In this document: piece by piece, positions 1 through 64,000 of the stretch | How positions within the stretch are numbered: position 1 is the first letter of the stretch | Layout of the letters: each line of letters begins with the position of its first letter | From: a phage | Reading direction: 5' to 3' (one strand) | Sequence record: OZ335960.1 | Length of the DNA: 64,000 nt | Translations under genes and position numbers: made by a program | The notes under the pieces: generated by a model | Database searches by the model: none | What the model was told of the DNA's origin: nothing | Seen by the model: the letters and a program-made list of their open reading frames with translations, nothing else

Positions 1-367
1 CTTCTGAGAAGGCACCAGGAAAAAGAGCATTCAAATTAAATTGACGATTCAGCAGAGCGTCAATAGAATCACCCAATGCTGTAACAGCTACAAAATTATA
101 ATCTTCTTTTAATTTGTTAATTACACACAGGGCATCTTTATACGGAGACAAGTAACGAATAAAATCTGAACGATTGTATTTTTCAATTAGCTTGACACCG
201 AGTTCTTCATCACAATTAAAGAGTTTACCCGGAGAAATAAATTTCTCATCTTGGATCATTTTTAAAATATGTTCTAACGGAAGATTATATTTCTGAGCAA
301 AATAAGGAAGTCCTGATTGCCAGCTTAAACATACTCCATCAATATCAGTTAAAATAGTAGGCTTCAT
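1..367 (-). CDS. HAD-like hydrolase family protein, C-terminal part lies beyond the window edge
   Basis: Minus-strand ATG at 367 overlapping (ATGA) the stop of the 364-828 ORF; hand translation MKPTILTDIDGVCLSW... carries the DxDG motif I of HAD phosphatases; ORF runs off position 1. Confidence 0.5.
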   Translation of the reverse strand, partial: MKPTILTDIDGVCLSWQSGLPYFAQKYNLPLEHILKMIQDEKFISPGKLFNCDEELGVKLIEKYNRSDFIRYLSPYKDALCVINKLKEDYNFVAVTALGDSIDALLNRQFNLNALFPGAFSE

Positions 368-828
368 AGAGAGTCTCTTAATAGGTTTAACACATCAATA
401 AATTCAGCTTCGGTTAGTATTGTATCATCTTTTGTTAGACCACTAGCCATGCTGTGCTTCAAAACTTTTCCTTTCGAGGCTTGTAATGCATCACGAAAGC
501 CCTTGTTTTGGAACGCTGCTTCAAAATATGCATTTGTGTATAATTCTTTCCACGCCGGAGAGTATCTTGAAAACGGAACTCCAAGCCAAAAGAGGGTCCC
601 ACGGTCCTGAGCTCTAGCACAAGACCTTCCAGCTTGTTGGGCGGCAAGCCCGGATAACCCAAATATACGACGTTGCTGTTCAACATTTTTCACCTTGCAT
701 CCTTGGAGGAATCCTTCGAGACCTCCAAATTGAATACCATCCATAACGAAAGGCCATTGGGCGAAATTACTTAATGCGCATGATGGCCATTTAAAATTGC
801 TTCTTATCTCTAGCTCAGACATTTTCAA
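364..828 (-). CDS. NADAR (YbiA-like) domain protein
   Basis: ORF track 154 aa; motif SNF..WP..(F)..G..F...E..FQ..K resembles the NADAR/DUF1768 core; assignment from motif memory only. Confidence 0.5.
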   Translation of the reverse strand: MKMSELEIRSNFKWPSCALSNFAQWPFVMDGIQFGGLEGFLQGCKVKNVEQQRRIFGLSGLAAQQAGRSCARAQDRGTLFWLGVPFSRYSPAWKELYTNAYFEAAFQNKGFRDALQASKGKVLKHSMASGLTKDDTILTEAEFIDVLNLLRDSL

Positions 829-1021
829 TACTTATAATTTCAACATCAGCCCAATGACCATAGCAAGGAAGACGAAATTCAACTGGCCAGTTAGGGTCCT
901 TTTCTAATATAATAGACTCAACTCGTGGTTCTTCATGTTCATCAGTATATGGATTTTTATCTGTTACTTTATATGTGACCTTAATGTACTGAATTCCAAA
1001 AATCTTATTAATTATATTCAT
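815..1021 (-). CDS. hypothetical protein
   Basis: ORF track 68 aa; co-oriented with and overlapping neighbours in the early-gene array. Confidence 0.4.
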   Translation of the reverse strand: MNIINKIFGIQYIKVTYKVTDKNPYTDEHEEPRVESIILEKDPNWPVEFRLPCYGHWADVEIISIENV

Positions 1022-1215
1022 ACTAATTCCTTTAATCCGTAAATAGGAGATAATTCATCGCCCATACGAAGGTCTTCATTTCCATCTACCCAGGAAACAA
1101 TATAAGCCTCTTTTATTTGAATACCACTCCATTTAAATGGAGGTAGAACCTTAGAAATTAATCCAGGTATACCAACTCCCTTTAATTCAACAGTTTGACC
1201 TAAAAAGAATTTCAT
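1018..1215 (-). CDS. hypothetical protein
   Basis: ORF track 65 aa; 4-bp overlap with neighbouring ORFs. Confidence 0.4.
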   Translation of the reverse strand: MKFFLGQTVELKGVGIPGLISKVLPPFKWSGIQIKEAYIVSWVDGNEDLRMGDELSPIYGLKELV

Positions 1216-1502
1216 TAGAACCTCATCTGAAAACCGTGCGATTTAACATTACCGCCGCCAATATCAGAAATGTTAATTTCACGCGCAATTGAAGGGTCAA
1301 TGTCAATTTCACGATTGAGTTTAGTGATAGCTAAAGTATCGCGCCCATTTACAGTACGGAATTCTAAAGGACATACTACATTAACGTAGTTTTTAATCGA
1401 TTCGCTAGTAGGTTGCAAATGAGCAGGAAGGTCTTTAGGCGCCTTAGAGAAAACTACTTCGCAGAAGTTTTTACGAGTATCAAAATAAGTAGTCATAAAC
1501 AT
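1215..1502 (-). CDS. hypothetical protein
   Basis: ORF track 95 aa; followed upstream by a GC hairpin at 1513-1530. Confidence 0.45.
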   Translation of the reverse strand: MFMTTYFDTRKNFCEVVFSKAPKDLPAHLQPTSESIKNYVNVVCPLEFRTVNGRDTLAITKLNREIDIDPSIAREINISDIGGGNVKSHGFQMRF

Positions 1503-1543
1503 AGTATTTTCCTCAGTAAGGGGCCGAAGCCCCTTATTTTATT

Positions 1544-1909
1544 TTAAATATCAAATTCGTTAAGAACTACATCAAAGATTGCTTCAAGATGCTCAGGTTT
1601 AGCTTTGTTACTCAGAATATGACGAATCCAAGTTTTAACCAGAAGTTTACGATTGACGCCATTCCAGCAAGGATGAGTCCCTAAATCACGTTGACGGAAA
1701 TCATCATCCAGAGCGATTTTAAAAGAAGAACCTTCTTTCGTGATTGAAACCGTGATGCCATTTTCAAATCGCATATAAACGTAGTTAGGAGTCATATACT
1801 GTTCAATTTCGCATACTGATCCATTTTGATGTTTCCAAAGGCAGATAGTATCAATAGAACCTGCAATACCATTAGAAACATATTTACGTTCAAAGTTGAT
1901 GTAGTTCAT
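1544..1909 (-). CDS. hypothetical protein
   Basis: ORF track 121 aa; RBS GGAGAATAAAA before ATG; early-promoter-like element upstream. Confidence 0.5.
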   Translation of the reverse strand: MNYINFERKYVSNGIAGSIDTICLWKHQNGSVCEIEQYMTPNYVYMRFENGITVSITKEGSSFKIALDDDFRQRDLGTHPCWNGVNRKLLVKTWIRHILSNKAKPEHLEAIFDVVLNEFDI

Positions 1910-1943
1910 TTTTATTCTCCGAGATGTTTAATTGCGGTACAGG

Positions 1944-1974
1944 TATATAATATCATATCCTGTACCAAAGTAAA
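1944..1974 (-). promoter_or_regulatory. early (sigma-70) promoter-like element
   Basis: Minus strand TTTACT, 16-17 nt, TATTAT upstream of the 1544-1909 ORF. Confidence 0.4.
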
Positions 1975-1977
1975 CAA

Positions 1978-2310
1978 TTATTTTACTACTTTCCAGTGCT
2001 GCATGTCAAGTTTACCAACTTTTTTCATCTTCTCAATTAAGCGTTCGGCACGTTGGCGAGCTGTAACATAATACCATTCACCCAATTCATTTTGTTCAAT
2101 TTTTCCAACGATTACTGTATTCAATTCATAAATCCAACCAGTAAAGAAATTATGAACTTGAATTGTAAAGGTGAAATCTGTTCCCATACCTTCTGTTGTT
2201 TCTACTTCAATAATATCACCTTCAACTGCCATTAAGAACCACATAGTTTCATCATATTTACCATTGAAGCATTTAGTTTTAACTGTAGCGTTCAGATTAA
2301 TCGTTTTCAT
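1978..2310 (-). CDS. hypothetical protein
   Basis: ORF track 110 aa; RBS AAGGAGAATAAA before ATG 2310; early promoter at 2338-2366. Confidence 0.5.
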   Translation of the reverse strand: MKTINLNATVKTKCFNGKYDETMWFLMAVEGDIIEVETTEGMGTDFTFTIQVHNFFTGWIYELNTVIVGKIEQNELGEWYYVTARQRAERLIEKMKKVGKLDMQHWKVVK

Positions 2311-2337
2311 TTTATTCTCCTTTGTTTGTGTAAGATA

Positions 2338-2366
2338 ATACTATCACAAAGGAACCATACTGTAAA
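2338..2366 (-). promoter_or_regulatory. T4-type early promoter
   Basis: Minus strand GTTTACA, 17 nt, TAGTAT with an A/T-rich upstream region. Confidence 0.55.
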
Positions 2367-2389
2367 CAACTTTGTGCAATCTTTGGAAA

Positions 2390-2415
2390 ATAAAAAAGGA
2401 CTCCCGAAGGAGTCC
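2390..2415 (-). terminator. rho-independent terminator
   Basis: Minus strand GGACUCC-UUCG-GGAGUCC followed by UUUUUUAUUUU. Confidence 0.6.
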
Positions 2416-2420
2416 TCAAC

Positions 2421-2597
2421 TTATGCTTTCTGCTTACCAAAACGAGAAGCATCATCTCGAAGAACCGCACGTGCTCGGCGCATGATCTTCTCAACAGTTT
2501 GATTGATACGAGAGTTCGACCCACGCTTGTAGCCAGCGCGTTTAGAATCACCAACTTTCTTTTCAACTGCTTTCTTTGCTTTAGCTTGTTTTGCCAT
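2421..2597 (-). CDS. small lysine/arginine-rich protein
   Basis: Track ORF 2421-2639 trimmed to internal ATG at 2597 (MAKQAKAKKAVEKK...) with RBS AAGAG upstream; terminator hairpin immediately downstream. Confidence 0.45.
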   Translation of the reverse strand: MAKQAKAKKAVEKKVGDSKRAGYKRGSNSRINQTVEKIMRRARAVLRDDASRFGKQKA

Positions 2598-2992
2598 TAT
2601 AAATTCTCTTTTAAATGAAAATGCAGGACTTATTGGCATTGCCTGCGCAAGCCCTCAAGGGGAACATAGGTTTTGTATATTTACCGACAGGATAACCATA
2701 AACCCGTCAACATACCTTATAGCTCTTATCTGTTGCACACCGTTAGCTTAAAGGTTCCGGGTTCGATTTCTCGAGGATAAGATATATACTGATGGATATA
2801 TAGGCCTTGAGGCGTACTCCCGATTAGCCATCACCTCGGGGTAGCATGCACTTGCCGCTATAAAATAACATTCAAGAGGTACACCGTAAAACTGCCGGGG
2901 TCTTAAAACTATAATGATTCGCAAATCATTAATCAGACAGTTCGACGGCTCCTCGTTTTAACTTCACACTAAGGCAGTGACTCTCCAATAAA

Positions 2993-3241
2993 TTACTTCA
3001 GTGTTACCACAAAGTGACGAACTGCTTTTCGTGCAGCAGAAGCCAGTGGCTTAGCATATTTAAGTTCATCTTTTTCCTGAAGCTCAGCAGCTAATGCAGT
3101 TTGAGCAGGATTCAGATGTTTGAAATAACGCAGGATTTCAAGAGCTTCGGCTTCAACATCAATAGATGCGCCATAGTTTTCGTGACCATTATTCCATGCG
3201 TTTCGTTGCAGTTCAAGAGCGTGTTGTAATTGTTTAATCAT
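2993..3241 (-). CDS. rIII: rIII lysis-inhibition accessory protein
   Basis: 82 aa, position next to gene 31, sequence matches recalled T4 RIII (MIKQLQHALELQRNAWNNGHENYG...). Confidence 0.75.
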   Translation of the reverse strand: MIKQLQHALELQRNAWNNGHENYGASIDVEAEALEILRYFKHLNPAQTALAAELQEKDELKYAKPLASAARKAVRHFVVTLK

Positions 3242-3388
3242 TTAAAAATTCTCGTTAGAGATTAAAACTCGGTAGTCACGTTCTTCTGAATTTCATCTTC
3301 TTTCGACAGATCTCTCAGTTGTAGACTACCACATAGAATTGTTCGGTTAACTTATTATTCCGACACCCAATTCATATTATTATTTATA

Positions 3389-3724
3389 TCACTTATAAAG
3401 ACACGGAATAGCTTTATAGTGACAGGTAACGAATTTTTGTTTAATTTCTTTTGGCTGCTTAAGACCCAGAGCTACAAAAGGATGCGGAACGTTTCGAATT
3501 TGACCAACTGGAAGAGAAGTCAAATCACCAACTTCGCAGAAACCTTCAGGAACATCAGGACCAACGGAGTGAACTACACACAGTTCAGGAACTTCACCTT
3601 GAACACGTTTACCGATAATAAGTCCTGATTCTGTAACTTCTTCATCACCGGCTTGTGCAGGTTCAGAAACTAAAATAACATATTCACCGACAGCACGAAT
3701 TGGTAGCTGTTGTACTTCAGACAT
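3389..3724 (-). CDS. 31: gp31 co-chaperonin (GroES-like) for major capsid protein folding
   Basis: 111 aa, same length as T4 gp31; GroES-like glycine-rich mobile loop; MotA-box middle promoter immediately upstream. Confidence 0.85.
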
Positions 3725-3754
3725 CGTTTTTCCTTTTTGTTAACAGATGAATTA

Positions 3755-3779
3755 ATAATAACAAATAATTCTTAAAGCA
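3755..3779 (-). promoter_or_regulatory. MotA-dependent middle promoter for gene 31
   Basis: Minus strand MotA box TGCTTTA, 12 nt, TATTAT, about 30 nt before the gene 31 RBS. Confidence 0.55.
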
Positions 3780-3780
3780 T

Positions 3781-4089
3781 TTATTTACCAATAAATTGAA
3801 GCAAATGCTCAACTTTCATACCATTAACGGAAATCAATTTGTCAATAGAAAAACCTCGCCATGCACCGAGTTCAACATCAAATACTGGAATCATATCAGT
3901 AGATTCTTTCCGAGCAGATTCAGTCAATTTACCAGTTTGCATGGTTGGCATAAAGTCTGCATCGCGAGTACCTTTCATAGTACGAATAGTACCATCAGAC
4001 TTTTCAAAAACTACATTTGAAATACCCATGGACAATTTAGTTTTCAAAATTTCACGAATTGCTACTTTTTGTTCAGTCGTCAGTTTCAT
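3781..4089 (-). CDS. hypothetical protein (31.1 position)
   Basis: ORF track 102 aa. Confidence 0.5.
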   Translation of the reverse strand: MKLTTEQKVAIREILKTKLSMGISNVVFEKSDGTIRTMKGTRDADFMPTMQTGKLTESARKESTDMIPVFDVELGAWRGFSIDKLISVNGMKVEHLLQFIGK

Positions 4090-4326
4090 TTATTTACCTA
4101 TTACAGTTTTATGATAAATTGTTCCACGTTCTTTAAGAGTGGAAAGTAATTTTTGATATTTTTCTAAATCAGATTTCCAACTATGCGGTCTATCAATACA
4201 AACCCAGTTTGATTTATAATACTGTTTCCACCTAGAGAAAAAATATTTCTTATACTCTACAGCAAATGAAATGTTCTCGGTAGAATAAGAACTAATTGCT
4301 GTGAGCTGTACCAAACGAAATTTCAT
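4090..4326 (-). CDS. hypothetical protein (31.2 position)
   Basis: ORF track 78 aa. Confidence 0.45.
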   Translation of the reverse strand: MKFRLVQLTAISSYSTENISFAVEYKKYFFSRWKQYYKSNWVCIDRPHSWKSDLEKYQKLLSTLKERGTIYHKTVIGK

Positions 4327-4907
4327 TATTCACCACAGAATTCGTTGATATTTTCCCAGTTTAACTTATTCAAGTTTTTCTTAGGAACATTAAACACTTC
4401 AATACCTGCATTTCGCAGAATATCATCCCAGCCAGGTTTATTTTTATCGTATGTTTCGCAATAAACCAGCTTTTTAATACCAGATTGAGCTATCGCTTTT
4501 GCGCAATCTGGGCAAGGAGAAAGTGTTACATACATAGTAGCACCTTCAATTGAAGAACCGTTTCGTGCAGCAAACAAAATCGCATTTAGTTCAGCATGAA
4601 TTTCATTTTTAGACGACCATTCAGAGTGAGCGCTACGGTGTTCTTTCGCCAAGACAAAACGATCAGTTGAACCAAACGATACACATTCAGGCTTATGACC
4701 TTGAATGATAGTATGTTTAGGCTTATTCAGCAACCAACCTTGCTCGGCAGCATAATCACAACAATTCACACCACCAGCAGGTGAACCATTATATCCGGTA
4801 GAAATAATACGCCCATTCTTTTCAATTACTGCTCCTACCTTCCAGGAGCAGCATTTTGATTCTTGTGATACTAAATATGCAATTTGAAGTACTGTACTCG
4901 CTTTCAT
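4326..4907 (-). CDS. cd: dCMP deaminase
   Basis: 193 aa; zinc-binding cytidine/dCMP deaminase motifs HAELNA and PCPDCAKAI; T4 cd position. Confidence 0.9.
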   Translation of the reverse strand: MKASTVLQIAYLVSQESKCCSWKVGAVIEKNGRIISTGYNGSPAGGVNCCDYAAEQGWLLNKPKHTIIQGHKPECVSFGSTDRFVLAKEHRSAHSEWSSKNEIHAELNAILFAARNGSSIEGATMYVTLSPCPDCAKAIAQSGIKKLVYCETYDKNKPGWDDILRNAGIEVFNVPKKNLNKLNWENINEFCGE

Positions 4908-5242
4908 TTCATAATCACCAGATAAGCAGATTTAGCAGTTTCAACACGATAAATTTCGTGACGAAGTTTAGTTATACTTTTAATAACAGAACTAATTATA
5001 TTCTGCCCATCTTTAAAGCGGTTTTTCTTATCAATAAAAATTGCGCCAACCATCTTTTTGTGAAGCTCAACTGGATACTTCGTCACAATAATAGCATCAT
5101 ACACAGAAGGATGAATACTATTCACTAAAGTATCATTCATTAAAGTTATTCTAATGAACTGTGCTGTTTCAGAATCAAGCGCTCTATGATCGCCAGTATC
5201 ATTTTCAAGACAATTATCAATTATATCAGTTAAATTCATCAT
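4904..5242 (-). CDS. hypothetical protein
   Basis: ORF track 112 aa; overlapping stop/start with cd. Confidence 0.45.
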   Translation of the reverse strand: MMNLTDIIDNCLENDTGDHRALDSETAQFIRITLMNDTLVNSIHPSVYDAIIVTKYPVELHKKMVGAIFIDKKNRFKDGQNIISSVIKSITKLRHEIYRVETAKSAYLVIMK

Positions 5243-5475
5243 AGTACGCCATACACCCTTTGTGCTTCAACTAATCCATCAAAATCCAATTTGAGATGTG
5301 TTATTTGGTCACCATCACCTGGATTCACAATTACTAATACTGAACGAGGAGTTTCGGTAATAACGCGAACCGATGTTTCTGGAAATCGTTCAGAAACCTT
5401 ATTTACCAATTCCTGAGCAAATAGTTTAACTTTTTCTTGGAATTCTTTAACAGTAATTGGTTTTTCACTTAGCAT
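5239..5475 (-). CDS. hypothetical protein
   Basis: ORF track 78 aa. Confidence 0.45.
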   Translation of the reverse strand: MLSEKPITVKEFQEKVKLFAQELVNKVSERFPETSVRVITETPRSVLVIVNPGDGDQITHLKLDFDGLVEAQRVYGVL

Positions 5476-5996
5476 GTTGATCCTAGCTCCTTACTTTCAA
5501 CGTTTTTAACTAATTTGACAGAAACTAATTCGGCATCTTGGGTAATCATTACCGGGCCTTCTTTATACTCTTCAAGATATTCTAGAGCTTTCTTTTTAGC
5601 TTCTTCCTTCGTATCAGTTTGAGCATAGATATAAAACATACAACCAGTAATACCTACTACTTTCCACTTAATTTCTTTATCAGTTTTAATTTCAAATTTA
5701 CTGACAGAATCATCTTTTTGAACTTCTTCGAAAAAAGAATATTCTAACATATAAGCAATTGAAAATAACGGGCTAACTTTATAGGATTCGCCCATTACAT
5801 CAACAGCTTTATACCAACAGTCATCAATTTCGCGTTTAATGCTAATAACATTTTTCGCAGGATCTATTTTTACTTTAAATGAATTTTCTCCAATAAACTG
5901 AGCAATTCGTTTATTAGCCCCGCAAGTTTCATTAAAAATATCTTTATATCCAGCTTTAAAGCGATAAACCTTATCTTCTTCAAACCATTCGCTCAT
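5469..5996 (-). CDS. hypothetical protein
   Basis: ORF track 175 aa. Confidence 0.5.
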   Translation of the reverse strand: MSEWFEEDKVYRFKAGYKDIFNETCGANKRIAQFIGENSFKVKIDPAKNVISIKREIDDCWYKAVDVMGESYKVSPLFSIAYMLEYSFFEEVQKDDSVSKFEIKTDKEIKWKVVGITGCMFYIYAQTDTKEEAKKKALEYLEEYKEGPVMITQDAELVSVKLVKNVESKELGSTC

Positions 5997-6058
5997 TTCA
6001 ATTTCCTCATTTGTTTTGGTAGAGCTATAATATCACAACTCTACCATAAAGTAAACCA

Positions 6059-6340
6059 TTAAATTGCTTTGAATTCTGATGTCTGTGATTCAAAGCGAAT
6101 ATCGCCTTTGATGACTAGCTCAGCATCAAGACCAAATACGACAATGATATGCGCGAAACCCGGATACAGCGTAATTGCAATAGAATCCACCTGGTCTGGA
6201 AGCAAAGTGTTCAATACATGAGTCACTTGAGCATGAATTCGAAGCTCGGCTGCGTTATCAAGCTTTTCAAACATATTATTAGCGATAATTTGACTAAACA
6301 CTACTTCTACGATTTTAGAATAAGTCGGAAACATATTCAC
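6059..6340 (-). CDS. hypothetical protein
   Basis: ORF track 93 aa. Confidence 0.45.
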   Translation of the reverse strand: MNMFPTYSKIVEVVFSQIIANNMFEKLDNAAELRIHAQVTHVLNTLLPDQVDSIAITLYPGFAHIIVVFGLDAELVIKGDIRFESQTSEFKAI

Positions 6341-6537
6341 CCCACATAATTTTCTTCAAGCCAATTAATAACATCCAACGCATTATCAAAAGTTGAACCA
6401 TCTACTATGTCTTCTGTTTCATAATCAAGAATATCTAAGTCTATTCTTCCATCAACAATAGGCCATAAACAAAATAGATATTTCTTTTCTTTTTCAATTT
6501 TATCACAAAGTCGATAAATCTTTTCTATGTTATTCAT
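6337..6537 (-). CDS. hypothetical protein
   Basis: ORF track 66 aa. Confidence 0.4.
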   Translation of the reverse strand: MNNIEKIYRLCDKIEKEKKYLFCLWPIVDGRIDLDILDYETEDIVDGSTFDNALDVINWLEENYVG

Positions 6538-6726
6538 AAGTTTTCCATGGTAAAGGCAGTTTAGTTTTCTTTACTGTTAGTTCAACATCAGGATTCTTTT
6601 CCCTTAATTTAAGACATTCCTCCCAAGCTCTGTTTTCACTAGTGAAAACACAAAATTGCCCATTACTAGTACCAACTAAACCGCTATTTACAATAACAAT
6701 AGCCCAAGTTTCATGATGCAAAGCCA

Positions 6727-6727
<1 letters not shown>
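6530..6727 (-). CDS. hypothetical protein
   Basis: ORF track 65 aa. Confidence 0.4.
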
Positions 6728-7948
<1,221 letters not shown>

Positions 7949-7952
<4 letters not shown>

Positions 7953-8185
7953 CTATTTTCCTCAACCAATGATTGAATATAATCATGCAAGTCTTTAGAT
8001 GCTTTACCCCACTTATTTTGGTATTCATTTTTAAGATTAGCACGAGATTGAGCTAATAAAACATCATTAGTTGGAGGTAAAGATTCTAACCGCTGAATCT
8101 GGCGTCCGTAAATCATTGCAGCCATCTCGGATTCATAAATCAATCCTTTGAGATGTTCAAATTGATGCCATGAAATCATTTGCAT
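7949..8185 (-). CDS. hypothetical protein
   Basis: ORF track 78 aa. Confidence 0.45.
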
Positions 8186-8475
8186 TTATCCTCTTTTAAC
8201 TCTTGGCGATAATAACATATCATAGTTTTCTGATCATGTACATATCGTTTTACATCATTAAGCCAAATACGAAATTCCTGGGAATCTTCGAATGGCATAC
8301 CGACCCAAGCTTTACCATCAATAACTTTAACTTGCCAGGATAGTTTAGCTTCATCATATGACTTTATTTGTACAGGCCAATTAGGATGAACTGTTTCTTT
8401 CTTTACTTCTAGAGGCTTTGTCGAACAACCAACTAGAAGACCAATAGATAATATTACTGCTGATAGTTTAATCAT
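8176..8475 (-). CDS. putative lipoprotein
   Basis: 99 aa; N-terminal signal peptide with lipobox (LLVGCS). Confidence 0.5.
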   Translation of the reverse strand: MIKLSAVILSIGLLVGCSTKPLEVKKETVHPNWPVQIKSYDEAKLSWQVKVIDGKAWVGMPFEDSQEFRIWLNDVKRYVHDQKTMICYYRQELKEDKCK

Positions 8476-8825
8476 TTAGAAAGGTCCTGGATGTCTTCTG
8501 CGAACTTGTTGAAGGAGTTATTGATTTGTTTTTCAACCAATCCTGGCTTATGAGCCACCACATCCGCCTTCTTTGCGTCTTTGCGCAGTTTTTCATTTTC
8601 ACGCTCAATAGCAGCAATTGCCTCACGATTTTTATTATTCATCGCATCAATATAATTATACTGAATTCGCAAATTATTTAATGCTAAAGCGTTTTCATTG
8701 GCCGTTTTTGTAATTTCTACAACAGACGTTTCTAATCTTTCAATTTTATTTTTTAAAATTAAAGAAGTTCCGCCCAATGCAATTACAATTAATAGCAAGC
8801 CTGTTGTCGTATTACTTAATTGCAT
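8472..8825 (-). CDS. membrane-anchored coiled-coil protein
   Basis: 117 aa; hydrophobic N-terminal helix followed by a charged heptad-like region. Confidence 0.45.
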   Translation of the reverse strand: MQLSNTTTGLLLIVIALGGTSLILKNKIERLETSVVEITKTANENALALNNLRIQYNYIDAMNNKNREAIAAIERENEKLRKDAKKADVVAHKPGLVEKQINNSFNKFAEDIQDLSK

Positions 8826-9322
8826 AAAGTTTTAATAACCTCTATAATATCGTCTTGAGAAAGACCGTTAATTAAAATATGATGTTCAGCAGGAGATTTA
8901 GAAATTTTAAAGCATGCCTCAACATCTTCTGCCATATCCGATGCGCTGCGATTTGGATTACTAATTCCAAGACGATGTTTTCCCGTTAAAGGATTAACGA
9001 TGATATAGCATTTACAGTTGTTGATATGAACATTAGGTTGAGTCTGATTAATGAACACATCACAATCATATTTCGCAAGCTGATTTTCTAAAAAGACTTT
9101 CATCTCCTCAACCGCATCAGGAAGCATATCACGGGCTTGCTCAAGACGACGATTTCGATATTCTTTAATGGTCGTTTTCCGCTTGACTTGCTTAGCTAAA
9201 TCTTTCTTAAGATCGGTGATATATCCAACTCGACGATTTCCTTTAAATACAGAAATCCCATCTGTAGTATCACCGTATGCTTCAACGACCATCTCAGTAG
9301 TAATAAGCTGTAAATCCATCAT
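8816..9322 (-). CDS. alc: Alc-like host-transcription inhibitor (positional assignment)
   Basis: 168 aa ORF in the position between the pseT cluster and rnlA where T4 encodes the 167-aa Alc; assigned by length and position only. Confidence 0.5.
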   Translation of the reverse strand: MMDLQLITTEMVVEAYGDTTDGISVFKGNRRVGYITDLKKDLAKQVKRKTTIKEYRNRRLEQARDMLPDAVEEMKVFLENQLAKYDCDVFINQTQPNVHINNCKCYIIVNPLTGKHRLGISNPNRSASDMAEDVEACFKISKSPAEHHILINGLSQDDIIEVIKTLCN

Positions 9323-9383
9323 AAAGTCCTCATGTTATGTCAGTAAGACTACTATAACACAACACGAGGGACTTGTAAACAGC

Positions 9384-10971
<1,588 letters not shown>

Positions 10972-10979
10972 AATAAAAT

Positions 10980-10993
10980 GGGCCTTACGGCCC
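10980..10993 (-). promoter_or_regulatory. GNRA-loop hairpin between a Shine-Dalgarno sequence and the denA start codon (split RBS)
   Basis: Minus strand reads TAA-GGAG-TG-GGGCC-GUAA-GGCCC-AUUUUAUU-AUG; the hairpin would bring AAGGAG to about 9 nt from the AUG. Confidence 0.45.
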
Positions 10994-10998
10994 ACTCC

Positions 10999-12168
10999 TT
11001 AAAAATATTTTTTAAAACTCATCATAACTTTATCATCAACATCATTATCAATCTGTGCTACAAGGTAAGATGAAAGTTCTACTTCTTGTGGCGCGGATTG
11101 AACATTATCAGAATTAAGATATTCACGAATCCAAGGATACGGATGTTTAACCGGAGCATCAGTAATTGGGCATGGAAGACCACACTGTTTCATACGAGAT
11201 ACAGTTAAGTAATCAATAAAGCTCCACATGCTATTTGTATTTAATCCAGGAACATCACCATCTTTAAATAAATGAACTGCCCAGTCTTTTTCTTGGCGGT
11301 TAACTTCCATGAAAATATCAACTGCTTCTTGTTCACACTCTTGGGCGATTTTAACCCATTCATCACCATCAGTGCCAAGTTGAAGTTGACGAATAATATA
11401 TTGGGTGCCTTTAAGGTGAAGCTGCTCATCACGTGCAATGAACTTCATAATCTTGGCATTACCTTCCATGATTTCCATGTTTTTATGGAAGTTAAAGGTA
11501 CACGCGAAAGATACATAAAAACGAATAGCTTCCAATGCGTTGATTACATGAAGGCAAAGATAAAGAGATTTCATTAGTGCTCGTTTAGTACATTCAACAA
11601 CTTTGCCTAACTCTTCTTTGCGAAATCCTTCTGATAAAATTCCTTCATAATCTTCAACCGCATTCTGATATTCACGAGTCTTAACTAGAACATCATCGTA
11701 ATAGCGACCAATAGATTCAGCACGTTTCATAATAGCTTTATCTAATACAATCTCATCAAACACTTTTGACGGATCAGTATAAAGATTTCGCATAATATGA
11801 GTGTATGAACGGCTGTGAATAGTTTCACTAAAAGTCCATGTAGCAACCCATGTATCAAGACTTGGGTCTGAAATTAACGACATAAGTACAGCAGACGGTG
11901 CACGACCCTGAATGCTATCTAGAAGTGATTGATACTTCAGGTTATTAGTAAAAATATCTTGCTGATACTGAGGAAGCTTGTTAAATTGTGCAGCATCCAT
12001 CATCAAGTTTACTTCTTCAGGACGCCAGAAAAATGACAATTGCTTTTCGGTTAAATCTTCAAAAACTTTATGACGTTGAATATCATAACGCGCAATACCA
12101 AGACCTGAACCGAAGAACATAGGTTCTTTTAAAACATCAACTGGATTTGTATTAAAAACTGTGCTCAT
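10999..12168 (-). CDS. nrdB: ribonucleotide reductase beta subunit, uninterrupted (no intron)
   Basis: 389 aa continuous ORF; di-iron/tyrosyl-radical R2 fold motifs; no group I intron as in T4 nrdB. Confidence 0.9.
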   Translation of the reverse strand: MSTVFNTNPVDVLKEPMFFGSGLGIARYDIQRHKVFEDLTEKQLSFFWRPEEVNLMMDAAQFNKLPQYQQDIFTNNLKYQSLLDSIQGRAPSAVLMSLISDPSLDTWVATWTFSETIHSRSYTHIMRNLYTDPSKVFDEIVLDKAIMKRAESIGRYYDDVLVKTREYQNAVEDYEGILSEGFRKEELGKVVECTKRALMKSLYLCLHVINALEAIRFYVSFACTFNFHKNMEIMEGNAKIMKFIARDEQLHLKGTQYIIRQLQLGTDGDEWVKIAQECEQEAVDIFMEVNRQEKDWAVHLFKDGDVPGLNTNSMWSFIDYLTVSRMKQCGLPCPITDAPVKHPYPWIREYLNSDNVQSAPQEVELSSYLVAQIDNDVDDKVMMSFKKYF

Positions 12169-12219
12169 AAATTTTCCGCTTAGTTAATAGATAGTGACTC
12201 GTCCGTGAGTCAAATTATA

Positions 12220-14484
12220 TCATAATTTACAGGATGAACAATCTTCAGCTTTTGGAGTTTCTATTTCATAATCATCAGTACCAGAACCGTCACGGGTATT
12301 ATGATAATAGAAATTTTTTCCGCCAAAATACCAAAAATACAAAAGGTCATCAATCATTATTGACATTGGAACCTTTCCTTTTGGAAAAATCTGCGGGTCA
12401 TAATATGTATTCGCTGAAGCTGATTGACACACCCATTTCAGCATAATAGCTACTTGCGTAAGATAAGGTTTATTGCCTTTCTTAGCTAATTTCCATGTAT
12501 AATCATAGAGGTCTATGTTGTGCTCAATATTGGGCACGACTTGATTAAAGGAGCCCTCTTTTGATTCTTTAACAGAGACTGGTCCACGTGGAGGCTCGAT
12601 ACCGTTTGTACTGTTAGAAACTTGGGAAGATGACTCACATGGCATAAGTGCTGATAATGTGCTATTACGGATGCCAAAGAGCTTAAGGTCTTCCCGCAGC
12701 GACGACCAGTCACAAACGTATTTTGGAGCTGCGATTTGGTCAATCTTTTTATTGTACCAGTCGATAGGTAATTCGCCTCGAGACCAACGAGTGTCTGAAT
12801 AATATTCGCAAGGTCCTTTTTCTTTGGCGAGCTTAATGGATGCTTTAATGAGTCCATACTGTAATCTCTCAAATAGTTCATGTGTTAAATCGTTAGCATC
12901 TTCATAAGAAGCAAAATTACTTGCTAGCCAAGCTGCATAGTTAGTAACACCTACGCCAAGGTTTCGACGTTTTTTAGCTTTTTCTGCTTCAGGAACTGGA
13001 TATCCTTGGTAATCCAAAAGATTATCAAGAGCACGAACTTGGACTTCTGCCAATTCATTAATTTTATCTTGGTCTTGCCAATCGAAGTTATCTAACACAA
13101 ATGCAGATAACGTACACAATCCAATTTCAGCATCAGGACTATTCACATCATTTGTTGGAATAGCAATTTCACAACACAAGTTGCTCTGACGAATAGGTGC
13201 CTTTTCACGAATAAATGGCGTATAGTTATTCGTATTATCAATGAACTGCACATAAATCCTTGCTGTTCCTGAGCGTTCAGTCATGAGCAATTCAAACAGT
13301 TCACGGGCTTTAATACGCTTTTTACGAATATTAGGGTCTTTTTCTGCAGCTTCGTATAATTCACGGAAACGGTCTTGGTCTTTAAAATAAGAATAATAAA
13401 GTTCGCCACCCATTTCATGCGGACTGAACAAAGTAATGTAATCATTCTTTCCGAATCGTTCCATCATTAGGTCATTCAGTTGAACGCCATAATCCATATG
13501 ACGGATACGGTTTTCTTCTACACCTTTGTTATTTTTCAAAACGAGAAGATTTTCAACTTCCAAATGCCAAATAGGATAATAAGCAGTAGCAGCGCCGCCA
13601 CGAATTCCACCCTGTGAACATGATTTAACTGCAGTCTGAAAATGTTTCCAAAAAGGAATAACACCAGTATGACGCACTTCACCCATTCCAATCTTAGAAC
13701 CTTCGGCACGAATCATACCAACGTTAATACCAATTCCAGCGCGTTTGGAGATATATTCAACAATTGAAGCAGAAGCCTTATTGATAGACTTTAATGAATC
13801 ACCTGCCTCAATAACAACGCATGAACTAAACTGCCGAGTTGGAGTACGGCAACCAGCCATAATAGGGGTTGGCAGTGAAATCTGTCGAGTAGATACTGCT
13901 TCATAAAAACGAATAACATGTTTTAATCTATCAACAGGTTCATCTTGATGCAATGCCATTCCAATAGTCATAAATGCAAACTGTGGAGTTTCATAAATTT
14001 GACCAGTGGTTTTATCTTTAACTAGATATTTTTCTTTTAATTGCATCGCCCCGGAATAAGTAAATTCCATATCCCGCTCGTGCTTAATTTTTGATTCTAA
14101 AAATGTAATTTCTTCTGCTGAATATTTTGACAACAATTCAGGGTCGTATTTACCTTCATTTACACAGTAAGAAATATGGTCAATAAATGAACGGGGCTCA
14201 TACTGCCCGTAAACATGCTTACGAAGAGCGAACATTAAACACCGTGCAGCTACATATTGATAATCAGGCTCTTCAACTGAAATAGAATTCGCAGCAGCCT
14301 TAATGACAATAGTCTGAATGTCATCAGTTGTCATTCCATCACGGAGATATGATTTAATATTTTCATATAATTCATAAGGATCTACAGATGTTCCTTCAGC
14401 TGCCCAAGATAAAACTTTAATAATTTTTTGCGGGTCAAAGCTCTGAGAAACACCACTACTTTTGATAACATTAATTAATTGCAT
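12220..14484 (-). CDS. nrdA: ribonucleotide reductase alpha subunit
   Basis: 754 aa; ATP-cone N-terminus, catalytic cysteines, C-terminal CxxC tail. Confidence 0.95.
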   Translation of the reverse strand: MQLINVIKSSGVSQSFDPQKIIKVLSWAAEGTSVDPYELYENIKSYLRDGMTTDDIQTIVIKAAANSISVEEPDYQYVAARCLMFALRKHVYGQYEPRSFIDHISYCVNEGKYDPELLSKYSAEEITFLESKIKHERDMEFTYSGAMQLKEKYLVKDKTTGQIYETPQFAFMTIGMALHQDEPVDRLKHVIRFYEAVSTRQISLPTPIMAGCRTPTRQFSSCVVIEAGDSLKSINKASASIVEYISKRAGIGINVGMIRAEGSKIGMGEVRHTGVIPFWKHFQTAVKSCSQGGIRGGAATAYYPIWHLEVENLLVLKNNKGVEENRIRHMDYGVQLNDLMMERFGKNDYITLFSPHEMGGELYYSYFKDQDRFRELYEAAEKDPNIRKKRIKARELFELLMTERSGTARIYVQFIDNTNNYTPFIREKAPIRQSNLCCEIAIPTNDVNSPDAEIGLCTLSAFVLDNFDWQDQDKINELAEVQVRALDNLLDYQGYPVPEAEKAKKRRNLGVGVTNYAAWLASNFASYEDANDLTHELFERLQYGLIKASIKLAKEKGPCEYYSDTRWSRGELPIDWYNKKIDQIAAPKYVCDWSSLREDLKLFGIRNSTLSALMPCESSSQVSNSTNGIEPPRGPVSVKESKEGSFNQVVPNIEHNIDLYDYTWKLAKKGNKPYLTQVAIMLKWVCQSASANTYYDPQIFPKGKVPMSIMIDDLLYFWYFGGKNFYYHNTRDGSGTDDYEIETPKAEDCSSCKL

Positions 14485-14801
14485 AAGTCCTCAACTTGAA
14501 AATCGTCTTTAAACAATCGGTTAACTATATGAGCTATTATATCACCATGACACGGCTTTGGTTTACATGTGCATCCTAGCCTCATTCCACGTAAAGGCTC
14601 TAAATGTGCTTTAGTTATTTCTCCGGATTTAATTCGACGTATAAAATCTTTTTTGAATAATTCAATGGCAGCCTCCCGGCTGCCAGCATCTTTACCGACG
14701 TAATTTCCCCAAAATGTACCACGGTGAATATTAACATCAAAGTCGGATTTATATTTATTCACTACCTGGCATAGACGGCCCGCGCGGTGATAATTCGTCA
14801 T
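14475..14801 (-). CDS. hypothetical protein (nrdA.1 position) with C-x-C ... PCHGD motif
   Basis: ORF track 108 aa. Confidence 0.5.
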
Positions 14802-15030
14802 ATTGTTTTTCCGTTAAAACAGTAATATCATAGTAACAATCAGAAGAAGTTTTAACTGTGGAAATTTTATTATCAAAATACTCACGAGTCATTTTATGAG
14901 TATAATACTTTTTACCATAAATGATAATAGGTTGTTCTGGTCCTGGAACTTCTAACTCGCTTGGATTAGGAAGTGTAAAAAGAACGATACCAGAAGTATC
15001 CTTAAATCGTAAAATCATATATCCTCTCAA
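14755..15030 (-). CDS. hypothetical protein (nrdA.2 position)
   Basis: ORF track 91 aa; overlaps the next ORF start, so the true start may be internal. Confidence 0.4.
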
Positions 15031-15041
15031 TTAAATTAAAA

Positions 15042-15902
15042 TTACACCGCCATCTTTCCTTTCAAAACACCGTGGGACTGATAATCTTTGAGAACGAAAT
15101 CCCGTGCTGTCATATATTCAGTTAACCAATACATTTGAGTTTCAGTATCGCATTGACTGAATCCATTAGGCCAATTAATACTGAGTTTGCATAGATCCAT
15201 AGGAGTTCTATTTAATATCTCTTTGCATTGCTCAATATGGTTAGAATAAATGTGTGTATTACCACCAGAGAATACCAAATCGCCCGGAACTAGTTCACAC
15301 ATGTCAGCAACAATATGTAAAAGAGCAGCATAACTCGCGATGTTAAATGGAAGACCGAGGAAAACATCTACCGAACGTTGATACCATTGGAGGTCAAGGT
15401 ATCCGTTACGCACATTAAACTGATAGAACATATGACAAGGTGGTAATGCCATCTGCTTGAGTTCAGCTGGATTCCATGCCGACACAATTTGACGTCTATC
15501 ATTGGGAAATGTTTTAATACGATTAACAACTTCTACAATTTGATCTACACCACCAAAATCACGCCATTGTTTTCCGTAAATTGGACCAAGTTCACCGCTA
15601 TGATAACCTAGGTCTTTGGCCTGGTTTTCGTAGTTTTCATCCCAAATTGTTTTTCCTGCAATTAAAGATCCATGAGTACGTTGACGTAAATCATTTACGT
15701 TAGTACTTCCTGATAAGAACCACAATAACTCAGAAATACATGCATTCCAGGCGAGCTTCTTAGTTGTTACTGCAGGAAAACCTTTAGTTAAATCCCAGCG
15801 TAATTTAGTACCGAACAAAGCAATTGTTCCTGTGCCTGTTCGGTCATCGGTTTCATAGCCGTTTTCAAAAATGTCTTTAATTAAATCTTGGTATTGTTTC
15901 AT
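15042..15902 (-). CDS. td: thymidylate synthase, uninterrupted (no intron, no I-TevI)
   Basis: 286 aa continuous ORF with the ThyA active-site region (PPCH); T4 td is split by a group I intron, which is absent here. Confidence 0.95.
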   Translation of the reverse strand: MKQYQDLIKDIFENGYETDDRTGTGTIALFGTKLRWDLTKGFPAVTTKKLAWNACISELLWFLSGSTNVNDLRQRTHGSLIAGKTIWDENYENQAKDLGYHSGELGPIYGKQWRDFGGVDQIVEVVNRIKTFPNDRRQIVSAWNPAELKQMALPPCHMFYQFNVRNGYLDLQWYQRSVDVFLGLPFNIASYAALLHIVADMCELVPGDLVFSGGNTHIYSNHIEQCKEILNRTPMDLCKLSINWPNGFSQCDTETQMYWLTEYMTARDFVLKDYQSHGVLKGKMAV

Positions 15903-15946
15903 TTAGTACCTTATATAAATTATAATACATTTTATGAAGCTAATAA

Positions 15947-16294
15947 TCAATACGGTTTAGCATCAAATTTTCTTTCAATTTCAGGCGTAAAATATAATTC
16001 TTTACCACGCTTGGAAAAGCGACCAATAATATGATAATTATTCTCATCAAACGTGATATTGCCGATATCCATAGCTTTCAACCAAATATCGATATTTCTG
16101 TCAAGCTTTATATCAAAATTCCAATACGGAGAATTATTACCAAAAATACTACAAGCGGATTCAGTGAAACAACTGCTATAAATTTTGTCTTTAGGAACTA
16201 CTAATTGATAGACTCCTTTAATAAACTGAGGACCTTGCCATTTTGGTTGTTTCGCGTCTTTTTCTAATAGAATAGGATAATAATTAAAATTCAT
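15947..16294 (-). CDS. hypothetical protein inserted between frd and td
   Basis: Track ORF 119 aa from a GTG; likely ATG at 16294 (116 aa); occupies a junction where, as recalled, T4 frd and td directly overlap. Confidence 0.5.
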   Translation of the reverse strand: MNFNYYPILLEKDAKQPKWQGPQFIKGVYQLVVPKDKIYSSCFTESACSIFGNNSPYWNFDIKLDRNIDIWLKAMDIGNITFDENNYHIIGRFSKRGKELYFTPEIERKFDAKPY

Positions 16295-16314
16295 ATTTTC
16301 CGCCACGTGTTATT

Positions 16315-17141
<827 letters not shown>

Positions 17142-17149
17142 TTTATCTC

Positions 17150-17485
17150 CTAATATAAAGGATCGGGAACATATCCACTAGCTTTAATCATTTTAATTAA
17201 TGTTAACATTCCTTTATTAACTGCTAGTGAAATTTCATCAAAAACTTCATCACTAAAAAGTTCTAACACGCCCTTCTGAACTTTTAGTTTACAGCCAACA
17301 ATTTCGTCATCGCCTATAGTAAATTCGTTTCCGCCAATTCCACCGAAAAACTTAATTACGCCAGTTAACTGTCTTCCACGAGAATATGGGTCGTGCGATA
17401 AAGTAATATGAGTCACCCCAGGTACAGTTTTAAATTGGCAGCGGATGTTTACTTGAGCAATTCCAGTTACATGAATGTCAGACAT
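17150..17485 (-). CDS. hypothetical protein
   Basis: ORF track 111 aa. Confidence 0.45.
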   Translation of the reverse strand: MSDIHVTGIAQVNIRCQFKTVPGVTHITLSHDPYSRGRQLTGVIKFFGGIGGNEFTIGDDEIVGCKLKVQKGVLELFSDEVFDEISLAVNKGMLTLIKMIKASGYVPDPLY

Positions 17486-17495
17486 AATATTTTCC

Positions 17496-17738
17496 TCAAA
17501 CAGTCTTTTTCACAATTTTCCAATCAGCTTTAAACTGTTCAACATCAGAATGGTAAATCCAGAATCCTGCGCTTTCTCCATCCTCGTAAAGAGGGCATCC
17601 ATCACATTCATCTTCCCATCCCATGTCACGCAAAAGATGTTCAGCTTTTTCAACAAGTTCAGAATCTTTACCGATGATATTAAAATACCATTTACCTCTA
17701 ACTTCTGAATCTTTAATACTCTGGCGTTGTAATCTCAT
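17496..17738 (-). CDS. hypothetical protein
   Basis: ORF track 80 aa; early promoter at 17848-17876 upstream. Confidence 0.45.
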   Translation of the reverse strand: MRLQRQSIKDSEVRGKWYFNIIGKDSELVEKAEHLLRDMGWEDECDGCPLYEDGESAGFWIYHSDVEQFKADWKIVKKTV

Positions 17739-17847
17739 TTTATTCTCCTTAGCAAGCTTTAATCAAAAGATATAAACAGACCAACATAACTATTGCCATA
17801 ATATAAGGTGCGAACATTTTCTTTTCTCCATTAGTTTTGATAGGGTA

Positions 17848-17876
17848 ATAGTATCACACTACTACCCTTTTGTAAA
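17848..17876 (-). promoter_or_regulatory. T4-type early promoter
   Basis: Minus strand GTTTACA, 17 nt, TACTAT. Confidence 0.55.
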
Positions 17877-18263
17877 CTACTTTTTGAAAGTTTTTCGCAA
17901 AAGTTCAATGATTTCATCTACATTGTTTTCGTCAACAATGCAGTGAATTTTTGTCACGCCAGAAACTATACCTTCATTAGCGGATTGAGGCTTTTCTAAA
18001 GTTACCTCAGTAAAGTATTTGAATTCTTCAGAGTAAATCTCAAAATACGTCTCAAGTGGGCCACCCGCCATGTATTCAGTGCCATCTTCCATAGTTACAC
18101 GTACCACACATTCACCAGCACAATCATCACTTTCCATTTCATCTACAACAAAACTAGGCCCGTGCTTCTCTATTAAATTTAGCATCATTACATTGCAACG
18201 GCACTCGTTAGCAAAGTCATTTTTAAATAAAGGGTTAATGATATAAGTTTTTCCAACTTCCAT
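17877..18263 (-). CDS. hypothetical protein
   Basis: ORF track 128 aa. Confidence 0.45.
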   Translation of the reverse strand: MEVGKTYIINPLFKNDFANECRCNVMMLNLIEKHGPSFVVDEMESDDCAGECVVRVTMEDGTEYMAGGPLETYFEIYSEEFKYFTEVTLEKPQSANEGIVSGVTKIHCIVDENNVDEIIELLRKTFKK

Positions 18264-18307
18264 TTTGATTTCCTCATTTTAATAGGGGCTTGATAGCCCC
18301 TTGATAA

Positions 18308-18535
18308 TTATTGTTCAATTAATCCCATGTAAAATTCTGTGTCTTCAGAATCCATACCATCACAATATTCATTAGCCATAAAGCGGGTGAGGTCTTCAAG
18401 AGGACCTTCAATAACGATTTGAATACTCCAAAACTTAGAATCTTGCACGCTTGTGATACTAAGTTCAGGATAACGATTACGAATAATTTCTTCGATATAT
18501 TCAAAATCAACGATGTCAATATCAACTTTAGCCAT
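18308..18535 (-). CDS. hypothetical protein
   Basis: Track ORF (TTG start at 18610) trimmed to ATG 18535 (MAKVDIDIV...) with RBS AAGAGGAAA, because the early promoter at 18579-18607 lies inside the longer version. Confidence 0.45.
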
Positions 18536-18578
18536 ATTATTTTCCTCTTTAATCATCAGCAGTATTGCCGATAGTCGT

Positions 18579-18607
18579 ATAGTACCACAGTTCTTATAGT
18601 ATGTAAA
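18579..18607 (-). promoter_or_regulatory. T4-type early promoter (conserved cassette copy)
   Basis: Minus strand TTTACA, 17 nt, TACTAT within the conserved ...GTTTACA...CTGTGGTACTATAC... cassette. Confidence 0.6.
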
Positions 18608-18631
18608 CAACTTTGTGAAAAAATTTTTGAA

Positions 18632-18658
18632 ATAAAAAAGGGGACCTCTAGGGTCCCC
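18632..18658 (-). terminator. rho-independent terminator downstream of gene 32
   Basis: Minus strand GGGGACC-CUAGA-GGUCCCC followed by a U-run. Confidence 0.65.
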
Positions 18659-18680
18659 AATTAATTAGTAATATAATCTA

Positions 18681-19589
18681 TTAAAGGTCATTCAAAAGAT
18701 CATCCAGGTCCGTGTCATCAGCACTAGATGAACTGCCAGAGCTTGAGCTCATAAAATCATCTTCAGTTTTTGTATTGAAGTCGTCAACATTGAATGCATC
18801 CAAATCATCAGCAACTTTATCAGCTTTCTTAGCGGCAGTCGCTGCGGCACCACCCATAGCAGCAGTTCCCATAACTTGACTGAATTTAGTGCTCAGTTCT
18901 TCAAACGATTTGAATTTATCTTTAGAAGTCATTTCAGAAAGGTCAACCATTTGTTCGAACAGTTCTTTCTGGAAAGATTCATCATCAATGTTTGGAATCG
19001 CAGATTGATTCAGGAATTTAGATTCGTCGTAGTTACTAAAACCAGAAACTTGTTTAACTTTCAGTACAAAGTTAGCACCTTCCCACGGACAAGTTACATC
19101 AACCGGAGTTTCACCCATTTCAACATCAACTGCAATCATTGCATTGATTTTATCCCAGATTTTCTTACCGAAGCGGTATTTAAATACTTTACCTTCATTT
19201 TCTGGAGCAGCCGGGTCTTTTACTACAAGAATGTTAGCCCAGTAAGAAGTTTTACGTTTAACAAGACCGTACTCTTTATTGTCAGTGTTATACAAATCAT
19301 TTTTACTGATGTACTGACATACTGGACAAGAATCGTAATCACCGTGGGTAGATGAACAGTTTTCAATATACCATTTACCATTTTTCTTGAAACCGTGATT
19401 TACAAGAATTGCAAATGGTGCTTGTTCATCATTTTTAGACGGAAGAAAACGAATTACTGCTTGACCGTTACCCGCATTATCGAGTTTCAGTTTCCACTCG
19501 CCTTTATCTTCAGAAGAAAAACCACCTTTATTTCCAGCCAGTTTAGCCATTTGTGCAGCGAGTTCAGCAGTAGATTTACGTTTAAACAT
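18681..19589 (-). CDS. 32: single-stranded DNA-binding protein gp32
   Basis: 302 aa; zinc-binding C/H cluster, acidic serine-rich C-terminus; matches recalled T4 gp32. Confidence 0.95.
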
Positions 19590-19656
19590 TTTTATTTCCT
19601 TTTTAATTTAATTAACAGTTGGTGCTATGACGATGTATGACCTCATAGCTGGTCAG
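19590..19656 (-). promoter_or_regulatory. gene 32 translational operator (5' pseudoknot plus unstructured A/U-rich leader)
   Basis: Leader contains GACCAGCUAUGAGGUCAUACAUCGUCAUAGCAC followed by AACUGUUAAUUAAAUUAAAAAGGAAAUAAAA before the AUG; this is the known gp32 autoregulation site. Confidence 0.6.
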
Positions 19657-19662
19657 TGAGAT

Positions 19663-19687
19663 AATTATAATCTATTTATAATAAGCA
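19663..19687 (-). promoter_or_regulatory. overlapping late (TATAAATA) and MotA-box middle promoter elements for gene 32
   Basis: Minus strand TGCTTAT-TATAAATAGATT-ATAATT. Confidence 0.5.
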
Positions 19688-19688
19688 A

Positions 19689-20342
19689 TTAATACTTGCA
19701 AGATTTCACAGTTTCAATGAAAACACTTTTAGCTTTCTGCGAATCAATATTTAAAATTTTTCTATAAGCCTTTAACTTTATAGAATAATTATTCCAGACT
19801 AAATTATCAGTCTGTTCATCATGTTTATCAATTATATTTAAAAACGAATCAAGCAAGATAAACGTCTCAAACGAAATTATATTCGATTGAAGTAGTTTAA
19901 AAATATAACTTGATTGAACTTTTGGATTATAATCAAAGATTTCTTTAAAAGCAGAAACTTCAACTTTTTTACTAAAATAATAAATGTTGCGAATATCTTC
20001 TTCAAACTTAAATTTAATTTGCTTTAAGCGTCCGATATATTCACGATAAAACACAAGTGCATCAGCGTCAGAGATGTCACCAATCCAAGCATCTTGGTTA
20101 GCAACAAGATTGCTTATAAAGATTAAAGCAAGTTCCTTTAATTTATATTTTTCTGATAACTTCTGGAAAAAATACTTATCCCTTCGCTTTTGATAAGCGG
20201 CATCAGACACCCGCATGCACCAATTATACTTAATTACATCATACTTTCCATTCATATGTTGTTTTATCATTAAGTATAATTTATAAACTGATTTACCATC
20301 GATGTATCTTTCACCACCAGCAGGCATGCGGAGTTTAATCAT
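19689..20342 (-). CDS. 59: gp59 helicase loader
   Basis: 217 aa, T4 gp59 length and position between 32 and 33. Confidence 0.85.
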   Translation of the reverse strand: MIKLRMPAGGERYIDGKSVYKLYLMIKQHMNGKYDVIKYNWCMRVSDAAYQKRRDKYFFQKLSEKYKLKELALIFISNLVANQDAWIGDISDADALVFYREYIGRLKQIKFKFEEDIRNIYYFSKKVEVSAFKEIFDYNPKVQSSYIFKLLQSNIISFETFILLDSFLNIIDKHDEQTDNLVWNNYSIKLKAYRKILNIDSQKAKSVFIETVKSCKY

Positions 20343-20677
20343 AGTAGAAAATCTAATGTATTAGTTTTTTCACAACGAACAACAGAAGGACGTAAAAGAT
20401 TTTCGTCAATAGCTTCTGACTGAATTTTTTCAATTATACCCGAAGGAATAAATTTAGCAAATTGAGTTTCAGGAATAGAATTTTCTTCTAAGAATGCTGT
20501 TGTAGCTTCAAGATAACTCATTCCAAACTCTTCTACCATTTTTTCAATAATAAATCCATTTTCTTGGCGGTCAAGAAGCTTTGCAATTTCATCCTTTTCT
20601 TTCTTAATTGAAAGTTCTTTTTCTGAAAGACCGGTCTCATCGACCGGACGAATATCATTTAGAGAAAACTGTGTCAT
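20339..20677 (-). CDS. 33: gp33 late-transcription co-activator
   Basis: Track ORF trimmed to ATG 20677 (MTQFSLNDIR...) giving 112 aa. Confidence 0.8.
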   Translation of the reverse strand: MTQFSLNDIRPVDETGLSEKELSIKKEKDEIAKLLDRQENGFIIEKMVEEFGMSYLEATTAFLEENSIPETQFAKFIPSGIIEKIQSEAIDENLLRPSVVRCEKTNTLDFLL

Positions 20678-20924
20678 AAAGTTCAACTACCTCTTCAGTT
20701 TCAGCTTCAAACACATCGCGGTTATCTTTATGATACAAAGCTAACAGACGATTAAACATCTTACCATCAACGCCAAGTTCATCTTTGGCGCGAATTCGAA
20801 TATCTTTAATCAATTCATTATAGCCAGAAATTTTCAGTTTATGATCAGATGCTTCTTTAATAAATTTAGCCAAATCTTCGCCATGGATGGCTTCATCAAA
20901 TTCAACCATTTCTTTTTTAGCCAT
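20655..20924 (-). CDS. dsbA: DsbA double-stranded DNA-binding protein
   Basis: 89 aa; position between rnh and 33. Confidence 0.75.
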   Translation of the reverse strand: MAKKEMVEFDEAIHGEDLAKFIKEASDHKLKISGYNELIKDIRIRAKDELGVDGKMFNRLLALYHKDNRDVFEAETEEVVELYDTVFSK

Positions 20925-20932
20925 TATTCACC

Positions 20933-21850
20933 TCAAAATTCATTAATGCTATTAGTTAATTTAGAAAGACCCGCTTTTACAAAATATGAATAAATTTTGC
21001 CACGCGGTGGTAATTTATATGAATTATAGTAATTCACAATGTTTGAAGCAATATTATCAGGAATATAATCAAAATCAATTAGAACTAAATTTTCTTTATA
21101 ACGATTATATTCAGATTCTGTGAGAAGCACCTTAGCTTGATCACGGTCATTAGCAATAGCTTCGACAATAGATGTTTTCATTGAAGGAGTTCGTTCACCT
21201 TCAACTCTGGTAAACCAAAAGTCAGATCGTACTTTAACTGAAGCAACGTTATCCTTTTTGTCACCTTTAAGGATTTTAGTCATACAGTCAATTTCAGCAG
21301 AACCGCTTTTAATTTTAACCCATTTCTTGTGCATCGGTGACCATTGCTTAACATTTGGGTATTTATGAAGTTGAGTAAAGTCACCATCCGATGAAATGAT
21401 TAAAATCTTATGTCCTTCTAAAGAGAACTTTTTAACAAGAACAGCAATATGGTCATCTGCTTCATACTTATCAATATCCATAACGATGTATGGCATATAA
21501 GCTTTCAATTCATCTATAACTTTATGACTGGATTCAAAATAACCTTCCCAGTCCCAAGTAGATTCTTCTCGTGCTTTTCCACGGTTTTTCTTATAATAAT
21601 AAGCAAAATCACGACGCCAGTATCCAGATTTCGCGTTATCAATACACAGTACAATTTTAGTGTATCCAAGAGTTTTTGCTTTTTTGACATTAAACTTAAT
21701 TGAGTTCAATATCAAATGACGAACCATTGATAAATTAATTTTTTCTTTATCTGGAAAGTTTACCAAAGCAGTTGAAAGCGCAATTTGACTAAAGTCAATT
21801 AAGCAGATTCCTTCTTTGTAATCTTCATCCAGCATCATTTCTAAATCCAT
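20933..21850 (-). CDS. rnh: RNase H (5'-3' exonuclease/flap endonuclease)
   Basis: Track ORF (TTG start) trimmed to ATG 21850 with GAGG RBS giving 305 aa; FEN-family acidic residues. Confidence 0.9.
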   Translation of the reverse strand: MDLEMMLDEDYKEGICLIDFSQIALSTALVNFPDKEKINLSMVRHLILNSIKFNVKKAKTLGYTKIVLCIDNAKSGYWRRDFAYYYKKNRGKAREESTWDWEGYFESSHKVIDELKAYMPYIVMDIDKYEADDHIAVLVKKFSLEGHKILIISSDGDFTQLHKYPNVKQWSPMHKKWVKIKSGSAEIDCMTKILKGDKKDNVASVKVRSDFWFTRVEGERTPSMKTSIVEAIANDRDQAKVLLTESEYNRYKENLVLIDFDYIPDNIASNIVNYYNSYKLPPRGKIYSYFVKAGLSKLTNSINEF

Positions 21851-21912
21851 ATGAACCTCGTTCAATTAGTGAGATTTCTATTATATACTATCCAAATCTT
21901 AAAGTAAACAAG

Positions 21913-21920
21913 TATAAATA
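21913..21920 (+). promoter_or_regulatory. late promoter (TATAAATA) for gene 34
   Basis: Exact TATAAATA about 35 nt before the gene 34 RBS GGAG. Confidence 0.65.
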
Positions 21921-21954
21921 CTTATTATTGAAAACACAATAGGAGCCCGGGAGA

Positions 21955-24900
21955 ATGGCCGAGATTAAAAGAAAGTTCAGAGCAGAAGATGGTCTGGACG
22001 CAGGTGGCGATAAAATAATCAACGTAGCTTTAGCTGATCGTGCCGTAGGAACTGACGGTGTTAACGTTGATTACCTAATTCAAGAAAACACAGTTCAACA
22101 ATACGATCCAACTCGTGGATATTTAAAAGATTTTGTAATCATTTATGATAACCGCTTTTGGGCTGCTATAAATGATATTCCAAAACCAGCGGGAGCTTTT
22201 AATAGCGTACGTTGGAGAGCATTACGTACTGATGCAAACTGGACAACTGTTTCGTCAGGACCTTATCAATTAAAGTCAGGTGAATCAATTTCAGTTAATA
22301 CTGCAGCAGGAAATGATATCACATTTACTTTGCCAACTTCTCCAATTGATGGAGATACTATCGTTCTTCAAGATATTGGTGGAAAACCTGGAGTTAACCA
22401 AGTTTTAATTACCGCTCCAGTGCAAAGCATTGTAAATTTTAGAGGTCAGCAAGTACGATCAGTATTAATGACCCATCCAAAATCACAGATAGTTTTAATT
22501 TTTAGTAATCGTCTGTGGCAAATGTATGTTGCTGATTATAGCAGAGAAGCTGTAATTGTGACGCCAGCAAGTCTCTATCAGGCGCAGTCAAACGATTTTA
22601 TCGTACGCAGATTTACTTCTGCTGCTGCAATTAATATTAAACTTCCTAGATTTGCTAATCATGGCGATATTATTAATTTCGTTGATTTAGATAAATTAAA
22701 TCCTCTTTATCATACAATTGTCACGACATATGATGAAACAACTTCAGTACAAGAAGTTGGAACTCATTCTATTGAAGGTCGTACATCGATTGATGGTTTC
22801 TTGATGTATGATGATAATGAGAAATTATGGAGATTATTTGACGGGGATAGTAAAGCACGTTTACGCGTTATAACAACTAATTCTAATATTCGTCCAAACG
22901 AAGAAGTTATGGTATTTGGTGCGAATAATGGAACAACTCAAACAATTGAACTTCAGCTTCCGACCGATATTTCCATTGGCGATACTGTTAAAATTTCCAT
23001 GAATTACATGAGAAAAGGCCAAACAGTTAAAATAAAAGCTGCCGGTGAAGATAAAATTGCTTCTTCAGTTCAATTGCTGCAATTCCCAAAACGTTCAGAA
23101 TATCCACCTGAAGCTGAATGGGTGACTGTTCAAGAATTAGTTTTTAACGGTGAAACTAATTATGTTCCAGTTTTACAACTTGCTTATATCGAAGATTCTG
23201 ACGGAAAATACTGGGTTGTACAGCAAAACGTTCCAACTGTAGAAAGAGTTGATTCTTTAAATGATTCTACTAGAGCAAGATTAGGCGTGATTGCTTTAGC
23301 TACACAAGCTCAAGCTAACGTCGATTTAGAAAATTCTCCACAAAAAGAATTAGCAATTACTCCAGAAACATTAGCTAACCGTACTGCTACAGAAACTCGT
23401 AGAGGTATCGCAAGAATAGCAACCACTGCTCAAGTGAACCAGGACACTACATTCTCTTTTGCTGATGATATTATCATCACTCCTAAAAAGCTGAATGAAA
23501 GAACTGCTACAGAAACTCGTAGAGGTGTTGCTGAAATTGCTACGCAACAAGAAACTAATACAGGTACTGATGATACTACAATCATCACTCCTAAAAAGCT
23601 TCAAGCTCGACAAGGTTCTGAATCATTATCGGGTATTGTAACCTTTGTATCTACCGCGGGAGCTACTCCAGCTTCTAGTCGTGAATTAAATGGTACAAAT
23701 GTTTACAATAAAAACACTAATAATTTAGTTGTTTCGCCTAAAGCTCTGGATCAGTATAAAGCTACTCCAACACAGCAAGGCGCAGTAATTTTAGCAGTTG
23801 AAAGTGAAGTAATTGCTGGACAGAGTCAAGAAGGATGGGCAAATGCGGTTGTAACGCCAGAAACGTTACATAAAAAGACATCAACTGATGGAAGAATTGG
23901 TTTAATTGAAATTGCTACGCAAAGTGAAGTTAATACAGGAACTGATTATACTCGTGCAGTCACTCCTAAAACTTTAAATGACCGTAAAGCAACTGAAAGT
24001 TTAAGTGGTATAGCTGAAATTGCTACGCAAGTTGAATTCGACGCAGGCGTCGACGATACTCGTATCTCTACACCATTAAAAATTAAAACCAGATTTAATA
24101 GTACTGATCGTACTTCTGTTGTTGCTCTATCTGGATTAGTTGAATCAGGAACTCTCTGGGACCATTATACCCTTAATATTCTTGAAGCAAATGAGACACA
24201 GCGTGGTACACTTCGTGTAGCTACACAAGTTGAAGCTGCTGCAGGGACATTAGATAATGTTCTAATAACTCCTAAAAAGCTTTTAGGTACTAAATCTACT
24301 GAAGCGCAAGAAGGCGTTATTAAAGTTGCAACTCAAGTTGAAACTGTAGCTGGAACGTCAGCAAATACTGCTGTATCTCCAAAAAATTTAAAATGGATTG
24401 TACAGAGTGAACCTACTTGGGCAGCAACTACTTTGATAAGAGGTTTTGTTAAAACTTCATCTGGTTCAATTACATTCGTCGGTAATGATACCGTTGGTTC
24501 AACACAGTCATTAGAATTATACGAGAAAAATAGCTATGCAGTATCTCCATATGAATTAAACCGTGTATTAGCAAATTATTTGCCGTTAAAGGCAAAAGCT
24601 GCTGACACGAATTTATTGGATGGTCTAGATTCATCCCAGTTCATTCGTAGGGATATTGCGCAGACGGTTAATGGTTCACTAACCTTAACTCAACAAACGA
24701 ATCTGAGTGCCCCTCTTGTATCATCTAGTACTGCTACGTTTGGTGGATCAGTTTCGGCAAATAGTACACTAACTATTTCTAATACTGGAACAGCAACTAA
24801 ATTGATTTTTGAGAAAGGACCTCAAACTGGAACGAACCCAGCGCAGACGATGACTGTCAAAGTGTGGGGAAATCAATTTAGTGGGGAATCAGATACAACA

Positions 24901-25824
24901 CGTTCTACTGTATTTGAAGTTAGTGATGAAACGTCTAGTCATTTTTATTCTCAGCGCAATAAAGCTGGTAATATAACATTTAATATCAACGGTACAGTAA
25001 CTCCGATAAATGTTAATGCTTCAGGAACATTGAATGCAAATGGTGTAGCAACATTTGGTAATTCAGTCACTGCAAGTGGTGAAATTATTTCTCGAAGCGC
25101 AAATGCTTTCCGTGCTATTAACGGAAATTATGGTTTTATTGTTCGCAATGACGGGTCAGTAACGAATTTTATGCTTACTGCATCGGGCGATCAGACTGGT
25201 GGATTTAATGGATTACGTCCATTAACTATTAATAATGCATCTGGTCAAGTAACGATTGGTGAAAGCTTAATCATTGCCAAAGGTGCTACTATAAATTCAG
25301 GTGGTTTAACTGTTAACTCGAGAATTCGTTCTCAGGGTACTAAAACATCTGATTTATATACCCGTGCGCCAACATCTGATACTGTAGGATTCTGGTCAAT
25401 CGATATTAATGATTCAGCTACTTATAACCAGTTCCCAGGTTATTTTAAAATGGTTGAAAAAACTAATGAAGTGACTGGACTTCCATACTTAGAACGTGGC
25501 GAAGAAGTTAAATCTCCTGGTACATTGACTCAGTTTGGTAACACACTCGATTCGCTTTACCAAGATTGGATTACTTATCCAACGACTCCAGAAGCACGTA
25601 CCACTCGCTGGACACGTACATGGCAGAAAACCAAAAACTCTTGGTCAAGTTTTGTTCAGGTATTTGATGGAGGTAACCCTCCTCAACCGTCTGATATCGG
25701 TGCTTTACCATCTGATAATGCTACAATGGGGAATCTTACTATTCGTGATTTCTTACGAATTGGTAATGTTCGCATTATTCCTGACCCAGTGAATAAAACG
25801 GTTAAATTTGAATGGGTTGAATAA
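21955..25824 (+). CDS. 34: long tail fibre proximal subunit gp34
   Basis: 1289 aa; late promoter TATAAATA at 21913; near-identical to recalled T4 gp34 over long stretches. Confidence 0.95.
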   Translation: MAEIKRKFRAEDGLDAGGDKIINVALADRAVGTDGVNVDYLIQENTVQQYDPTRGYLKDFVIIYDNRFWAAINDIPKPAGAFNSVRWRALRTDANWTTVSSGPYQLKSGESISVNTAAGNDITFTLPTSPIDGDTIVLQDIGGKPGVNQVLITAPVQSIVNFRGQQVRSVLMTHPKSQIVLIFSNRLWQMYVADYSREAVIVTPASLYQAQSNDFIVRRFTSAAAINIKLPRFANHGDIINFVDLDKLNPLYHTIVTTYDETTSVQEVGTHSIEGRTSIDGFLMYDDNEKLWRLFDGDSKARLRVITTNSNIRPNEEVMVFGANNGTTQTIELQLPTDISIGDTVKISMNYMRKGQTVKIKAAGEDKIASSVQLLQFPKRSEYPPEAEWVTVQELVFNGETNYVPVLQLAYIEDSDGKYWVVQQNVPTVERVDSLNDSTRARLGVIALATQAQANVDLENSPQKELAITPETLANRTATETRRGIARIATTAQVNQDTTFSFADDIIITPKKLNERTATETRRGVAEIATQQETNTGTDDTTIITPKKLQARQGSESLSGIVTFVSTAGATPASSRELNGTNVYNKNTNNLVVSPKALDQYKATPTQQGAVILAVESEVIAGQSQEGWANAVVTPETLHKKTSTDGRIGLIEIATQSEVNTGTDYTRAVTPKTLNDRKATESLSGIAEIATQVEFDAGVDDTRISTPLKIKTRFNSTDRTSVVALSGLVESGTLWDHYTLNILEANETQRGTLRVATQVEAAAGTLDNVLITPKKLLGTKSTEAQEGVIKVATQVETVAGTSANTAVSPKNLKWIVQSEPTWAATTLIRGFVKTSSGSITFVGNDTVGSTQSLELYEKNSYAVSPYELNRVLANYLPLKAKAADTNLLDGLDSSQFIRRDIAQTVNGSLTLTQQTNLSAPLVSSSTATFGGSVSANSTLTISNTGTATKLIFEKGPQTGTNPAQTMTVKVWGNQFSGESDTTRSTVFEVSDETSSHFYSQRNKAGNITFNINGTVTPINVNASGTLNANGVATFGNSVTASGEIISRSANAFRAINGNYGFIVRNDGSVTNFMLTASGDQTGGFNGLRPLTINNASGQVTIGESLIIAKGATINSGGLTVNSRIRSQGTKTSDLYTRAPTSDTVGFWSIDINDSATYNQFPGYFKMVEKTNEVTGLPYLERGEEVKSPGTLTQFGNTLDSLYQDWITYPTTPEARTTRWTRTWQKTKNSWSSFVQVFDGGNPPQPSDIGALPSDNATMGNLTIRDFLRIGNVRIIPDPVNKTVKFEWVE
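23383..23600 (+). repeat. internal direct repeats in gene 34
   Basis: Identical 24-mer ACTGCTACAGAAACTCGTAGAGGT at 23383 and 23503; ATCATCACTCCTAAAAAGCT at 23473 and 23581; encode repeated TATETRRG and IITPKKL peptide motifs. Confidence 0.6.
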
Positions 25825-25832
25825 GAGGTATT

Positions 25833-26948
25833 ATGGAAAAATTTATGGCAGAGTTTGGACAAGGATATGTCCAAACGCCATTTTTATCGGAAAGTAATTC
25901 AGTAAGATATAAAATAAGTATAGCGGGTTCTTGCCCGCTTTCTACGGCAGGACCATATGTTAAATTTCAGGATAATCTTGTCGGAAGTCAAACATTTAGC
26001 GCAGGTCTTCATTTAAGAGTTTTTGATCCTTCCACCGGAGCATTAGTTGACAGTAAGTCATATGCTTTTTCGACTTCAAATGATACTACATCAGCTGCTT
26101 TTGTTAGTTTCATGAATTCTTTTTCAAACAACAGACTTGTTGCTATATTAACTAATGGAAAGGTTAATTTTCCTCCTGAGGTAGTATCTTGGCTAAGAGC
26201 TGCAGGAACGTCTGCTTTTCCATCTGATTCTATATTGTCAAGATTTGACGTATCATATGCTGCCTTTTATACTTCTTCCAAAAGAGCTATTGCATTAGAA
26301 CACGTTAAACTAAGTAATAGAAAAAGCACAGATGACTATCAAACTATTTTAGATGTTGTATTTGACAGTTTAGAAGACGTTGGAGCTACAGGATTTCCTA
26401 AAAGAACATACGAAAGCGTTGAGCAATTTATGTCAGCAGTCGGTGGAACTAATAACGAAATTGCACGTTTACCAACTTCATCTGCGATAAGTAAACTCTC
26501 TGATTATAATTTAATTCCTGGCGATGTTCTTTATCTTAAAGCGCAGTTATATGCTGACGCAGATTTACTTGCGCTTGGAACTACAAATGTATCAATCCGT
26601 TTTTATGATGAATCGAATGGATATATTTCTTCAACACATGCCGAGTTTACTGGACAAGCTGGGTCATGGGAATTAAAGGAAGATTATGTAGTTATTCCAG
26701 AAAATGCAGTAGGATTTACGATATATGCACAAAGAACTGCACAAGCAGGTCAAGGCGGCATGAGAAATTTAAGCTTTTCTGAAGTATCAAGAAATGGTGG
26801 AATTTCAAAACCTGCTGAATTTGGCGTCAATGGTATTCGAGTTAATTATGTCTGTGAATCTGCTTCACCTCCGGATATAATGGTACTTCCTACGCAAGCA
26901 TCGTCTAAAACTGGTAAAGTGTTTGGACAAGAATTTAGAGAAGTTTAA
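25833..26948 (+). CDS. 35: long tail fibre hinge (knee) protein gp35
   Basis: 371 aa; RBS AAGAGGT; follows gene 34. Confidence 0.9.
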   Translation: MEKFMAEFGQGYVQTPFLSESNSVRYKISIAGSCPLSTAGPYVKFQDNLVGSQTFSAGLHLRVFDPSTGALVDSKSYAFSTSNDTTSAAFVSFMNSFSNNRLVAILTNGKVNFPPEVVSWLRAAGTSAFPSDSILSRFDVSYAAFYTSSKRAIALEHVKLSNRKSTDDYQTILDVVFDSLEDVGATGFPKRTYESVEQFMSAVGGTNNEIARLPTSSAISKLSDYNLIPGDVLYLKAQLYADADLLALGTTNVSIRFYDESNGYISSTHAEFTGQAGSWELKEDYVVIPENAVGFTIYAQRTAQAGQGGMRNLSFSEVSRNGGISKPAEFGVNGIRVNYVCESASPPDIMVLPTQASSKTGKVFGQEFREV

Positions 26949-26953
26949 ATTGA

Positions 26954-26979
26954 GGGAGCCTTCGGGTTCCCTTTTTCTT
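26954..26979 (+). terminator. rho-independent terminator after gene 35
   Basis: GGGAGCC-UUCG-GGUUCCC followed by UUUUUCUUU. Confidence 0.6.
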
Positions 26980-26987
26980 TATAAATA
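26980..26987 (+). promoter_or_regulatory. late promoter (TATAAATACTATT) for genes 36-37-38
   Basis: Exact TATAAATA with the extended late consensus, directly after the terminator. Confidence 0.6.
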
Positions 26988-27010
26988 CTATTAAAATAAA
27001 GGGGCATACA

Positions 27011-27667
27011 ATGGCTGATTTAAAAGTAGGTTCAACAACTGGAGGCTCTGTCATTTGGCATCAAGGAAATTTTCCATTGAATCCAGCCGGTGACGATGTA
27101 CTCTATAAATCATTTAAAATATATTCAGAATATAATAAACCACAAGCTGCTGATAACGATTTCGTTTCTAAAGCTAATGGTGGTACGTATTTAAATAAAG
27201 TAATTTTTAATAAAGGAATGACTGTTCCTGGTGCAGGGTCAGGTGACAATGGTATTTTTGCTGGTCCTGGTGATAATGCCACGTATGATACTACAAATAT
27301 GGATATTGTTTCATGGTATGGTATTGGTTTTAAATCATCGCAGGGTTCAGCAGGTAGAACTGTAGTAATTAACACACGAAATGGAGATATTAGCTCAAAG
27401 GGTGTAATTGAAGCATCACAAATACGCGCAACTTCATTATCTCCAGTAAATAATTATGACCTTACGCGGAAAGATTATGTCGATGGAGCAATAAATATTG
27501 TTACAGCAAACGCAAACTCTAGGGTATTACGCTCTGGAGACACTATGACAGGTAACTTAACCGCGCCAAACCTTTTTTCACAGAATCCTGCATCTCAACC
27601 CTCACATGTTCCACGATTTGATCAAATTGTTATTAAGGATTCTGTTCAAGATTTCGGCTATTATTAA
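27011..27667 (+). CDS. 36: long tail fibre distal connector gp36
   Basis: 218 aa; late promoter at 26980 and terminator hairpin of gene 35 upstream. Confidence 0.9.
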   Translation: MADLKVGSTTGGSVIWHQGNFPLNPAGDDVLYKSFKIYSEYNKPQAADNDFVSKANGGTYLNKVIFNKGMTVPGAGSGDNGIFAGPGDNATYDTTNMDIVSWYGIGFKSSQGSAGRTVVINTRNGDISSKGVIEASQIRATSLSPVNNYDLTRKDYVDGAINIVTANANSRVLRSGDTMTGNLTAPNLFSQNPASQPSHVPRFDQIVIKDSVQDFGYY

Positions 27668-27675
27668 GAGGACTT

Positions 27676-29125
27676 ATGGCTACTTTAAAACAAATACAAT
27701 TTAAAAGAAGCAAAACCGCAGGAGCACGTCCTGCCGCTTCAGTATTAGCCGAAGGTGAATTGGCTATAAACTTAAAAGACCGCGTACTTTTTACTAAAGA
27801 CGACCAAGGAAATATCATTGATCTTGGTTTTGCTAAGGGCGGTAGTATTGACGGGAATGTTATTCATATAGGAAACTATAATCAAACTGGTGATTATACT
27901 TTAAATGGCACCTTCACTCAGACGGGTAATTTTAATTTAATCGGTATTGCTCGAGTAACTCGCGATATTATTGCCGCCGGGCAGATTATGACCGAAGGCG
28001 GAGAACTTATTACAAAAAGTTCAGGTACATCACATGTTCGTTTTTTCGATAGCAATAGCCGCGAGCGCGGAATCATTTATTCTCCTGCTAATGATGGATT
28101 AACTACACAAGTACTTAATATCAGGGTTCAAGACTACGCCGCTGGTAGCGAAAGCACCTATGCATTTTCAGGCAATGGCCTATTTACTTCACCTGAAGTA
28201 TCAGCATGGAAATCTATGTCAACTCCTCAGATTTTGACCGATAAAGTTATTACAGATGGGAAGAAGACAGGCGATTATGACATCTATTCATTAGCAAATA
28301 ACACTCCATTGGCAGAAAGCGAAACGGCTATTAACCACCTCCGTGTTATGCGAAATGCCGTAGGATCTGGTATATTCCATGAAGTTAAAGATAACGACGG
28401 GATAACCTGGTACGCCGGTGACGGATTAGATGCCTATCTTTGGTCGTTTACCTGGTCCGGTGGATTGAAAGCAGGCCATTCTATTTCTATAGGTCTTCCG
28501 GGCGGCTCTAAAGGATATTCTGAATTAGGGACTGCTTCGATTGCTCTTGGTGATAATGATACTTGGTGATAATGATACTGGTTTAGTCCATGGCGGTGAT
28601 GGCCGAATCAATATGGTTGCCAATGGTATACATATTGCAAACTGGGGCGCAGGCTATCAATCTCATCCTGGGCTTTGGGATTCAACCGGTGCTTTTTGGA
28701 CAGAAGTTGGAAGAGCTATCGTTTCTCATGGGCATCTCGTTCAGGCAAATGATAGTTATTCAACGTTTGTCCGTGATGTTTATGTCCGTTCTGATATTCG
28801 CGTTAAAAAAGACCTCGTTAAATTTGAAAATGCTTCTCAGAAGCTTTCTAAAATTAACGGTTACACTTATATGCAGAAGCGAGGCCTAGATGGAGAAGGT
28901 AATCAGAAATGGGAACCTAACGCTGGTTTAATTGCTCAAGAAGTTCAAGCTATTTTACCAGAATTAGTTGAAGGCGACCCTGATGGCGAAGCTTTACTTC
29001 GTTTGAACTATAACGGTGTAATTGGTTTAAATACAGCTGCAATCAATGAGCATACCGCAGAAATTGCAGAACTTAAATCAGAAATCGAAGAACTTAAAGC
29101 ATTAGTTAAATCGTTGTTAAAATAA
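27676..29125 (+). pseudogene. 37: long tail fibre distal subunit gp37, frameshifted by a 16-bp tandem duplication; C-terminal intramolecular-chaperone-like domain
   Basis: N-terminal frame 27676-28569 (297 aa, MATLKQIQFKRSK... conserved gp37 N-terminus) ends at TGA created by the duplication; the +1 frame continues LGDNDTGLVHGG... to 29125 and ends with an SDIRVKKD...GLIAQEVQ... domain. Confidence 0.7.
28547..28578 (+). repeat. perfect 16-bp tandem duplication (TTGGTGATAATGATAC x2) inside gene 37
   Basis: Copy 1 at 28547-28562, copy 2 at 28563-28578; creates in-frame TGA at 28567-28569. Confidence 0.9.
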
Positions 29126-29156
29126 TAAGAGGGGCTTCGGTCCCTTGGAGGTTTAT

Positions 29157-29951
29157 ATGGCAGTTGAAGGACCGTGGGTAGGATGGTCTGCAGTAGTTAA
29201 TACAGGACAAAATTGGATGGGTGGTGCGGCCCAACGATTAAGAATGGGCATTCCGTTCTGGATGAGTAATATGATAGGTCGATCCGTTGAAGTAATTCAC
29301 ACACTTGGAGCAGACCATAACTTCAATGGTCAATGGTTCCGAGATAGATGTTTTGAGGCAGGTAGTGCACCCATAGTGTTTAATATCACAGGAAATTTGG
29401 TATCATATTCTAGAGATGTTCCTTTATTCTTCATGTATGGAGATACACCAAATGAATATGTTCAGTTGAATATTAGCGGTGGAGCTCATATGTGGGGCAG
29501 AGGTGGACAAGGTGGGTGGACTCATTCTGGTGGAGATGGTAATGGTCAACAGGGTGGACATTGTATTCAAAATGACATTGGTGGTCGATTAAGAATTAAT
29601 AATGGTGGAGTAATTTGTGGCGGCGGTGGCGGCGGTGGCGGCATCGCTTATCGTCCTCACTCTGGTGCAAACTGGCAAGATATTGGTGGCGGTGGAGGAA
29701 GACCATTTGGCCCAGGAGGTGGCGGTGGTTATTCAGGAGGTGCTGCTTCTTATGACGGTCCAGGAGGCGGTTATAATTATGGTAATGCTCACTCTGGACA
29801 GGGTGGTGATGCTGGCGGAAATGGACAAAATGCCTGGTATGATGGTGGTAAAGTTCTAAAAGTTGGCGCTGGCGGGGCTGCAGGTTATGCTGTAATAGGG
29901 TCTGCTCCAACATGGCAAAATGTTGGAATAATATATGGTCCAAGAGTATAA
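29157..29951 (+). CDS. 38: T2-type receptor-binding adhesin gp38 with glycine-rich motifs
   Basis: Track ORF starts at TTG 29145; ATG at 29157 with GGAGG RBS gives 264 aa; conserved N-terminal attachment region then poly-Gly runs (GGGGGGGG, GGGGG) separating variable segments. Confidence 0.8.
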
Positions 29952-29982
29952 TTTTGAATAAATATCCTTAAAAGGAGGGTCT

Positions 29983-30639
29983 ATGGCAGCACCTAGAATA
30001 TCATTTTCGCCCTCTGATATTCTGTTTGGTGTTCTAGATCGCTTGTTCAAAGATAACGCTACCGGGAAAGTTCTTGCTTCCCGGGTAGCTGTCGTAATTC
30101 TTTTGTTTATAATGGCGATTGTTTGGTATAGGGGAGATAGTTTCTTTGAGTACTATAAGCAATCAAAGTATGAAACATACAGTGAAATTATTGAAAAGGA
30201 AAGAAATGCACGCTTTGAATCTGTCGCCCTGGAACAACTCCAGATAGTTCATATATCATCTGAGGCAGACTTTAGTGCGGTGTATTCTTTCCGCCCTAAA
30301 AACTTAAACTATTTTGTTGATATTATAGCATATGAAGGAAAATTACCTTCAACAATAAGTGAAAAATCACTTGGAGGATATCCTGTTGATAAAACTATGG
30401 ATGAATATGCAGTTCATTTAAATGGACGTCATTATTATTCCAACTCAAAATTTGCTTTTTTACCAACCAAAAAGCCTACTCCCGAAATAAATTACATGTA
30501 CAGTTGTCCATATTTCAATTTGGATAATATCTATGCTGGAACAATAACCATGTACTGGTATAGAAATGATCATATAAGTAATGACCGCCTTGAATCAATA
30601 TGTGCTCAGGCGGCCAGAATATTAGGAAGGGCTAAATAA
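29983..30639 (+). CDS. t: holin
   Basis: 218 aa; single N-terminal TM segment and large C-terminal domain; RBS AAGGAGGG. Confidence 0.9.
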   Translation: MAAPRISFSPSDILFGVLDRLFKDNATGKVLASRVAVVILLFIMAIVWYRGDSFFEYYKQSKYETYSEIIEKERNARFESVALEQLQIVHISSEADFSAVYSFRPKNLNYFVDIIAYEGKLPSTISEKSLGGYPVDKTMDEYAVHLNGRHYYSNSKFAFLPTKKPTPEINYMYSCPYFNLDNIYAGTITMYWYRNDHISNDRLESICAQAARILGRAK

Positions 30640-30912
30640 TTATTTGTTCGTATACATCTCTAGATATCGATATACACCCTCAAAACCCTCGTTGAATTCG
30701 TCGATGAGGGTTTTCTTATCTTCTTGAGTTAATTCAGAAACAATTTTACGGAATGAATTCTGATTTAACTTTCTACCTTCATGCGTTACTCCAATCTCAT
30801 TCAGAAATGCAATAAAATTAGCGCGATTCTCAACAATATCTTCTCTGGAAAATTTAATCAAAATAGACGCAACAGTAATAATTTCACGAACTGTATCAAT
30901 ATTTTTATTCAT
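30640..30912 (-). CDS. asiA: anti-sigma-70 factor AsiA
   Basis: 90 aa; matches recalled T4 AsiA; convergent with and abutting t. Confidence 0.9.
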   Translation of the reverse strand: MNKNIDTVREIITVASILIKFSREDIVENRANFIAFLNEIGVTHEGRKLNQNSFRKIVSELTQEDKKTLIDEFNEGFEGVYRYLEMYTNK

Positions 30913-30924
30913 TAACTATACCAC

Positions 30925-31077
30925 TCAATTAGTTGACTTTGTTATAATATCATCAGACGCTTGATTTGTAAACTGGTCTGTGGTATTTTCTTCAAAAATT
31001 TTTTCTACGAATTCCTTGAACGACTTACGTTCCTGAGCTACATTATGCTCGATTACTTTTTCAAGATTATGACTCAT
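30925..31077 (-). CDS. small hypothetical protein (below track cutoff)
   Basis: Hand translation MSHNLEKVIEHNVAQERKSFKEF... 50 aa; ATGA overlap with the arn stop; contains the asiA promoter in its 3' part, so coding status is uncertain. Confidence 0.3.
   Translation of the reverse strand: MSHNLEKVIEHNVAQERKSFKEFVEKIFEENTTDQFTNQASDDIITKSTN
30944..30972 (-). promoter_or_regulatory. T4-type early promoter for asiA
   Basis: Minus strand GTTTACA, 17 nt, TATTAT about 30 nt before the asiA start. Confidence 0.55.
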
Positions 31078-31352
31078 TCGAAATAATCTTCAATTTCATA
31101 ATCAAGGACATAAATCATTATAGTTTTTAATACATCATCAATACTTTTTCCTGGAGCTGGAATTACGTAAAAATATCCTGCTTTTGAGAGGTCTTTATAA
31201 GTTCCAACCAAGAAATCATTATTCTCGAGATGTAGTTCTTCAACTAATTCATTAACAATTGAGTTGTATAAATTTGGTAGAAACTTATATAGCTTTTCTA
31301 GAATATCAATTTTGATTGTGTATTGAACCACAGATTGAGAATCAATAATCAT
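31074..31352 (-). CDS. arn: Arn anti-restriction protein (McrBC inhibitor)
   Basis: 92 aa, strongly acidic; RBS AAGGGGAAGG; matches recalled T4 Arn. Confidence 0.8.
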   Translation of the reverse strand: MIIDSQSVVQYTIKIDILEKLYKFLPNLYNSIVNELVEELHLENNDFLVGTYKDLSKAGYFYVIPAPGKSIDDVLKTIMIYVLDYEIEDYFE

Positions 31353-31435
31353 AGACCTTCCCCTTATGTTTCTGTTTGCGATTAGATTCTTTAAACGCTT
31401 TCTTCTTATCTTTATGGACAGAAGCTTTATTAAAA

Positions 31436-31654
31436 TTATGTTTTGCGACTAAATTGTTCATAGTGCTGAATTACCTCTCTCAAACATTTGCATGTGAATG
31501 AAAACTTTTTAGCTACACCACATTCAAATATATGTTCTCTTAAATCACGTGTGTCAGTATATCCCATCTCAACAATAAAATGCCGTATTAGATTTTTATC
31601 TTTATCATTGAGAGAATTAAAATAATCGGATTTTGAATTAATTTCCCTGGCCAA
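31436..31654 (-). CDS. hypothetical protein
   Basis: ORF track 72 aa. Confidence 0.4.
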   Translation of the reverse strand: MAREINSKSDYFNSLNDKDKNLIRHFIVEMGYTDTRDLREHIFECGVAKKFSFTCKCLREVIQHYEQFSRKT

Positions 31655-31934
31655 ATTGAATCACCTTCAGTTGACGTTTTAGTTCTTTTATCATCTCTTC
31701 GTTCATCGCAATATAAAGATCGCGTAAAGCAGGTTTTAGCATTCCATTTACTGGAGAACTAAATGGACATACATAATCTTTTCCTACGAGCTTTTTAGTG
31801 AATTCCATGTCACAGAACTGAAATGCCGGTTCATTGGCATAAATTCCCCAATTAGTTGACATCATTTTATTGGCATATTCCAACGCCTGGATTTGATTCA
31901 TAATTCCGTCAATTTGAAACTTTTTAATATTCAT
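31638..31934 (-). CDS. hypothetical protein
   Basis: ORF track 98 aa. Confidence 0.45.
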   Translation of the reverse strand: MNIKKFQIDGIMNQIQALEYANKMMSTNWGIYANEPAFQFCDMEFTKKLVGKDYVCPFSSPVNGMLKPALRDLYIAMNEEMIKELKRQLKVIQFGQGN

Positions 31935-32395
31935 TAGTAAAGGTCCTCAGAGTAAAGTTCTTTTTCACTACCACCGCGTTCAATACGTACTTGTCCAGCA
32001 TAAGTTGCAATAATCATTGCTTCTTCGCGGGTCCAATAATTACTATATTGGTCAATAAACCCTTGGTCATCATCACAAACTTGTTGAGTAACTAATTGAG
32101 GTTTAACTACATCTAAAACTTCTGCCATATCTTTAGAATAATGACGAGCACCTGGAATAACAAGATTTCGACCATCTTTTAATTTAAAACGGTTGGCGGC
32201 ACAAACAATTCGTCGTTGATACTTTTGGTTTTCGTCCCAATACGCAGTCTGCCAACAGATTTCAGGAACTTCTTTCAGAATATCTTCTTCTGTGCATTTA
32301 TAACCATGTGCTTTAAATTTTTCAACAAGACTTTCTGGAGTTTCACGAGATAAAGGAACATTCAGCATTTTTAAACGATTAATAAATGGGTTCAT
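31934..32395 (-). CDS. hypothetical protein
   Basis: ORF track 153 aa. Confidence 0.5.
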
Positions 32396-32721
32396 TTAAG
32401 CCATCCTTTAATACGCTGCCACAAAGTTTTCTGTTGAGCTTTGTTAATACCAATTGAGCGAATAACTGGTTGAGATTCCTGGAATTCTTTATAATCAGCA
32501 AGGTAAATTTCGTAAGCTGCATCCGTAAATGAACTTATCGCCGCCATAAAATTATTGCGAATACCTACTGGAGCATCTTTACTTTCACGAATAATCATGT
32601 ATTTACCAGTCTTAATCTTTACGATAGTTCCAAGATAAGCTCCATGGTACCAGATGTCCCACCCCTCTTGAGTGGGTTCTGCACAACGACGAAGTTCATT
32701 GATAATTTCTAACTTGTTCAT
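32392..32721 (-). CDS. hypothetical protein
   Basis: ORF track 109 aa. Confidence 0.45.
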
Positions 32722-32731
32722 TATTTATTCC

Positions 32732-33367
32732 TCACAGTTCAGATGCTACGGTGATTACTGCTTCAATGTTTTCTGCCGAGCGTTTAATGTCAAGATACAC
32801 ATTACCGTTTTTAGCGATTTTACATGACATTCCGATATCAGTAAATTTCTGAATATAGTGTTCCATCATTTTGTATCCAAAAATTCGCATATTTCCGTTG
32901 TTGTTAATTTCAAAATTGCGAATTCCGTGAGTACGTTTTTCTAAAATAGCAAGATAGTTACTGCGGTAAGTTTCAACCTTTTTAAGAACAAATCCATTTT
33001 CATCTAAAAGTTTTAACATGAAGTCTTTATCTTCTTCCATATCGGAAGTAATCTCACGAGCTTTACGAGTTGCTCGTTTTTTCAGTAGTTCAGGAGCATT
33101 TTCCTGTGCGTATAAAGTTGCCGCATTTGAAATAATATCCTGAGCTTCACCAGTAATGATTAATCCATCACCGGATTTCTCCACCAGGCCTTTTTTAATC
33201 AATACCCCAATATTACTATTAACTACTGCATTACCTAAATCTGGATGCACCTCACGAACTTCTGCAGCTGTAATGAAATCTTTCTTAGCAATGGTAATTA
33301 AAATTGCAGCAGTTTTTTCATTCAGAACATCGTTAGAAGCTTTGATGATGTAAGTTACTTTAGACAT
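32732..33367 (-). CDS. motA: MotA middle-transcription activator
   Basis: 211 aa; early promoter copy immediately upstream; matches recalled T4 MotA. Confidence 0.9.
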   Translation of the reverse strand: MSKVTYIIKASNDVLNEKTAAILITIAKKDFITAAEVREVHPDLGNAVVNSNIGVLIKKGLVEKSGDGLIITGEAQDIISNAATLYAQENAPELLKKRATRKAREITSDMEEDKDFMLKLLDENGFVLKKVETYRSNYLAILEKRTHGIRNFEINNNGNMRIFGYKMMEHYIQKFTDIGMSCKIAKNGNVYLDIKRSAENIEAVITVASEL

Positions 33368-33408
33368 TTTCTAATCTCCGTAATTCTGTATCAGTAGTTG
33401 ATAGTTGT

Positions 33409-33437
33409 ATAGTACCACAGTATGCTTTGGTTGTAAA
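33409..33437 (-). promoter_or_regulatory. T4-type early promoter for motA (conserved cassette copy)
   Basis: Conserved cassette ...GGTTTACA...CTGTGGTACTATACAACTATCAACTACTGATAC... Confidence 0.6.
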
Positions 33438-33463
33438 CCGTTTTGTGAAAAAATTTTTGAAAT

Positions 33464-33489
33464 AAAAAAGGGAGAGCCTCAGCTCTCCC
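33464..33489 (-). terminator. rho-independent terminator downstream of gene 52
   Basis: Minus strand GGGAGAGC-UGAG-GCUCUCCC followed by a U-run. Confidence 0.6.
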
Positions 33490-33494
33490 TAAAA

Positions 33495-33644
33495 TTACTG
33501 CATGACTGTGATAACTGTCATGATAACACGTTGAATTCCGAACGCAAGAAGACCTCCTGCTACGGCAGGAACAACACCTAAACCCGCCAGTAAAATGCTA
33601 CCAGATACTAATGCAGCGCTTGTAATACCAATGAATGGACTCAT
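33495..33644 (-). CDS. small hydrophobic membrane protein (below track cutoff)
   Basis: Hand translation MSPFIGITSAALVSGSILLAGLGVVPAVAGG... 49 aa; ATGA overlap with the gene 52 stop; terminator hairpin directly downstream. Confidence 0.35.
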   Translation of the reverse strand: MSPFIGITSAALVSGSILLAGLGVVPAVAGGLLAFGIQRVIMTVITVMQ

Positions 33645-34969
33645 TTGATTTCCTCTAAATCTTTGGTGTATTCTGTAACTACATCAGTAGTTTTCCAATA
33701 TTCGTTTTCTTCTTTCTTAGCTTTAGCTTCTTCGGCAAGTTTCTTTGCTTCGTCGGAAGTCATATGAAAAATATTCATTCCGACTAGTTTATCAACATAA
33801 GAAGAATACATATCAATTTTAGAAAGTTCTTCGGTCAGTTCTTTGCGAGTTTTACCTTGCACAACAATTTCACCTGAAATTACTTTCTTAATGAAATGTG
33901 CCTTGGCAAAAGCTAAACGAAATGCTGATTCAGTTTCTTTGATTTTGTTATCAATTCGTTTTTGGACATAAGTTTTACGAACTTCAACGAAGTCTTTGAT
34001 TAAATCAACTACATTATCGTAAACTTGCAGCTTTCCTTTCTCATTAATAACGGTGATATTCTGGGAACGACGCTCAATCAACCCAAAGTCTTTCATGATT
34101 TTTGCGTGGCGTTCTTCTTCGTTATCGCTCAAAGAATATTCTTTGCGGAATTTAACTTTGAAGCCAAAACCATGCTCACCACAAGCATCATCCCACGTAA
34201 TGAAGCCTTTATCTTCAAGCGGGTCTAAGATTTTACTCACATAAGTTTCACGATCATACTTATACGGAATCTCAGTGATATGCATTTGAGTTCGTGAAGT
34301 AAACTTGTATGTTCCACGAATTTCATATTGACCGTCAATTTCAACGACTTCACCACGAAATTCTGGGAATTCTACCTTCGGTTTAGTTACTTTCTTTCCT
34401 TGAAGAGCTTGCAATACAGCTTTCTTGACAGAAGAAACACTATGAGGAAGAATGTAAGTTGCATAACCAGTTGCAATACCGGAAACACCATTAAGAAGAA
34501 CAGTAGGAATAATAGGCAAATAGAAAGCAGGCGGAATGTGTTCTTTATCTTGATGTACCGGAGCATATTCAGTATCTTTATATACACTATAGAAATTTTT
34601 ACTTACACGAGCAAAAATATAACGACTTGCCGCTGCTTTTTGAACGGTACGAGAACCAAAGTTTCCTTGACCATCTAACAAAGGAAAGTTATTATTCCAA
34701 GTATTAGCCATCAAAGCACCTGCGTCTTGCGCAGAGTTTTCACCATGATGATATCCAAGGTCTGCTACACCACCTGCAATAGAAGCGAGTTTGTGAAACT
34801 TATCTTTATTTCCTCGTGCCAAATCAAGAGCTCGAGCAATAACAAATCGTTGAACTGGCTTAAATCCATCAATCATATTTGGGATAGCACGATTTTCAAC
34901 CGTGTACATAGCATAAGCCAATGCTTCATTATCAATGATACTTTTTAAATCGCGATTATTCAGTTGCAT
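33641..34969 (-). CDS. 52: DNA topoisomerase II medium subunit gp52
   Basis: 442 aa; GyrA-like active-site tyrosine region. Confidence 0.9.
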   Translation of the reverse strand: MQLNNRDLKSIIDNEALAYAMYTVENRAIPNMIDGFKPVQRFVIARALDLARGNKDKFHKLASIAGGVADLGYHHGENSAQDAGALMANTWNNNFPLLDGQGNFGSRTVQKAAASRYIFARVSKNFYSVYKDTEYAPVHQDKEHIPPAFYLPIIPTVLLNGVSGIATGYATYILPHSVSSVKKAVLQALQGKKVTKPKVEFPEFRGEVVEIDGQYEIRGTYKFTSRTQMHITEIPYKYDRETYVSKILDPLEDKGFITWDDACGEHGFGFKVKFRKEYSLSDNEEERHAKIMKDFGLIERRSQNITVINEKGKLQVYDNVVDLIKDFVEVRKTYVQKRIDNKIKETESAFRLAFAKAHFIKKVISGEIVVQGKTRKELTEELSKIDMYSSYVDKLVGMNIFHMTSDEAKKLAEEAKAKKEENEYWKTTDVVTEYTKDLEEIK

Positions 34970-35106
34970 AAATTTACCATACTAGTGAATGTAGTGCCAT
35001 AATAACATCAGAAATGAAAAGCACGACTTGAATTAATCCGAACATTACTCCATAATATAGTGCTACCAATAAAGTAGCAAGGGCTAATGAATAGCCCAAG
35101 ATTTTC

Positions 35107-35265
35107 TTAATCATTAGTAGATAACAACACAAATGTTAAATATGCACACATACCCTGGGCTAAAGCTTGTGAAAACACACTGCTAGCATCAATACAGATA
35201 GTTAAAACACATGCTACTATCCAACAAACAAATGAAATAACTCCTAATAATTTTGCGATATTCAT
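35107..35265 (-). CDS. small inner-membrane protein, ac-like
   Basis: Track ORF trimmed to ATG 35265 (RBS GAGGAGAA) giving 52 aa; hydrophobic; tandem paralog of the next ORF. Confidence 0.5.
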   Translation of the reverse strand: MNIAKLLGVISFVCWIVACVLTICIDASSVFSQALAQGMCAYLTFVLLSTND

Positions 35266-35275
35266 AATATTCTCC

Positions 35276-35431
35276 TCAACTATTTTTAGAACCAATGTAC
35301 GCGAATAATGATAAAATCGCTAATACGCCCTGAGCTGATGCTTGCAAAAATACTGAAGTTTCTCCAGTTATTACTGTTCCGATGCATAAAAAGAACCAAC
35401 AGAAAAAGGCTATACCGTGAACAAATTTCAT
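35276..35431 (-). CDS. small inner-membrane protein, ac-like paralog (below track cutoff)
   Basis: Hand translation MKFVHGIAFFCWFFLCIGTVITGETSVFLQASAQGV... 51 aa; shares FxCW...SVF.QA.AQG with the adjacent ORF. Confidence 0.45.
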   Translation of the reverse strand: MKFVHGIAFFCWFFLCIGTVITGETSVFLQASAQGVLAILSLFAYIGSKNS

Positions 35432-35438
35432 ATTTTCC

Positions 35439-35519
35439 TCACTGGCGTCCGAAGACGCCTTTGGTTTTAAGATTATTACGATAGAACTGCATCACGTGTT
35501 CGTTATGGAAATTACTCAT
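35439..35519 (-). CDS. stp: Stp peptide (activator of the host PrrC anticodon nuclease)
   Basis: Hand translation [26 protein letters not shown], 26 aa, matches recalled T4 Stp; start overlaps the ndd stop. Confidence 0.8.
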
Positions 35520-35974
35520 TAGTATGCCTGCAAAACAAATTTAAAGTTATCAGCCAACATACGGTTCATTTCTTCAAGCGTTTGATATTCAGAATGATGA
35601 TTACGAGTAAACGCTAAAGCTAACTGGCCTTTTCCAAATCCTGTCGTCAGAGGTTTCATCTTAGAAGCAGGTAGATAAAATACTGTATATGGAACATTAT
35701 TATTTGCAATAGTACGCGCAAGCTGAGACCGACGCTGACGAATATGACTTAGAACTGCACTGAATCCTTGCTTAGAACGCTGATTACCTACATAAAATCG
35801 TGCAGATACACACGGACTATCAAATGGACCACCAAATTTACTCACTAAAAAGTAAAATCCAGGTGTAGATAAAATGTCTTTATGTGGAGTTCCAAAAACC
35901 CATTCACCGCCCTTGATTGTACCAATAACAGTAGCACCTGCATTATTCAAATCAGTAACAGTCATGTATTTCAT
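35519..35974 (-). CDS. ndd: nucleoid disruption protein
   Basis: 151 aa, matches recalled T4 Ndd. Confidence 0.85.
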
Positions 35975-36033
35975 ATTAATTTCCTCTAATTATTTTCTAC
36001 TCCAAGGCCGCATGAATACACACGGCCGATAAA

Positions 36034-36351
36034 TTAATCGTCGCAGTCGACGCTCAATTCCCAGAACTCTTCTACAGTATAAGTTTCAGTATCGTTTTCA
36101 ATACAGAAACGTTCATTACTGTTATTTGCTAAAGTAGCATTAACTGTCATTTTCTCGCTAGTGCTCTTAAGAGGTGAAATACGAATTAACTGATCACCAC
36201 TATCCAAGCAAAAAATTTCGCCAACTTTTACATCTTTAAAAATTTTCATATTCACCTCAGGGAGTATAAAATCCAAATGCAGTTGTTGACCATCCCATCC
36301 AATACGGAAAATTTGCACCAACGTAAAACATGAGAATATAAAACCAACCAC
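36034..36351 (-). CDS. hypothetical protein
   Basis: ORF track 105 aa. Confidence 0.45.
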   Translation of the reverse strand: MVGFIFSCFTLVQIFRIGWDGQQLHLDFILPEVNMKIFKDVKVGEIFCLDSGDQLIRISPLKSTSEKMTVNATLANNSNERFCIENDTETYTVEEFWELSVDCDD

Positions 36352-36363
36352 TCAGCAAATTCA

Positions 36364-36582
36364 TCATTTTACACCATTCCAAATTGTTTCAACCACAGAT
36401 TTTAAGCCATTTTGATGAATGTCCATTCCGACAACTGCCATCAAATAAATTCCAACTACAACTGAACCTAAGGCAAAAATCAGCATGAAAATGAATAAAG
36501 CTGGAAAAATATTATCGAAAAACCATTCAATAAATGTAAAAGCACTACGTTTACGCTTCATATTTTCCTCACATAAATCCAA
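36364..36582 (-). CDS. small membrane protein
   Basis: ORF track 72 aa, two hydrophobic helices. Confidence 0.45.
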   Translation of the reverse strand: MDLCEENMKRKRSAFTFIEWFFDNIFPALFIFMLIFALGSVVVGIYLMAVVGMDIHQNGLKSVVETIWNGVK

Positions 36583-36681
36583 AGTAAGCGTTTAATACAT
36601 CAATCATTAAAACGATTGGGAATATACTCAAAACTACTAGTATTATAACTACATTCCATATAGCTTTAACAATCTTTTTCA
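36569..36681 (-). CDS. small membrane protein
   Basis: Track ORF 36569-36817 reads through an early promoter; real start ATG 36681 with GGAGGAA RBS gives 37 aa (MKKIVKAIWNVVIILVVL...). Confidence 0.4.
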
Positions 36682-36709
36682 TTTTCTGTTCCTCCGTAGT
36701 TGATAGTTG

Positions 36710-36738
36710 TATAGTACCACAGAGGAACAGTCTTGTAA
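36710..36738 (-). promoter_or_regulatory. T4-type early promoter (conserved cassette copy)
   Basis: Same about 45-bp conserved cassette, TTTACA-17-TACTAT. Confidence 0.6.
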
Positions 36739-36957
36739 ACAACTTTTTTAAAAATATTCGTAATAAATGTGAATACCAATCACTACTGCCGAAACTTGCG
36801 CAACCCACCACGCACAAGCAATAAGCACAGAATTCAAAATTTTCATAATAACCTCATTACAAAAGTAAATGTTAAACAAATTAATGGAATACTAATTAAC
36901 CAAACAAAACACCACCACAATGAACTCATAGTTCAATCTCAACGATTTTCATTTTAC

Positions 36958-37164
36958 TCAATAATCTGCTAAAAGATCGACGATTGCATCACGAAGACAC
37001 TTATTCGCAATACGTTTAAGAGCAATTTCAGTTTCTGGAGCATTTTGAATAATCATTGAATTCAATTCAGCCTCAGCAAACTGAAGTTCTTTAACTAATT
37101 CAGCTTTATATTTTCCTTGCCCTTTCTTAGCTTTTGCTCGTTTTAATTCAGCTGTAGTAAACAT
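36958..37164 (-). CDS. hypothetical protein
   Basis: Track ORF (TTG start) trimmed to ATG 37164 with GGAGAAT RBS; early promoter copy at 37199-37227. Confidence 0.45.
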   Translation of the reverse strand: MFTTAELKRAKAKKGQGKYKAELVKELQFAEAELNSMIIQNAPETEIALKRIANKCLRDAIVDLLADY

Positions 37165-37198
37165 TTTATTCTCCAAATCCGTATCAGTTGATAGTTGT

Positions 37199-37227
37199 AT
37201 AGTACCACAGTCCTTGTGGTATGTAAA
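37199..37227 (-). promoter_or_regulatory. T4-type early promoter (conserved cassette copy)
   Basis: Same conserved cassette, TTTACA-17-TACTAT. Confidence 0.6.
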
Positions 37228-37245
37228 CCGTTTTGTGAAAATTTT

Positions 37246-37803
37246 TTAAATGGAAAGATACCATCCGTTGTAGTTGCTTTTTCTTACAACCTTACGAAGG
37301 TCTTCTCTATCACCGATGAACTTCGGAGTGTACTGGATGACACCTGGGTGAATTTCTTTAGTGTTGAATATAATTATACAGTCAGCGACCTGATGATTCA
37401 GAATGGGCCCTAGATTTATTCCAGAACCATATGGATACTCTCCGCTGCATCCTGTTGTTACAGAAATCCAACGTGAGTCAGTTTGATGTGTCTTAACTTC
37501 TACACGAAGCCCGCAATATCTTGGATGCGCCAATACATCCCATGCGTATGTATACGGGTCATTAACATCCTCTTGGCCTTTGTTAACATACCCGCTTAGC
37601 CAATCTGCTACAAAAAACTCTGCGTACACCGCGATACGACATCTTTCAATAACTTCTGCTTTATCCTGATTTGGATTTTGTTTTAAAGAGTATCTTGCTG
37701 TATCAGCAATTTTGACCTTCATTTCACTAGTCAAGTCACTGTTCGATAGGGTAAATGTCGGAATCTGAAATAGTCTCTGTAAACCCGGATTCGTTTTCTG
37801 CAT
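37246..37803 (-). CDS. denB: endonuclease IV
   Basis: 185 aa, matches recalled T4 DenB. Confidence 0.85.
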   Translation of the reverse strand: MQKTNPGLQRLFQIPTFTLSNSDLTSEMKVKIADTARYSLKQNPNQDKAEVIERCRIAVYAEFFVADWLSGYVNKGQEDVNDPYTYAWDVLAHPRYCGLRVEVKTHQTDSRWISVTTGCSGEYPYGSGINLGPILNHQVADCIIIFNTKEIHPGVIQYTPKFIGDREDLRKVVRKSNYNGWYLSI

Positions 37804-38065
37804 TTAGACTTTCCTTTTTACCGCTGAGATAAGCGTTATATACTTTAAGAGTGCCGTAATAAATTCGGTCATTTTCGTCTAAAGACTCACGGTCAAGTTC
37901 ATCGAGTTCCTTTTTATCCATGACTATAATATCATTGCAGTAAAGAAACCCAAGTTTTTCGTGACCAAACTCAAATTTATTGCAGTACACAATATTAGCA
38001 TGATGATTTCCGTGCAGTTTAATCTCTTTTATGTCGGAATCACCGATATTCATACAATAAATCAT
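37736..38065 (-). CDS. hypothetical protein
   Basis: ORF track 109 aa; long overlap with the denB start, so boundaries are uncertain. Confidence 0.4.
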   Translation of the reverse strand: MIYCMNIGDSDIKEIKLHGNHHANIVYCNKFEFGHEKLGFLYCNDIIVMDKKELDELDRESLDENDRIYYGTLKVYNAYLSGKKESLNAENESGFTETISDSDIYPIEQ

Positions 38066-38103
38066 AATTTTTCCTTAAAACAAAAGGGCCGAAGCCCCTT
38101 ATT

Positions 38104-38298
38104 TTATTTGAATTGTGCAATTCTTTTTTCTAAACAATCTGCGTAAGATTTCATTGAGATGAACTGTGAAAGCAGTAATTCTTGCTCAACTTCATTAATC
38201 GTTAGAAACTTTGTGCTTTCTAAAAATTTGCTCAGTGCATTAATTTTGAGCATTAATTGATCGTATTCTTCTTTTACTCGTGCTTGATAACCTAACAT
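38104..38298 (-). CDS. hypothetical protein flanked by UUCG hairpins
   Basis: ORF track 64 aa; GGGCC-UUCG-GGCCC type hairpins on both sides. Confidence 0.4.
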   Translation of the reverse strand: MLGYQARVKEEYDQLMLKINALSKFLESTKFLTINEVEQELLLSQFISMKSYADCLEKRIAQFK

Positions 38299-38326
38299 AA
38301 TTTTCCTTAGTTAAGGGCCGAAGCCC

Positions 38327-39265
38327 TTATTTAAATTGTTCAGTAACGTCTTCAACTACTTCGTATTGGCAGGTACGCATTTTAGCATCATTGTAATCAA
38401 TCGGAATTGATACTACATCGCGAGGATGTACTTTAACTTTTACAACTCGACTGGTTGAACTGCCAAAGTGACGAATATAAGATTTAGAACACACATGCAG
38501 ACCATGAGAACAAGTTTGTGTATCATCGTCATTCACGCGAGTACGTGGCATTTTAACTACTTTACCGGGACTGTTATCAAAAGTATTTGAATGACAGTCA
38601 AAGTAATTGCTGCGAACTACTTTCCAAGCATAGAAGTAACCATCTTCTGTAATTTCAATATCGTTTGCTACCAAGAAATCAAAGAGTCGAGATACTGCTT
38701 TTTGGCTTGGGTTTTCCAACAGATTTTCCAAGAACGGAAAATAAAATTCAAAGTTTTCACCTTTTTCCATCGAATCGAGAATACGATCAACTAAACCAGA
38801 CCGCAATTCAATATTTTGATAGAACAAGCTTCCACCTTCAATTCGAACATCACCGGAAATATATTTTTCAACAGCGCGGCGAACATTAATTTTTTGTGCC
38901 GCTTCTTCCAATTTATCTGCAACAAGCAGATTAAGAATTTCCTGGAAGTTTGAATGAGTATTAGGAGTTGCGTTATAAGTTACACCGTCAACAGTAATTG
39001 AAATGAATTTTTTAGATGCATTCCAAATAATGTCAGATTTAGCAACTGGAGCGATAGCTGTATCGCTATTAACTTTAACCGTAATATCACCACTAATAGT
39101 AACTTTAGAGCGCTCAGCTTCTTCAGCATTTTTCAAAACACGACGGATTGTGTCAACCGATACACCTTGCCAATCAGCCAATTCCTGCTGGGTGTAATTA
39201 CCACTTGAATACAGTTTGACAATTTCAGCTTGTTCGTTTTTGGTCAGGCATTTAATATTGTACAT
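38327..39265 (-). CDS. rIIB: rIIB protein
   Basis: 312 aa, matches recalled T4 rIIB. Confidence 0.9.
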   Translation of the reverse strand: MYNIKCLTKNEQAEIVKLYSSGNYTQQELADWQGVSVDTIRRVLKNAEEAERSKVTISGDITVKVNSDTAIAPVAKSDIIWNASKKFISITVDGVTYNATPNTHSNFQEILNLLVADKLEEAAQKINVRRAVEKYISGDVRIEGGSLFYQNIELRSGLVDRILDSMEKGENFEFYFPFLENLLENPSQKAVSRLFDFLVANDIEITEDGYFYAWKVVRSNYFDCHSNTFDNSPGKVVKMPRTRVNDDDTQTCSHGLHVCSKSYIRHFGSSTSRVVKVKVHPRDVVSIPIDYNDAKMRTCQYEVVEDVTEQFK

Positions 39266-39276
39266 AATTTTCCTTA

Positions 39277-41454
39277 TTAGGCCGCAAGGGCCTTCATAGT
39301 TTTAGCGATTTGTGAAACTTCATCATCACTTAAAGAGTTGCGATAACCGATGAAGTCGGAAACAATACGGAATTTCTTAGTAAACTCAGTAACCATTTTA
39401 TCACTGTTTTTTGAAGCATTGTTTGATAATACATCAAAAAGATTAGTTACTGTCCAGATGTCATGACCGATGGTACCTTTTCCACCGTTGAAATATATAC
39501 CCTGCAATGAACTAACCATATTACCAAGGCGAGTATATTCTTCAGAAACTTCATCTACACTGAAGTACTTCATCATAAAATCTAGTTCAGGATACTTAAT
39601 AATTTTATCAATATATCGTTTAGCTGAACTTGAATAACCTACATACTTATCATAATCTACAGCATCAAAAGCATCTACATATAAATCACGTAGAGTTTCA
39701 AAAATACATTGGCATTGACCGAGTTCTTTTACCTTTTTCTGTAAAAGCGGACGAATAACATAAAATTCATTAATGCCAATAAGATTAGCCATACGAGTCA
39801 AAATACTCGTAGATGGATGACAAAGAGATGTAGTACCATCCATAGAGAAAATATCAGAACGATGCATATATGCTACATAGCCAGTAATTTCATCTGCTTC
39901 TGATGTGAGTGTAAACAGTTCCTCTTTTTCCCAGCGTCCGTCTTTAATTTCAAACTTAAATGCAGTGGCAGCTTTAGGACGAGGAGCTTTACTTTTAACT
40001 ACCTTCGGAATATAACTTTTAACTAAAGCTTCAATTTCTGACAAATAATGAATGTTAACTTCATCACTTTCAAACATTGCCATAATATCAGGGAGTAAAT
40101 CAATCTGTGATTCTACTTCCGGATTAATAAACAGAAGACGCTCATTGTGATGAATATTCAAAGTGTTATTAAATTCACTATCATCTAATGCACGTGCTAA
40201 TCCACGGACAATATTAACACGATTTTTAGTATTATCAATAACAATATTAATTTTTGTTGTATTAATACCAAACAGACGATAACTTGATGCAACGGCTGAA
40301 GTTTCATGACTTTGCTTAATGCGTTTCAGTCGAGGGTCAAGATTTACTTCATACACAACCCCTGCATTGCATAGTTTACTATCAGGTTCAAACATGCTTT
40401 GCATCTTCTTATATGACAGATTTTTAGTCGTGAATTTGACTGAATTACTAATCATATAATCTCGAGCAGAATACCCCATCTTCATCAATTCACGGTATGT
40501 ATGACGAGGAGATGTAGATTCTTTAAATCGTTTTACATCTTTATTAAATGCCTTCTCACTGAGCTCTTTAACACGCTCAATAATATTTTTACGAGTACGA
40601 TCATCTAATGAAAGAGCCTCACGCGATGGAGCAATATCAAGTGAACCCATTGGAAACTTAATGTAATTCACTTCATTGCGGATGCTTAACCAGTTACGGT
40701 CTCTAATAACACCATCAATAGGATAAACAATACCACCATAGATAGCATATAATCCACCGCGATCTGGCCAGTATCTTTCTGGATTTACACCGTAATAGTC
40801 ATCAAAATCAGGAAAATAATCAATTTCGCGGTCAAGACCATTAATGATAGCCAAATCTTTGAATGGCCGCATGATATAAGAAACTTCATAAGCAAAGTTT
40901 CTAAAGTCTTTTTCTTCAACTGGAACTACGATTTCAATACCAGTTTTATCGTTTGGACCCATTTCTTTTACGAATGTAGGTTTAATTTGCGGACCATCAC
41001 CATCCATGTAAGCTACATAACCACGAATTTCACCTTTATGATATGAAGTAATACTAAATGTATCAGTATAACTAAACGGAGATTTAGAACCTAAACCAAA
41101 TCCGCCAATGAAATCGTTAGATTCAGCCTTAGATGAACTAAAGTATGAATTATACAACCCAGGAGAATTATCATCACCTTGAATATCAAAATCACTCATA
41201 CCCGGACCAAAATCTCGACAAACAAATCGCGGATCTAATCGTCCTGGAACTTGAATGATAAATTTTTCAGGATTTCCATTGAGAGCATGGGCATCAATCA
41301 TGTTGGTAATCAATTCACGGACTACTGCGCGAATCCTGTTTGTATACAAATCAGATGACAGAATTTTAAATACTTTAGGAGATGCTGTGATGCTAAATGC
41401 TTTTGATTTAGAACCATTACCAAGAATTGTTTCTTTTTCAGTGGTGATAATCAT
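39277..41454 (-). CDS. rIIA: rIIA protein (GHKL ATPase-like N-terminus)
   Basis: 725 aa; Bergerat-fold motif [10 protein letters not shown]. Confidence 0.95.
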
Positions 41455-41464
41455 AATTTCCTCA

Positions 41465-41668
41465 TTAATTCATATTGCGTTTAATAACTTCAGCGACTTC
41501 TAGTAGTTCATCTTTAGTTGCAGTGTCAGATTGAATTTTATCTCTAATATCCTTAAAGCGGTTTTTAAACTCTTCGGCTTCTCCCATATCGAAAAAGCGT
41601 TGAATGATTCTATATTCTCGATGAACTGCTTTATCAAAAAGTTCTAAATTTACTTTATATGATTTCAT
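41465..41668 (-). CDS. hypothetical protein (rIIA.1 position)
   Basis: ORF track 67 aa. Confidence 0.45.
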
Positions 41669-41722
41669 TTCAATATCCTCATTTGCCCAATTAATTATAC
41701 CACATCCTTGTGGTAAAGTAAA

Positions 41723-43540
41723 CTACTGGCTCATCCATTCTTTACGAAGGTCAGCATTATCTCCCATGAGCATTTCAAAAAGCTCTTTCCAGTTCTCAGG
41801 AAGTTTAACAACATCATATACCGGGTTTTGAATCATCTCACGATATTCAGATTTTTCCAAAGAGCCAAGTCCCTTAATATAACGGATGCTATGTTTAGGT
41901 AGAGCATCTTTGGCACTCTCATATTCAGCGACTGTATAAAACCATTCTTGTTTTTTACCGACCTGGGCGATGATTACAGGAGTTTTGACGAAACGAATTC
42001 TTCCTTGTTCAAACAGTTCTGGCCAATTACTAAAAAATCCGAGCAGAGAAGGATAAATGCTTCCTAGACCATCGTGGTCAGCATCGGTCATAATAGCAAT
42101 ATTATGATAATTCAAGTTTTCAGCTTTTTCACCAAGAACTAATCCAGTGATTGCGCAAATATCAAATAGTTCTTTGTTTTTAAGCATATCAGCATATGAC
42201 ATACCCCAGCTATTAAGAACTTTACCACGCAATGGATAACCACCATGAAGTTCTTTATCACGAACATCAATAAGATATCCGATAGCAGAATCACCCTCAG
42301 TCAAGAAAAGAGTAGTATCAGCATCTTTACCGCAAAGATTCGCTTTAATGTGTTTATGAACCTTAGCTTTAGAAGCCTTTTTAGCTGCTTTAGTTTCTGC
42401 TGCCTTTTCTGCCGCCAATTTACGAGCCAAGGCAGCTTCAATAATTGGCATTAAAATTGCTTCATTATTTAAAATAGCACGTGAAATCTTTTTAGCATCA
42501 AGCTGAATATGACTACGAATTTCACCAAATGGAGAAGTCAAACGCTCTTTAGTCTGAGAATCAAATCGCATGTTTTTCATATCACGAACAAACATAACGA
42601 TAGTCAAACATTCTTTAACCCGTGCTTTAGTTACATCAATTTTAAACTTGCGTTTGATTTGTGGAATAAGGTCTTCACAAATATCATCCATAACGCAGTC
42701 AATGTGATGGCCACCATTCTTAGTATGAATGTTATTGACGTATGTTAATTGACGAAAACCATCCGGTGAACGACCGACTGCAATAGAACAGTTTTCCTGT
42801 TCTTGAACGATAGCATGCTCATCATATTGGCGTGCATATTTCTTAAAATTACCCTGAACCTTTTTACCATTAAAGGTAAATTGAATATCAGGATAAACTA
42901 CTGCAAGTGTCTGGAGACGATCCAGTGTAATGTCAAGATAAACTTGAGATAGCTCATTAGTTTCAAATGACATAAAATCAGGAATGAAAGTAACACGAGT
43001 TCCTTTCCATTTTCCAGGAATAGTTTCCCATGATTTATTTTCCATGCCATTTGAACAACGAACTACAATATTATTTTGACCGTCGCCAGTTTCACCGACA
43101 AACATCACAGAAAAAATGTTAGTTAAACTAGAACCAACACCGTTCATACCGCCAGTGACGCGTTCTTTATCATCACCAAAGTTACCACCTGCTTTTGGAA
43201 TAGTCCATGCAGCAACAGGACCAGGAATTTCTTCACCAGTAGGTGTTTTAACCATCGCTTGCGGAATACCACGACCGTTATCTTCAACTGTTACTTGATT
43301 GTTTTTGATAGTAACATTAATTTTATTCGCGAATTTAAACTTAGTACGAATACCTTCATCTACTGAGTTATCGATAATTTCATCAATAAGCTTAACAAGA
43401 CCAGGTACATACTGAACACTTTCCCATTTACCAAACAGAAAGCGCTCATGCATTTCATTAGCAGAAGAACCAATGTACATGCCGCTACGCTTTTTGATAT
43501 GTTCAATATCGCTCAGAATTTTAATTTCATTCTTAATCAT
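41723..43540 (-). CDS. 39: DNA topoisomerase II large subunit gp39, unsplit (covers T4 genes 39 and 60)
   Basis: Track ORF starts at GTG; ATG 43540 with GAGGA RBS gives 605 aa; GHKL ATPase N-terminus, TOPRIM C-terminus; the C-terminal 120 aa match recalled T4 gp60 without the bypass segment. Confidence 0.9.
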   Translation of the reverse strand: MIKNEIKILSDIEHIKKRSGMYIGSSANEMHERFLFGKWESVQYVPGLVKLIDEIIDNSVDEGIRTKFKFANKINVTIKNNQVTVEDNGRGIPQAMVKTPTGEEIPGPVAAWTIPKAGGNFGDDKERVTGGMNGVGSSLTNIFSVMFVGETGDGQNNIVVRCSNGMENKSWETIPGKWKGTRVTFIPDFMSFETNELSQVYLDITLDRLQTLAVVYPDIQFTFNGKKVQGNFKKYARQYDEHAIVQEQENCSIAVGRSPDGFRQLTYVNNIHTKNGGHHIDCVMDDICEDLIPQIKRKFKIDVTKARVKECLTIVMFVRDMKNMRFDSQTKERLTSPFGEIRSHIQLDAKKISRAILNNEAILMPIIEAALARKLAAEKAAETKAAKKASKAKVHKHIKANLCGKDADTTLFLTEGDSAIGYLIDVRDKELHGGYPLRGKVLNSWGMSYADMLKNKELFDICAITGLVLGEKAENLNYHNIAIMTDADHDGLGSIYPSLLGFFSNWPELFEQGRIRFVKTPVIIAQVGKKQEWFYTVAEYESAKDALPKHSIRYIKGLGSLEKSEYREMIQNPVYDVVKLPENWKELFEMLMGDNADLRKEWMSQ

Positions 43541-43609
43541 CACTTATCCTCGTTTGGTTTCGGGAATATTATACTCCGGTAATCATAAAGCTAAAGGCCC
43601 GAAGGCCTT

Positions 43610-43882
43610 TTATTTAAAACGGATAGTCGAATCCTTGAAGAATAGACCAGAACATACGGTTCCTTCTACTTTCTGCCCGGTAGGTCCAATAGCACGAAAT
43701 CCAGTATGTTGGAAATCATTTTCAGAGCAACCGAACCAATTGTATCCAGTGATTTCAATATTAGTAAAACCGCTTGAAGACAAAACTTTGGTTGCATTAT
43801 CAGCATCAGTACATCCTGCTAAAGACACTGCTAATACTAATGCCGCGATAGAACGATTAACATATTTCATAATTTCACTCAA
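43610..43882 (-). CDS. putative lipoprotein
   Basis: ORF track 90 aa; signal peptide with lipobox (LAGCTD); start may be the internal ATG 43870. Confidence 0.5.
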   Translation of the reverse strand: MSEIMKYVNRSIAALVLAVSLAGCTDADNATKVLSSSGFTNIEITGYNWFGCSENDFQHTGFRAIGPTGQKVEGTVCSGLFFKDSTIRFK

Positions 43883-44246
43883 ATTTAATGGCTTGAAGGA
43901 GACTAATAATTCTTAAACGGCTTCTTTCATCTTTAACCGTAAAAGAAAGAGGGTCGCCAGATTTCATAGTGATAGTGCATTCAAAACTAAAATCTTCAGG
44001 AACTTCTTCGAAGAAGTCAAATTCTTCATCATATATTAGAACATTACTCTGAAAACTGTGAAGAATTTTTCCGTCATTTCCAGATGCTGTACTAATCATT
44101 GTAACATTATTACCTTTCATATCTTCAACGATAAATTCGCTTGTAGATATTACGGCATTAATAGAACCATTCCTATAAATAGAAGAAAGCAGATATTTCT
44201 TTTCTTCACCTTCACGAATGCGATATTTCTTACCGATTTTAAACAT
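43875..44246 (-). CDS. hypothetical protein
   Basis: Track ORF (GTG at 44252) trimmed to ATG 44246. Confidence 0.45.
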   Translation of the reverse strand: MFKIGKKYRIREGEEKKYLLSSIYRNGSINAVISTSEFIVEDMKGNNVTMISTASGNDGKILHSFQSNVLIYDEEFDFFEEVPEDFSFECTITMKSGDPLSFTVKDERSRLRIISLLQAIKFE

Positions 44247-44248
44247 AA

Positions 44249-44425
44249 TCACCCTTTAAGTAAGTCATAAAATCCGCCATTCACATGCTTAGGAGCAGAA
44301 GGCCGACGAGTAGACAGACGATGGCATTTAGGGCAAACATCATTTTCTCGTTCAGAAATCTTTTTAATTTTTTCGTATTCATGCCCGCAATCTTCGGATT
44401 GGCATTTATAATCATACATTGGCAT
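44249..44425 (-). CDS. FmdB-like zinc-ribbon protein (below track cutoff)
   Basis: Hand translation MPMYDYKCQSEDCGHEYEKIKKISERENDVCPKCHRL... 58 aa; CxxxxC and CxxC pairs. Confidence 0.4.
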   Translation of the reverse strand: MPMYDYKCQSEDCGHEYEKIKKISERENDVCPKCHRLSTRRPSAPKHVNGGFYDLLKG

Positions 44426-44427
44426 AA

Positions 44428-44847
44428 TTATTCCTTAAAGTGTGCTTTCAACATCTGATACAAGGACCATGCCTGTTCATTATTTTCAATAGTAACTTTC
44501 ATGACAGGAAATTCTGTGAAATCTTCTATTTGTTCTTGCTCTTCCTGCTCTTGCTCTTCAGATGCCTGATATGGATTTTCAACTTCATCAAAGAACTCAG
44601 CTTCGTTAGTAGAGAGCCAGATAAAGTTTTCGTCAAGGATATCACCATGTGTTGCATATCCAACTGTGCCAGTAGATGTCACAATTTTAGTAGGACGACC
44701 AAGATGGTCAACATCTAAAATTTTAAAAGGATGCATACCTAAACGGCGTGCATAGATTCCGTTATCAGTATGGTCTTTAATAAAATTTTCTTGAGCTTGT
44801 TTATTTTTAAATTGATACCATTTATTAACTTCAAATCTAATAGCCAT
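44428..44847 (-). CDS. hypothetical protein with acidic EQEQEEQEQ tract
   Basis: ORF track 139 aa. Confidence 0.5.
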
Positions 44848-45062
44848 TAATAAATTTCCTTCCAGTAAGTTGTGCCATCTTCAGTAATTTCACGGAATAC
44901 ACCGTAAATTGGTTGTTTATCGCCGGCTTTCTCATACACATAAACCGAAGTCAAGTGAGTAAACTTAACAGTATGTTCCTTTTGAACTACTACCAAATCT
45001 GGATCGAATAATACATCTTCAAATTCGTCATTAGTGCAGTTCTGAACAATTTTACGTTTCAT
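44847..45062 (-). CDS. hypothetical protein
   Basis: ORF track 71 aa. Confidence 0.45.
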
Positions 45063-45075
45063 TACAATTTCCTCA

Positions 45076-45357
45076 TTAATTGAACAGTGGAGCGATGCGT
45101 TTCAGAAGAGTGGCAGCACCTTTGGCGAATTTTACATCATGAAAAACAGTTTCTTCTTCCGTTACAACACGAACTTTAATGTTTTCACAATCCCAATTTT
45201 TACGAACAATCTTCAAAAGCTGCAGTAAATCTTTACATTCAGCAATATCGATAACACATCCACGAGAATCTTCCATTATCGCACGATAACCGTAAGCCAT
45301 ACCATAATCGTTGAAAGATTGTTCGATGATAATTAAGTTTTCCATTTTATTCTCCAA
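45076..45357 (-). CDS. hypothetical protein
   Basis: ORF track 93 aa; degenerate early-promoter copy upstream. Confidence 0.45.
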   Translation of the reverse strand: MENKMENLIIIEQSFNDYGMAYGYRAIMEDSRGCVIDIAECKDLLQLLKIVRKNWDCENIKVRVVTEEETVFHDVKFAKGAATLLKRIAPLFN

Positions 45358-45442
45358 ATTGTTTTCTGTATCAGTAGTTGATATTGATATAGTACCATAA
45401 TCAACTACTGATGTATATAGTTTTATGAAAAAATTTTAAACT

Positions 45443-45940
45443 TTATGCACAGCGGGCTTTGCTATAGTGTTTAATCCAACTTTCTGGAATGACTTTGTAT
45501 GTTCCTAAAAATACCGCGTTGTACAACTTAACGCCATCTTCTACCCACTGATCGGTAATGTATGCACACATAGCGCGAGTACGGTGTTTTTGAACAACCC
45601 CTTCCTCATCTTCAGTAAATTCGAATTCATAAGGAGCAACGAACTTAATAGCTTGACCGAGTTTCCACTTAAAGTCTACGCCTACATGCGAAGTATCAAT
45701 CGTTTCAATTCCTTTAGCAGGAACAGCTTTCAAAAACGCAGACTCAATAAATTTCGCACGAACATAGCCAAACTGAGGTTTAGATTTTCCATCTTTAGGA
45801 ATGATACGCACTTTTACTTCAGAATCTTCATCTTTAACACCGTGTTTAAGCTGAATGCTTACAATTTCAACCAATTTTCCTGCTGCTTTAGAACGGGATT
45901 TATCAGATACACGAGCAATTTCACCAATATTAATAATCAT
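45443..45940 (-). CDS. hypothetical protein, paralog A (motB-region)
   Basis: ORF track 165 aa; C-terminal motif C.YITDQWVEDGVKLYNAV shared with the 46017-46559 ORF. Confidence 0.5.
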   Translation of the reverse strand: MIINIGEIARVSDKSRSKAAGKLVEIVSIQLKHGVKDEDSEVKVRIIPKDGKSKPQFGYVRAKFIESAFLKAVPAKGIETIDTSHVGVDFKWKLGQAIKFVAPYEFEFTEDEEGVVQKHRTRAMCAYITDQWVEDGVKLYNAVFLGTYKVIPESWIKHYSKARCA

Positions 45941-46016
45941 AGTTATCTCTCACTTGTTAAAAAGATTTTATACTCCACGGGACCATTATACTCTGGTCCC
46001 AAGAGTTTGTAAACTA

Positions 46017-46559
46017 TTAATTCAAAATAGCTACCACTGCACTACGAGGTACTACGCTAAAATCGCCTGCATGAACCACGTTCAGAAGTTCAACACCATC
46101 TTCAATCCACTGGTCTGTTACCCAACCACAGACCGAAACAAATGGAGTCTTAATAGCTACTGCACGAGTCAAAAGGTCAGTAGGATCGCATTCTTGGAAG
46201 AGGATAAGCTCTGCTTCAAAGACTATAGTTTTAATTACTTCATCATTATCTAAGCGTTGTGCTCGAATCACATAAGCTTTATTCTTATCATACCAATTAC
46301 TTTTTGAAAAACTTTTAACCACAAACTCGCCTTCACCAAAAACACTAGTCAATGCTTTATAACCCAAACTTAGTTCAGTAGTTTTAATTTCGGTTTCAAC
46401 CAGTTTGTAGGTTTTGCCAATTTCGATGGTCCGAGCAGTCATAAAGGTTTCCTTAATTTCCAGTGGTTTAACAGGGCATACATAAGTGCTTAAAACATCA
46501 AAATCAATCAATTTAGCTACCGGATTTGGTGTGTATTCAGGATTATAATTAAATTTCAT
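46017..46559 (-). CDS. hypothetical protein, paralog B
   Basis: ORF track 180 aa; C-terminal motif CGWVTDQWIEDGVELLNVV. Confidence 0.5.
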   Translation of the reverse strand: MKFNYNPEYTPNPVAKLIDFDVLSTYVCPVKPLEIKETFMTARTIEIGKTYKLVETEIKTTELSLGYKALTSVFGEGEFVVKSFSKSNWYDKNKAYVIRAQRLDNDEVIKTIVFEAELILFQECDPTDLLTRAVAIKTPFVSVCGWVTDQWIEDGVELLNVVHAGDFSVVPRSAVVAILN

Positions 46560-47062
46560 AATTGTCTCATTTCAATAAAATCTACAAGTTCAGCATGGGA
46601 TTTACGGAACATTACTTGGTGTCCGCCAATGATAACTTCATCTTCAGGAACTTCGTATATAGCGAGATAAAATCCTTTAGAAGATAATTCTTCACGCTCT
46701 TCTCGTGTGAACCATCTCATCATATCATATTCGCTAGCGAAAGCAAAATGATAAAGAGCTATAAACCATCCTGGAATATGATATTCTACTCCAACATAAT
46801 CTTTCTTGAACTTAGTATTAATTACTATATTAGCGTTTTTAACTAATAGTTTATCTTCATGTGGTACAGGAATTCTTTTATTATCATCACTATGATGCAT
46901 AAAATTAGGTCTGCTATAACCTACCCGTAATAGCCACTCTTCGCTCCATGAATCTATTATACTCCTGTATGGCGTTATTTGAACACAAAGATTTCGACGT
47001 ATTGTTATAGCATCTTCATAATCAAGAATACTAAACGATGATTCAACACGATAAATTTTCAT
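46556..47062 (-). CDS. hypothetical protein
   Basis: Track ORF (TTG at 47101) trimmed to ATG 47062 with GAGGA RBS, placing it downstream of the early promoter at 47090-47118. Confidence 0.45.
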   Translation of the reverse strand: MKIYRVESSFSILDYEDAITIRRNLCVQITPYRSIIDSWSEEWLLRVGYSRPNFMHHSDDNKRIPVPHEDKLLVKNANIVINTKFKKDYVGVEYHIPGWFIALYHFAFASEYDMMRWFTREEREELSSKGFYLAIYEVPEDEVIIGGHQVMFRKSHAELVDFIEMRQL

Positions 47063-47089
47063 TTTATTATCCTCAGTAGCTATGGTGTT

Positions 47090-47118
47090 ATAATACCACA
47101 ACTAACCGAGGAAGTAAA
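47090..47118 (-). promoter_or_regulatory. T4-type early promoter
   Basis: Minus strand GTTTACT, 17 nt, TATTAT directly downstream of the dexA stop. Confidence 0.5.
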
Positions 47119-47125
47119 CAACTTT

Positions 47126-47809
47126 TTATCGTTTTGTTGGAAGGGAAAGAGGATCGCACTCTTCCTCTGACGGAGCATCTTCAAGACCCATAGCATATCG
47201 CAAAGCATACTTCATCATCAGGATGTCTTTCGCACAGTCATGAATAGAATCATGTGCAACGAATCCGTCTAAAGTTCCCTTTGGAAGAGGACATGTGGTC
47301 ATATCACGAACAAGCAGAAGTGCTTCAATTCTTGTACGGATATCACGCTGATTCCAGAATTTACAAGGTTCTAACTTAAACGTATCAAGCTCATTCTCGG
47401 AAACGCCGTTAAGACGTTGAATATCACGAATGAGATCAACTAAAATTGGAAAATCAAACGACATTCCACGACACCAGCCTTGAGATTTCCAAGGATCGAT
47501 ATTATGCGCATTGATGTAATCATTAAATTTTGCAATACCATCGATAGTGCTTACATCTTCATCTGATGGCGCAATATTTTTTCGAGCTTCAGGAGATTGA
47601 TTTTTCCACCATTCGATAGTGCTTTTAGTAAAAAGACGATGTCCTTTTTGGCTTTTTAAATCAAACTTGATTTTAATGCCGCGTGAAACTAATTCATCAA
47701 ATGTTTCAACTACTTCTGGATTAGGGTCAAAGGCAATAACAGCCAAATCAATAACAGCTGCCTTTTCACCGCTTCCCATTGTTTCAAAATCTATAATAAA
47801 ATCAAACAT
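47126..47809 (-). CDS. dexA: exonuclease A (DEDD 3'-5' exonuclease)
   Basis: 227 aa; Exo I motif IIDFETMG. Confidence 0.9.
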   Translation of the reverse strand: MFDFIIDFETMGSGEKAAVIDLAVIAFDPNPEVVETFDELVSRGIKIKFDLKSQKGHRLFTKSTIEWWKNQSPEARKNIAPSDEDVSTIDGIAKFNDYINAHNIDPWKSQGWCRGMSFDFPILVDLIRDIQRLNGVSENELDTFKLEPCKFWNQRDIRTRIEALLLVRDMTTCPLPKGTLDGFVAHDSIHDCAKDILMMKYALRYAMGLEDAPSEEECDPLSLPTKR

Positions 47810-48084
47810 TAAATTTTCCTCGCTAAATCGCGAATTTGACCTACAGTATAATCTTGGATATAAACTTTATTAATGGGCTCATCAATAAATTTTGCCATAG
47901 ATTCAATATCTTTTTGTATCTCTTCAAGACTGTATACTATCTTTAAAGCTTTTTCGCGAATAGTAACATTATCAGGTCCTGGATTTTCTTGAATGACAGC
48001 TTTAACATTTGCCATAAGAGATTTAAACTGATGCAAACTTAATTCAATCATTAATAACCGCCTTATAAAGATGGCTAATTTCAC
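47809..48084 (-). CDS. hypothetical protein
   Basis: ORF track 91 aa. Confidence 0.45.
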   Translation of the reverse strand: MKLAIFIRRLLMIELSLHQFKSLMANVKAVIQENPGPDNVTIREKALKIVYSLEEIQKDIESMAKFIDEPINKVYIQDYTVGQIRDLARKI

Positions 48085-48304
48085 CTAAAACATAATCACT
48101 GATTGTGACAGTTTTCACTTCACCACAAAAGAATTCTAACGCAATCAAATCTCGTTCAATTTCTTCCAATTGAAGCATTAACTTGCCTGATTCAATTTTC
48201 ACGTTTTTGCGATTTTTACTATAAGCTATTTCATAAATTTCGCTCACTTTATCTTGAAGTAGATAAAACTGATCTTTAGTTATTTCCACGAATAGCTTCC
48301 TCAA
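48044..48304 (-). CDS. hypothetical protein
   Basis: ORF track 86 aa. Confidence 0.4.
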   Translation of the reverse strand: MRKLFVEITKDQFYLLQDKVSEIYEIAYSKNRKNVKIESGKLMLQLEEIERDLIALEFFCGEVKTVTISDYVLGEISHLYKAVIND

Positions 48305-48536
48305 ATTTAATTAGTAATTTACAGACACTTTCATCTAGCGTAATTACCGTGTCTGTATTACTGTGATATGATTGTTTTTCAATTCGTTTAATTGCTAGTA
48401 TAGTATCACTTATAAGATTAAGCTTATAAAGGAGCTCAGCTCCTGTTACCATAACACTGAGGTTATCTTGCTTATCAGTATGCTTCTTTATACCATCTAT
48501 TAGACGATTTAAATATTTTGAATTGATGTTAATCAT
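48276..48536 (-). CDS. hypothetical protein
   Basis: ORF track 86 aa. Confidence 0.4.
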   Translation of the reverse strand: MININSKYLNRLIDGIKKHTDKQDNLSVMVTGAELLYKLNLISDTILAIKRIEKQSYHSNTDTVITLDESVCKLLIKFEEAIRGNN

Positions 48537-48542
48537 ATATCC

Positions 48543-49862
48543 TCACACATAAAACACATCATAACGACCACGAGTGACACCAACATAAAGAAGCTGCTGA
48601 GCCAATTCAGCGTCTGCATAATGAATACAAGGCGTATAGATGAAAGCACGGTCTACAGACATGCCCTGAGCTTTATGGAATGTTGATGCAGGAAGTGCTT
48701 TCACTTTACTAAACTGTGATTTAGCATCCCAAAAATCACTCCACGGAGCTTTTCCACCTTTATTCCAATTTTTATACGTTTCTGCCGTTTTACCTAAAAA
48801 TAAGTTAAACTTATACAGCTCTTCATCAGATGAAATTATTTTAATCTTTTCACGATAATATTCATCATCGCCGTAAGTTTCTACTGTTAAATCCCAATGA
48901 CGAATTAGATATTCTCCAGAAACACCACGAGCTTTAACAAATGTTGATGTATACTCTGCTTCTATAATACGAACTAATTGTCCGTTATTAAAAATAATTT
49001 CTGACACAGGCTTTCCATCAATTTTATATGTTTTAATTAATGGTTCCTGCATTACAATAATTTCACCAACGATAAAATCTTTATCAGTTTCAAAAATCTT
49101 TTTGCGAATAATGCTATTTAACTTGTCGACAGATTTATTCGTAAATGCCATTACGCGATTTTCAAACAAATCATCTAGCGATTTTACGATTGAAAAATAA
49201 TTTACCATAAAATCGCGTAAAGCGGTATCACCAGTAAATCCACGTACTCCATGCCCGTCAACAACTTTATCATAAATCCACTTACCGTTGCGAACATCAG
49301 TAGCTACATCAATAATAGGAGCATTACTGCGTTTAACTTCAGTGAGTTCACACTGATAAAAATCTTTATGCGTAAAGAATGGACTGATATAAGCAGTGTT
49401 TTCTCCTGGGTCAACAGGTCTAATTTGCTTATTATCGCCTATTCCAATTATAGTACACCACGGCGGGATAGTTGAAAGCAGAATTTTAAATAGCTTTCTA
49501 TCATACATTGACACTTCGTCGCAGATTAATACTCTACATTTAGCTAAATCTGGTACTTCTTTTTGTTCAAAAAGAACGTTTTCTTCATATGTTACTGGGT
49601 TAATTTTAAGAATACTGTGAATAGTACTCGCTTCTTTCCCTGATAGTTTTGAAAGAATCTTTTTAGCCGCATGTGTAGGAGCTGCTAAAATAATGCCAGT
49701 TTCGCCTGTAGATATTAAGGCTTCAATGATGAACTTAGTAAGAGTAGTCTTACCAGTACCAGCAGGTCCATTAATAGTTACATGATGTTTCTTTTCTTTA
49801 ATAGCCCTCATAACTATGTTAAAGGCATTTTTCTGACCTTCTGTCAAATCATCAAATGTCAT
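48543..49862 (-). CDS. dda: Dda SF1B DNA helicase
   Basis: 439 aa; Walker A GPAGTGKT, Walker B CDEVSM. Confidence 0.95.
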   Translation of the reverse strand: MTFDDLTEGQKNAFNIVMRAIKEKKHHVTINGPAGTGKTTLTKFIIEALISTGETGIILAAPTHAAKKILSKLSGKEASTIHSILKINPVTYEENVLFEQKEVPDLAKCRVLICDEVSMYDRKLFKILLSTIPPWCTIIGIGDNKQIRPVDPGENTAYISPFFTHKDFYQCELTEVKRSNAPIIDVATDVRNGKWIYDKVVDGHGVRGFTGDTALRDFMVNYFSIVKSLDDLFENRVMAFTNKSVDKLNSIIRKKIFETDKDFIVGEIIVMQEPLIKTYKIDGKPVSEIIFNNGQLVRIIEAEYTSTFVKARGVSGEYLIRHWDLTVETYGDDEYYREKIKIISSDEELYKFNLFLGKTAETYKNWNKGGKAPWSDFWDAKSQFSKVKALPASTFHKAQGMSVDRAFIYTPCIHYADAELAQQLLYVGVTRGRYDVFYV

Positions 49863-50170
49863 CGTAAATTCCCTGCAATTGGTATACTAACAATACGCCC
49901 AGTATCTAAAATTCGCCGATATAATCTTTGCGTGTCTACATCAGGCTTAACATGTTTAACTTCTATTTTATTAAACCAAAACTTGCGTGGAGTCTCAACT
50001 AATCTCGGAATTCCCATACCTAAAGCTAGTCGATACTGCTCTTTAAGAGTGGTAAATACTTTATCAGCAATCTCCCTTTCAAAAAATACAGCAGGGCGAT
50101 GTTCATCAAGCGGAACTGGCACCGCAAATCCATCTTTATCTCTATACACTATCGCATATACATAAAACAT
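49859..50170 (-). CDS. hypothetical protein (dda.1 position)
   Basis: ORF track 103 aa. Confidence 0.45.
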   Translation of the reverse strand: MFYVYAIVYRDKDGFAVPVPLDEHRPAVFFEREIADKVFTTLKEQYRLALGMGIPRLVETPRKFWFNKIEVKHVKPDVDTQRLYRRILDTGRIVSIPIAGNLR

Positions 50171-50171
50171 A

Positions 50172-50918
50172 TTATCCTCGGATAAGTTTAAAAATTGAAC
50201 AATTTAGCGGGTATCCTCTTTTCAGTTTAAGTTTATCAATAAAAGACAAGTTTTGATACCGCTCTACACCTTGAATAATTTTATCACACATGTCATATTG
50301 CATTTCTGCTTCTGACAACTTTTTCACAGTTTTCCAATCAGAGCCTTTAAGAAGAACGTTCAATTTAACAACTTCAGTGCCTTCTGCTATACGAGAACCA
50401 TCAATACGAGCTTTGAGTGCTACAATCGTTAGCTTAACGTCAGAGGTCTGTTTTGATTTAGAAAGCTGAGAAATGTGTTCAATTCGGTTTTCACGTTTTT
50501 TCTGTATAGCTTTAATTTGATTATAAGTCTTTTTGATTTTAGCCCATTTCTTTTCATCTAAATTTAGTTTATGAACTTTTTTCGCAGATGAACGACCAAT
50601 TCGCAAAGCAAATAAATCACGCTTTTCAATCAACTCTTCTAAAGTATAATCAGAACGAAATGTATTGTACTTTTTCTTTACTGCAATAACATTCCCTTTA
50701 ATGTATCCAACGTTATTATCAAAACGTTCTAATGATAATTTCTCTCCTTCAATACGATTATCAAAAGGTTCTCCCGAGTAAGCGCAAACTTTCTGATCTA
50801 AAATGTTCTTAATGTAATTGAAGTCTAAGTTAAAATCTTTAGAACGTCTTTTAGCAGATGCCTGAGTGTGCTCTAGACGACGTGTAATTTTACGAATTTG
50901 ATTTTTAGACAGTTTCAT
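50172..50918 (-). CDS. srd: Srd-position protein (positional assignment only)
   Basis: 248 aa ORF between dda and modA, preceded by an early promoter; basic and lysine-rich; identity not verified. Confidence 0.4.
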   Translation of the reverse strand: MKLSKNQIRKITRRLEHTQASAKRRSKDFNLDFNYIKNILDQKVCAYSGEPFDNRIEGEKLSLERFDNNVGYIKGNVIAVKKKYNTFRSDYTLEELIEKRDLFALRIGRSSAKKVHKLNLDEKKWAKIKKTYNQIKAIQKKRENRIEHISQLSKSKQTSDVKLTIVALKARIDGSRIAEGTEVVKLNVLLKGSDWKTVKKLSEAEMQYDMCDKIIQGVERYQNLSFIDKLKLKRGYPLNCSIFKLIRG

Positions 50919-50948
50919 ATTTTTCTCACGGACGGGTTAACTACTTAT

Positions 50949-50977
50949 ACTATAACATTTTTACTTCAGCTTGTAAA
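50949..50977 (-). promoter_or_regulatory. T4-type early promoter upstream of the srd-position ORF
   Basis: Minus strand GTTTACA, 17 nt, TATAGT. Confidence 0.55.
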
Positions 50978-50992
50978 CAACTTTATGAAAAA

Positions 50993-51017
50993 TGCTTTAA
51001 AACTTTCATGGTATAAT
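50993..51017 (+). promoter_or_regulatory. plus-strand MotA-box middle-promoter-like element pointing antisense into modA
   Basis: Plus strand TGCTTTA, 12 nt, TATAAT; no plus-strand ORF downstream. Confidence 0.3.
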
Positions 51018-51034
51018 GAATCTAAGTCCTTCCA

Positions 51035-51637
51035 TTATAGATTAAATCCTTCAAAGTCAAGAGTATAGATAGTGTATGTTGAATACTTTTTATACTCATA
51101 TCTATCCGCAATTCTAAATACACTTCCAGCCGGTATCATTACTTCTTGTTCATCTGAAACTAATTCCATATTACGATAGCGATGGCTATCTGGAAACTTA
51201 AAACTCGGACTATATTCTTTACAACGTAGAGCTTTTATAGCATACTCCTGGAAATTAAACACCATAGGAGCTTTGAATTCAAAAATAACTTGTGTGTTGT
51301 ATTCTAATCCAGAAGCAAAATGTAGAGCTATATTTTTATCATATGAAGCTGATACTACTTTATCAAATGTAATAATATCAATTCCTTGATTTAACACCTG
51401 TTTAGTCTCAACTGGAACACCTCTCCAAAGAGGTTTATCGTTTGGAACCAAACGAGATTTGATTATTTCATTTAACCAAGAATGATCGTCTGGCTTATTA
51501 GTAATACAATGAATTAAAAGTTCAATTTCGGATAAATTAAATCCTTCAGAAAGTAATTCTTCACGAATAGAAGCACGCACCGATGCATCCATTGATTTGA
51601 TTTTAAAATCTTTTAATTGCATTGCTGAATATTTCAT
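51035..51637 (-). CDS. modA: ADP-ribosyltransferase ModA
   Basis: 200 aa; R-S-E type ART signature (LWRG, SAS, EQEVMIP). Confidence 0.8.
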   Translation of the reverse strand: MKYSAMQLKDFKIKSMDASVRASIREELLSEGFNLSEIELLIHCITNKPDDHSWLNEIIKSRLVPNDKPLWRGVPVETKQVLNQGIDIITFDKVVSASYDKNIALHFASGLEYNTQVIFEFKAPMVFNFQEYAIKALRCKEYSPSFKFPDSHRYRNMELVSDEQEVMIPAGSVFRIADRYEYKKYSTYTIYTLDFEGFNL

Positions 51638-52257
51638 TCAACTACCTCAATATCATACACTTTAAATGTTCCAAATGAATCGTGTAATTTTTCTTTTGAA
51701 ATAGAAGTTATTTTATACTTTCCAATTGGAATCATCCATTCTTGTTCACGTACAATCATCATTAAGTTATCAGTACGTTCTGAATCTAATCCATCGGTAT
51801 CTTCATATGTATACTTAAACTCAGTATTAGGAGAAGAAAGTATAATATCGCTGATATGGTCAGAATAATTAAAAGCTTTATCAGTTTTTAAGCGAAATAT
51901 TATTTCAGTGGAATATTCAACATAAGAAAAACCACATGCTGTATGCAAACTAGTAGTAAATGAATCTACTCTGTTCGTTGAAAACACTTCTCCAACTTGT
52001 AAATCTTTAATGAGTTCTTTTGTCGATTTTGATATACCACGATATAGCTGATAAGGCGATTTAGTTAAATGCTTTTTAACGATTTTATTCAACTGCCGAT
52101 GAAGAGCTTCATTCTTTTTGGCTTCCATACATTGCCAAAGAACTGACTGTTCAAAGTCAGTAAATTTTTCACAGACCTTTTTATACATATTATATTGAAA
52201 ATCGACACTTTCAGCTTTTATAGATAACTGTTCAACATCTGCGAGATTAATAATCAT
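51634..52257 (-). CDS. modB: ADP-ribosyltransferase ModB
   Basis: Track ORF trimmed to ATG 52257 with GGAGG RBS giving 207 aa; ART signature (LYRG, STN, EQEWMIP); tandem with modA. Confidence 0.8.
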   Translation of the reverse strand: MIINLADVEQLSIKAESVDFQYNMYKKVCEKFTDFEQSVLWQCMEAKKNEALHRQLNKIVKKHLTKSPYQLYRGISKSTKELIKDLQVGEVFSTNRVDSFTTSLHTACGFSYVEYSTEIIFRLKTDKAFNYSDHISDIILSSPNTEFKYTYEDTDGLDSERTDNLMMIVREQEWMIPIGKYKITSISKEKLHDSFGTFKVYDIEVVE

Positions 52258-52324
52258 GATAGCCTCCATATACTTCAGAAGCTATCATATCATTGTTAGG
52301 AAGGAAAGTAAACAACTTTTTGAA

Positions 52325-52507
52325 TTATTTTGCCCAGGGAGCCCAGGGCGGAGGGTCAAGATGGTATGAAGCTAGTTCTTCTAGAAGAGCATCTGGGGCT
52401 TCAATTCCATAATTCTGTAATACTATACGGTACTCTTTCTTATAATCACTAGAATCATTCTGGATATTCGTAGAATGATTATCTTCTAACATCTCAAATA
52501 AATCCAT
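52325..52507 (-). CDS. hypothetical protein
   Basis: ORF track 60 aa. Confidence 0.4.
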   Translation of the reverse strand: MDLFEMLEDNHSTNIQNDSSDYKKEYRIVLQNYGIEAPDALLEELASYHLDPPPWAPWAK

Positions 52508-52515
52508 ATTAATTC

Positions 52516-52986
52516 CTAGCGATAAAAACCAAAATAACGATTAGCTTCAATAATCTTTCTTTCTTCTTCAGACATTCTCCAGCGTAGTCCAACATCAAAA
52601 TGAGCCCAGACCATCTTAACAAATGCATTTATATCTTTAATATCTTCAATAATGAATGATTTACTTTTAGAAGGTTGACTAGCTAATTTAACTTTATCGT
52701 CTTCAAACAGGTCAAAAAGACCATATTCATGAGCTCTTTTATAGCCTTTAATAGTTAAAGCTTCAGAAGAAGAAAAAGGTGAATCAGTATTCTGCAAAAT
52801 ATCTTCAGTATGCTTTATAATTAGAATAACATTTTCTGGATATTTTCTTTCTTTTATATCTTTAATTAAAAGATCCGGATTTTCTGCTAAAGGAATAATT
52901 AATGAGCACTTTTTATCAAGTGTATTTACTGATTTACCTTCTTTGGACATAAATTCTATTGAATAATGTTTTGCTACTTCAATCAT
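52516..52986 (-). CDS. hypothetical protein
   Basis: ORF track 156 aa. Confidence 0.45.
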
Positions 52987-53139
52987 GTGATTTCCTCTTG
53001 CCTACTAATGGGCCGTCAGGAATTTTGTTTTCCTGGATATATTTCTCATTTTCTTCCATCATTTTACTGCCAATTTTAAGAAGCAAATCCATTGCTTCAT
53101 TTGCTTTAGCTTTAGCCTCTTCTAACGTCATATCTCTGT

Positions 53140-53343
53140 TCACGATTTATCCCCATAGATGTCTCTCATCAATTTAAGCGCTGAGCGTTCTAATTTCTTT
53201 TCTTTCTCAGCACTAATCATTGATTTCATCCATTCTTCTGATTCGTTCTGCATTTCTTTATTTGCTTGTTCAACCCAACCATCGTCAATATACATTGAGT
53301 TTGGTCTATTGAACCATTCAAGCATCTTCTTCAGAACTTTCAT
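53140..53343 (-). CDS. hypothetical protein
   Basis: ORF track 67 aa. Confidence 0.4.
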
Positions 53344-53815
53344 TTGTTTTACCTAAAACAATAGTAGGAGCATCGTCAAATTTATGAATTTTTAGTAAAT
53401 TTGGATGTAAACTATTCCACACAGAAGAAATAAAGTATGATAAAGCATCTTCACTTGCAATTATAAATTTATTTCCTTTATCTATTTTCCAACTATATAC
53501 TGAATCATACGAATAAAAAGATAAAGGTTTATCATTATATTGTTCTGCGCTAACATTAATGTATTCTGATTTAGTAAATGCTTCAATTGCTCTAAACGGA
53601 ATATTTGGCACAGTTTCAATAATACCAATCTTTTTAAGTTTTATTTCAGCATCTTCTGGAACTGGCATTGAAACGAAATTTTCTACGAGATACATTGGGT
53701 CACAATAACCCTTATCAATCATTACTGCTACGGTAATTGGAACGTCTTTAGCAAACGACAAACTATTACTGCTAATATACATTTCAAACAAAATCGCTTC
53801 CATAATTTTCCTCAA
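53318..53815 (-). CDS. hypothetical protein
   Basis: ORF track 165 aa. Confidence 0.45.
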
Positions 53816-54150
53816 TCACAAGATGTAGATGAACAACTAGAATCACAAGAACTTCCACATGAATCGCCCGTCCATACATGAATAGGAACATTAGTGTCAT
53901 ATGAATCAGAACTAGACTGTGCATTCTGTGTATTAGATGATGTAGGTGTTGACCAGCGCCAAGGATTTTTATAATATTCCTGGGCTTCTTCATAAGTCAT
54001 AGTAACTGCTTCTACTGTTCCATCTCCCATATAAACATATTCAACTACAGTTAAAGGAAGGTAGTCATTTGAAATAGGAACTACACCTTCTCCGGGAGTT
54101 GTAGAGAAAAAATCCGTAAAGAAACTTTTAAACCAATTAAAGATAAACAT
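53812..54150 (-). CDS. hypothetical cysteine/serine-rich protein
   Basis: ORF track 112 aa; C-terminal [15 protein letters not shown]. Confidence 0.45.
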
Positions 54151-54362
54151 TACAAAAAGCCTCTTTGAAATTCGACTCTTTGAAATCCACCCCAGTCAGT
54201 GTATCGCATTTCAGCATTGAACTCGACTGAACCATCTGCATGCATCATGAATGAATGCGTGACGATATCACAATCCCAGCTTTTCATACCCCATTTATCA
54301 GAGATAGCTTTATCAAGAACCTTCTGGAGGTCTTCATTTGGTTTAATCCAGCGATTTAACAT
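54150..54362 (-). CDS. hypothetical protein
   Basis: ORF track 70 aa; consensus early promoter (TTTACT-17-TATAAT) upstream. Confidence 0.5.
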   Translation of the reverse strand: MLNRWIKPNEDLQKVLDKAISDKWGMKSWDCDIVTHSFMMHADGSVEFNAEMRYTDWGGFQRVEFQRGFL

Positions 54363-54388
54363 AGTGCTCTCCTCTATAAGATAATTCT

Positions 54389-54417
54389 ATTATACCATAC
54401 TCATTTTGGAAAGTAAA
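54389..54417 (-). promoter_or_regulatory. T4-type early promoter
   Basis: Minus strand GTTTACT, 17 nt, TATAAT (perfect -10). Confidence 0.6.
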
Positions 54418-54427
54418 CCGGTAAAAT

Positions 54428-54451
54428 GAAAAAGGACTCCCGAAGGAGTCC
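54428..54451 (-). terminator. rho-independent terminator downstream of soc
   Basis: Minus strand GGACUCC-UUCG-GGAGUCC followed by a U-run; same hairpin sequence as at 2398-2415. Confidence 0.6.
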
Positions 54452-54457
54452 TTGAAA

Positions 54458-54703
54458 TTATTCACCAGTTACTTTCCACAAATCTTCGTTTGCAGCAATC
54501 CATGCATCACGTTGATTTTCTTCGTATACTGTAGTATATGCTGCTTTTTCTGAAGGGAATATCTGATAATGAGCGCCAGAAATTTTGTGAACGTCAGAAT
54601 AAAGAGGGAAAGCTACAGAAATTTCTTTTCCTTCAATTTTCTTATTTCCATCTAATTTCTGCTCAAATGTTTTAATATTAACATAACCGCGAGTACTAGC
54701 CAT
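54458..54703 (-). CDS. soc: small outer capsid protein Soc
   Basis: 81 aa; matches recalled T4 Soc; late promoter TATAAATA upstream. Confidence 0.9.
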   Translation of the reverse strand: MASTRGYVNIKTFEQKLDGNKKIEGKEISVAFPLYSDVHKISGAHYQIFPSEKAAYTTVYEENQRDAWIAANEDLWKVTGE

Positions 54704-54733
54704 GTAATTCTCCTTTTATTTAAATTACATGAC

Positions 54734-54741
54734 TATTTATA
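54734..54741 (-). promoter_or_regulatory. late promoter (TATAAATA) for soc
   Basis: Minus strand TATAAATA about 25 nt before the soc RBS AAGGAGA. Confidence 0.55.
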
Positions 54742-54775
54742 ATAAATTCTCACAGCTTTTAAGCTGTCGTTTATA

Positions 54776-55294
54776 TTAATAACCTCGGTCTTGACGAGCG
54801 AAGTTTTCGGCATTTTTTAGATAATAAAGTTTAAAGATTTCTTCAGCCGTAAGACCGAGACTCTGGAACATGTTCAGAACGAAATGAAGAATATCAATCA
54901 TTTCAAATTTAATTTCCAACTGGTCTTGTGGAGATAAGTCAGTAATCAGAGTTTCACGACGTTCACCGTGTTGAGCTTTCCACGGCTTCCATACAGCAGA
55001 TGCATCTTTTTCGCCATTGCTCATACCACCAAGAGAAGTCAGTAGTTCGCGGAATTCATCATCAATATAATCTTTCTGATTACGCAGCCAATCAACAACT
55101 TCACCTGCGGTAGCCAAATCATCAGGATGACGGTTATATTCAGGTTTATCTTTAGCTAAACGAACCTGCAGAGATTTCTGCATATCAAGCATAACTTGCA
55201 GCGGATCTTTTTCATCACCGAGAATATCCCAGTATTCGTTTTGAGCTTTATCAGCGCCTTCAATCAGTTGTGAACATTCATTAAAGTAAGCCAT
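54776..55294 (-). CDS. 56: dCTP pyrophosphatase gp56 (MazG-like)
   Basis: Track ORF (GTG at 55387) trimmed to ATG 55294 with AAAGGA RBS giving 172 aa. Confidence 0.85.
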   Translation of the reverse strand: MAYFNECSQLIEGADKAQNEYWDILGDEKDPLQVMLDMQKSLQVRLAKDKPEYNRHPDDLATAGEVVDWLRNQKDYIDDEFRELLTSLGGMSNGEKDASAVWKPWKAQHGERRETLITDLSPQDQLEIKFEMIDILHFVLNMFQSLGLTAEEIFKLYYLKNAENFARQDRGY

Positions 55295-55365
55295 TATTTT
55301 TCCTTTCAATTCATGGGTTAGTAGATTAATTATACAATAAATATATAAAGCAATAAGGAGGACAT

Positions 55366-55566
55366 ATGGTACAAAAATTAATGGCACTTGTTAATGCCAT
55401 AAAAGGTAATAAAAGACGTATAGCTTTTACTATTTCTGCTATGGTAGGAATTTTACTTTGGAATTTTATTTTATCACCAATTGCTATTGCTCATGGCGTT
55501 AATATTCCAGTAATTACTCTTGATACATTCGTAGATTTAGCATTTGCTTTAGTTGGGTTAATTTAA
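55366..55566 (+). CDS. small hydrophobic protein on the opposite strand, convergent with gene 61
   Basis: 66 aa; strong RBS AAGGAGG 4 nt before ATG 55366; two predicted hydrophobic helices; 3' end overlaps the gene 61 stop. Confidence 0.4.
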   Translation: MVQKLMALVNAIKGNKRRIAFTISAMVGILLWNFILSPIAIAHGVNIPVITLDTFVDLAFALVGLI

Positions 55567-56591
55567 ATCTTAGCATATTTAGATAGCCGCATTTTAGCCA
55601 TCAACCCTTGAGCAATATTATTTTTCATATATTCCATAATTTGTTCAGGGGTTGCACCTTCCTTTCTAATCATATCATTAACATCTTTTGATTTCCAGGG
55701 AGATTTGTCCCAAAACATAACCCTTTCTCCTGCATCAACTAATTTAGTCATTCGTTTAATAGTGTCAGGGTGACGAGGTTCATTATCTAAAACCCATACA
55801 CGTCTATCTTTAAATGGAACAATTTCTAGGTCTAATTGACCACCCGTAATAGCTATACCATTTTCAATAAAAAGTGAATCTATAGGTCCTTCTAGAACAT
55901 ATACATCACCATCTTTGACTCGTTCAACTCCATAGATTTTTGTTGCCTCAGGATAAGCTTTGATGGTAATATATTTTTGAGGAGCATCTTTCTTTAGTGC
56001 ACGTCCTTGAAAAGACTCAGCTTTTCCATTAGCGTTATAAATTGGAATAACAAGACGAGGCTCAGGTATTTCCTTTTTATATGTTCCTGGCGCTATACTA
56101 TTAACTAATTTAGGCCATTCGGTTGTAAACCAAAGATATTTCCATTTATCCTTTGGAATACAACGAGCTTTTACATATTTTATAATTGGATGGTCTTCCG
56201 CCAGTTTATCTAATCTAATGCATGACGGAAGAGATTTAATTATTTTCTTCTCAGGTTGTTTAGGAAGTTCTTTAGGTTTTTCTACTGGACGACTTTTACC
56301 TTTTTCTTTTCTTATTTCAAAGATATACTCACGATATAAATCGGGTTCAAACTCCTTTAAATATATTCCAATTGGTGCATGATAGTTACAGTTATAACAA
56401 TGAATATTTCCTTCATTATTATCACCATAATACCATCCACGGGCTTTATTTTGGTCGGTTTTTGAATCTCCACAAACAGGGCATCTAAACCGCAATTTAA
56501 AAGTTGAACTATTATTTACTTGTGTGAATTTAGGTAAATGAGCTAATGCACGGTATGCAAACTCATTATCAATCCAAGGTATTGATGACAT
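55563..56591 (-). CDS. 61: DNA primase gp61
   Basis: 342 aa; N-terminal zinc ribbon CPVCGD...CYNCNYH and TOPRIM-like core. Confidence 0.9.
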   Translation of the reverse strand: MSSIPWIDNEFAYRALAHLPKFTQVNNSSTFKLRFRCPVCGDSKTDQNKARGWYYGDNNEGNIHCYNCNYHAPIGIYLKEFEPDLYREYIFEIRKEKGKSRPVEKPKELPKQPEKKIIKSLPSCIRLDKLAEDHPIIKYVKARCIPKDKWKYLWFTTEWPKLVNSIAPGTYKKEIPEPRLVIPIYNANGKAESFQGRALKKDAPQKYITIKAYPEATKIYGVERVKDGDVYVLEGPIDSLFIENGIAITGGQLDLEIVPFKDRRVWVLDNEPRHPDTIKRMTKLVDAGERVMFWDKSPWKSKDVNDMIRKEGATPEQIMEYMKNNIAQGLMAKMRLSKYAKI

Positions 56592-56593
56592 TT

Positions 56594-56758
56594 TTACTCT
56601 TCTTTTTCTTTAGATTCCTCTTTTTTCTTTTTAGGAATCTGTTCAGGACCTTTATTTACTACAGCGCCTGACGTTGTTCCAGTGGAGATATTTTCAGGAT
56701 TACCACCTGAATCTCCAGCGACCATATCTTCTTTAATAAATTCTTTAAACGTTTTCAT
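56594..56758 (-). CDS. small hypothetical protein (61.1 position, below track cutoff)
   Basis: Hand translation MKTFKEFIKEDMVAGDSGGNPENISTG... 54 aa. Confidence 0.3.
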   Translation of the reverse strand: MKTFKEFIKEDMVAGDSGGNPENISTGTTSGAVVNKGPEQIPKKKKEESKEKEE

Positions 56759-56770
56759 ATTAGCCTCTAA

Positions 56771-57064
56771 TTATTCACCTACCACTTCAGCGATGATATT
56801 TTTATTATTAAAGTTTTTATCGCAATACAGAACATAATTATACTGCATTACACCGCCAGACTTAAGCTGTTTTTGCACTTCAACTTTCATTTCAGGACGA
56901 TCACGCTCAACGATATTCATAATATCTGCTTCAATTTGAGTTTCAACCTCAGTCTGATCTGCAGTCATAGACCACTCACACAAATCTTTGTCATAACCCG
57001 CCATAGCAGGCTGAGCAGCGCAAGAAGATAAAGCAAAAATTGCAGCAAAGATAAATTTTTTCAT
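56771..57064 (-). CDS. sp: Spackle periplasmic protein (lysozyme inhibitor, superinfection exclusion)
   Basis: 97 aa with cleavable signal peptide (AQPAMAG); position between 61 and dmd. Confidence 0.75.
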   Translation of the reverse strand: MKKFIFAAIFALSSCAAQPAMAGYDKDLCEWSMTADQTEVETQIEADIMNIVERDRPEMKVEVQKQLKSGGVMQYNYVLYCDKNFNNKNIIAEVVGE

Positions 57065-57122
57065 GATAATCTCCTCAGTAGTTTATGTTTATAGTATCTC
57101 AATTTCCAATAAAAGTAAACAG

Positions 57123-57422
57123 TTATTTTAAAACTTCTGCATAATCGCATGTTACAAACTGTTTCTCTAACTTGACGATTTTACGAAAGTATCTTTTGCA
57201 TTGACGAATCTGTCGCTTCGTAGGGCGCACAGCAAACTTAATAAATTCCACTCGACCAAATGGAGGACTTTCTTCTGCCGGAATATCTAACACCAATTCC
57301 CACGTATCTGCAATAAGTGCTTTAAATTGAGTATTTTTCCTGACGTTATACGGAGTAGGTTTAAATAAAACAATATGCATATTATCCTCGGCAATCCACT
57401 TCGCATACTTTCTTGTCATCAA
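57123..57422 (-). CDS. hypothetical basic protein (61.4 position)
   Basis: ORF track 99 aa; overlaps the dmd start. Confidence 0.45.
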   Translation of the reverse strand: MMTRKYAKWIAEDNMHIVLFKPTPYNVRKNTQFKALIADTWELVLDIPAEESPPFGRVEFIKFAVRPTKRQIRQCKRYFRKIVKLEKQFVTCDYAEVLK

Positions 57423-57564
57423 TGAAAGCTTTAACTAGTGCTTTATTAACTTCAGCATATTGATTAGTAGCCCATTGAACGTCATCTTTCATCATTGTGA
57501 TTTCTTTAGTAAACATGCTTTCGTTCTTAAACCACCCCATAAAAACTACCTTTACCAATTCCAT
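57382..57564 (-). CDS. dmd: Dmd antitoxin (inhibitor of host RnlA/LsoA toxins)
   Basis: 60 aa, matches recalled T4 Dmd; own consensus early promoter upstream. Confidence 0.85.
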   Translation of the reverse strand: MELVKVVFMGWFKNESMFTKEITMMKDDVQWATNQYAEVNKALVKAFIDDKKVCEVDCRG

Positions 57565-57593
57565 AACAATCTCCTCATTTAACCAACAAGACT

Positions 57594-57622
57594 ACTATAC
57601 CATAGTCTTGTCAGCTTGTAAA
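57594..57622 (-). promoter_or_regulatory. T4-type early promoter for dmd
   Basis: Minus strand GTTTACA, 17 nt, TATAGT immediately after the gene 41 stop. Confidence 0.6.
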
Positions 57623-59050
57623 CTAAAATTTTAATTCATTTGCCAAAGCATCTAACTGAGCTCGAGCAGATTCGTTTCTTTGATAGCGATTCTGTTCAGC
57701 CTGAATCTGTTGTGAACCTGCTACTTCGTTCACTTCAGTTGGAGTAGAATCTTGTTCAATTTCTACCCATTTCTGATTTCCTTTTTGAACACCCATTAAA
57801 AACTTATTCCATTTATTCTTATCACCATATCGTGATTTGATTTGCTTAATGAGTTGTTGTTCAGCAGCTGCTAACTCCTCGGTTTCAATGACCGCAAGCA
57901 TAAAATCAGCTGTTGCTGGAAGCCCGGCAGATTCTGCAATATCGCTCATGTTAACATCAGAAGAATCCCAAGCTTGCTTACCAACCTGTGCTGCAGTCCA
58001 AAGAACGGTTTCGGTTTCAACAGCAAGAGCACGCAATTCCTCTGCGATAGCTTTAACAGTCGTGTAACTATTTTCTGAATAAACTCTAATGCGGCAAGAT
58101 TTACAAATACCCAGATAGTCAACAATAATGATTGTTGGAACAAAATTCTTCTTGAGCTTCAATTCATTCAAGAGAGACCTGAATGTATTAGCGTCTGCTC
58201 CACCAGTAGGATACTGTTTAACGATTAAACGACCGAGAGTAGATTTCTCACGCCATTTTTCCATTTTTCCTTTATATTCAGCGTAAGAAATATGCCCATC
58301 ATCAATGTCATCAAGAGAAACATCAAGCATATTAGCATCAATACGCTTAGCACAGACTTCTTCTGCCATTTCCATGGAAATGTAAAGAACATTATGTCCG
58401 AGCTGCAAATAATCTGCTGCTAATGAACACAATCCTAATGACTTACCAACGTTAACACCAGCCATTAAAACGTTCAGTGTTCCAGTTTCAGCTCCGCCTT
58501 TAGTAATTTTATTTAGAATTTTGAGTTTAAATGGAACCTTACGAGCTTTATTCATATAAGATAGCCAACGTGCTTCGTAGTCATCCATCCAATCATGACC
58601 AACGTAACTATCAAATGAAATTGATAATGCTTGGCGCATGATGTCAGGAATAGCACCAACATCCGGCATTTTCTTATTTCGTTTTTCCGGAGGAAGCTCA
58701 GCATTAGTTTGAATTTCAATTATTTTAGATGTGGCGTTAAACATCGCCCTTTGCTGAACATATTTTTCTGTTTCTTTTACTAACCAGCTGTGGTCTTCTG
58801 GAGAATCGGCTAGTTTCGAAATAAGTGTTTTTACACCAGAATATTCTGTTTCAGTAAATGAACTATTTTCTAATGCAACATTTAACGCATTAATAGATGG
58901 AACGCTATGGTACTCATTAACATGAGATTTAATTAATTTGAATGTATTTTTAGCTGGACCACTTTCAAAATATTCTGAATCCATATATGGCCAAACTTTT
59001 GAAAAATAAGCTTGATCAAATATGAGATGAGAAAGAATAATTTCTACCAC
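57623..59050 (-). CDS. 41: replicative DNA helicase gp41 (DnaB family)
   Basis: 475 aa; Walker A GVNVGKS. Confidence 0.95.
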   Translation of the reverse strand: MVEIILSHLIFDQAYFSKVWPYMDSEYFESGPAKNTFKLIKSHVNEYHSVPSINALNVALENSSFTETEYSGVKTLISKLADSPEDHSWLVKETEKYVQQRAMFNATSKIIEIQTNAELPPEKRNKKMPDVGAIPDIMRQALSISFDSYVGHDWMDDYEARWLSYMNKARKVPFKLKILNKITKGGAETGTLNVLMAGVNVGKSLGLCSLAADYLQLGHNVLYISMEMAEEVCAKRIDANMLDVSLDDIDDGHISYAEYKGKMEKWREKSTLGRLIVKQYPTGGADANTFRSLLNELKLKKNFVPTIIIVDYLGICKSCRIRVYSENSYTTVKAIAEELRALAVETETVLWTAAQVGKQAWDSSDVNMSDIAESAGLPATADFMLAVIETEELAAAEQQLIKQIKSRYGDKNKWNKFLMGVQKGNQKWVEIEQDSTPTEVNEVAGSQQIQAEQNRYQRNESARAQLDALANELKF

Positions 59051-59059
59051 ACTTACTCC

Positions 59060-59422
59060 TTAAAAGAATTTAAATTTTTTCTTTGACCTTTTATTAAATG
59101 CATCTTGTAGTTGCATTGTAATACATTTTTCTACATGAGGAGCTAACTCAGCTTTTCTTTCTTGGTCAAGAACAGCAAAGTCCATTACGACTTTTCCATC
59201 AACCCAATCTAATTTTGTCACATACACAATGTGTGTAGAACCGTCTTCTAGTTTAATGACAATCTCCTGGATAACATTTTCCATGGCAGATTTAATTATC
59301 TTAAGAGATTCATTAAAAAGACGTTCTTTTCTTTCTTCTTCCCCCTCCGAAGAGGGGGATTCATCGATAATTTCTAGATCTAAATCTAAATCATCTTTAT
59401 TCATTAAATTCTTCCATATCAC
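59060..59422 (-). CDS. 40: gp40 head vertex assembly protein (positional assignment)
   Basis: 120 aa between 41 and uvsX. Confidence 0.55.
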   Translation of the reverse strand: MIWKNLMNKDDLDLDLEIIDESPSSEGEEERKERLFNESLKIIKSAMENVIQEIVIKLEDGSTHIVYVTKLDWVDGKVVMDFAVLDQERKAELAPHVEKCITMQLQDAFNKRSKKKFKFF

Positions 59423-60578
59423 TTAACTGATCTAGGTCAGTTTCTAAATCAGCTGCTGATTTACTTTTACTTTCTGGAGATTTAAATTTTTCAACCTTTG
59501 AGTTAATCAATTCATCAACTTCAGCTTCAACAATTTCATTACTATCAATAGCACCTAACTGATAAGCACGTTTAATAGCATCTCGGAATGGTTGATGCTT
59601 AAATAAAGGACCCCAGAATGTAGTGCAATTGGTATCTTTTGCACGCCAAGATTTTTCTTCGCGAATCATCTCGCCGGTTTCTTCGTCAAGAAATTCACGA
59701 GCATACCAGCCATTTTTAGGTTTTACCACAAATCCTAATTCAAGAGCCATATCTAACAATCCAGAATAAGGATCGATACCACCGTCAAATTTAACATCAA
59801 TAAAGAATTTACTTTTTTCTTTAACGGTACGAGATTTTTCTACATTTAGAACAAATTGATACCCCTGAAGATCAGAACCATCTTTAATCTGGCGCTTACC
59901 GATAATGAATACAGTATCAGCCGAATACATTACGCCTGTACCACCTGTCATCACGGTTTTACTAAACATTTCAATTGTTTCAATTGTATGGTTAACCGCA
60001 ACACATGGAATGTTTTTAATACTAAAATAAGGAGTAACAATACGGAATAATGACTTCAGTGATTTAGCACGAGTCATATCTGCCACAGATTTTTCATTCA
60101 AGGCATCTTCCGTTTCTTTCTTAGAAGCCATATTACCAATTGAGTCGATGAATACAATAACTTTTTCACCACGCTCAATAGCTTCAAGCTGATTCACCAT
60201 ATCAATTTTCAGCTGTTCAACTGACTGGATTGGTGTATGAATTACTCGTTCCGGGTCAACTCCCATGGATCGCAAATAAGCAGGAGTAATACCAAATTCG
60301 CTATCATAGAATAGACATACCGCGTCAGGATATTTGTTCAAATACGCCGCAACCATAGTCAAAGACATATTTGATTTAAAGTGTTTAGAAGGACCTGCAA
60401 AAATAGTTAAACCAGACTGCATACCACCGTCAATCGCACCTGAAATAGCGATATTAAGCATTGGGATTTTTGTACGGATTACATCCTTTTCATTAAAGAA
60501 TTTAGATGTAGTCAGTTCAGCAGTCATTTTAGAAGTGGAAGCTTTAATCAAACGGGATTTTAAATCTGCAATAGACAT
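59397..60578 (-). CDS. uvsX: UvsX recombinase (RecA family)
   Basis: 393 aa; Walker A GPSKHFKS; matches recalled T4 UvsX. Confidence 0.95.
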   Translation of the reverse strand: MSIADLKSRLIKASTSKMTAELTTSKFFNEKDVIRTKIPMLNIAISGAIDGGMQSGLTIFAGPSKHFKSNMSLTMVAAYLNKYPDAVCLFYDSEFGITPAYLRSMGVDPERVIHTPIQSVEQLKIDMVNQLEAIERGEKVIVFIDSIGNMASKKETEDALNEKSVADMTRAKSLKSLFRIVTPYFSIKNIPCVAVNHTIETIEMFSKTVMTGGTGVMYSADTVFIIGKRQIKDGSDLQGYQFVLNVEKSRTVKEKSKFFIDVKFDGGIDPYSGLLDMALELGFVVKPKNGWYAREFLDEETGEMIREEKSWRAKDTNCTTFWGPLFKHQPFRDAIKRAYQLGAIDSNEIVEAEVDELINSKVEKFKSPESKSKSAADLETDLDQLSDMEEFNE

Positions 60579-60655
60579 TCATTTTTTCCATAGGCATCAT
60601 TATATTTTCCTCACTGGTTAAAGATAGAGTAATTATAACACAATAAATTTAGGCA

Positions 60656-61498
60656 TTAATCAACTGCTATTGGATGAATAGCATTAAACTTATGAAACGC
60701 TTCTGATTTTTCTTTGCGCGAAACACACATGCGAAGAACCTTTAATGGCTCGTCTTCTTCACCTAATGATTTTCGTTTTTCAATATTCGATGTTTTCCAA
60801 CGAGCTTGCTCTGGAAACTCTCTATTGATTTGCTCAAGCGCTCTATTATGTTTAGAATTACTACGAATTGAACTACATCCGCCTGGGGCTTGTGCTTTTC
60901 CAGATACAACCAGATATTTGAACAAGGCCAAATGCGGATAACCTTGATTAATTAAATTGAGAAATGCATACATATCTTCGCATAAATCAATTTTTCCATA
61001 CCCAATTTGTTCTGTTGTAAGTTTTCCAAGGTCATACCAGGTATTCGTGAATCCATATGAATTTTCACGATAATTACCCCAAGATGAAGTAATTTTAAAA
61101 ATAGGCAGACGAGCATGACCATGATAATACCCGCAATCCATGGCATCTTCAACGTATTGAATCAATTCATAGAACTGTTCACGAGTTAACTGATTAATTT
61201 TATCTACGCAGCGACGATCATCTTTCTTTCGCATTGAACTCATACGAATAGTAGTATCATCATCAATCATCCAAATTCGTTGACCTGCATACATATCAGT
61301 AATTGCTTTACGAGTACCAGCAATTCCGTTAACATCATCAGGAATAATTATAATTTTAGCTCTAGACCCGTAAGCGTCATAATAAGCTTTTTCTTCGTGT
61401 TCACGTACTACAATATGAGGTTCATAATCAGTCGGAAACATATCAAGGGCAGAAACTGCCCCTACGCGCTGATAGCTTGGAATTACGAATTGAATCAT
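60656..61498 (-). CDS. DxD-motif glycosyltransferase at the beta-gt locus (candidate beta-glucosyl-HMC-alpha-glucosyltransferase type)
   Basis: Track ORF (GTG at 61504) trimmed to ATG 61498, which overlaps the gene 42 stop (ATGA); 280 aa; IWMIDDDTT motif; unlike recalled T4 beta-gt. Confidence 0.5.
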   Translation of the reverse strand: MIQFVIPSYQRVGAVSALDMFPTDYEPHIVVREHEEKAYYDAYGSRAKIIIIPDDVNGIAGTRKAITDMYAGQRIWMIDDDTTIRMSSMRKKDDRRCVDKINQLTREQFYELIQYVEDAMDCGYYHGHARLPIFKITSSWGNYRENSYGFTNTWYDLGKLTTEQIGYGKIDLCEDMYAFLNLINQGYPHLALFKYLVVSGKAQAPGGCSSIRSNSKHNRALEQINREFPEQARWKTSNIEKRKSLGEEDEPLKVLRMCVSRKEKSEAFHKFNAIHPIAVD

Positions 61499-62235
61499 TT
61501 CCACTCACCGTTATAATCTTTTTTCGCAATATGAGTTTCGCCAGTTTTCCACCAATGGTCAACCAAATAAAAATGACGGGAATACACATGAAGGCTTCCG
61601 ACATTCCATATAATGGAACCTGCTTTATACTGACGAGTTGAATCACCTGCATTCAAATCAGATACTAATTTATCTAGTACGTATTTTTGCCACGCATAAT
61701 CATTACGGAATCCGAAGACCACGTCATTTGAACGCATGCTTACTACTGCATTGACTTTCTTATCACGAATCAGGTACTGTACTGTATTCGTACACATGAA
61801 ATCTGACATACCATCTTTACGATAGTCAAACTGCATGGATGGGCGAGTATAAATCATGATACCACGCCGAGAATCAGGATTTTGACCAAGTTCAAATAAA
61901 CACATATCATACTGGGCATAGTTATCTTCTGACCAGATGGCCCAACCATAATTCGAGTTAATTTCGCCTTTAGAAGATGCTACCTGCTGCCAAATCTTTG
62001 GTGTTTCGCCTGGAATATCTTTAACAAACAAACTTTTAGATTTATACCATTCAAGTTCACGCTGAATGTATTCATCATTAAGAGCGCCAAAAATAAACGG
62101 TTCATCTGCTACAAATGATGCACCAATAATTTCAATAGTTTTAACACCAGTTTTATCAACTACGAAATCTTTTTCCTTTAATGCAAGCCCCAAATGAAGA
62201 CGGATTTCTTCAACTGTCATAGAGTCACTAATCAT
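61495..62235 (-). CDS. 42: dCMP hydroxymethylase gp42
   Basis: 246 aa; ThyA-like fold. Confidence 0.9.
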   Translation of the reverse strand: MISDSMTVEEIRLHLGLALKEKDFVVDKTGVKTIEIIGASFVADEPFIFGALNDEYIQRELEWYKSKSLFVKDIPGETPKIWQQVASSKGEINSNYGWAIWSEDNYAQYDMCLFELGQNPDSRRGIMIYTRPSMQFDYRKDGMSDFMCTNTVQYLIRDKKVNAVVSMRSNDVVFGFRNDYAWQKYVLDKLVSDLNAGDSTRQYKAGSIIWNVGSLHVYSRHFYLVDHWWKTGETHIAKKDYNGEWK

Positions 62236-62388
62236 TTAAACCTCAATTGATACATTCATATTTAACTTGTAACAGTAATAAACCCCAACCTATAATAAGG
62301 GTCGGAATCATAAGAGGAACCGTTACGCTATAGTATATACTTATTATAATCATCAAGATTAAAAGCAATACTGCTAAAATTTTGCTTT

Positions 62389-62640
62389 TCATTCCTTCTC
62401 TCTGATGATAATTACTTGATTTTGCTGTGCGGATTTTTTAGTTTCACCCGCAATTGACCAAATAAAGGTAATAAACCAACCAATAATTGACCAATTAAAC
62501 AGTAAAGATGTGAAAAAGATTCCTACTGTCGATTTTGACCCACGCATCAAGGCGATGAACCATGGAAGCATGTATATAATAATAGCCAACACGCCTGAAA
62601 CTAAAACCATAAAAATTGAACCTGCTACTAAAGTTTCCAC
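62389..62640 (-). CDS. imm: Imm immunity (superinfection exclusion) membrane protein
   Basis: 83 aa, two TM helices. Confidence 0.85.
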   Translation of the reverse strand: METLVAGSIFMVLVSGVLAIIIYMLPWFIALMRGSKSTVGIFFTSLLFNWSIIGWFITFIWSIAGETKKSAQQNQVIIIREKE

Positions 62641-62647
62641 GTTTTCC

Positions 62648-63028
62648 TCACTTAATCAAATTTTTTACACATGAATTATAAGAATTCACTACATACTCCA
62701 TTGGAGCATTTTTACCAGTACGCCATTGATAATTATTAGCCCAATTAGCCCAAAGTTCGGCACAGTAGTTTTCAATTTTTTCTTCGCGTGTAATTACATC
62801 TGAATTACGATATGCTTGAGCAGATTCATCTGGACGAATAGCTTCGTCAAAATTCGCCTGCATTTGTTCTACTGTCTGTTTTGGAGCCTCTTTATAACAC
62901 TTAACGTTAGGATTATAAAATTTGCTTGAACAATTTACAATTTTTCCTGCGTCAGACTGATTTACTACTGATCCTTGAGCTACACAGCCAGTAAGACCCA
63001 ATGCAATAACCAAAATAGCGATTTTCAT
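62648..63028 (-). CDS. putative lipoprotein
   Basis: Track ORF reads through an early promoter; real start ATG 63028 gives 126 aa with signal peptide and lipobox (LTGC). Confidence 0.5.
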   Translation of the reverse strand: MKIAILVIALGLTGCVAQGSVVNQSDAGKIVNCSSKFYNPNVKCYKEAPKQTVEQMQANFDEAIRPDESAQAYRNSDVITREEKIENYCAELWANWANNYQWRTGKNAPMEYVVNSYNSCVKNLIK

Positions 63029-63062
63029 TTCATTCTCCAAATCCGTATCAGTTGATAGTTGT

Positions 63063-63091
63063 ATAGTACCACAGAGGAACAGTCTTGTAAA
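63063..63091 (-). promoter_or_regulatory. T4-type early promoter (conserved cassette copy)
   Basis: Same conserved cassette, TTTACA-17-TACTAT, upstream of the lipoprotein ORF. Confidence 0.6.
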
Positions 63092-63175
63092 CAGTTTTGT
63101 GAAAAAATTTTTAATGAATTTACAGGACCTAGAATCATCTATTTTTCTTAAGTATAGATTTATATTACTTGTATG

Positions 63176-63196
63176 AAAAAGGGACCCGGAGGTCCC
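63176..63196 (-). terminator. rho-independent terminator downstream of gene 43
   Basis: Minus strand GGGACC-UCCG-GGUCCC followed by UUUUU. Confidence 0.5.
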
Positions 63197-63209
63197 TAGA
63201 TTTATTCTA

Positions 63210-64000
63210 TCAGCCAAACAGGAAGTCTAACGAAGCTTTTTCCTCATAGTCCATACCTGCCGATTCACACATACCCGCAAGCGGTTTAACAAACGATTTT
63301 TGGAACAAAGTTGAGTAGTCAATCCAAGACAGTACGTCAGAACGAATTTCCTTTGGAAGTTCTGTGCCTGACGGCCAAGCAATGCACTTATCACCAAATG
63401 GATTTCCTTCACGTAATGGAAGAACCATTACCTTATTTCCATCCAAAATTGGAGCTACACCTAAACCGCTAACAGCTCGACGATAAGTTAGCACACCACG
63501 AATATGGAACGGACATTTAAATCCTGGCCAACCTTTATCATCATATTTCGCTATATCGTTCGCAGTTTTTACTTCAGCAATAACTTTATAGTCAAGTTGA
63601 CGATATTCTTTCTCAAAGTTCTTGTAGTATTCTTGGACAGACTCTTCGCCTTCCTGAAGAATACGACGAATACTTTCTTCGAGAGCTTCTTGCACTGCTT
63701 TTGGTGTTGAACTTTGCTGAGTTTCCATACCCATGATTTTTAGATGCGGTTCAGCAAATCGCTTATCTTCCATATCATAAACGTTCAGAGCATAACGTTT
63801 TTTCGCTTTCCAAAATCCACCAACACCCTTTGAACCAAGCGGAGGGCAAGAAATAGCTTCACGGTCCATATGCATCAGATGCTCGCGGTTATTCATATAG
63901 TCACATAACTCACGATATGCAACATCAATCATCGGTTCCATCTTTTTCTTACCGAACTGATTCATGAATTCAACTAAATCATTTTGTTCTTTAAAGCGGT
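63210..64000 (-). CDS. 43: DNA polymerase gp43, C-terminal part (gene continues beyond the window end)
   Basis: Frame open to the window edge; ends with the clamp-interaction tail SLDFLFG; terminator hairpin downstream. Confidence 0.85.
   Translation of the reverse strand, partial: RFKEQNDLVEFMNQFGKKKMEPMIDVAYRELCDYMNNREHLMHMDREAISCPPLGSKGVGGFWKAKKRYALNVYDMEDKRFAEPHLKIMGMETQQSSTPKAVQEALEESIRRILQEGEESVQEYYKNFEKEYRQLDYKVIAEVKTANDIAKYDDKGWPGFKCPFHIRGVLTYRRAVSGLGVAPILDGNKVMVLPLREGNPFGDKCIAWPSGTELPKEIRSDVLSWIDYSTLFQKSFVKPLAGMCESAGMDYEEKASLDFLFG

What the first reader, a model, noticed from the sequence alone, without database searches (positions are those of the whole stretch)
1..828. NADAR-domain protein next to a HAD-like hydrolase
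The 154-aa ORF has the NADAR/YbiA-like motif pattern (SNF..WP..F ... FQ..K). NADAR domains have been reported to remove ADP-ribose from guanine in DNA and so could counter DarT-type defence toxins. It overlaps (ATGA) a HAD-motif (DIDGV) gene upstream, suggesting a coupled pair acting on nucleotide or ADP-ribose substrates.
Basis: partly seen in the sequence, partly recalled or inferred. Interest (0 to 1): 0.5.

Follow-up and report, generated by a model that had tools for sequence, protein, structure and literature searches.

The report
T4 adfN, a known anti-DarT1 gene
This is gene 30.3 (adfN) of a T4-like coliphage, an enzyme already shown in phage T4 to strip ADP-ribose off phage DNA and defeat the bacterial DarTG1 defence; the phosphatase-like gene beside it is real but does not appear to work with it.

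Summary
Window 364..822 (minus strand) encodes a 152-aa protein, or 154 aa if read from an upstream TTG. It is 148/152 identical to phage T4 gp30.3. It matches Pfam Phage_30_3 (E 6.9e-69) and folds as a NADAR/YbiA-like domain: the top three PDB matches are the three solved NADARs. It keeps E36, K43 and H123 and the C-terminal helix.

T4 gp30.3 has been published as AdfN. It is a guanine-ADP-ribose DNA glycohydrolase that is necessary and sufficient for resistance to DarTG1 (Nat Commun 2025; Toxins 2024; HIDEN-SEQ preprint 2025).

The neighbour (1..367, cut by the window edge) is the N-terminus of gp30.2. It is a genuine HAD-fold phosphatase-like protein with a C1 cap and unknown substrate. The proposed "coupled pair" is not supported:
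- The ATGA overlap is one of six consecutive overlapping junctions in this gene string.
- Only 22 of 80 NADAR loci have the HAD gene nearby.
- The HAD gene's conserved neighbour is DNA ligase (73 of 78 loci).
- Seven phage genomes carry the two genes 50-60 kb apart.
- Published transposon data show that 30.2 insertions are not depleted on DarTG1 (log2FC -0.12, against -7.25 for 30.3).

Low interest; already known.

The parts
364..822 (-). adfN (T4 gene 30.3): 152-aa phage-type NADAR, a DNA guanine-ADP-ribose glycohydrolase. The mechanical ORF extends to a TTG at 828 (154 aa).
   Evidence: Pfam PF08010 E 6.9e-69. 148/152 identical to T4 gp30.3. AF2 model pLDDT 94.4. Foldseek top hits are YbiA 2b3w, G. 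lovleyi NADAR 8bat and P. nicotianae NADAR 8bau. Function was shown for the T4 orthologue in PMC11825919.
763..771 (-). Codons for S18-N19-F20, the invariant N-terminal NADAR motif.
   Evidence: Invariant in the 44-sequence alignment A1. Aligns to the SNF of E. coli YbiA in the profile match.
694..717 (-). Codons E36 (717..715) to K43 (696..694): the catalytic Glu and Lys in the EGFLQGCK segment.
   Evidence: Invariant in A1. Aligns to the SEHYFQAQK of YbiA. E36A and K43A impair AdfN-T4 (PMC11825919).
454..456 (-). Codon H123: the histidine that replaces the conserved Glu/Asp of other NADARs, the hallmark of the gp30.3 clade.
   Evidence: Invariant in A1. It follows the last strand (120-122) of the model. 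Described for phage NADARs in PMC11125620 and PMC11543638.
367..411 (-). Codons 138-152: the C-terminal helix that is lost in the defective RB69 allele. It is intact here.
   Evidence: Helix 138-151 in the model. Full-length alignment to T4. The RB69 frameshift removes the last 15 residues and reduces activity (PMC11825919).
364..367 (-). ATGA overlap of the adfN stop codon and the gene 30.2 start codon.
   Evidence: Sequence read on the minus strand. It is one of six consecutive 1-8 nt overlaps from 30.6 to 30.
1..367 (-). N-terminal 122 codons of gene 30.2, cut by the window edge: a HAD-superfamily phosphatase-like protein with a C1 cap. Motif I DIDGV lies at 346..332 and the motif II Thr96 at 82..80.
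815..1021 (-). Gene 30.4 (68 aa, unknown function), directly upstream. Its stop overlaps the adfN start by 8 nt. It is context, not shown to be part of the mechanism.
   Evidence: ORF list and sequence. It is the only other gene significantly depleted on DarTG1 in the parts of the T4 HIDEN-SEQ table read: log2FC -1.79, adj p 0.014; unaffected on DarTG2.

Best explanation
Window 364..822 (minus strand) is the adfN gene (gene 30.3) of a T4-like Tequatrovirus. It lies in the early-gene string 30.7-30.6-30.5-30.4-30.3-30.2-30.1-30. Its product is a small, single-domain NADAR enzyme. When a host DarT1 toxin ADP-ribosylates guanines in replicating phage DNA, AdfN cuts the N-glycosidic bond between the base and ADP-ribose. 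This restores normal DNA and lets replication continue, so the phage acts as if it carried its own orphan DarG1 antitoxin. Shown here: gene identity, fold, intact active-site residues (E36, K43, H123) and an intact C-terminal helix. Taken from published experiments on the 97%-identical T4 protein: the glycohydrolase activity and the DarTG1 phenotype. Inferred: that this allele, which differs at four non-catalytic positions (R11K, Y68C, I104F, I125M), behaves the same. The adjacent gene 30.2 encodes a HAD-type phosphatase of unknown substrate. It is a syntenic neighbour, not a functional partner in this reaction.
For: The region is 98.2% identical over 4 kb to Tequatrovirus genomes and has the T4 gene order. 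Pfam Phage_30_3 matches at E 6.9e-69. The protein is 148/152 identical to T4 gp30.3. E36, K43 and H123 are invariant across 44 homologues down to 35% identity. A profile of the family matches E. coli YbiA across SNF...E..Q..K at E 0.0014. The AF2 model has pLDDT 94.4, and its top three PDB hits are exactly the three solved NADAR structures. Published work (PMC11825919) reports the following. Deleting adfN makes T4 and T2 unable to plaque on DarTG1 hosts. Ectopic AdfN-T4 rescues RB69. Purified protein removes ADP-ribose from DNA. E36A is inactive in vitro. There is no effect on DarTG2. Independently, T4 transposon insertions in 30.3 are lost on DarTG1 (log2FC -7.25, adj p 0) and unaffected on DarTG2.
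Against: Nothing was measured on this particular allele. Y68C is unusual among close relatives, though it is not at a conserved or catalytic position. No Pfam NADAR (PF08719) hit is obtained directly. AdfN-T4 does not protect uninfected E. coli from DarT1 and only weakly protects non-T-even phages. The mechanism in vivo is therefore incomplete, and an unidentified T-even factor is postulated.
Confidence: 0.93

Rival explanations
1. One reading: NADAR and the HAD hydrolase form a translationally coupled functional pair. For example, the HAD phosphatase processes the ADP-ribose or nucleotide product released by the NADAR, or it is the unknown T-even factor that AdfN needs.
For: ATGA overlap of stop and start. 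The same overlap is kept in T4-like and RB69-like relatives and in one diverged locus, L016. gp30.2 is a bona fide HAD phosphatase-like protein with weak similarity to 5'(3')-deoxyribonucleotidases. Johannesman et al. postulate an unidentified T-even helper.
Against: All six junctions from 30.6 to 30 overlap by 1-8 nt, so the overlap is not specific to this pair. Only 22 of 80 loci with a gp30.3 relative have a gp30.2 relative within 6 kb. Only 35 of 78 loci with a gp30.2 relative have the NADAR within 5 kb, whereas 73 of 78 have DNA ligase. Seven genomes carry both genes 50-60 kb apart. In T4, insertions at 71 sites in 30.2 are not depleted on DarTG1 (log2FC -0.12, p 0.61), against -7.25 for 30.3.
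Confidence: 0.05
2. The NADAR acts mainly on soluble ADP-ribose derivatives or metabolic N-glycosides. These would be immune signals, by-products of RNA repair, or riboflavin intermediates as for YbiA. DNA would not be its main substrate.
For: This was the bioinformatic prediction for phage NADARs before the experiments (PMC9503650). The closest structure by Foldseek is YbiA.
Against: DNA de-ADP-ribosylation was shown directly in vitro, and there is a DarTG1-specific loss-of-function phenotype. The gp30.3 clade clusters nearest the DarG1 antitoxins according to PMC11825919.
Confidence: 0.04
3. The NADAR primarily reverses or edits modifications made by the phage's own ADP-ribosyltransferases. 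Alt lies about 3 kb away, and T4 also has ModA and ModB.
For: alt lies just beyond gene 30 in the same early region. PMC9503650 notes that T4-like NADARs are expressed early along with the ARTs.
Against: The NADAR activity documented in the papers read is on nucleobase-linked ADP-ribose: guanine (PMC11543638) and, by one title, cytidine (PMC12945103; not read). Alt and ModA are annotated as ADP-ribosylating RNA polymerase; their target residues were not looked up here. adfN is dispensable on hosts that lack DarTG1.
Confidence: 0.03

Closest known systems
AdfN-T4 (T4 gp30.3, anti-DarT factor NADAR; Pfam PF08010 Phage_30_3)
   Same: Same gene at the same genomic position. 152 aa, 97% identical. 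E36, K43 and H123 and the C-terminal helix are all present.
   Different: Four substitutions (R11K, Y68C, I104F, I125M). No record in the phage collection is identical at DNA level; the best is 98.7%.
DarG1 antitoxin (DarT1-associated BC4488-type NADAR, e.g. Geobacter lovleyi NADAR, PDB 8bat)
   Same: Same fold and the same reaction, removal of ADP-ribose from guanine in DNA (PMC11543638, PMC11825919).
   Different: It lacks the N-terminal extension of DarG1. It has His where DarG1 has Asp in the last strand. It is not encoded next to a DarT. It does not rescue uninfected cells from DarT1.
E. coli YbiA (PDB 2b3w), the founding NADAR/DUF1768 member
   Same: Best structural match (Foldseek E 1.1e-4, TM 0.67). 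Shares the SNF...E..Q..K motif.
   Different: YbiA has Glu at the third catalytic position. It is a housekeeping N-glycosidase of riboflavin intermediates and gives no DarT1 protection in vivo.
HAD superfamily, subfamily I (C1-capped) phosphatases, nearest the 5'(3')-deoxyribonucleotidases (cdN/mdN, PDB 2jao; 3bwv). This comparison is for gp30.2.
   Same: DxD, Thr, Lys and DD motifs. Rossmann-like core with a helical cap inserted after motif I. Weak profile match to 2jao, E 0.029.
   Different: No Pfam or NCBIfam model matches. The substrate is unknown. The T4-type proteins carry an extra aromatic/proline-rich C-terminal tail of about 70 aa.

Membership tests
NADAR superfamily (YbiA-like) | YbiA-like alpha+beta fold: a helical core flanked by two small sheets | tested here: met
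   AF2 model with pLDDT 94.4. [quoted passage not shown]
NADAR superfamily (YbiA-like) | Conserved active-site Glu and Lys (PnNADAR E43 and K50) after the SNF motif | tested here: met
   E36 and K43 are invariant in 44 homologues and align to the YbiA motif. The equivalence to the PnNADAR residues is taken from PMC11825919.
NADAR superfamily (YbiA-like) | Charged catalytic residue in or after the last strand: Glu in YbiA-type, Asp in DarG1-type, His in phage-type | tested here: met
   H123 is invariant and follows strand 120-122. Its structural equivalence to E125 or D171 is inferred from the literature, not superposed here.
NADAR superfamily (YbiA-like) | Match to the Pfam NADAR model PF08719 | tested here: not met
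   No hit at E<=1. The phage clade has its own Pfam family. One homologue (P0082) carries both PF08010 and PF08719 hits. This is a database convention, not a structural criterion.
NADAR superfamily (YbiA-like) | Hydrolysis of guanine-linked ADP-ribose | not testable with these tools
   Shown for the T4 orthologue in vitro (PMC11825919; PMC11125620).
AdfN / Phage_30_3 (PF08010) | PF08010 match above the gathering score, and orthologous position between genes 30.4 and 30.2 | tested here: met
   230.4 bits against a cut-off of 36. Synteny with T4.
AdfN / Phage_30_3 (PF08010) | Full-length protein with the C-terminal helix, i.e. not the RB69-type frameshift | tested here: met
   152 aa, aligned end to end with T4. 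Helix 138-151 in the model.
AdfN / Phage_30_3 (PF08010) | Required for phage growth on DarTG1 hosts | not testable with these tools
   Shown for T4 and T2 and by T4 HIDEN-SEQ. Not tested for this phage.
HAD superfamily phosphatase (gp30.2) | Motif I DxDx(T/V) and motif II Ser/Thr | tested here: met
   D8, D10, V12 and T96 are within the window fragment. D8, D10 and G11 are invariant.
HAD superfamily phosphatase (gp30.2) | Motif III Lys and motif IV DD | tested here: met
   K132 and D152-D153 are invariant in A3. These residues lie outside the window and were seen in T4 and in homologues.
HAD superfamily phosphatase (gp30.2) | Rossmann-like HAD core with a cap domain | tested here: met
Functionally coupled NADAR-HAD gene pair | Adjacency conserved across diverged genomes | tested here: not met
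   22 of 80 NADAR loci and 35 of 78 HAD loci have the partner nearby. Seven genomes have them 50-60 kb apart. The HAD gene is instead linked to DNA ligase in 73 of 78 loci.
Functionally coupled NADAR-HAD gene pair | Shared loss-of-function phenotype | tested here: not met
   Published T4 transposon data on DarTG1: 30.3 log2FC -7.25; 30.2 log2FC -0.12, p 0.61 (sheet identified).

The most novel reading that the evidence does not exclude
The HAD phosphatase gp30.2, whose N-terminus is at window 1..367, may be a functional partner of the T4 DNA ligase rather than of AdfN. It could be a nucleotide or DNA-end phosphatase that supports nick sealing or dNMP handling. In that case adfN-30.2-30 would form a loosely linked DNA damage-reversal and repair block. 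Separately, the 68-aa gp30.4 (815..1021), which overlaps the adfN start, could be the unidentified T-even factor that AdfN needs, rather than merely showing a polar effect in the transposon screen.
Probability: 0.15. Interest if true: 0.45.

Novelty: already known. Interest (0 to 1): 0.1.

Why it matters
It matters little as a discovery. The gene, its fold, its enzymology and its counter-defence role were published in 2023-2025 for the T4 orthologue.

The practical value lies in annotation. About 650 phage genome records carry this gene. In the 12 listed records the features under the match are unnamed ('hypothetical protein' or 'Phage protein') or the record has no annotation, so it can be relabelled as adfN. 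An intact allele (E36, K43, H123 and the C-terminal helix) predicts resistance to DarTG1.

The negative result on the HAD neighbour narrows the search for the still-unknown T-even helper of AdfN. It also points to a conserved HAD-ligase linkage that has not been explained.

Tried and rejected
- **Direct searches without a profile.** Pfam, NCBIfam and single-sequence PDB searches for a NADAR label gave nothing beyond PF08010. A family profile and a structure prediction were needed.
- **PHROGs.** Both genes are labelled only 'unknown function'.
- **Pfam on full-length gp30.2.** No hit for the T4 or the AUBRB02 protein, so HAD membership rests on motifs and fold.
- **The ATGA overlap as evidence of coupling.** Rejected, because every junction from 30.6 to 30 overlaps.
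- **gp30.2 as the unknown AdfN helper.** Rejected on the HIDEN-SEQ data and on gene-neighbourhood statistics.
- **The internal out-of-frame ORF 30.3' (459..686) as a conserved gene.** Its ATG is lost in AUBRB02, L003 and most RB69-like loci (one keeps the ATG but has an early stop), so it was not pursued.
- **Promoter and terminator scan of 1..3400.** Counts were no higher than in shuffled sequence, and no site lies between 30.6 and 30.2 on the minus strand.
- **Literature search for 'gp30.2'.** No papers were found.

Full report
**What is in the sequence**

The first 4 kb of the window are 98.2% identical to Tequatrovirus (T4-like) coliphage genomes. The gene order, all on the minus strand, is that of T4: 31, rIII, 30.9 ... 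30.4, 30.3, 30.2.

T4 and the nearest relative annotate the ATG at 822, giving 152 aa.

Its TGA stop (366..364) overlaps the ATG (367..365) of the next gene. That gene starts MKPTILTDIDGV and runs off the window edge after 122 codons.

The HAD gene is downstream in the direction of transcription, not upstream. Only its N-terminal 44% is in the window.

**Identity of the 152-aa protein**

- It matches Pfam PF08010 (Phage_30_3) at E 6.9e-69.
- It is 148/152 identical to T4 gp30.3, differing at R11K, Y68C, I104F and I125M.
- There is no direct hit to the Pfam NADAR model, to NCBIfam or to any PDB sequence.

Homology to NADAR was therefore tested independently:

- An alignment of 44 homologues down to 35% identity has invariant P13, A16-L-S-N-F20, F25, E36-G-F, Q40, K43, H123 and T134-x-L-T137.
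- Its profile matches E. coli YbiA across SNF...E..Q..K at E 0.0014.
- An AlphaFold2 model has mean pLDDT 94.4.
- A Foldseek search of the PDB with that model returns YbiA (2b3w, E 1.1e-4), Geobacter lovleyi NADAR (8bat) and Phytophthora NADAR with ADP-ribose (8bau) as the top three. Nothing else scores above noise.

The protein is a NADAR.

**What is already known**

T4 gp30.3 has been published as AdfN, 'anti-DarT factor NADAR' (Johannesman et al., Nat Commun 2025, PMC11825919). That paper reports:

- Deleting the gene makes T4 and T2 unable to plaque on DarTG1 hosts.
- Ectopic expression rescues RB69, whose own allele is frameshifted and lacks the last 15 residues.
- The E36A and K43A mutants are impaired.
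- Purified protein removes ADP-ribose from DarT1-modified DNA.
- The gene has no effect on DarTG2.

An earlier biochemical paper (PMC11125620) and the structural paper (PMC11543638) describe the gp30.3 clade as NADARs with His in place of the third catalytic Glu/Asp.

A T4 transposon screen (HIDEN-SEQ, bioRxiv 10.1101/2025.11.20.689424) independently finds 30.3 insertions lost on DarTG1. In its supplementary Data S6 the value is log2FC -7.25, adj p 0.

The window allele has E36 (717..715), K43 (696..694), H123 (456..454) and the complete C-terminal helix (411..367). It should therefore be functional. That last step is inference.

**The HAD neighbour**

The 122-aa fragment is 100% identical to the N-terminus of T4 gp30.2, which is 278 aa. 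No Pfam, NCBIfam or named PHROG family matches.

An alignment of 20 homologues shows the four HAD motifs:

- D8-x-D10-G
- T96-A97
- K132
- D152-D153

The helical insertion after motif I is a C1-type cap. From general knowledge of the HAD superfamily, such caps favour small-molecule substrates.

'HAD-like hydrolase' is confirmed. The substrate is unknown.

**Are the two genes a coupled pair?**

Four lines of evidence say no.

1. The overlap is not special. The junctions 30.6/30.5, 30.5/30.4, 30.4/30.3, 30.3/30.2, 30.2/30.1 and 30.1/30 all overlap by 1-8 nt.
2. Among 80 viral contigs that encode a gp30.3 relative, only 22 have a gp30.2 relative within 6 kb. The ATGA-type abutment is confined to T4-like and RB69-like phages plus one other locus.
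3. Among 78 contigs that encode a gp30.2 relative, 73 have a T4-type DNA ligase within 5 kb, and 66 of these are directly downstream. Only 35 have the NADAR within 5 kb. Seven genomes carry both genes 50-60 kb apart.
4. In T4, insertions at 71 sites in 30.2 are not depleted on DarTG1 (log2FC -0.12, p 0.61) or on DarTG2 (0.00).

The conserved partner of the HAD gene is the ligase, not the NADAR.

**Open point**

AdfN-T4 does not protect uninfected cells and only weakly protects non-T-even phages. The authors therefore postulate an unknown T-even helper.

In the parts of the DarTG1 table that I read (genes 26 onward), the only other significant gene is 30.4, with log2FC -1.79 and adj p 0.014. 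It overlaps the adfN start by 8 nt. By tblastn with the window protein it was detected only at the T4-like and RB69-like loci, 14 of 80.

A polar effect on adfN is the simplest explanation. A helper role is not excluded.

**Verdict**

- The finding is real.
- The NADAR/anti-DarT interpretation is correct but already published.
- The HAD-coupling idea is not supported.
- Novelty: already known. Interest: low.

Noticed in passing
window 1..367 (gene 30.2); loci L083-L160: The gp30.2-type HAD gene is almost always next to the T4-type DNA ligase gene. 73 of 78 viral loci have the ligase within 5 kb, and in 66 it lies directly downstream, with at most one small gene between. This linkage is much tighter than the one with the NADAR gene and is unexplained.
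   Followed up: partly
window 815..1021 (-), gene 30.4: This 68-aa ORF of unknown function overlaps the adfN start by 8 nt. In the parts of the published T4 transposon table read, it is the only other gene significantly depleted on DarTG1 (log2FC -1.79, adj p 0.014). It is unaffected on DarTG2. This is either a polar effect on adfN or a candidate for the postulated helper factor.
   Followed up: partly
window 459..686 (-), ORF 30.3': T4 annotates an internal out-of-frame ORF (75 aa) inside 30.3, and it is present here (71/75 identical). Its ATG is replaced by ATA, ACG, ATT or ATC in AUBRB02, L003 and most RB69-like relatives, although the frame stays open. One locus (L013) keeps the ATG but has a stop at codon 14. 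It does not look like a conserved gene.
   Followed up: yes
window 364..1502 (-) and L002 5206..6311: Six consecutive gene junctions from 30.6 to 30 overlap by 1, 4, 8, 4, 1 and 4 nt. No promoter-like or terminator-like site lies between them on the coding strand. The string is a single, tightly packed run of genes.
   Followed up: yes
window 1515..1538: A strong GC-rich hairpin (10 bp stem, GAAG loop) followed by T-runs was reported on the plus strand. It lies in the gap between genes 30.7 and 30.6.
   Followed up: no
L002 5478..6311 (T4 gp30.2), outside the window: T4-type gp30.2 proteins (270-284 aa) carry a C-terminal tail of about 70 aa rich in aromatic residues and proline (…PWNTTWRTPGFNPYNPYHPYQTHPFQTWNY…). 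This tail is absent from the roughly 200-aa homologues in most other phages.
   Followed up: no
L032/L146, L037/L135, L057/L152, L065/L106, L067/L112, L070/L099, L075/L117: Seven complete T4-like genomes from IMG/VR carry a gp30.3-type NADAR and the gp30.2-ligase pair 50-60 kb apart. The NADAR gene has therefore moved relative to the ligase region during T4-like phage evolution.
   Followed up: partly
window 364..822; 650 GenBank phage records: The gene is present at >=80% DNA identity in 650 phage records. In the 12 listed records the features under the match are unnamed ('hypothetical protein' or 'Phage protein') or the record has no annotation. No record is identical to this allele; the best is 98.7%.
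   Followed up: yes
PMC11125620, methods: The Toxins 2024 paper lists its 'T4 phage NADAR (gp30.3)' construct as residues 1-208. This does not match the 152-aa T4 gp30.3, so the construct may be a different protein or may include extra sequence.
   Followed up: no

Follow-up and report, generated by a model that had tools for sequence, protein, structure and literature searches.

The nrdB–denA junction lies on the minus strand of the window, i.e. the whole 64,000-nt stretch of DNA analysed here, whose source is a Tequatrovirus, a T4/T2-like phage. The window matches about 1,000 records of related phages, most closely that of Escherichia phage UGKSEcP1 (99.2% identity). The upstream gene nrdB (10999..12168, minus strand, 389 residues), identified from the list of open reading frames and from the nrdB annotation in the matching phage records, is intron-free and encodes the beta subunit of ribonucleotide reductase. 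Its UAA stop codon (11001-10999) is directly followed by GGAG (10998-10995). Together they make up UAAGGAG (10995..11001), a 7-nt complement of the 3' end of 16S rRNA, in which the stop codon is fused to the proposed Shine–Dalgarno (SD) sequence of denA and whose duplex with the anti-SD has an energy of −7.8 kcal/mol. A single U (10994) separates GGAG from the 5' side of a stem, GGGCC (10993-10989), which is connected by a GNRA tetraloop, GUAA (10988-10985), to the 3' side, GGCCC (10984-10980). Between GGCCC and the AUG of denA (10971-10969) runs AUUUUAUU (10979-10972). The reading frame that starts at this AUG (10561..10971, minus strand, 136 residues) is denA, which encodes the GIY-YIG endonuclease II (EndoII). 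An earlier sequence-only reading had given the parts of this junction in the correct order, but with one G too many between the SD and the stem (GGAG-UG-GGGCC instead of the actual GGAG-U-GGGCC).

When the flanking U–A pair is added to the five G–C pairs, the hairpin becomes the 6-bp UGGGCC-GUAA-GGCCCA (10979..10994; 5' arm 10994-10989, 3' arm 10984-10979), with a folding energy of −11.6 kcal/mol. The remaining UUUUAUU tail (10972..10978) is the spacer between the hairpin and the AUG and doubles as the U-tract of a terminator-like signal; its duplex with the anti-SD (+2.8 kcal/mol) indicates that it contains no SD. The end of GGAG is 23 nt from the denA AUG, the distance given by the sequence-only reading, and the nrdB UAA is 27 nt from it. 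Removal of the hairpin leaves a residual SD–AUG spacing of 9 nt for the 5-bp stem (14 nt looped out), as that reading had estimated, or 7 nt for the 6-bp stem (16 nt looped out). Its statement that GGAG is the only SD-like element holds for the tail, but the loop and the 3' arm (G-UAAGG-CCC) contain a second SD-like string, UAAGG, though the GG of this string is paired in the stem and the string is not conserved, being absent from relatives with a UUCG loop. In isolation, the junction helix can be extended over GGAG and UUUU via G–U pairs to 10 pairs (−16.4 kcal/mol, z = −3.95, 0/200 shuffles), and such an extension would partly mask the SD. A search of Rfam 15 with the element gave only sub-threshold matches, to L20_leader (25.3 bits, gathering score 58.7) and SNORD60. 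Simple patterns applied to the minus strand of region 9300-14700 found no late (TATAAATA), MotA-box or early-type promoter match between nrdB and denA, and a generic sigma-70 scan showed no enrichment over shuffles.

Intercistronic tetraloop hairpins are numerous in the window, which contains at least ten C(UUCG)G elements. A scan of both of its strands for a stable GC hairpin with an SD-like motif on its 5' side, followed by an SD-free tail of 4–11 nt and the ATG of an open reading frame of at least 50 codons, finds the split arrangement at denA only. The other start-proximal hairpins are six in number, five on the minus strand (1536-1517, 18301-18284, 35459-35444, 38097-38086 and 38329-38312) and one on the plus strand at the 37–38 junction (29126-29156). 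Each of them carries a canonical GAGGA, AAGGA or GGAGG between the hairpin and the AUG, in tails of 12–20 nt, and denA is the sole case with the SD before the hairpin. In several of these comparators the UAA stop codon is itself inside the stem. UAAGG strings without SD function also arise in the window where G-rich arms follow UAA (hairpins at 1536 and 38329), so part of the conservation of the denA flank described below could be incidental. Gene 38 of the window phage is of the T2 type, with a hairpin and then a canonical GGAGG at its junction, which makes a positive control for a split ribosome-binding site (RBS) impossible within the window; the sites of T4 genes 38 and 25 were therefore read from NC_000866. 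A crude census gave 16 SD-less genes out of 104, an unreliable figure since the first ATG was taken as the start and the −18 to −4 search interval caught the UAAGG that is paired in the denA hairpin; the figure plays no part in the evidence.

Fifteen annotated phage records, together with 36 contigs of IMG/VR, yielded 28 distinct sequences of the same junction; all counts given here are based on the 22 non-redundant nrdB–denA hairpin junctions among them. They cover more than ten genera of T4-like phages (Tequatro-, Mosig-, Dhaka-, Karam-, Jiaoda-, Gelderland-, Gapriver- and Kanagawavirus, the Serratia phages of Muldoonvirus, the Morganella phages of Gualtarvirus, a group of Proteus phages and others) and follow a common plan, with the stop codon followed by an unpaired AAGG, GGA(N) or GGAG, then a GC stem with a tetraloop, a pyrimidine-rich tail and the AUG. 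The SD-like element starts 0–2 nt past the stop codon in all variants. It is evident as AAGG, GGA or GGAG in 21 of the 22 and weak in Muldoon, and the flank between the stop and the stem pairs with the anti-SD at −3.1 to −7.8 kcal/mol with the exception of Muldoon (−1.7). Stems are GC-rich and 4–7 bp long, and their arms vary by genus (GGGCC, GGGAC, GGGGC, GGGAGAC, CAGGGC, TAGGGC, GAGGGC and others). Hairpin length ranges from 12 to 18 nt; despite this, the tail is 6–10 nt long in all 22 variants, with at most one G per tail, and the distance from the stop to the AUG is 24–32 nt. None of the 22 tails contains an SD, their duplexes with the anti-SD ranging from −0.1 to +4.3 kcal/mol.

The variation in the stem is compensatory. 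The MAFFT alignment of the 22 distinct junctions turned out to be anchored on the loop; 94.6% of its cells are paired, and four of the six pairs are changed on both sides, with 22 such cells. No shuffle out of 500 attains these values, and only 22–69% remain paired when the 3' partner is slid. RNAalifold, run on the 22 junctions, independently predicts the same helix and no other. A chance hairpin is ruled out by the covariation together with the shuffle and slide controls. On the mRNA-sense strand the loop is UUCG in 17 of the 22 variants, GNRA in 2 and of another kind in 3. Since the extra-stable loops are restricted to this strand, the selected object appears to be RNA, and the strand bias points to a function at the RNA level. 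A role of the GGGC...GCCC palindrome as a DNA element for recombination or module shuffling, akin to the PeSL stem-loops, is very improbable: recombination has indeed been linked to GGGG...CCCC stem-loops between genes of T4-type phages (PMC2839356), but the confinement of UUCG and GNRA loops to the mRNA-sense strand in 19/22 variants, the lack of an associated promoter module and the fixed position across genera between one pair of core genes all argue against it.

The position of the denA start codon decides whether the hairpin is intercistronic at all. In the T4 RefSeq record (NC_000866.4) denA is 435 nt long and starts at the GTG within GGAGUG (window position 10995), which would make the hairpin coding sequence, and the 27-nt spacer is in frame and stop-free in the window. 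We consider such a start barely conceivable. It has no preceding SD, only 4 of the 22 junction variants offer an in-frame upstream start, and the frame is not kept, with stop-to-AUG distances of 24, 26, 27, 28 and 32 nt among them. The N-terminus of EndoII, M-K-(E/D)-I-A, is kept across genera, in contrast to the upstream GUG; the ATG is the annotated start in most records, and the crystallised EndoII (PDB id: 2WSH) consists of a tag followed by MKEIATEY. The frame variation and the 2WSH N-terminus rule out GUG as the denA start.

Taken together, the junction is rather likely to be a split (non-contiguous) RBS of the T4 gene 38 type, as judged from its sequence, and the fit that the sequence-only reading had seen with the split-RBS arrangement of T4 is borne out by a close anatomical match to the T4 gene 37–38 junction (see below). 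In a split RBS, the SD is expected more than about 15 nt from the start, and here it is at 23 nt. A stable hairpin lies wholly between the SD and the AUG and restores a spacing within 5–11 nt, an alternative SD at a normal distance is absent in 22/22 variants, and the structure is kept with compensatory changes. The denA junction thus has every sequence-level feature of the gene 38 type. Krischvirus, where another gene is upstream of denA, is a natural exception: there, a 24-nt tail carrying an SD of its own, GAGGAAAGG, comes after the hairpin GGGCGGGA-GAAA-UCCCGCC. Long tails carry a normal SD and short tails have the SD upstream, a pattern that fits a split RBS.

According to this model, the SD of denA would be the UAAGGAG on the nrdB stop codon, which at 23 nt upstream would be too far away to function linearly. 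The fast-folding and very stable tetraloop hairpin UGGGCC-GUAA-GGCCCA would loop out 14–16 nt and thereby place the SD/anti-SD helix on the 30S subunit about 7–9 nt from the denA AUG, inside the working range, so that folding is predicted to enhance denA translation. The 30S subunits could be supplied de novo or straight from ribosomes finishing nrdB, the stop codon of which abuts the SD. The pattern of tails and SDs also leaves room for re-initiating nrdB ribosomes as the main users of the site. In the window phage and in T4, the hairpin and UUUUAUU probably have a second role on the nascent RNA, that of a partial intrinsic terminator or a stabiliser of the nrdB 3' end; partial termination would keep the denA message scarce.

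The terminator-like character of the hairpin with UUUUAUU, which the sequence-only reading had left unconsidered, was assessed by a d'Aubenton-Carafa-type index (d'Aubenton-Carafa et al. 1990) that is valid as a relative measure only. The index is +24.7 for both the window and T4, similar to stand-alone terminator-like hairpins of the window (25–43), and the records of G4500, SP1 and MP1 annotate the hairpin as a rho-independent terminator. A terminator scan of the window did not flag it, because G–T pairing lets the maximal stem absorb the T-run. One could therefore envisage that the hairpin is chiefly a terminator, attenuator or 3' stabiliser of the nrdB mRNA, that GGAG is incidental or irrelevant and that the small amount of EndoII required comes from rare read-through by weak, SD-independent initiation (S1/U-rich leader). 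A comparable hairpin with a short U-tract inside mobE has been shown to stop 30–50% of transcripts (PMC2790892), and the downstream gene rnlA may have a MotA-type promoter of its own (putative), which would leave denA alone attenuated. We nevertheless find this explanation unlikely. The GC stem-loop followed by a U-tract is present in the window, but the signal is not conserved at orthologous positions: the index is positive in 12 variants and negative in 10 (e.g. −43 in Mosigvirus, −30 in Q7622, −24 in Muldoon, where the tail is AUAAAGCU, and −23 in PEi20), and yet hairpin, SD-like flank and short SD-free tail all persist. A variable index on a constant architecture means that what is conserved is the SD, the hairpin, the short SD-free tail and the AUG, and not a hairpin with a U-tract. 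Termination alone also leaves unexplained the conserved unpaired GGA(N) between the stop and the stem and the lack of an SD in the tail of any variant, as opposed to its presence in 6/6 comparator hairpins. Furthermore, the stop codon is 2–6 nt from the stem, and ribosomes finishing nrdB would be expected to impede hairpin formation. Searches for an RNA 3'-end data set covering the nrdB–denA junction found none. In Tequatrovirus, partial termination or 3' stabilisation of the nrdB mRNA is probably a further role of the hairpin of the proposed split RBS.

Both functions could even be parts of one coupling device operating at two levels. A ribosome at the nrdB stop, 4–5 nt upstream, would block the partial terminator and license transcription into denA, the hairpin on the read-through mRNA would bridge the stop-fused SD to the AUG, and in phages that carry GGAG, cleavage within it by RegB, which is known to cut this sequence in the SDs of early genes (PMC3014915), would later stop synthesis of the nuclease. 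If so, the EndoII dosage would be set jointly by nrdB translation, RNA folding and RegB; we regard this scheme as quite unlikely. Decidedly doubtful is strict coupling, in which the only ribosomes to translate denA are those that end at the nrdB UAA and then re-initiate after 27 nt, with the hairpin blocking independent entry of 30S subunits instead of bridging the SD and the AUG. In every variant the SD follows the stop codon within 0–2 nt, and denA directly overlaps its upstream gene in Pseudomonas phage PspYZU05 (nrdB/denA, TAATG, without a hairpin) and in Aeromonas phages (nrdA.1/denA, ATGA), which suggests an ancestral coupled regime; denA is thus often translationally coupled, and these hairpin-free overlaps in distant phages mean that coupling alone can evidently suffice. 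Coupled genes are expected to overlap or to be within a few nucleotides of each other, however, and the overlap is found only in the distant relatives. The 27-nt gap with its stable hairpin is long for SD-less re-initiation, the same architecture at T4 gene 38 has been reported to be an initiation enhancer (PMC3014915), and strict coupling is compatible with a split RBS in any case, as the split SD would still serve subunits that re-initiate.

In the literature searched, no paper tests or mentions the denA initiation region, although earlier notice in primary T4 papers is possible. The kind of RNA is already known, and denA would be its third T4 case in that literature after genes 38 and 25, one that concerns an early gene and combines a phylogenetic conservation far broader than that of gene 25 with clean covariation. 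A split RBS at denA would not surprise a T4 specialist, yet it is unusually well conserved and covarying and has a probable dual role. The junction is a good system in which to study how the 30S subunit accommodates a hairpin between the SD and the AUG, and it suggests a route to a controlled level of a nuclease that degrades host DNA. Public annotations of the region are at odds with each other: the hairpin is labelled a terminator in some, the RBS is put within the stem in others, and denA is sometimes begun at an unconserved upstream GTG or ATG. The conservation and the start-codon evidence correct several of them, including the T4 RefSeq start of denA.

The closest known relative of the denA junction is the split RBS of T4 gene 38, in which the hairpin reduces the SD–AUG spacing from 22 to 5 nt (Gold 1988, as summarised in PMC3014915 and PMC7297116). 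The T4 gene 37–38 junction (NC_000866), gcaUAA-GGAG-A-GGGGC-UUCG-GCCCUU-CUAAAU-AUG, has the same order of parts as denA, i.e. a UAA stop with GGAG, one nucleotide, a GC tetraloop hairpin, an SD-free tail and the AUG, and is identical to the Karamvirus denA junction at 24 of 32 positions (hand count). The spacings are also close (22 nt linear and about 5 nt folded in gene 38, 23 nt and 7–9 nt in denA), and the predicted gene 38 helix overlaps the last two nucleotides of the SD, as the denA helix can. The differences are in the gene pair and the time of expression (denA is early, gene 38 is late), in the loop, which is UUCG in T4 gene 38 and GNRA at denA (GUAA in the window, GCAA in T4), and in the tail, which is CUAAAU with an index of −24.8 in gene 38 and U-rich and terminator-like (+24.7) in denA. 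The gene 38 site has mutational support, whereas denA is likened to it from sequence; mutations that destabilise split-RBS hairpins lower translation initiation (PMC3014915, PMC7297116). At the T4 gene 26–25 junction, an intervening hairpin likewise brings a distant SD nearer, from 27 to 11 nt (Nivinskas 1999 and Malys and Nivinskas 2009, as summarised in PMC3014915), and conservation among relatives has been used as evidence there too, according to that summary. Unlike the denA hairpin, the gene 25 hairpin is AU-rich and weak (z = −0.29) and is inside the coding sequence of gene 26, which overlaps gene 25 by UAAUG; the summarised work reports it in close T-even phages only, whereas the denA element is found across many genera.

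Rho-independent terminators (mobE, PMC2790892; PeSL, PMC2839356) share with denA the GC stem, the tetraloop and the short U-tract, but the denA hairpin is between the only SD and the AUG, 7–8 nt from the start, and its U-tract is unconserved in relatives. Intercistronic C(UUCG)G hairpins were first recognised in T4 mRNA in 1988 (PMC4371310), and the denA hairpins of relatives are of this classic type; here the difference is in the order of elements, since the SD comes after the hairpin in the six start-proximal cases of the window and before it at denA. An RBS interrupted by a stable hairpin is also tolerated by the 30S subunit in Escherichia coli thrS (Sacerdot 1998, as outlined in PMC7297116). 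In that outline, the thrS hairpin parts a single-stranded upstream enhancer from a normally spaced SD and belongs to a protein operator, whereas the denA hairpin parts the SD itself from the AUG and gives no hint of a protein ligand.

Public records (collected records L006, L009, L013, L061, L007 and L014, and NC_000866.4) disagree on the annotation of denA. The T4 RefSeq entry NC_000866.4 places the gene at 137517..137951, beginning at the GTG within GGAGTG (equivalent to window position 10995, minus strand), the records of the Dhakavirus phages VR5 and Bp7 take the ATG within GGAATG as the start, those of PEi20 and MP1 carry a truncated denA entry, and those of Pet-CM3-4 and Q7622 leave the gene without annotation. 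Comparison between phages favours the ATG at window position 10971 as the denA start.

The loop of the hairpin at the nrdB–denA junction differs among the phages. Tequatrovirus junctions have a GNRA loop, which is GUAA in the window (10985–10988) and in UGKSEcP1 and GCAA in T4 and G4500. Most junctions of other genera carry UUCG, and three have UUAG, UUUG or CUUGA. GUAA or GCAA followed by GG also creates a cryptic (U)AAGG, which is base-paired inside the hairpin. In the record of Serratia phage Muldoon (L060, 287–289), the denA ribosome-binding site is annotated as a GGG within the hairpin, where the final base of the loop meets the opening two bases of the 3' arm. Muldoon has the weakest upstream Shine-Dalgarno (SD) sequence among the variants (UAAGAG), and its denA junction has no U-tract, the tail being AUAAAGCU. 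Because of these two features, no other natural outlier would be as informative to study experimentally. An Rfam match to L20_leader covers the 3' end of nrdB and the nrdB–denA hairpin (10964–11090, minus strand); at 25.3 bits (E = 0.0098) it falls below the family's gathering score of 58.7 and is most likely due to chance.

Downstream, in the denA–rnlA spacer (10560–10508, minus strand), the denA stop codon is followed by TGCTTCC-13 nt-TACTAT, which is similar to a MotA box with a –10 element. This candidate middle promoter of rnlA is overlapped by a small hairpin (CCACA-TGGAG-TGTGG), and a canonical rnlA SD, AAGAGGA, comes after it. If the candidate promoter is real, rnlA would be independent of read-through past the nrdB–denA hairpin.

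Four stand-alone GC tetraloop hairpins on the minus strand (2416–2397, 54453–54432, 63197–63180 and 33490–33469, the last forming a hairpin on the plus strand too) are each followed by a run of 5–6 U. Their terminator index, a relative measure only, is 25–43, and no gene start directly follows any of them in the window. These sequence features suggest intrinsic terminators that serve early transcription units. A scan flagged as terminator-like a 6-bp hairpin (TGACTC-ACGGAC-GAGTCA) in the nrdA–nrdB spacer (12169–12219, minus strand), even though its tail is only weakly U-rich. The window phage lacks both mobE and the nrdB intron, a T2-like arrangement; phages without mobE are said to carry no terminator in this spacer (PMC2790892).

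The window phage encodes a T2-type gp38 adhesin, and its gene 37–38 junction (29126–29156, plus strand) reads UAAUAA-GA-GGGGC-UUCG-GUCCC-UU-GGAGG-UUUAU-AUG, with the hairpin first and a canonical SD (GGAGG) after it. In T4, by contrast, the 37–38 junction is the classic split ribosome-binding site, and one junction therefore occurs in both architectures.

Follow-up and report, generated by a model that had tools for sequence, protein, structure and literature searches.

Insert-free nrdB, td and gene 39 alleles and their part as recipients in homing crosses have belonged to the textbook knowledge of T-even phages since the late 1980s. Phage T4, with its 15 homing endonucleases, has been called “an oddity” (PMC2988022). 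Its td gene is interrupted by a group I intron of roughly 1016 nt with I-TevI, and its nrdB gene by a 598-nt group I intron with I-TevIII, which is defective (PMC1865063; the T4 annotation agrees). In addition, nrdB.1 and mobE are found between nrdA and nrdB, and gene 39 contains a 1117-bp cassette made up of a gp39 C-terminal extension, mobA, 60.1, a gp60 N-terminal extension and a 50-nt bypass. In T2 (AP018813; AY310907), nrdB and the 861-bp td are uninterrupted and gene 39 is unsplit (1818 bp, 605 aa). MobE nicks T2 nrdB at nt 122–126, and the nrdB intron homes in trans (PMC2790892). According to a study cited in a preprint, MobA nicks T2 gene 39 and inserts there (Bonocora 2011, via bioRxiv 10.1101/2022.08.31.505936).

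We analysed a 64,000-nt stretch (the window) of OZ335960.1, the record of a Tequatrovirus phage. Genes, sites and spacers are given in window coordinates and all lie on the minus strand. As in T2, nrdB, td and gene 39 are each one unbroken ORF with a complete domain set (ORF list, Pfam). Alignment to T4 reveals that all seven T4 mobile insertions of the syntenic range are missing, i.e. the nrdB intron with I-TevIII, nrdB.1 with mobE, the td intron with I-TevI, segG, the 60.1/mobA/50-nt bypass cassette, segF and segA. By blastn, protein alignment and codon reading, the missing inserts are delimited with base or codon precision, and tblastn, local profile HMMs, Pfam on window-specific DNA and a permissive Rfam scan detected no remnants of the seven elements. 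We are highly confident that the window represents an ordinary Tequatrovirus with its nucleotide-metabolism and replication genes in the uninvaded T2-type state. The insert-free state of the three genes is already known and well described among T4 relatives.

Occupancy of the T4 insertion sites

The nrdB gene (10999..12168) encodes a 389-aa class Ia ribonucleotide reductase beta subunit with a full-length Ribonuc_red_sm domain (PF00268). At the nucleotide level it is 91.9% identical to T2 and 89.2% identical to the spliced T4 gene, and its 5´ part is 83% identical to T4. The empty intron site lies at 11501..11502, where the window junction 11501/11502 corresponds to T4 138457/139056 and the intervening T4 138458–139055 (598 nt) has no counterpart (blastn). 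Upstream of nrdB, a 51-bp spacer (12169..12219) constitutes the empty mobE site, as seen from blastn against T4 and comparison with phage vb_EcoM_bov9_1, which at this position has a 243-aa MobE-like HNH gene where T4 has nrdB.1 and mobE. The adjoining nrdA (12220..14484) is 96.5% identical to T2 in nucleotides and 99.5% in amino acids; its product in the ORF list has the length of T4 NrdA, 754 aa, and no intein or other insert was found in it.

The td gene (15042..15902) encodes a 286-aa thymidylate synthase with a full-length Thymidylat_synt domain (PF00303, model positions 1–266 of 266). It is a divergent allele, 79% identical in nucleotides and about 81% in amino acids to both T4 and T2, whose own td genes are 96% identical to each other. 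The empty intron site is at 15353..15354; the junction 15353/15354 equals T4 143546/144564, and T4 143547–144563 is without counterpart (blastn). With continuous ORFs, full-length Pfam domains and exact empty-site junctions, nrdB and td are intron-free, as originally predicted. Between td and frd is a 119-aa ORF (15947..16306) that belongs to PHROG 1928, to which no function is assigned there. It has no Pfam match and is not an endonuclease. T4 lacks this ORF, whereas T2 has a homologue at 138742–139089.

Gene 39 (41723..43540) encodes the large subunit of topoisomerase II as a single 605-aa protein with GHKL, gyrB, Toprim and TOPRIM_C domains (Pfam), counted here from the ATG, although the ORF lister starts one codon earlier at a GTG (43543). 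The protein is 99.7% identical to T2 gp39 and collinear with the two T4 products: residues 1–473 are 98.3% identical to T4 gp39(1–473) and residues 472–605 are 95.5% identical to gp60(27–160). The codons across the junction read GAT GGT CTA GGA with the 50-nt gap absent, and the T4 take-off codon GGA is represented by GGT. The original prediction of an unsplit gene 39 is thereby confirmed. In T4, the cassette replaces a 64-nt segment of the gene (42059..42122), as delimited by an ungapped blastn spacing of about 65 bp and by codon alignment, a size that fits the published “55-75 nt deleted” at cassette insertion (bioRxiv 10.1101/2022.08.31.505936). T4 2794–3910 has no counterpart in the window (blastn), and tblastn with MobA and gp60.1 gave no match there.

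The remaining sites are equally devoid of their T4 inserts. The spacer between genes 32 and 59 (19590..19688) lacks segG, with T4 147919–148541 missing and the same state in T2, and the soc-gene 56 spacer (54704..54775) lacks segF, with T4 15611–16306 missing (blastn). After uvsX, T4 carries segA and beta-gt, whereas the window has a spacer and a 282-aa beta-glucosyl-HMC-alpha-glucosyltransferase gene (together 60579..61504; gene product PHROG 842, E=7e-89; Pfam TAGT). The intergenic seg and mob positions of T4 are represented by short empty spacers, and nrdB, td and gene 39 are translated directly as single polypeptides, with neither RNA splicing nor ribosomal bypass.

The window also encodes a gp38 adhesin (PF05268 GP38, E=2e-66). 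As a separate observation, gene 37 contains an apparent mis-join with 1253 nt missing and a 16-nt repeat duplicated in tandem at 28547–28578.

Searches for homing endonucleases and introns

Endonuclease II, encoded by denA (10561..10995), is the window's sole GIY-YIG protein; it is 99.3% identical to T4 DenA and matches PF01541 (E=2e-6; 28.5 bits versus a cutoff of 22.6). DenA is a nuclease of host-DNA degradation and not a homing endonuclease. The original prediction that the window has no homing-endonuclease ORF besides DenA was upheld by four search routes, all negative with controls recovered. First, none of the 15 T4 homing endonucleases matched the window by tblastn at better than E=0.13, whereas the DenA control reached 1.6e-96. 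Second, when every six-frame segment of 35 aa or more was searched with GIY-YIG and Mob-HNH HMMs, DenA alone was detected (local GIY-YIG HMM E=0.04), which was likewise the only match to a regular expression; for HNH homing endonucleases the best local HMM match in the window was at E=0.23. The same HMMs recovered 14 of 14 T4 genes (9/9 GIY-YIG at 1e-25 to 1e-42 and 5/5 mob genes) and, as an independent control, the MobE-like gene of bov9_1 at 4e-37. Third, Pfam detected no endonuclease domain in the six-frame segments overlapping DNA without T4 counterpart. Fourth, PHROGs identified no endonuclease among the window-specific ORFs. For ORFs homologous to T4, the negative result rests on the curated set of 15 T4 endonucleases together with the six-frame local HMM and tblastn searches rather than on individual Pfam searches.

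An Rfam scan of the window at the gathering threshold found no intron, but this carries no information, as the td and nrdB introns of T4 itself also go undetected at that threshold. A permissive scan detects both T4 introns as RF00028 (E=9e-8 and 2e-6; 40.3 and 35.7 bits) and returned no RF00028 match in the window, either at E<=1 over the 64 kb or at E<=10 over 10500–17500.

Homing targets and alternative histories

Upon co-infection with a carrier of the elements, such as T4, the empty sites would act as recipient alleles. By nrdB alignment, nt 122–126 of T2 nrdB, where the MobE nick was mapped, correspond to 12043..12047 of the window. These five nucleotides are identical to T2, as are 69 of 70 at nt 91–160, a stretch in which T4 differs at many positions. 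Similarly, the junction region of gene 39, the cassette target, is identical to T2 at 126 of 130 nt (4 differences). The MobE site in nrdB and the MobA site in gene 39 are supported as predicted susceptible targets because these regions are essentially identical to those of T2, which is experimentally susceptible. Repair of a MobE nick in nrdB near nt 122–126 would bring in mobE along with the nrdB intron, which is immobile otherwise; a MobA nick in gene 39 would lead in the same manner to acquisition of the mobA/bypass cassette. The original prediction described the loci as naive targets for homing. This is supported for the MobE and MobA regions but requires modification for the nrdB intron, which is not self-homing: with I-TevIII defective, it cannot home alone and needs MobE in trans. 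We infer these outcomes from the published T2 experiments, while the state of the sites was read directly.

At td, it is plausible that the gene is a naive target for I-TevI, but its predicted susceptibility is uncertain because of the 79% identity to T4 and the substitutions around the site. From position -45 to position +25 relative to the insertion site, there are 11 differences from T4, all synonymous (11/11), and 5 of about 21 positions of the primary binding region of I-TevI are substituted. The cleavage motif CAACG, in which C1 and G5 are critical (PMC5009752), is intact at 15376..15380, at its native distance of 23–25 nt upstream of the insertion site, and I-TevI would probably cut td there.

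One alternative to the uninvaded state is that the loci were occupied in the past and subsequently lost their introns and endonuclease genes in a precise manner, e.g. by recombination with insert-free alleles, which would make the sites recovered ones and not sites that had escaped invasion. Cyclical gain, degeneration and loss is what the homing-endonuclease life-cycle model describes (PMC2988022), and degenerate elements are seen in relatives, such as the defective I-TevIII of T4, as are partial matches to the td intron in some phages (H90-H93). The unusual divergence of the flanks (td at 79% and the 5´ part of nrdB at 83% to T4) could reflect past gene conversion. On the other hand, the window contains no remnant of any of the seven elements, and its junctions are clean. 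Precise loss and a history without invasion would look alike in the sequence; we regard such loss as possible but doubtful.

A second alternative concerns td only. The synonymous substitutions could block binding of I-TevI, making the allele refractory to the intron and hence not naive. The same allele (at least 94% identity) occurs in 26 records and is uninterrupted in 26 of 26, while the intron is present in about 197 records that have other alleles. However, these 26 records are closely related and non-independent, and a count of 0/26 introns is expected anyway because homing co-converts flanking exons, such that an invaded allele would look different. Also against a block are the correctly spaced CAACG, the notable tolerance of I-TevI to sequence change, which is known qualitatively (PMC5009752), and the exon-2 half of the site, CTTCCATTTAA, which is identical to T2. 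A refractory td appears unlikely, and it is quite unlikely that the divergent allele, shared by about 20 phages, became refractory through selection against invasion by the intron. If this were true, the locus would be immune and not naive.

Finally, an assembly artefact, with the elements collapsed or skipped, is hardly credible: the apparent mis-join in gene 37 indicates that the assembly is not flawless, but the junctions are in frame, the proteins are full length and conserved, no collapse-prone repeat flanks the sites, and the same arrangement is found in T2 and in >20 independently sequenced genomes at 97–99% identity.

Relationship to T4, T2 and other Tequatroviruses

The original prediction placed the phage in an intron-poor T2-like branch. 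Gene content is indeed of T2 type. Like the window, T2 lacks mobE, segG, segF and segA and has the td-frd ORF, the gp38 adhesin and the beta-alpha-glucosyltransferase; alignment to T4 and T2 finds the insertion sites empty in the T2 layout, with T2 aligned in one gap-free HSP across window positions 6694–17151. As a placement, however, the T2-like branch did not hold, the window being equidistant from T4 (NC_000866; 94.0% identity over 56.7 kb) and T2 (94.1% over 57.9 kb). T2 is not among the best matches; unlike the window, in which dam is absent and gene 37 truncated, it possesses dam and encodes a gp37 of 1341 aa. The T4 backbone is collinear with the window, and its exon sequences are homologous.

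The Tequatroviruses ADUt, ime09, Shfl2, teqskov and SA20RB are 97.4–98.1% identical over 10500–16400, insert-free and with the same gene order, and their td allele is 98.5–99.5% identical to that of the window. None of these five reaches 99% over the whole window, and the closest match shifts between window segments, which is the usual Tequatrovirus mosaicism. Two further relatives, bov9_1 (MT884006) and G50 (MK327942), show about 96% identity across the nrd-td region and share the intron-free td allele (98.3%). Each carries an element that the window lacks: the MobE-like gene between nrdA and nrdB in bov9_1, and the mobA/bypass cassette in G50. Endonuclease content therefore varies within a close group. 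T6 has the td intron (collection search). Intron and endonuclease content, which the original prediction had used to assign the branch, is thus not a clade marker among T-even phages, a reminder that such phages cannot be placed phylogenetically in this way.

In conclusion, the insert-free state has little importance in itself and is not distinctive because the majority of records share it. Of the records in the phage collection, about 197 have the td intron, about 118 the nrdB intron and about 43 the mobA cassette, while gene 39 is contiguous in about 490. Its practical use lies in annotation, where splicing or bypass need not be modelled for this phage. Most sequenced Tequatroviruses are without these elements, and T4 is the exception.

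Continuous reading frames and empty insertion sites

The window is a segment of a Tequatrovirus (T4-like phage), collinear in blastn alignment with T4 (NC_000866) from 127944 to 168903 and then from 1 to 27987, and it spans 30.2/30.3, nrdB, td, gene 32, the tail-fibre genes, rII, gene 39, dda, uvsX and the 3´ end of gene 43. As originally predicted, nrdB (10999–12168; 389 aa), td (15042–15902; 286 aa) and gene 39 (41723–43540; 605 aa from its ATG), all on the minus strand, are present in the ORF listing as continuous reading frames with complete Pfam domains, namely Ribonuc_red_sm, Thymidylat_synt and GHKL, gyrB, Toprim and TOPRIM_C, respectively. The nrdA gene (12220–14484, minus strand; 754 aa) lies between the first two. 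When aligned to T4 by blastn, the gap corresponding to the 598-nt nrdB intron falls exactly between positions 11501 and 11502, and that of the td intron exactly between 15353 and 15354.

Gene 39 also includes the part encoded in T4 by gene 60, as had been proposed. Residues 1–473 match T4 gp39 1–473 at 98.3% and residues 472–605 align to gp60 27–160 at 95.5%. The junction codons read GAT GGT CTA GGA AGC in the window and GAT GGA, a 50-nt gap and TTA GGT TCT in T4. At this place, the window has about 65 bp of ordinary coding DNA (64 nt, 42059–42122) where T4 has 1117 bp (the gp39 C-terminal extension, mobA, 60.1, the gp60 N-terminal extension and the bypass). This replacement agrees with the MobA element as described in a preprint (bioRxiv 10.1101/2022.08.31.505936).

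Rfam at its default gathering threshold found no intron in the window, but this result is uninformative and was dropped as evidence of absence because the T4 segment carrying both the td and nrdB introns is negative in the same scan. The threshold for Intron_gpI is 50 bits and the T4 td and nrdB introns score only 40.3 and 35.7, such that default Rfam scans cannot certify a T-even gene as intron-free. In a permissive scan, RF00028 detects the T4 td intron (40.3 bits, E=9e-8) and the nrdB intron (35.7 bits, E=2e-6). With this positive control in place, the covariance-model search for group I introns envisaged in the original prediction gave no RF00028 match at E≤1 across all 64 kb of the window and none at E≤10 over 10500–17500. 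Together with the exact exon–exon junctions, these negatives exclude introns and sizeable intron remnants. The Rfam output also contained a sub-threshold match to the Rhizobiales sRNA Atu_C8 at 2382–2465 (minus strand; 31.4 bits against a gathering threshold of 50, E=0.024). It falls inside an ORF at 2312–2566 (minus strand), in a stretch homologous to the T4 30.8–30.9 region, and is probably due to chance.

Search for homing endonucleases

All seven mobile insertions found in the syntenic range of T4 (I-TevIII with the nrdB intron, nrdB.1 with mobE, I-TevI with the td intron, segG, mobA with its cassette, segF and segA) are absent from the window, with only a short spacer at each site (blastn). 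The 15 homing endonucleases of T4 gave a best E of 0.13 in tblastn against the window, compared to 1.6e-96 for the control, the native endonuclease II DenA (10561–10995, minus strand), in which Pfam confirmed the expected GIY-YIG domain. Every one of the 706 six-frame segments of the window was also searched, unfiltered, with local GIY-YIG and Mob-type HNH profiles, which retrieved DenA alone (E=0.04); the same profiles recovered 9/9 GIY-YIG and 5/5 HNH genes from T4, as well as the independent MobE-like gene of phage vb_EcoM_bov9_1 (MT884006) at 4e-37. No nuclease domain was detected by Pfam in any of the six-frame segments (≥35 aa) overlapping DNA without a T4 counterpart. For the T4-homologous parts, the negative result draws in addition on the curated T4 catalogue, which lists 15 homing endonucleases and no more (PMC2988022). 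The prediction that no homing-endonuclease gene occurs in the 64 kb thus holds in tblastn, profile, Pfam and PHROGs searches, with controls recovered.

Seven ORFs were considered as novel or degenerate endonucleases (5469–5996, 7632–7952, 15947–16306, 16896–17485, 43875–44252, 46017–46559 and 48276–48536) and ruled out by Pfam and PHROGs, being of unknown-function, goF/FRD2-like or motB-like families; apart from these, the window-specific ORFs yielded only the beta-glucosyl-HMC-alpha-glucosyltransferase family. The ORFs at 5469–5996, 7632–7952, 16896–17485, 43875–44252 and 48276–48536 are small, lie on the minus strand and are missing from T4, and none has a nuclease domain. Two of these five (175 and 125 aa) fall into PHROGs 3710 and 622, which are related to each other and show weak goF/FRD2-like similarity, suggesting a paralogous family dispersed over the early region. 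A further pair, 62648–63217 and 63210–63965, was rejected as a split DNA polymerase or an insert: the first ORF is imm.1 (DUF5481) and the second is the intact C-terminus of gp43, which continues past the window edge.

Predicted susceptibility to homing and the divergent td allele

The original interpretation of the three loci as naive targets for homing is broadly right on mechanism; it is supported for nrdB and probably for gene 39, both with T2-like target sequence, and was imprecise about the nrdB intron. In T4, I-TevIII is defective (PMC1865063; also the T4 annotation), and the sole route for this intron is through MobE, which nicks nrdB of insert-free phages, with repair copying in the adjoining DNA (PMC2790892). 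Over nt 91–160 of nrdB, the window is identical to T2 (AP018813, AY310907) at 69 of 70 positions, including the mapped nick positions 122–126 (12043–12047), whereas T4 nrdB has many differences here. This near-identity makes the nrdB locus look susceptible to MobE. Across the junction in gene 39, 4 of 130 nt are different in T2, and a preprint reports nicking and insertion by MobA in T2 (bioRxiv 10.1101/2022.08.31.505936); judged by sequence, gene 39 would probably be susceptible to MobA.

The case is less clear-cut for td, a divergent gene. It is 79% identical at the nucleotide level and about 81% at the amino acid level to both T4 and T2, compared to 96% between T4 and T2, and divergence peaks in its final third (nt 661–840). 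Between -45 and +25 of the intron insertion site there are 11 synonymous substitutions. The I-TevI cleavage motif CAACG is kept at its native spacing (15376–15380); C1 and G5 are its critical positions and the enzyme is sequence-tolerant (PMC5009752). Cleavage of the window td by I-TevI is therefore plausible on sequence grounds. The same td allele is found at ≥94% identity in 26 records (ADUt, ime09, Shfl2, CrRp10, G50 and others), all intron-free. Flanking exons are co-converted during homing. We rejected the count of 0/26 as a sign of I-TevI resistance, since co-conversion and the close relatedness of the records confound it and it cannot tell resistance from naivety.

Relationship to T2 and T4

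Gene 37, encoding the distal long-tail-fibre subunit (27676–29125, plus strand), is broken into two ORFs that do not share a reading frame, 27676–28569 (297 aa) and 28541–29125 (with the Peptidase_S74 chaperone domain). Relative to its best match, the 900-aa gene 37 of Ec_MI-02, 1253 nt are missing, which is not a multiple of 3. At the junction (about 28547–28578), both copies of a 16-nt repeat stand in tandem, GGTGATAATGATACT followed by TGGTGATAATGATACTGG, and a TGA stop is created. Genuine recombination at the repeats would yield a single copy, in frame, and the break thus has the look of a mis-joined contig or a collapsed repeat. If real, it would imply a phage without functional long tail fibres. 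The stretch between genes 56 and 61 (55334–55355) lacks dam, the DNA adenine methyltransferase gene found at this position in T4 (16846–17625) and T2 (15202–15981). A tblastn search of the window with T4 Dam was negative at E≤1, and T4 gene 61.2 is missing too (56769/56770). A sequence of ~75–105 bp is repeated in one orientation and at 78–97% identity in six intergenic regions (18570–18642, 33341–33480, 36693–36722, 37158–37251, 45364–45437 and 63034–63112), with T4 counterparts at equivalent positions (146792–146909, 163596–163707, 167008–167108 and 27007–27100).

Among 50,697 phage records, roughly 500–560 have Tequatrovirus-level identity to the nrd–td region. The td intron (at ≥80% coverage) occurs in 197 records, including T6, the nrdB intron in 118, and the mobA/bypass cassette that splits gene 39 in T4 in 41–43; contiguous gene 39 at ≥95% identity occurs in about 490. 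Frequencies are given as records carrying each element in place of intron-free allele counts; a 400-bp junction probe for the latter (blast) was ambiguous, owing to the divergence of the td allele and to partial matches that are uninterpretable. T2 has the same arrangement of nrdB, td and gene 39 throughout. The insert-free state is thus the default rather than a distinguishing trait, and it is already known, having been demonstrated experimentally in T2 and being the majority state among relatives.

Placement in a T2-like branch was overstated as phylogeny, although gene content is of T2 type. The window encodes a T2-type gp38 adhesin (PF05268) and, where T4 has beta-gt, a T2/T6-type beta-glucosyl-HMC-alpha-glucosyltransferase (60656–61504, minus strand; 282 aa), implying T2/T6-like gentiobiosyl-type modification of its hydroxymethylcytosine DNA. 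A single gap-free T2 HSP covers 6694–17151, with an extra ORF between td and frd common to both. Overall identity is nevertheless equal, 94.1% over 57.9 kb to T2 and 94.0% over 56.7 kb to T4. ADUt, SA20RB, teqskov, Shfl2 and ime09 are 97–98% identical in the nrd–td region, none of the phage records reaches 99% identity across the whole window, and the best relative switches by segment between CrRp10, ECp13 and ADUt, a mosaicism usual in this genus. Nor does element content follow relatedness: T6 carries the td intron, unlike the window; in bov9_1 (about 96% identical), nrdA and nrdB are separated by a full-length MobE-like gene that the window lacks; and G50 (MK327942; about 96%) combines the mobA cassette with the intron-free td allele of the window, at 98.3% identity.

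Follow-up and report, generated by a model that had tools for sequence, protein, structure and literature searches.

Background

Gene 37 is essential for plaque formation, as is known from T4 genetics. In gene 37 of T-even phages, exchange at His boxes and the duplication of small domains were reportedly described by Tétart et al. in 1996 and 1998; the 1996 paper is cited in PMC8573959. In phage PP01, internal deletions of 579-686 nt in gp37 had appeared in each of the four evolved lines by passage 2-3; they were viable, went to fixation and improved adsorption (PMC6027323). Naturally shorter gp37 proteins occur in HY01, UFV-AREG1 and Ec_MI-02, and the large distal tail fiber subunit of Salmonella phage vB_SenM-AKM_NP4 (P0013) has 749 aa. 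A tip fragment of the gp37 of phage S16 forms triangular and interdigitated beta-helix domains, the docking site of the gp38 adhesin (PMC6851490). The literature search returned no description of a truncated or split Tequatrovirus gp37 beyond the PP01 deletions, and none of a role for the GDNDT motif, in recombination or otherwise.

Contigs produced by graph assemblers can carry overlap artefacts at their ends when terminal overlaps are not trimmed as a circular or permuted genome is closed, and the usual artefact of this kind has a length of k or k-1. Cut-and-paste closing or re-orienting of genomes is common practice (e.g. PMC8573959). The ends of some public T-even records lie in the gp37-gp38 region: gp37 of ECO4 is marked 'partial', and in ESh16 the record stops within gp38.

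Here we describe gene 37 as it is written in a 64-kb stretch of phage DNA (the window), where a preliminary description had flagged a frameshifting tandem duplication. We conclude that the duplication is most likely not real. The relationship of its two copies to two motifs that are dispersed in the gene 37 of relatives is described, together with a one-copy allele from an independent genome and a simulation of the assembly.

Results

The fibre cluster and the doubled 16-mer

The window derives from a T-even (Tequatrovirus) genome and has the long-tail-fibre genes in the order 34-35-36-37-38-t. Gene 38 assigns the phage to the S16/T2/PP01 fibre type, in which the receptor is bound by gp38 and not by gp37. 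The features of the cluster are as follows.

21955-25824: gene 34, 1289 aa (ORF list)
25833-26948: gene 35 (ORF list)
27011-27667, + strand: gene 36, hinge connector, 218 aa, intact (ORF list; single clean full-length tblastn HSP to pSs-1 gp36)
27676-28569, + strand: gene 37 N-terminal part, 297 codons, conserved domain through GDNDT box 1 (nucleotide identity to relatives)
28547-28562, + strand: box copy 1 (R1), encodes (L)GDNDT, gp37 codons ~291-296
28556-28558, + strand: ATG inside box copy 1, in frame with the C-terminal part, 11 nt upstream of the TGA (direct reading)
28562-28563, + strand: junction, at which ~1862 nt of the relatives' sequence are missing (comparison with relatives)
28563-28578, + strand: box copy 2 (R2), encodes (I)GDNDT, opens the C-terminal tip module (homology start, 6F45_A alignment)
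28567-28569, + strand: premature TGA of the N-terminal frame
28563-29125, + strand: gene 37 C-terminal part, in the +1 frame relative to the N-terminal part; gp38-docking tip and self-cleaving chaperone domain
28790-28969, + strand: Peptidase_S74 intramolecular chaperone domain, SDIRVKKD... (Pfam PF13884, E = 2.2e-12)
29157-29951, + strand: gene 38 adhesin, 264 aa, Gp38_N and GP38 domains, intact (Pfam PF21721 and PF05268; ORF list)
29983-30639: holin t (ORF list)

Both parts of gene 37 are well conserved. Positions 27676-28562 share 92-97.6% nucleotide identity with gp37 nt 1-887 of Sfk20, ESh16, KNP5, PP01 and others, and the C-terminal part shares 95-98.5% with the 3' end of gp37 in Ec_YwIITB1, sb4, ESh16 and others. 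Residues 913-1102 of pSs-1 gp37 match frame 2 of the window in tblastn. The gene is recognizable as gp37 by the N-terminal domain that follows gene 36 and by the C-terminal docking tip and chaperone; the central shaft is absent.

An exact search of the window found TTGGTGATAATGATAC as two adjoining copies, at 28547-28562 and 28563-28578, and no third site even with one mismatch allowed. None of 100 shuffles contained at least two matches. Tandem Repeats Finder (TRF) reported a period of 16, 2.1 copies and a 100% match. The pair is the sole perfect tandem duplication with a unit of at least 10 nt in the window, for which the composition-aware chance expectation is ~5.5e-5. The ORF at 27676-28569 terminates as ...IALGDNDTW*, and a second-frame ORF at 28541-29125 translates as ...LGDNDTGLVHGGDG...; the premature TGA follows from the 16-nt offset between the frames. 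Deletion of one copy in silico yields a single ORF of 1434 nt and 477 aa, in which Peptidase_S74 spans residues 367-426. Cleavage by this domain at ...VYVR|SDIRVKK would leave a mature gp37 of ~366 aa, against ~990 aa for the full-length form. On all of these points the preliminary description holds: it had the coordinates and frames of the perfect 16-bp repeat right, it had the N-terminal frame stop at 28567-28569 and the other frame run to 29125, and it had put the single-copy ORF at about 477 aa. As written, gene 37 consists of two ORFs in different frames and has no uninterrupted gp37 frame. We agree with the earlier view that no complete distal half-fibre would be made from the gene in this form.

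The shaft between two GDNDT boxes is missing

A megablast search of 50,697 phage records with 27676-29125 matched 629 records. In nearly all records listed, the match to the N-terminal part ends at query position 887 or 888, which is 28562 or one base past it. The lone exception is ESH35, where it extends 12 nt further to query position 899. The C-terminal part is matched in 181 records as a second place in the same record, mostly from 28563 and in a few cases from 28550. The short form of gp37 was found in none of the 629 matching records, and none covers at least 80% of the gene in one place.

Thirteen relatives were read at gp37 (Sfk20, pSs-1, Ec_YwIITB1, KNP5, ESH35, PP01, ESh16, P8, ZJUN4, bov9_1, Ec_MI-02, JE01 and LF82-1). 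All thirteen have a gp37 of 900-1109 aa; in Shigella phage Sfk20 the gene is 3312 nt long and encodes 1103 aa. Exactly two GDNDT boxes are present in 11 of the 13, and the other two, JE01 and LF82-1, have the first box only and another C-terminal module. Box 1 lies at codon 292 (IALGDNDTGFKWHQDG), or 264 in the shorter-annotated CDS of Ec_YwIITB1. Box 2, with the sequence (V/I)IGDNDTGLVHGGDG, lies at codons 715-924 and at about codon 918 in most relatives; the R2 16-mer is found at gp37 nt 2666-2768. The spacing between boxes is 1875-1896 nt in 10 relatives and 1269 nt in the naturally shorter Ec_MI-02, and it is always a multiple of three. Across the two-box relatives the longest exact nucleotide repeat shared by the boxes ranges from 2 to 23 nt. 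R1 is the exact 16-mer followed by C in P8, and R2 is the exact 16-mer followed by T in Sfk20, KNP5 and YwIITB1, and a parent whose boxes share a repeat of just 16 nt is therefore natural.

In the relatives R1 is followed by ...GFKWHQDG and then by a shaft segment, B, of ~1.86 kb. The layout of the gene is thus A-R-R-C in the window against A-R-B-R-C in the relatives, with ~1862 nt, ~620 codons of shaft and 57% of the gene absent between the boxes. A tblastn search with residues 297-912 of pSs-1 gp37 found no counterpart anywhere in the window, which places segment B nowhere else in it. The Gp34_trimer-like domain PF21446 is found in Sfk20 gp37 and not in the one-copy product. Having lost 57% of its length, the predicted 477-aa product is not a normal gp37. 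Variation in the gene is greatest in segment B, and relatives match the flanks only; the first ~50 nt of B are still conserved, and tblastn matches continue to residues 312-321.

Judged from the sequence, the copies in the window did not arise by slippage duplication but represent the two GDNDT boxes that are dispersed in the gene of relatives, here placed next to each other. The local, slippage-type duplication of the preliminary description does not fit this pattern, in which each copy matches one of two separate pre-existing boxes of gene 37. Repeats stand at both end points in the undeleted relatives, as for a deletion between short repeats, and the single copy that such a deletion has at its junction is not what the window carries.

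The sequences that follow the two boxes are alike for ~20 residues more, with the pattern GDNDTG-x6-DG-x4-V-x-NG (BLASTP E = 7e-5). A box-to-box fusion would therefore swap one structural element for its homologue in register. The crystallised tip fragment of gp37 from Salmonella phage S16 (PDB 6F45, chain 6F45_A) aligns to residues 914-1103 of Sfk20 gp37 and starts at the equivalent box, SIAIGDNDTGLRWGGDG. Such a fusion would retain the chaperone as well as the end that binds gp36 and the tip on which gp38 docks, and its product would presumably fold.

A one-copy allele in an independent genome

A search with the one-copy product retrieved a protein of 477 aa with 88% identity over 100% coverage (P0001). 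It is carried on a metagenomic T-even contig of 165,631 bp (ERZ28583736 scaffold_47, hereafter L007) in which genes 34, 35, 36, 38 and t are intact. L007 is collinear with positions 18269-29464 of the window at 94.5% nucleotide identity. Its junction reads ...ATTGCTC TTGGTGATAATGATAC CGGATTAGTTCATGG..., with a single box and in frame. The C-terminal part is of the pSs-1/PP01-like allele in L007 (CGGATTAGTT) and of the Sfk20-like allele in the window (TGGTTTAGTC), so the short genes of L007 and the window are independent events. The mini-gp37 of L007 shares with the window the N-terminal domain, the GDNDT box, the tip, the S74 chaperone, the synteny 34-35-36-37-38-t and the collinear flanks. 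It differs in its one box copy, its intact frame and its C-terminal allele.

The protein is on record from both the ENA and the Logan assemblies, and a second contig of 20-50 kb also carries it. We take the Logan assemblies to use k = 31. A repeat of at most 23 nt cannot make a chimeric 31-mer, and the one-copy junction of L007 is therefore probably supported by reads in that sample.

Box-to-box deletion is rare, with L007 as the one other example and 0 of 629 among the isolate records. A degenerate search for the one-copy in-frame junction found none in IMG/VR, JGI metagenomes or GTDB genomes, and a protein-guided scan of IMG/VR returned full-length or partial gp37 genes only. The two-copy junction was found in none of IMG/VR, the JGI metagenomes, the GTDB genomes, the 50,697 phage records and 5,426 E. 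coli genomes; the search of the E. coli genomes gave only an unrelated gp38-like match. Exact protein look-ups with the window's gp34, gp35, gp38 and truncated gp37 likewise found none of them in the gene index.

The remainder of the window

A window with errors throughout was considered and rejected, with gp37 alone being frameshifted. Of the 115 pSs-1 CDS collinear with the window, 101 gave one clean full-length tblastn HSP. The exceptions comprise paralogue cross-hits, absent or diverged accessory genes, a CDS that runs past the window edge and the hypervariable half of gp38. Among the 115 CDS compared, no gene but gene 37 is divided between two frames. Because the other genes are clean, the lesion is an isolated event at a special place and not one of many errors.

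A simulated join of contig ends reproduces the window

Assembly was simulated with an error-free de Bruijn graph at k = 31 and k = 55, using the flanks from the window and segment B from Sfk20. A pure full-length genome and a pure deletion genome each gave one unitig at both values of k, so that the 16-nt repeat by itself is harmless to assembly. A mixture of the two gave four unitigs: A ending in ...GCTCTTGGTGATAATGATAC, C starting with TTGGTGATAATGATACTGG..., B of ~1.9 kb and a junction of 44-92 nt. The junction unitig would be dropped by any length filter. A butt join of the A and C unitigs equals positions 20001-36000 of the window exactly, which makes the join mechanism sufficient. In the simulated mixture the duplicated stretch is the sequence common to the two joined ends, as it is in a join artefact.

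The exact match requires that B start with C, which is true of Sfk20, PP01 and P8. With the TGG start of B that is seen in KNP5, 19 nt are duplicated and not 16. The exact R1 with the start of B had no match in IMG/VR and was found instead in phage P8. A crude reference-coverage route, emulated with BLAST, left 14 extra bases and did not reproduce the window; it is ranked below the butt join.

Discussion

The doubled 16-mer is a junction scar and not a duplication, and the doubling is probably an artefact. The account that we favour, with a confidence somewhat above even, is that contig ends were joined over a real box-to-box deletion polymorphism. The sequenced population would have held the box-to-box recombination deletion A-R-C, which encodes an in-frame mini-gp37 of 477 aa, probably alongside full-length genomes. 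The PP01 deletions arise fast and become fixed, which makes mixed populations plausible. The assembly graph would break at the deletion point, with one end finishing in R and the other starting with R, and the two would overlap by 16 nt. Where the genome is circularly permuted, as in T-even phages, a single unresolved bubble would become the start and end of the assembled contig. Head-to-tail joining of these ends, for example in closing or re-orienting the genome, would write R twice, and the frameshift would then have no counterpart in the DNA. We infer that the record was produced by this route and that the deletion allele was present in the sample. As a counterpoint to this account, careful pipelines would have noticed the leftover contig of ~1.9 kb.

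Alternatively, gp37 of the phage could be ordinary, at ~1100 aa, with no deletion allele present, and B could have been lost in assembly, scaffolding or reference-guided consensus. The hypervariable shaft could, for instance, have failed to map to a reference or formed a separate contig, after which the flanks were pasted together. Full length is indeed the state of the isolates checked (0 of 629 short; 13 of 13 at 900-1109 aa), B varies more than any other part of the gene, and public records do break in the gp37-gp38 region. However, a repeat of 16-23 nt in a single genotype breaks no graph at k = 31 or 55, and ends that lie exactly on the box edges are left without explanation. Loss by mapping would be expected to retain more of B, given the conservation of its first ~50 nt, and the emulated coverage-based consensus fails to give the exact R-R. 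We regard this alternative as unlikely. It is similarly doubtful that the genome truly carries a null gene 37, with a shaft deletion of ~1.86 kb and both boxes kept, although the two-copy sequence is itself what was recorded and the rest of the window has no signs of sloppy assembly. T-even phages readily recombine and delete within gp37 (PMC6027323), and a one-copy precursor exists in nature. The allele could have arisen by one illegitimate event, or by an in-frame box-to-box deletion and a subsequent 16-nt tandem duplication; the second route amounts to the duplication of the preliminary description moved to a mini-gp37 background. In one step, one break would have to coincide with the end of R1 and the other with the start of R2, with no more than ~1 nt of microhomology there, and a homology-driven deletion leaves a single copy, as in L007. 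In two steps, an allele that is rare (0 of 629) would have to acquire a duplication that matches the box unit exactly and is lethal. The junction was found in none of the other collections searched. Such a genome would be adsorption-defective and could be maintained only at low frequency, by a helper or for a very short time; as gene 37 is essential, the consensus sequence of a propagated phage would not be expected to carry a null allele.

The frameshift could also be functional, either with programmed frameshifting or stop-restart yielding a fibre, or with the two-copy and one-copy forms acting as a phase-variable adsorption switch. Sixteen is not a multiple of three, a perfect tandem repeat can collapse by recombination to the 477-aa ORF, and there is an in-frame ATG (28556) 11 nt upstream of the TGA. 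But the context ...ACT TGG TGA has no slippery heptamer and no prfB-like CUU-UGA, and the ATG has no properly spaced Shine-Dalgarno sequence, which makes a role in restart speculative. Two unlinked fragments presumably could not build a continuous fibre. The junction is unique to the window and is not conserved, and copy number is constant in the 13 relatives, at one unit per box. We find a functional frameshift hardly credible. It is also very unlikely that the two-box allele is real and heritable, with the whole shaft shed and the abutting boxes forming an unstable off state that reverts to the mini-fibre. A milder reading, to which we give about even chances, is that only the in-frame mini-gp37 is real here, as it seems to be in L007, and that the GDNDT boxes are natural break points for fibre resizing. 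Of the three origins offered in the preliminary description, assembly error has become the favoured one, and the reversible adsorption-off switch has found no support.

A frameshifting adsorption switch would have been striking; the evidence instead favours an error in the record at the site of a structural polymorphism. The gp37 of this record should not be annotated as split or as a pseudogene before the junction is re-sequenced. What gives the underlying event moderate interest is the independent occurrence of the 477-aa allele in a phage genome of 165 kb that is otherwise intact. The entire variable shaft of gp37 lies between the GDNDT boxes, and an in-frame fusion of the two yields a 477-aa product in which every known interaction module is kept. 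If functional, mini-fibres would define a minimal distal half-fibre. They would also provide a design rule for fibre length in T-even phages of the gp38 type and extend the observation from PP01 that a shorter shaft goes with faster adsorption.

Relationship to known systems

The doubled box resembles the contig-end overlap artefacts of graph assemblers in that a short exact sequence is doubled at a join and its length is that of the shared sequence. Unlike in the usual artefact, that length is dictated by a biological repeat of 16 nt, which a structural polymorphism has exposed. The box-to-box fusion resembles the motif-mediated recombination of Tétart et al., where recombination at short conserved motifs in fibre genes adds, removes or exchanges modules with the frame kept, although the GDNDT boxes differ from the His boxes. 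The fibre tip of S16 is homologous to the C-terminal part in the window, with the S74 chaperone after the beta-helix domains. The gp37 of S16 is a full fibre subunit, whereas in the window the tip would adjoin the N-terminal domain directly.

The closest parallel is PP01, which belongs to the same group as the window phage (Tequatrovirus, gp38 adhesin) and whose gp37 N-terminal part is 92% identical at the nucleotide level. Its deletion at nt 1945-2650 lies inside the inter-box shaft (888-2767), and the segment missing from the window likewise lies between the boxes. The PP01 deletions remove ~20% of the gene and their end points are not the boxes, whereas the window lacks the whole inter-box segment of ~1862 nt and, as written, has its gene 37 out of frame. 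Internal shaft deletions of gp37 are a known kind of event, and the deletion underlying the window would be a new and extreme form of it.

Shorter gene 37 alleles and module exchange

The two GDNDT boxes of the distal long-tail-fibre subunit gp37, which close the N-terminal domain and open the tip respectively, are joined in frame in L007, an independent metagenomic T-even genome of 165.6 kb. This is the sole example of a box-fused in-frame allele across all collections searched.

L007 10001-11434 (ENA ERZ28583736 scaffold_47): intact gp37 gene, 477 aa

Naturally shorter gp37 genes are found in Ec_MI-02 (L023; 900 aa, with 1269 nt between the boxes) and in HY01, where the match extends over approximately 2.7 kb. 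In both, the shaft between the boxes is short by approximately 600 nt, and the missing region is the one lost by phage PP01 under laboratory passage (PMC6027323). Gene 37 of JE01 (L020) and LF82-1 (L024) shares the N-terminal domain and box 1, lacks box 2 and has a different C-terminal module. These two genes illustrate module exchange 3' of box 1.

Possible restart and assembly trouble at the gp37-gp38 locus

A stop-restart of gene 37 in the window is conceivable at an ATG located 11 nt before the premature TGA.

28556-28558: ATG inside box copy 1, in the frame of the C-terminal part of gp37

This ATG, however, lacks a well-spaced Shine-Dalgarno sequence. In several deposited T-even genomes the gp37-gp38 region is faulty: the gp37 of ECO4 (P0005) is annotated as partial at 482 aa, that of vB_EcoM_005 (P0002; 754 aa) has an aberrant end (...STRCCDVQ), and the ESh16 record (L018, ON528726) ends within gp38. 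These faults therefore suggest that the locus is a recurrent trouble spot for assembly.

Small repeats and paralogous ORFs

Short tandem repeats are present in gene 37 and in the downstream adhesin gene 38.

29058-29098: 21-nt tandem unit, two copies, 90% match, at the extreme end of gene 37
29617-29642: GTGGCGGCG, 2.9 copies, within gene 38

The former encodes AEIAELKSEIEELKALV, a heptad-like segment within the chaperone domain. The latter falls in the glycine-rich stretch of the adhesin and is likely a slippage-prone part of this host-range determinant.

Elsewhere in the window two small ORFs are mutual paralogues (cross-hits of 42% identity).

35110-35431, minus strand: two adjoining small ORFs, approximately 51-52 aa

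The same paired arrangement of paralogues is seen in gp3 and gp4 of the related T-even phage pSs-1.
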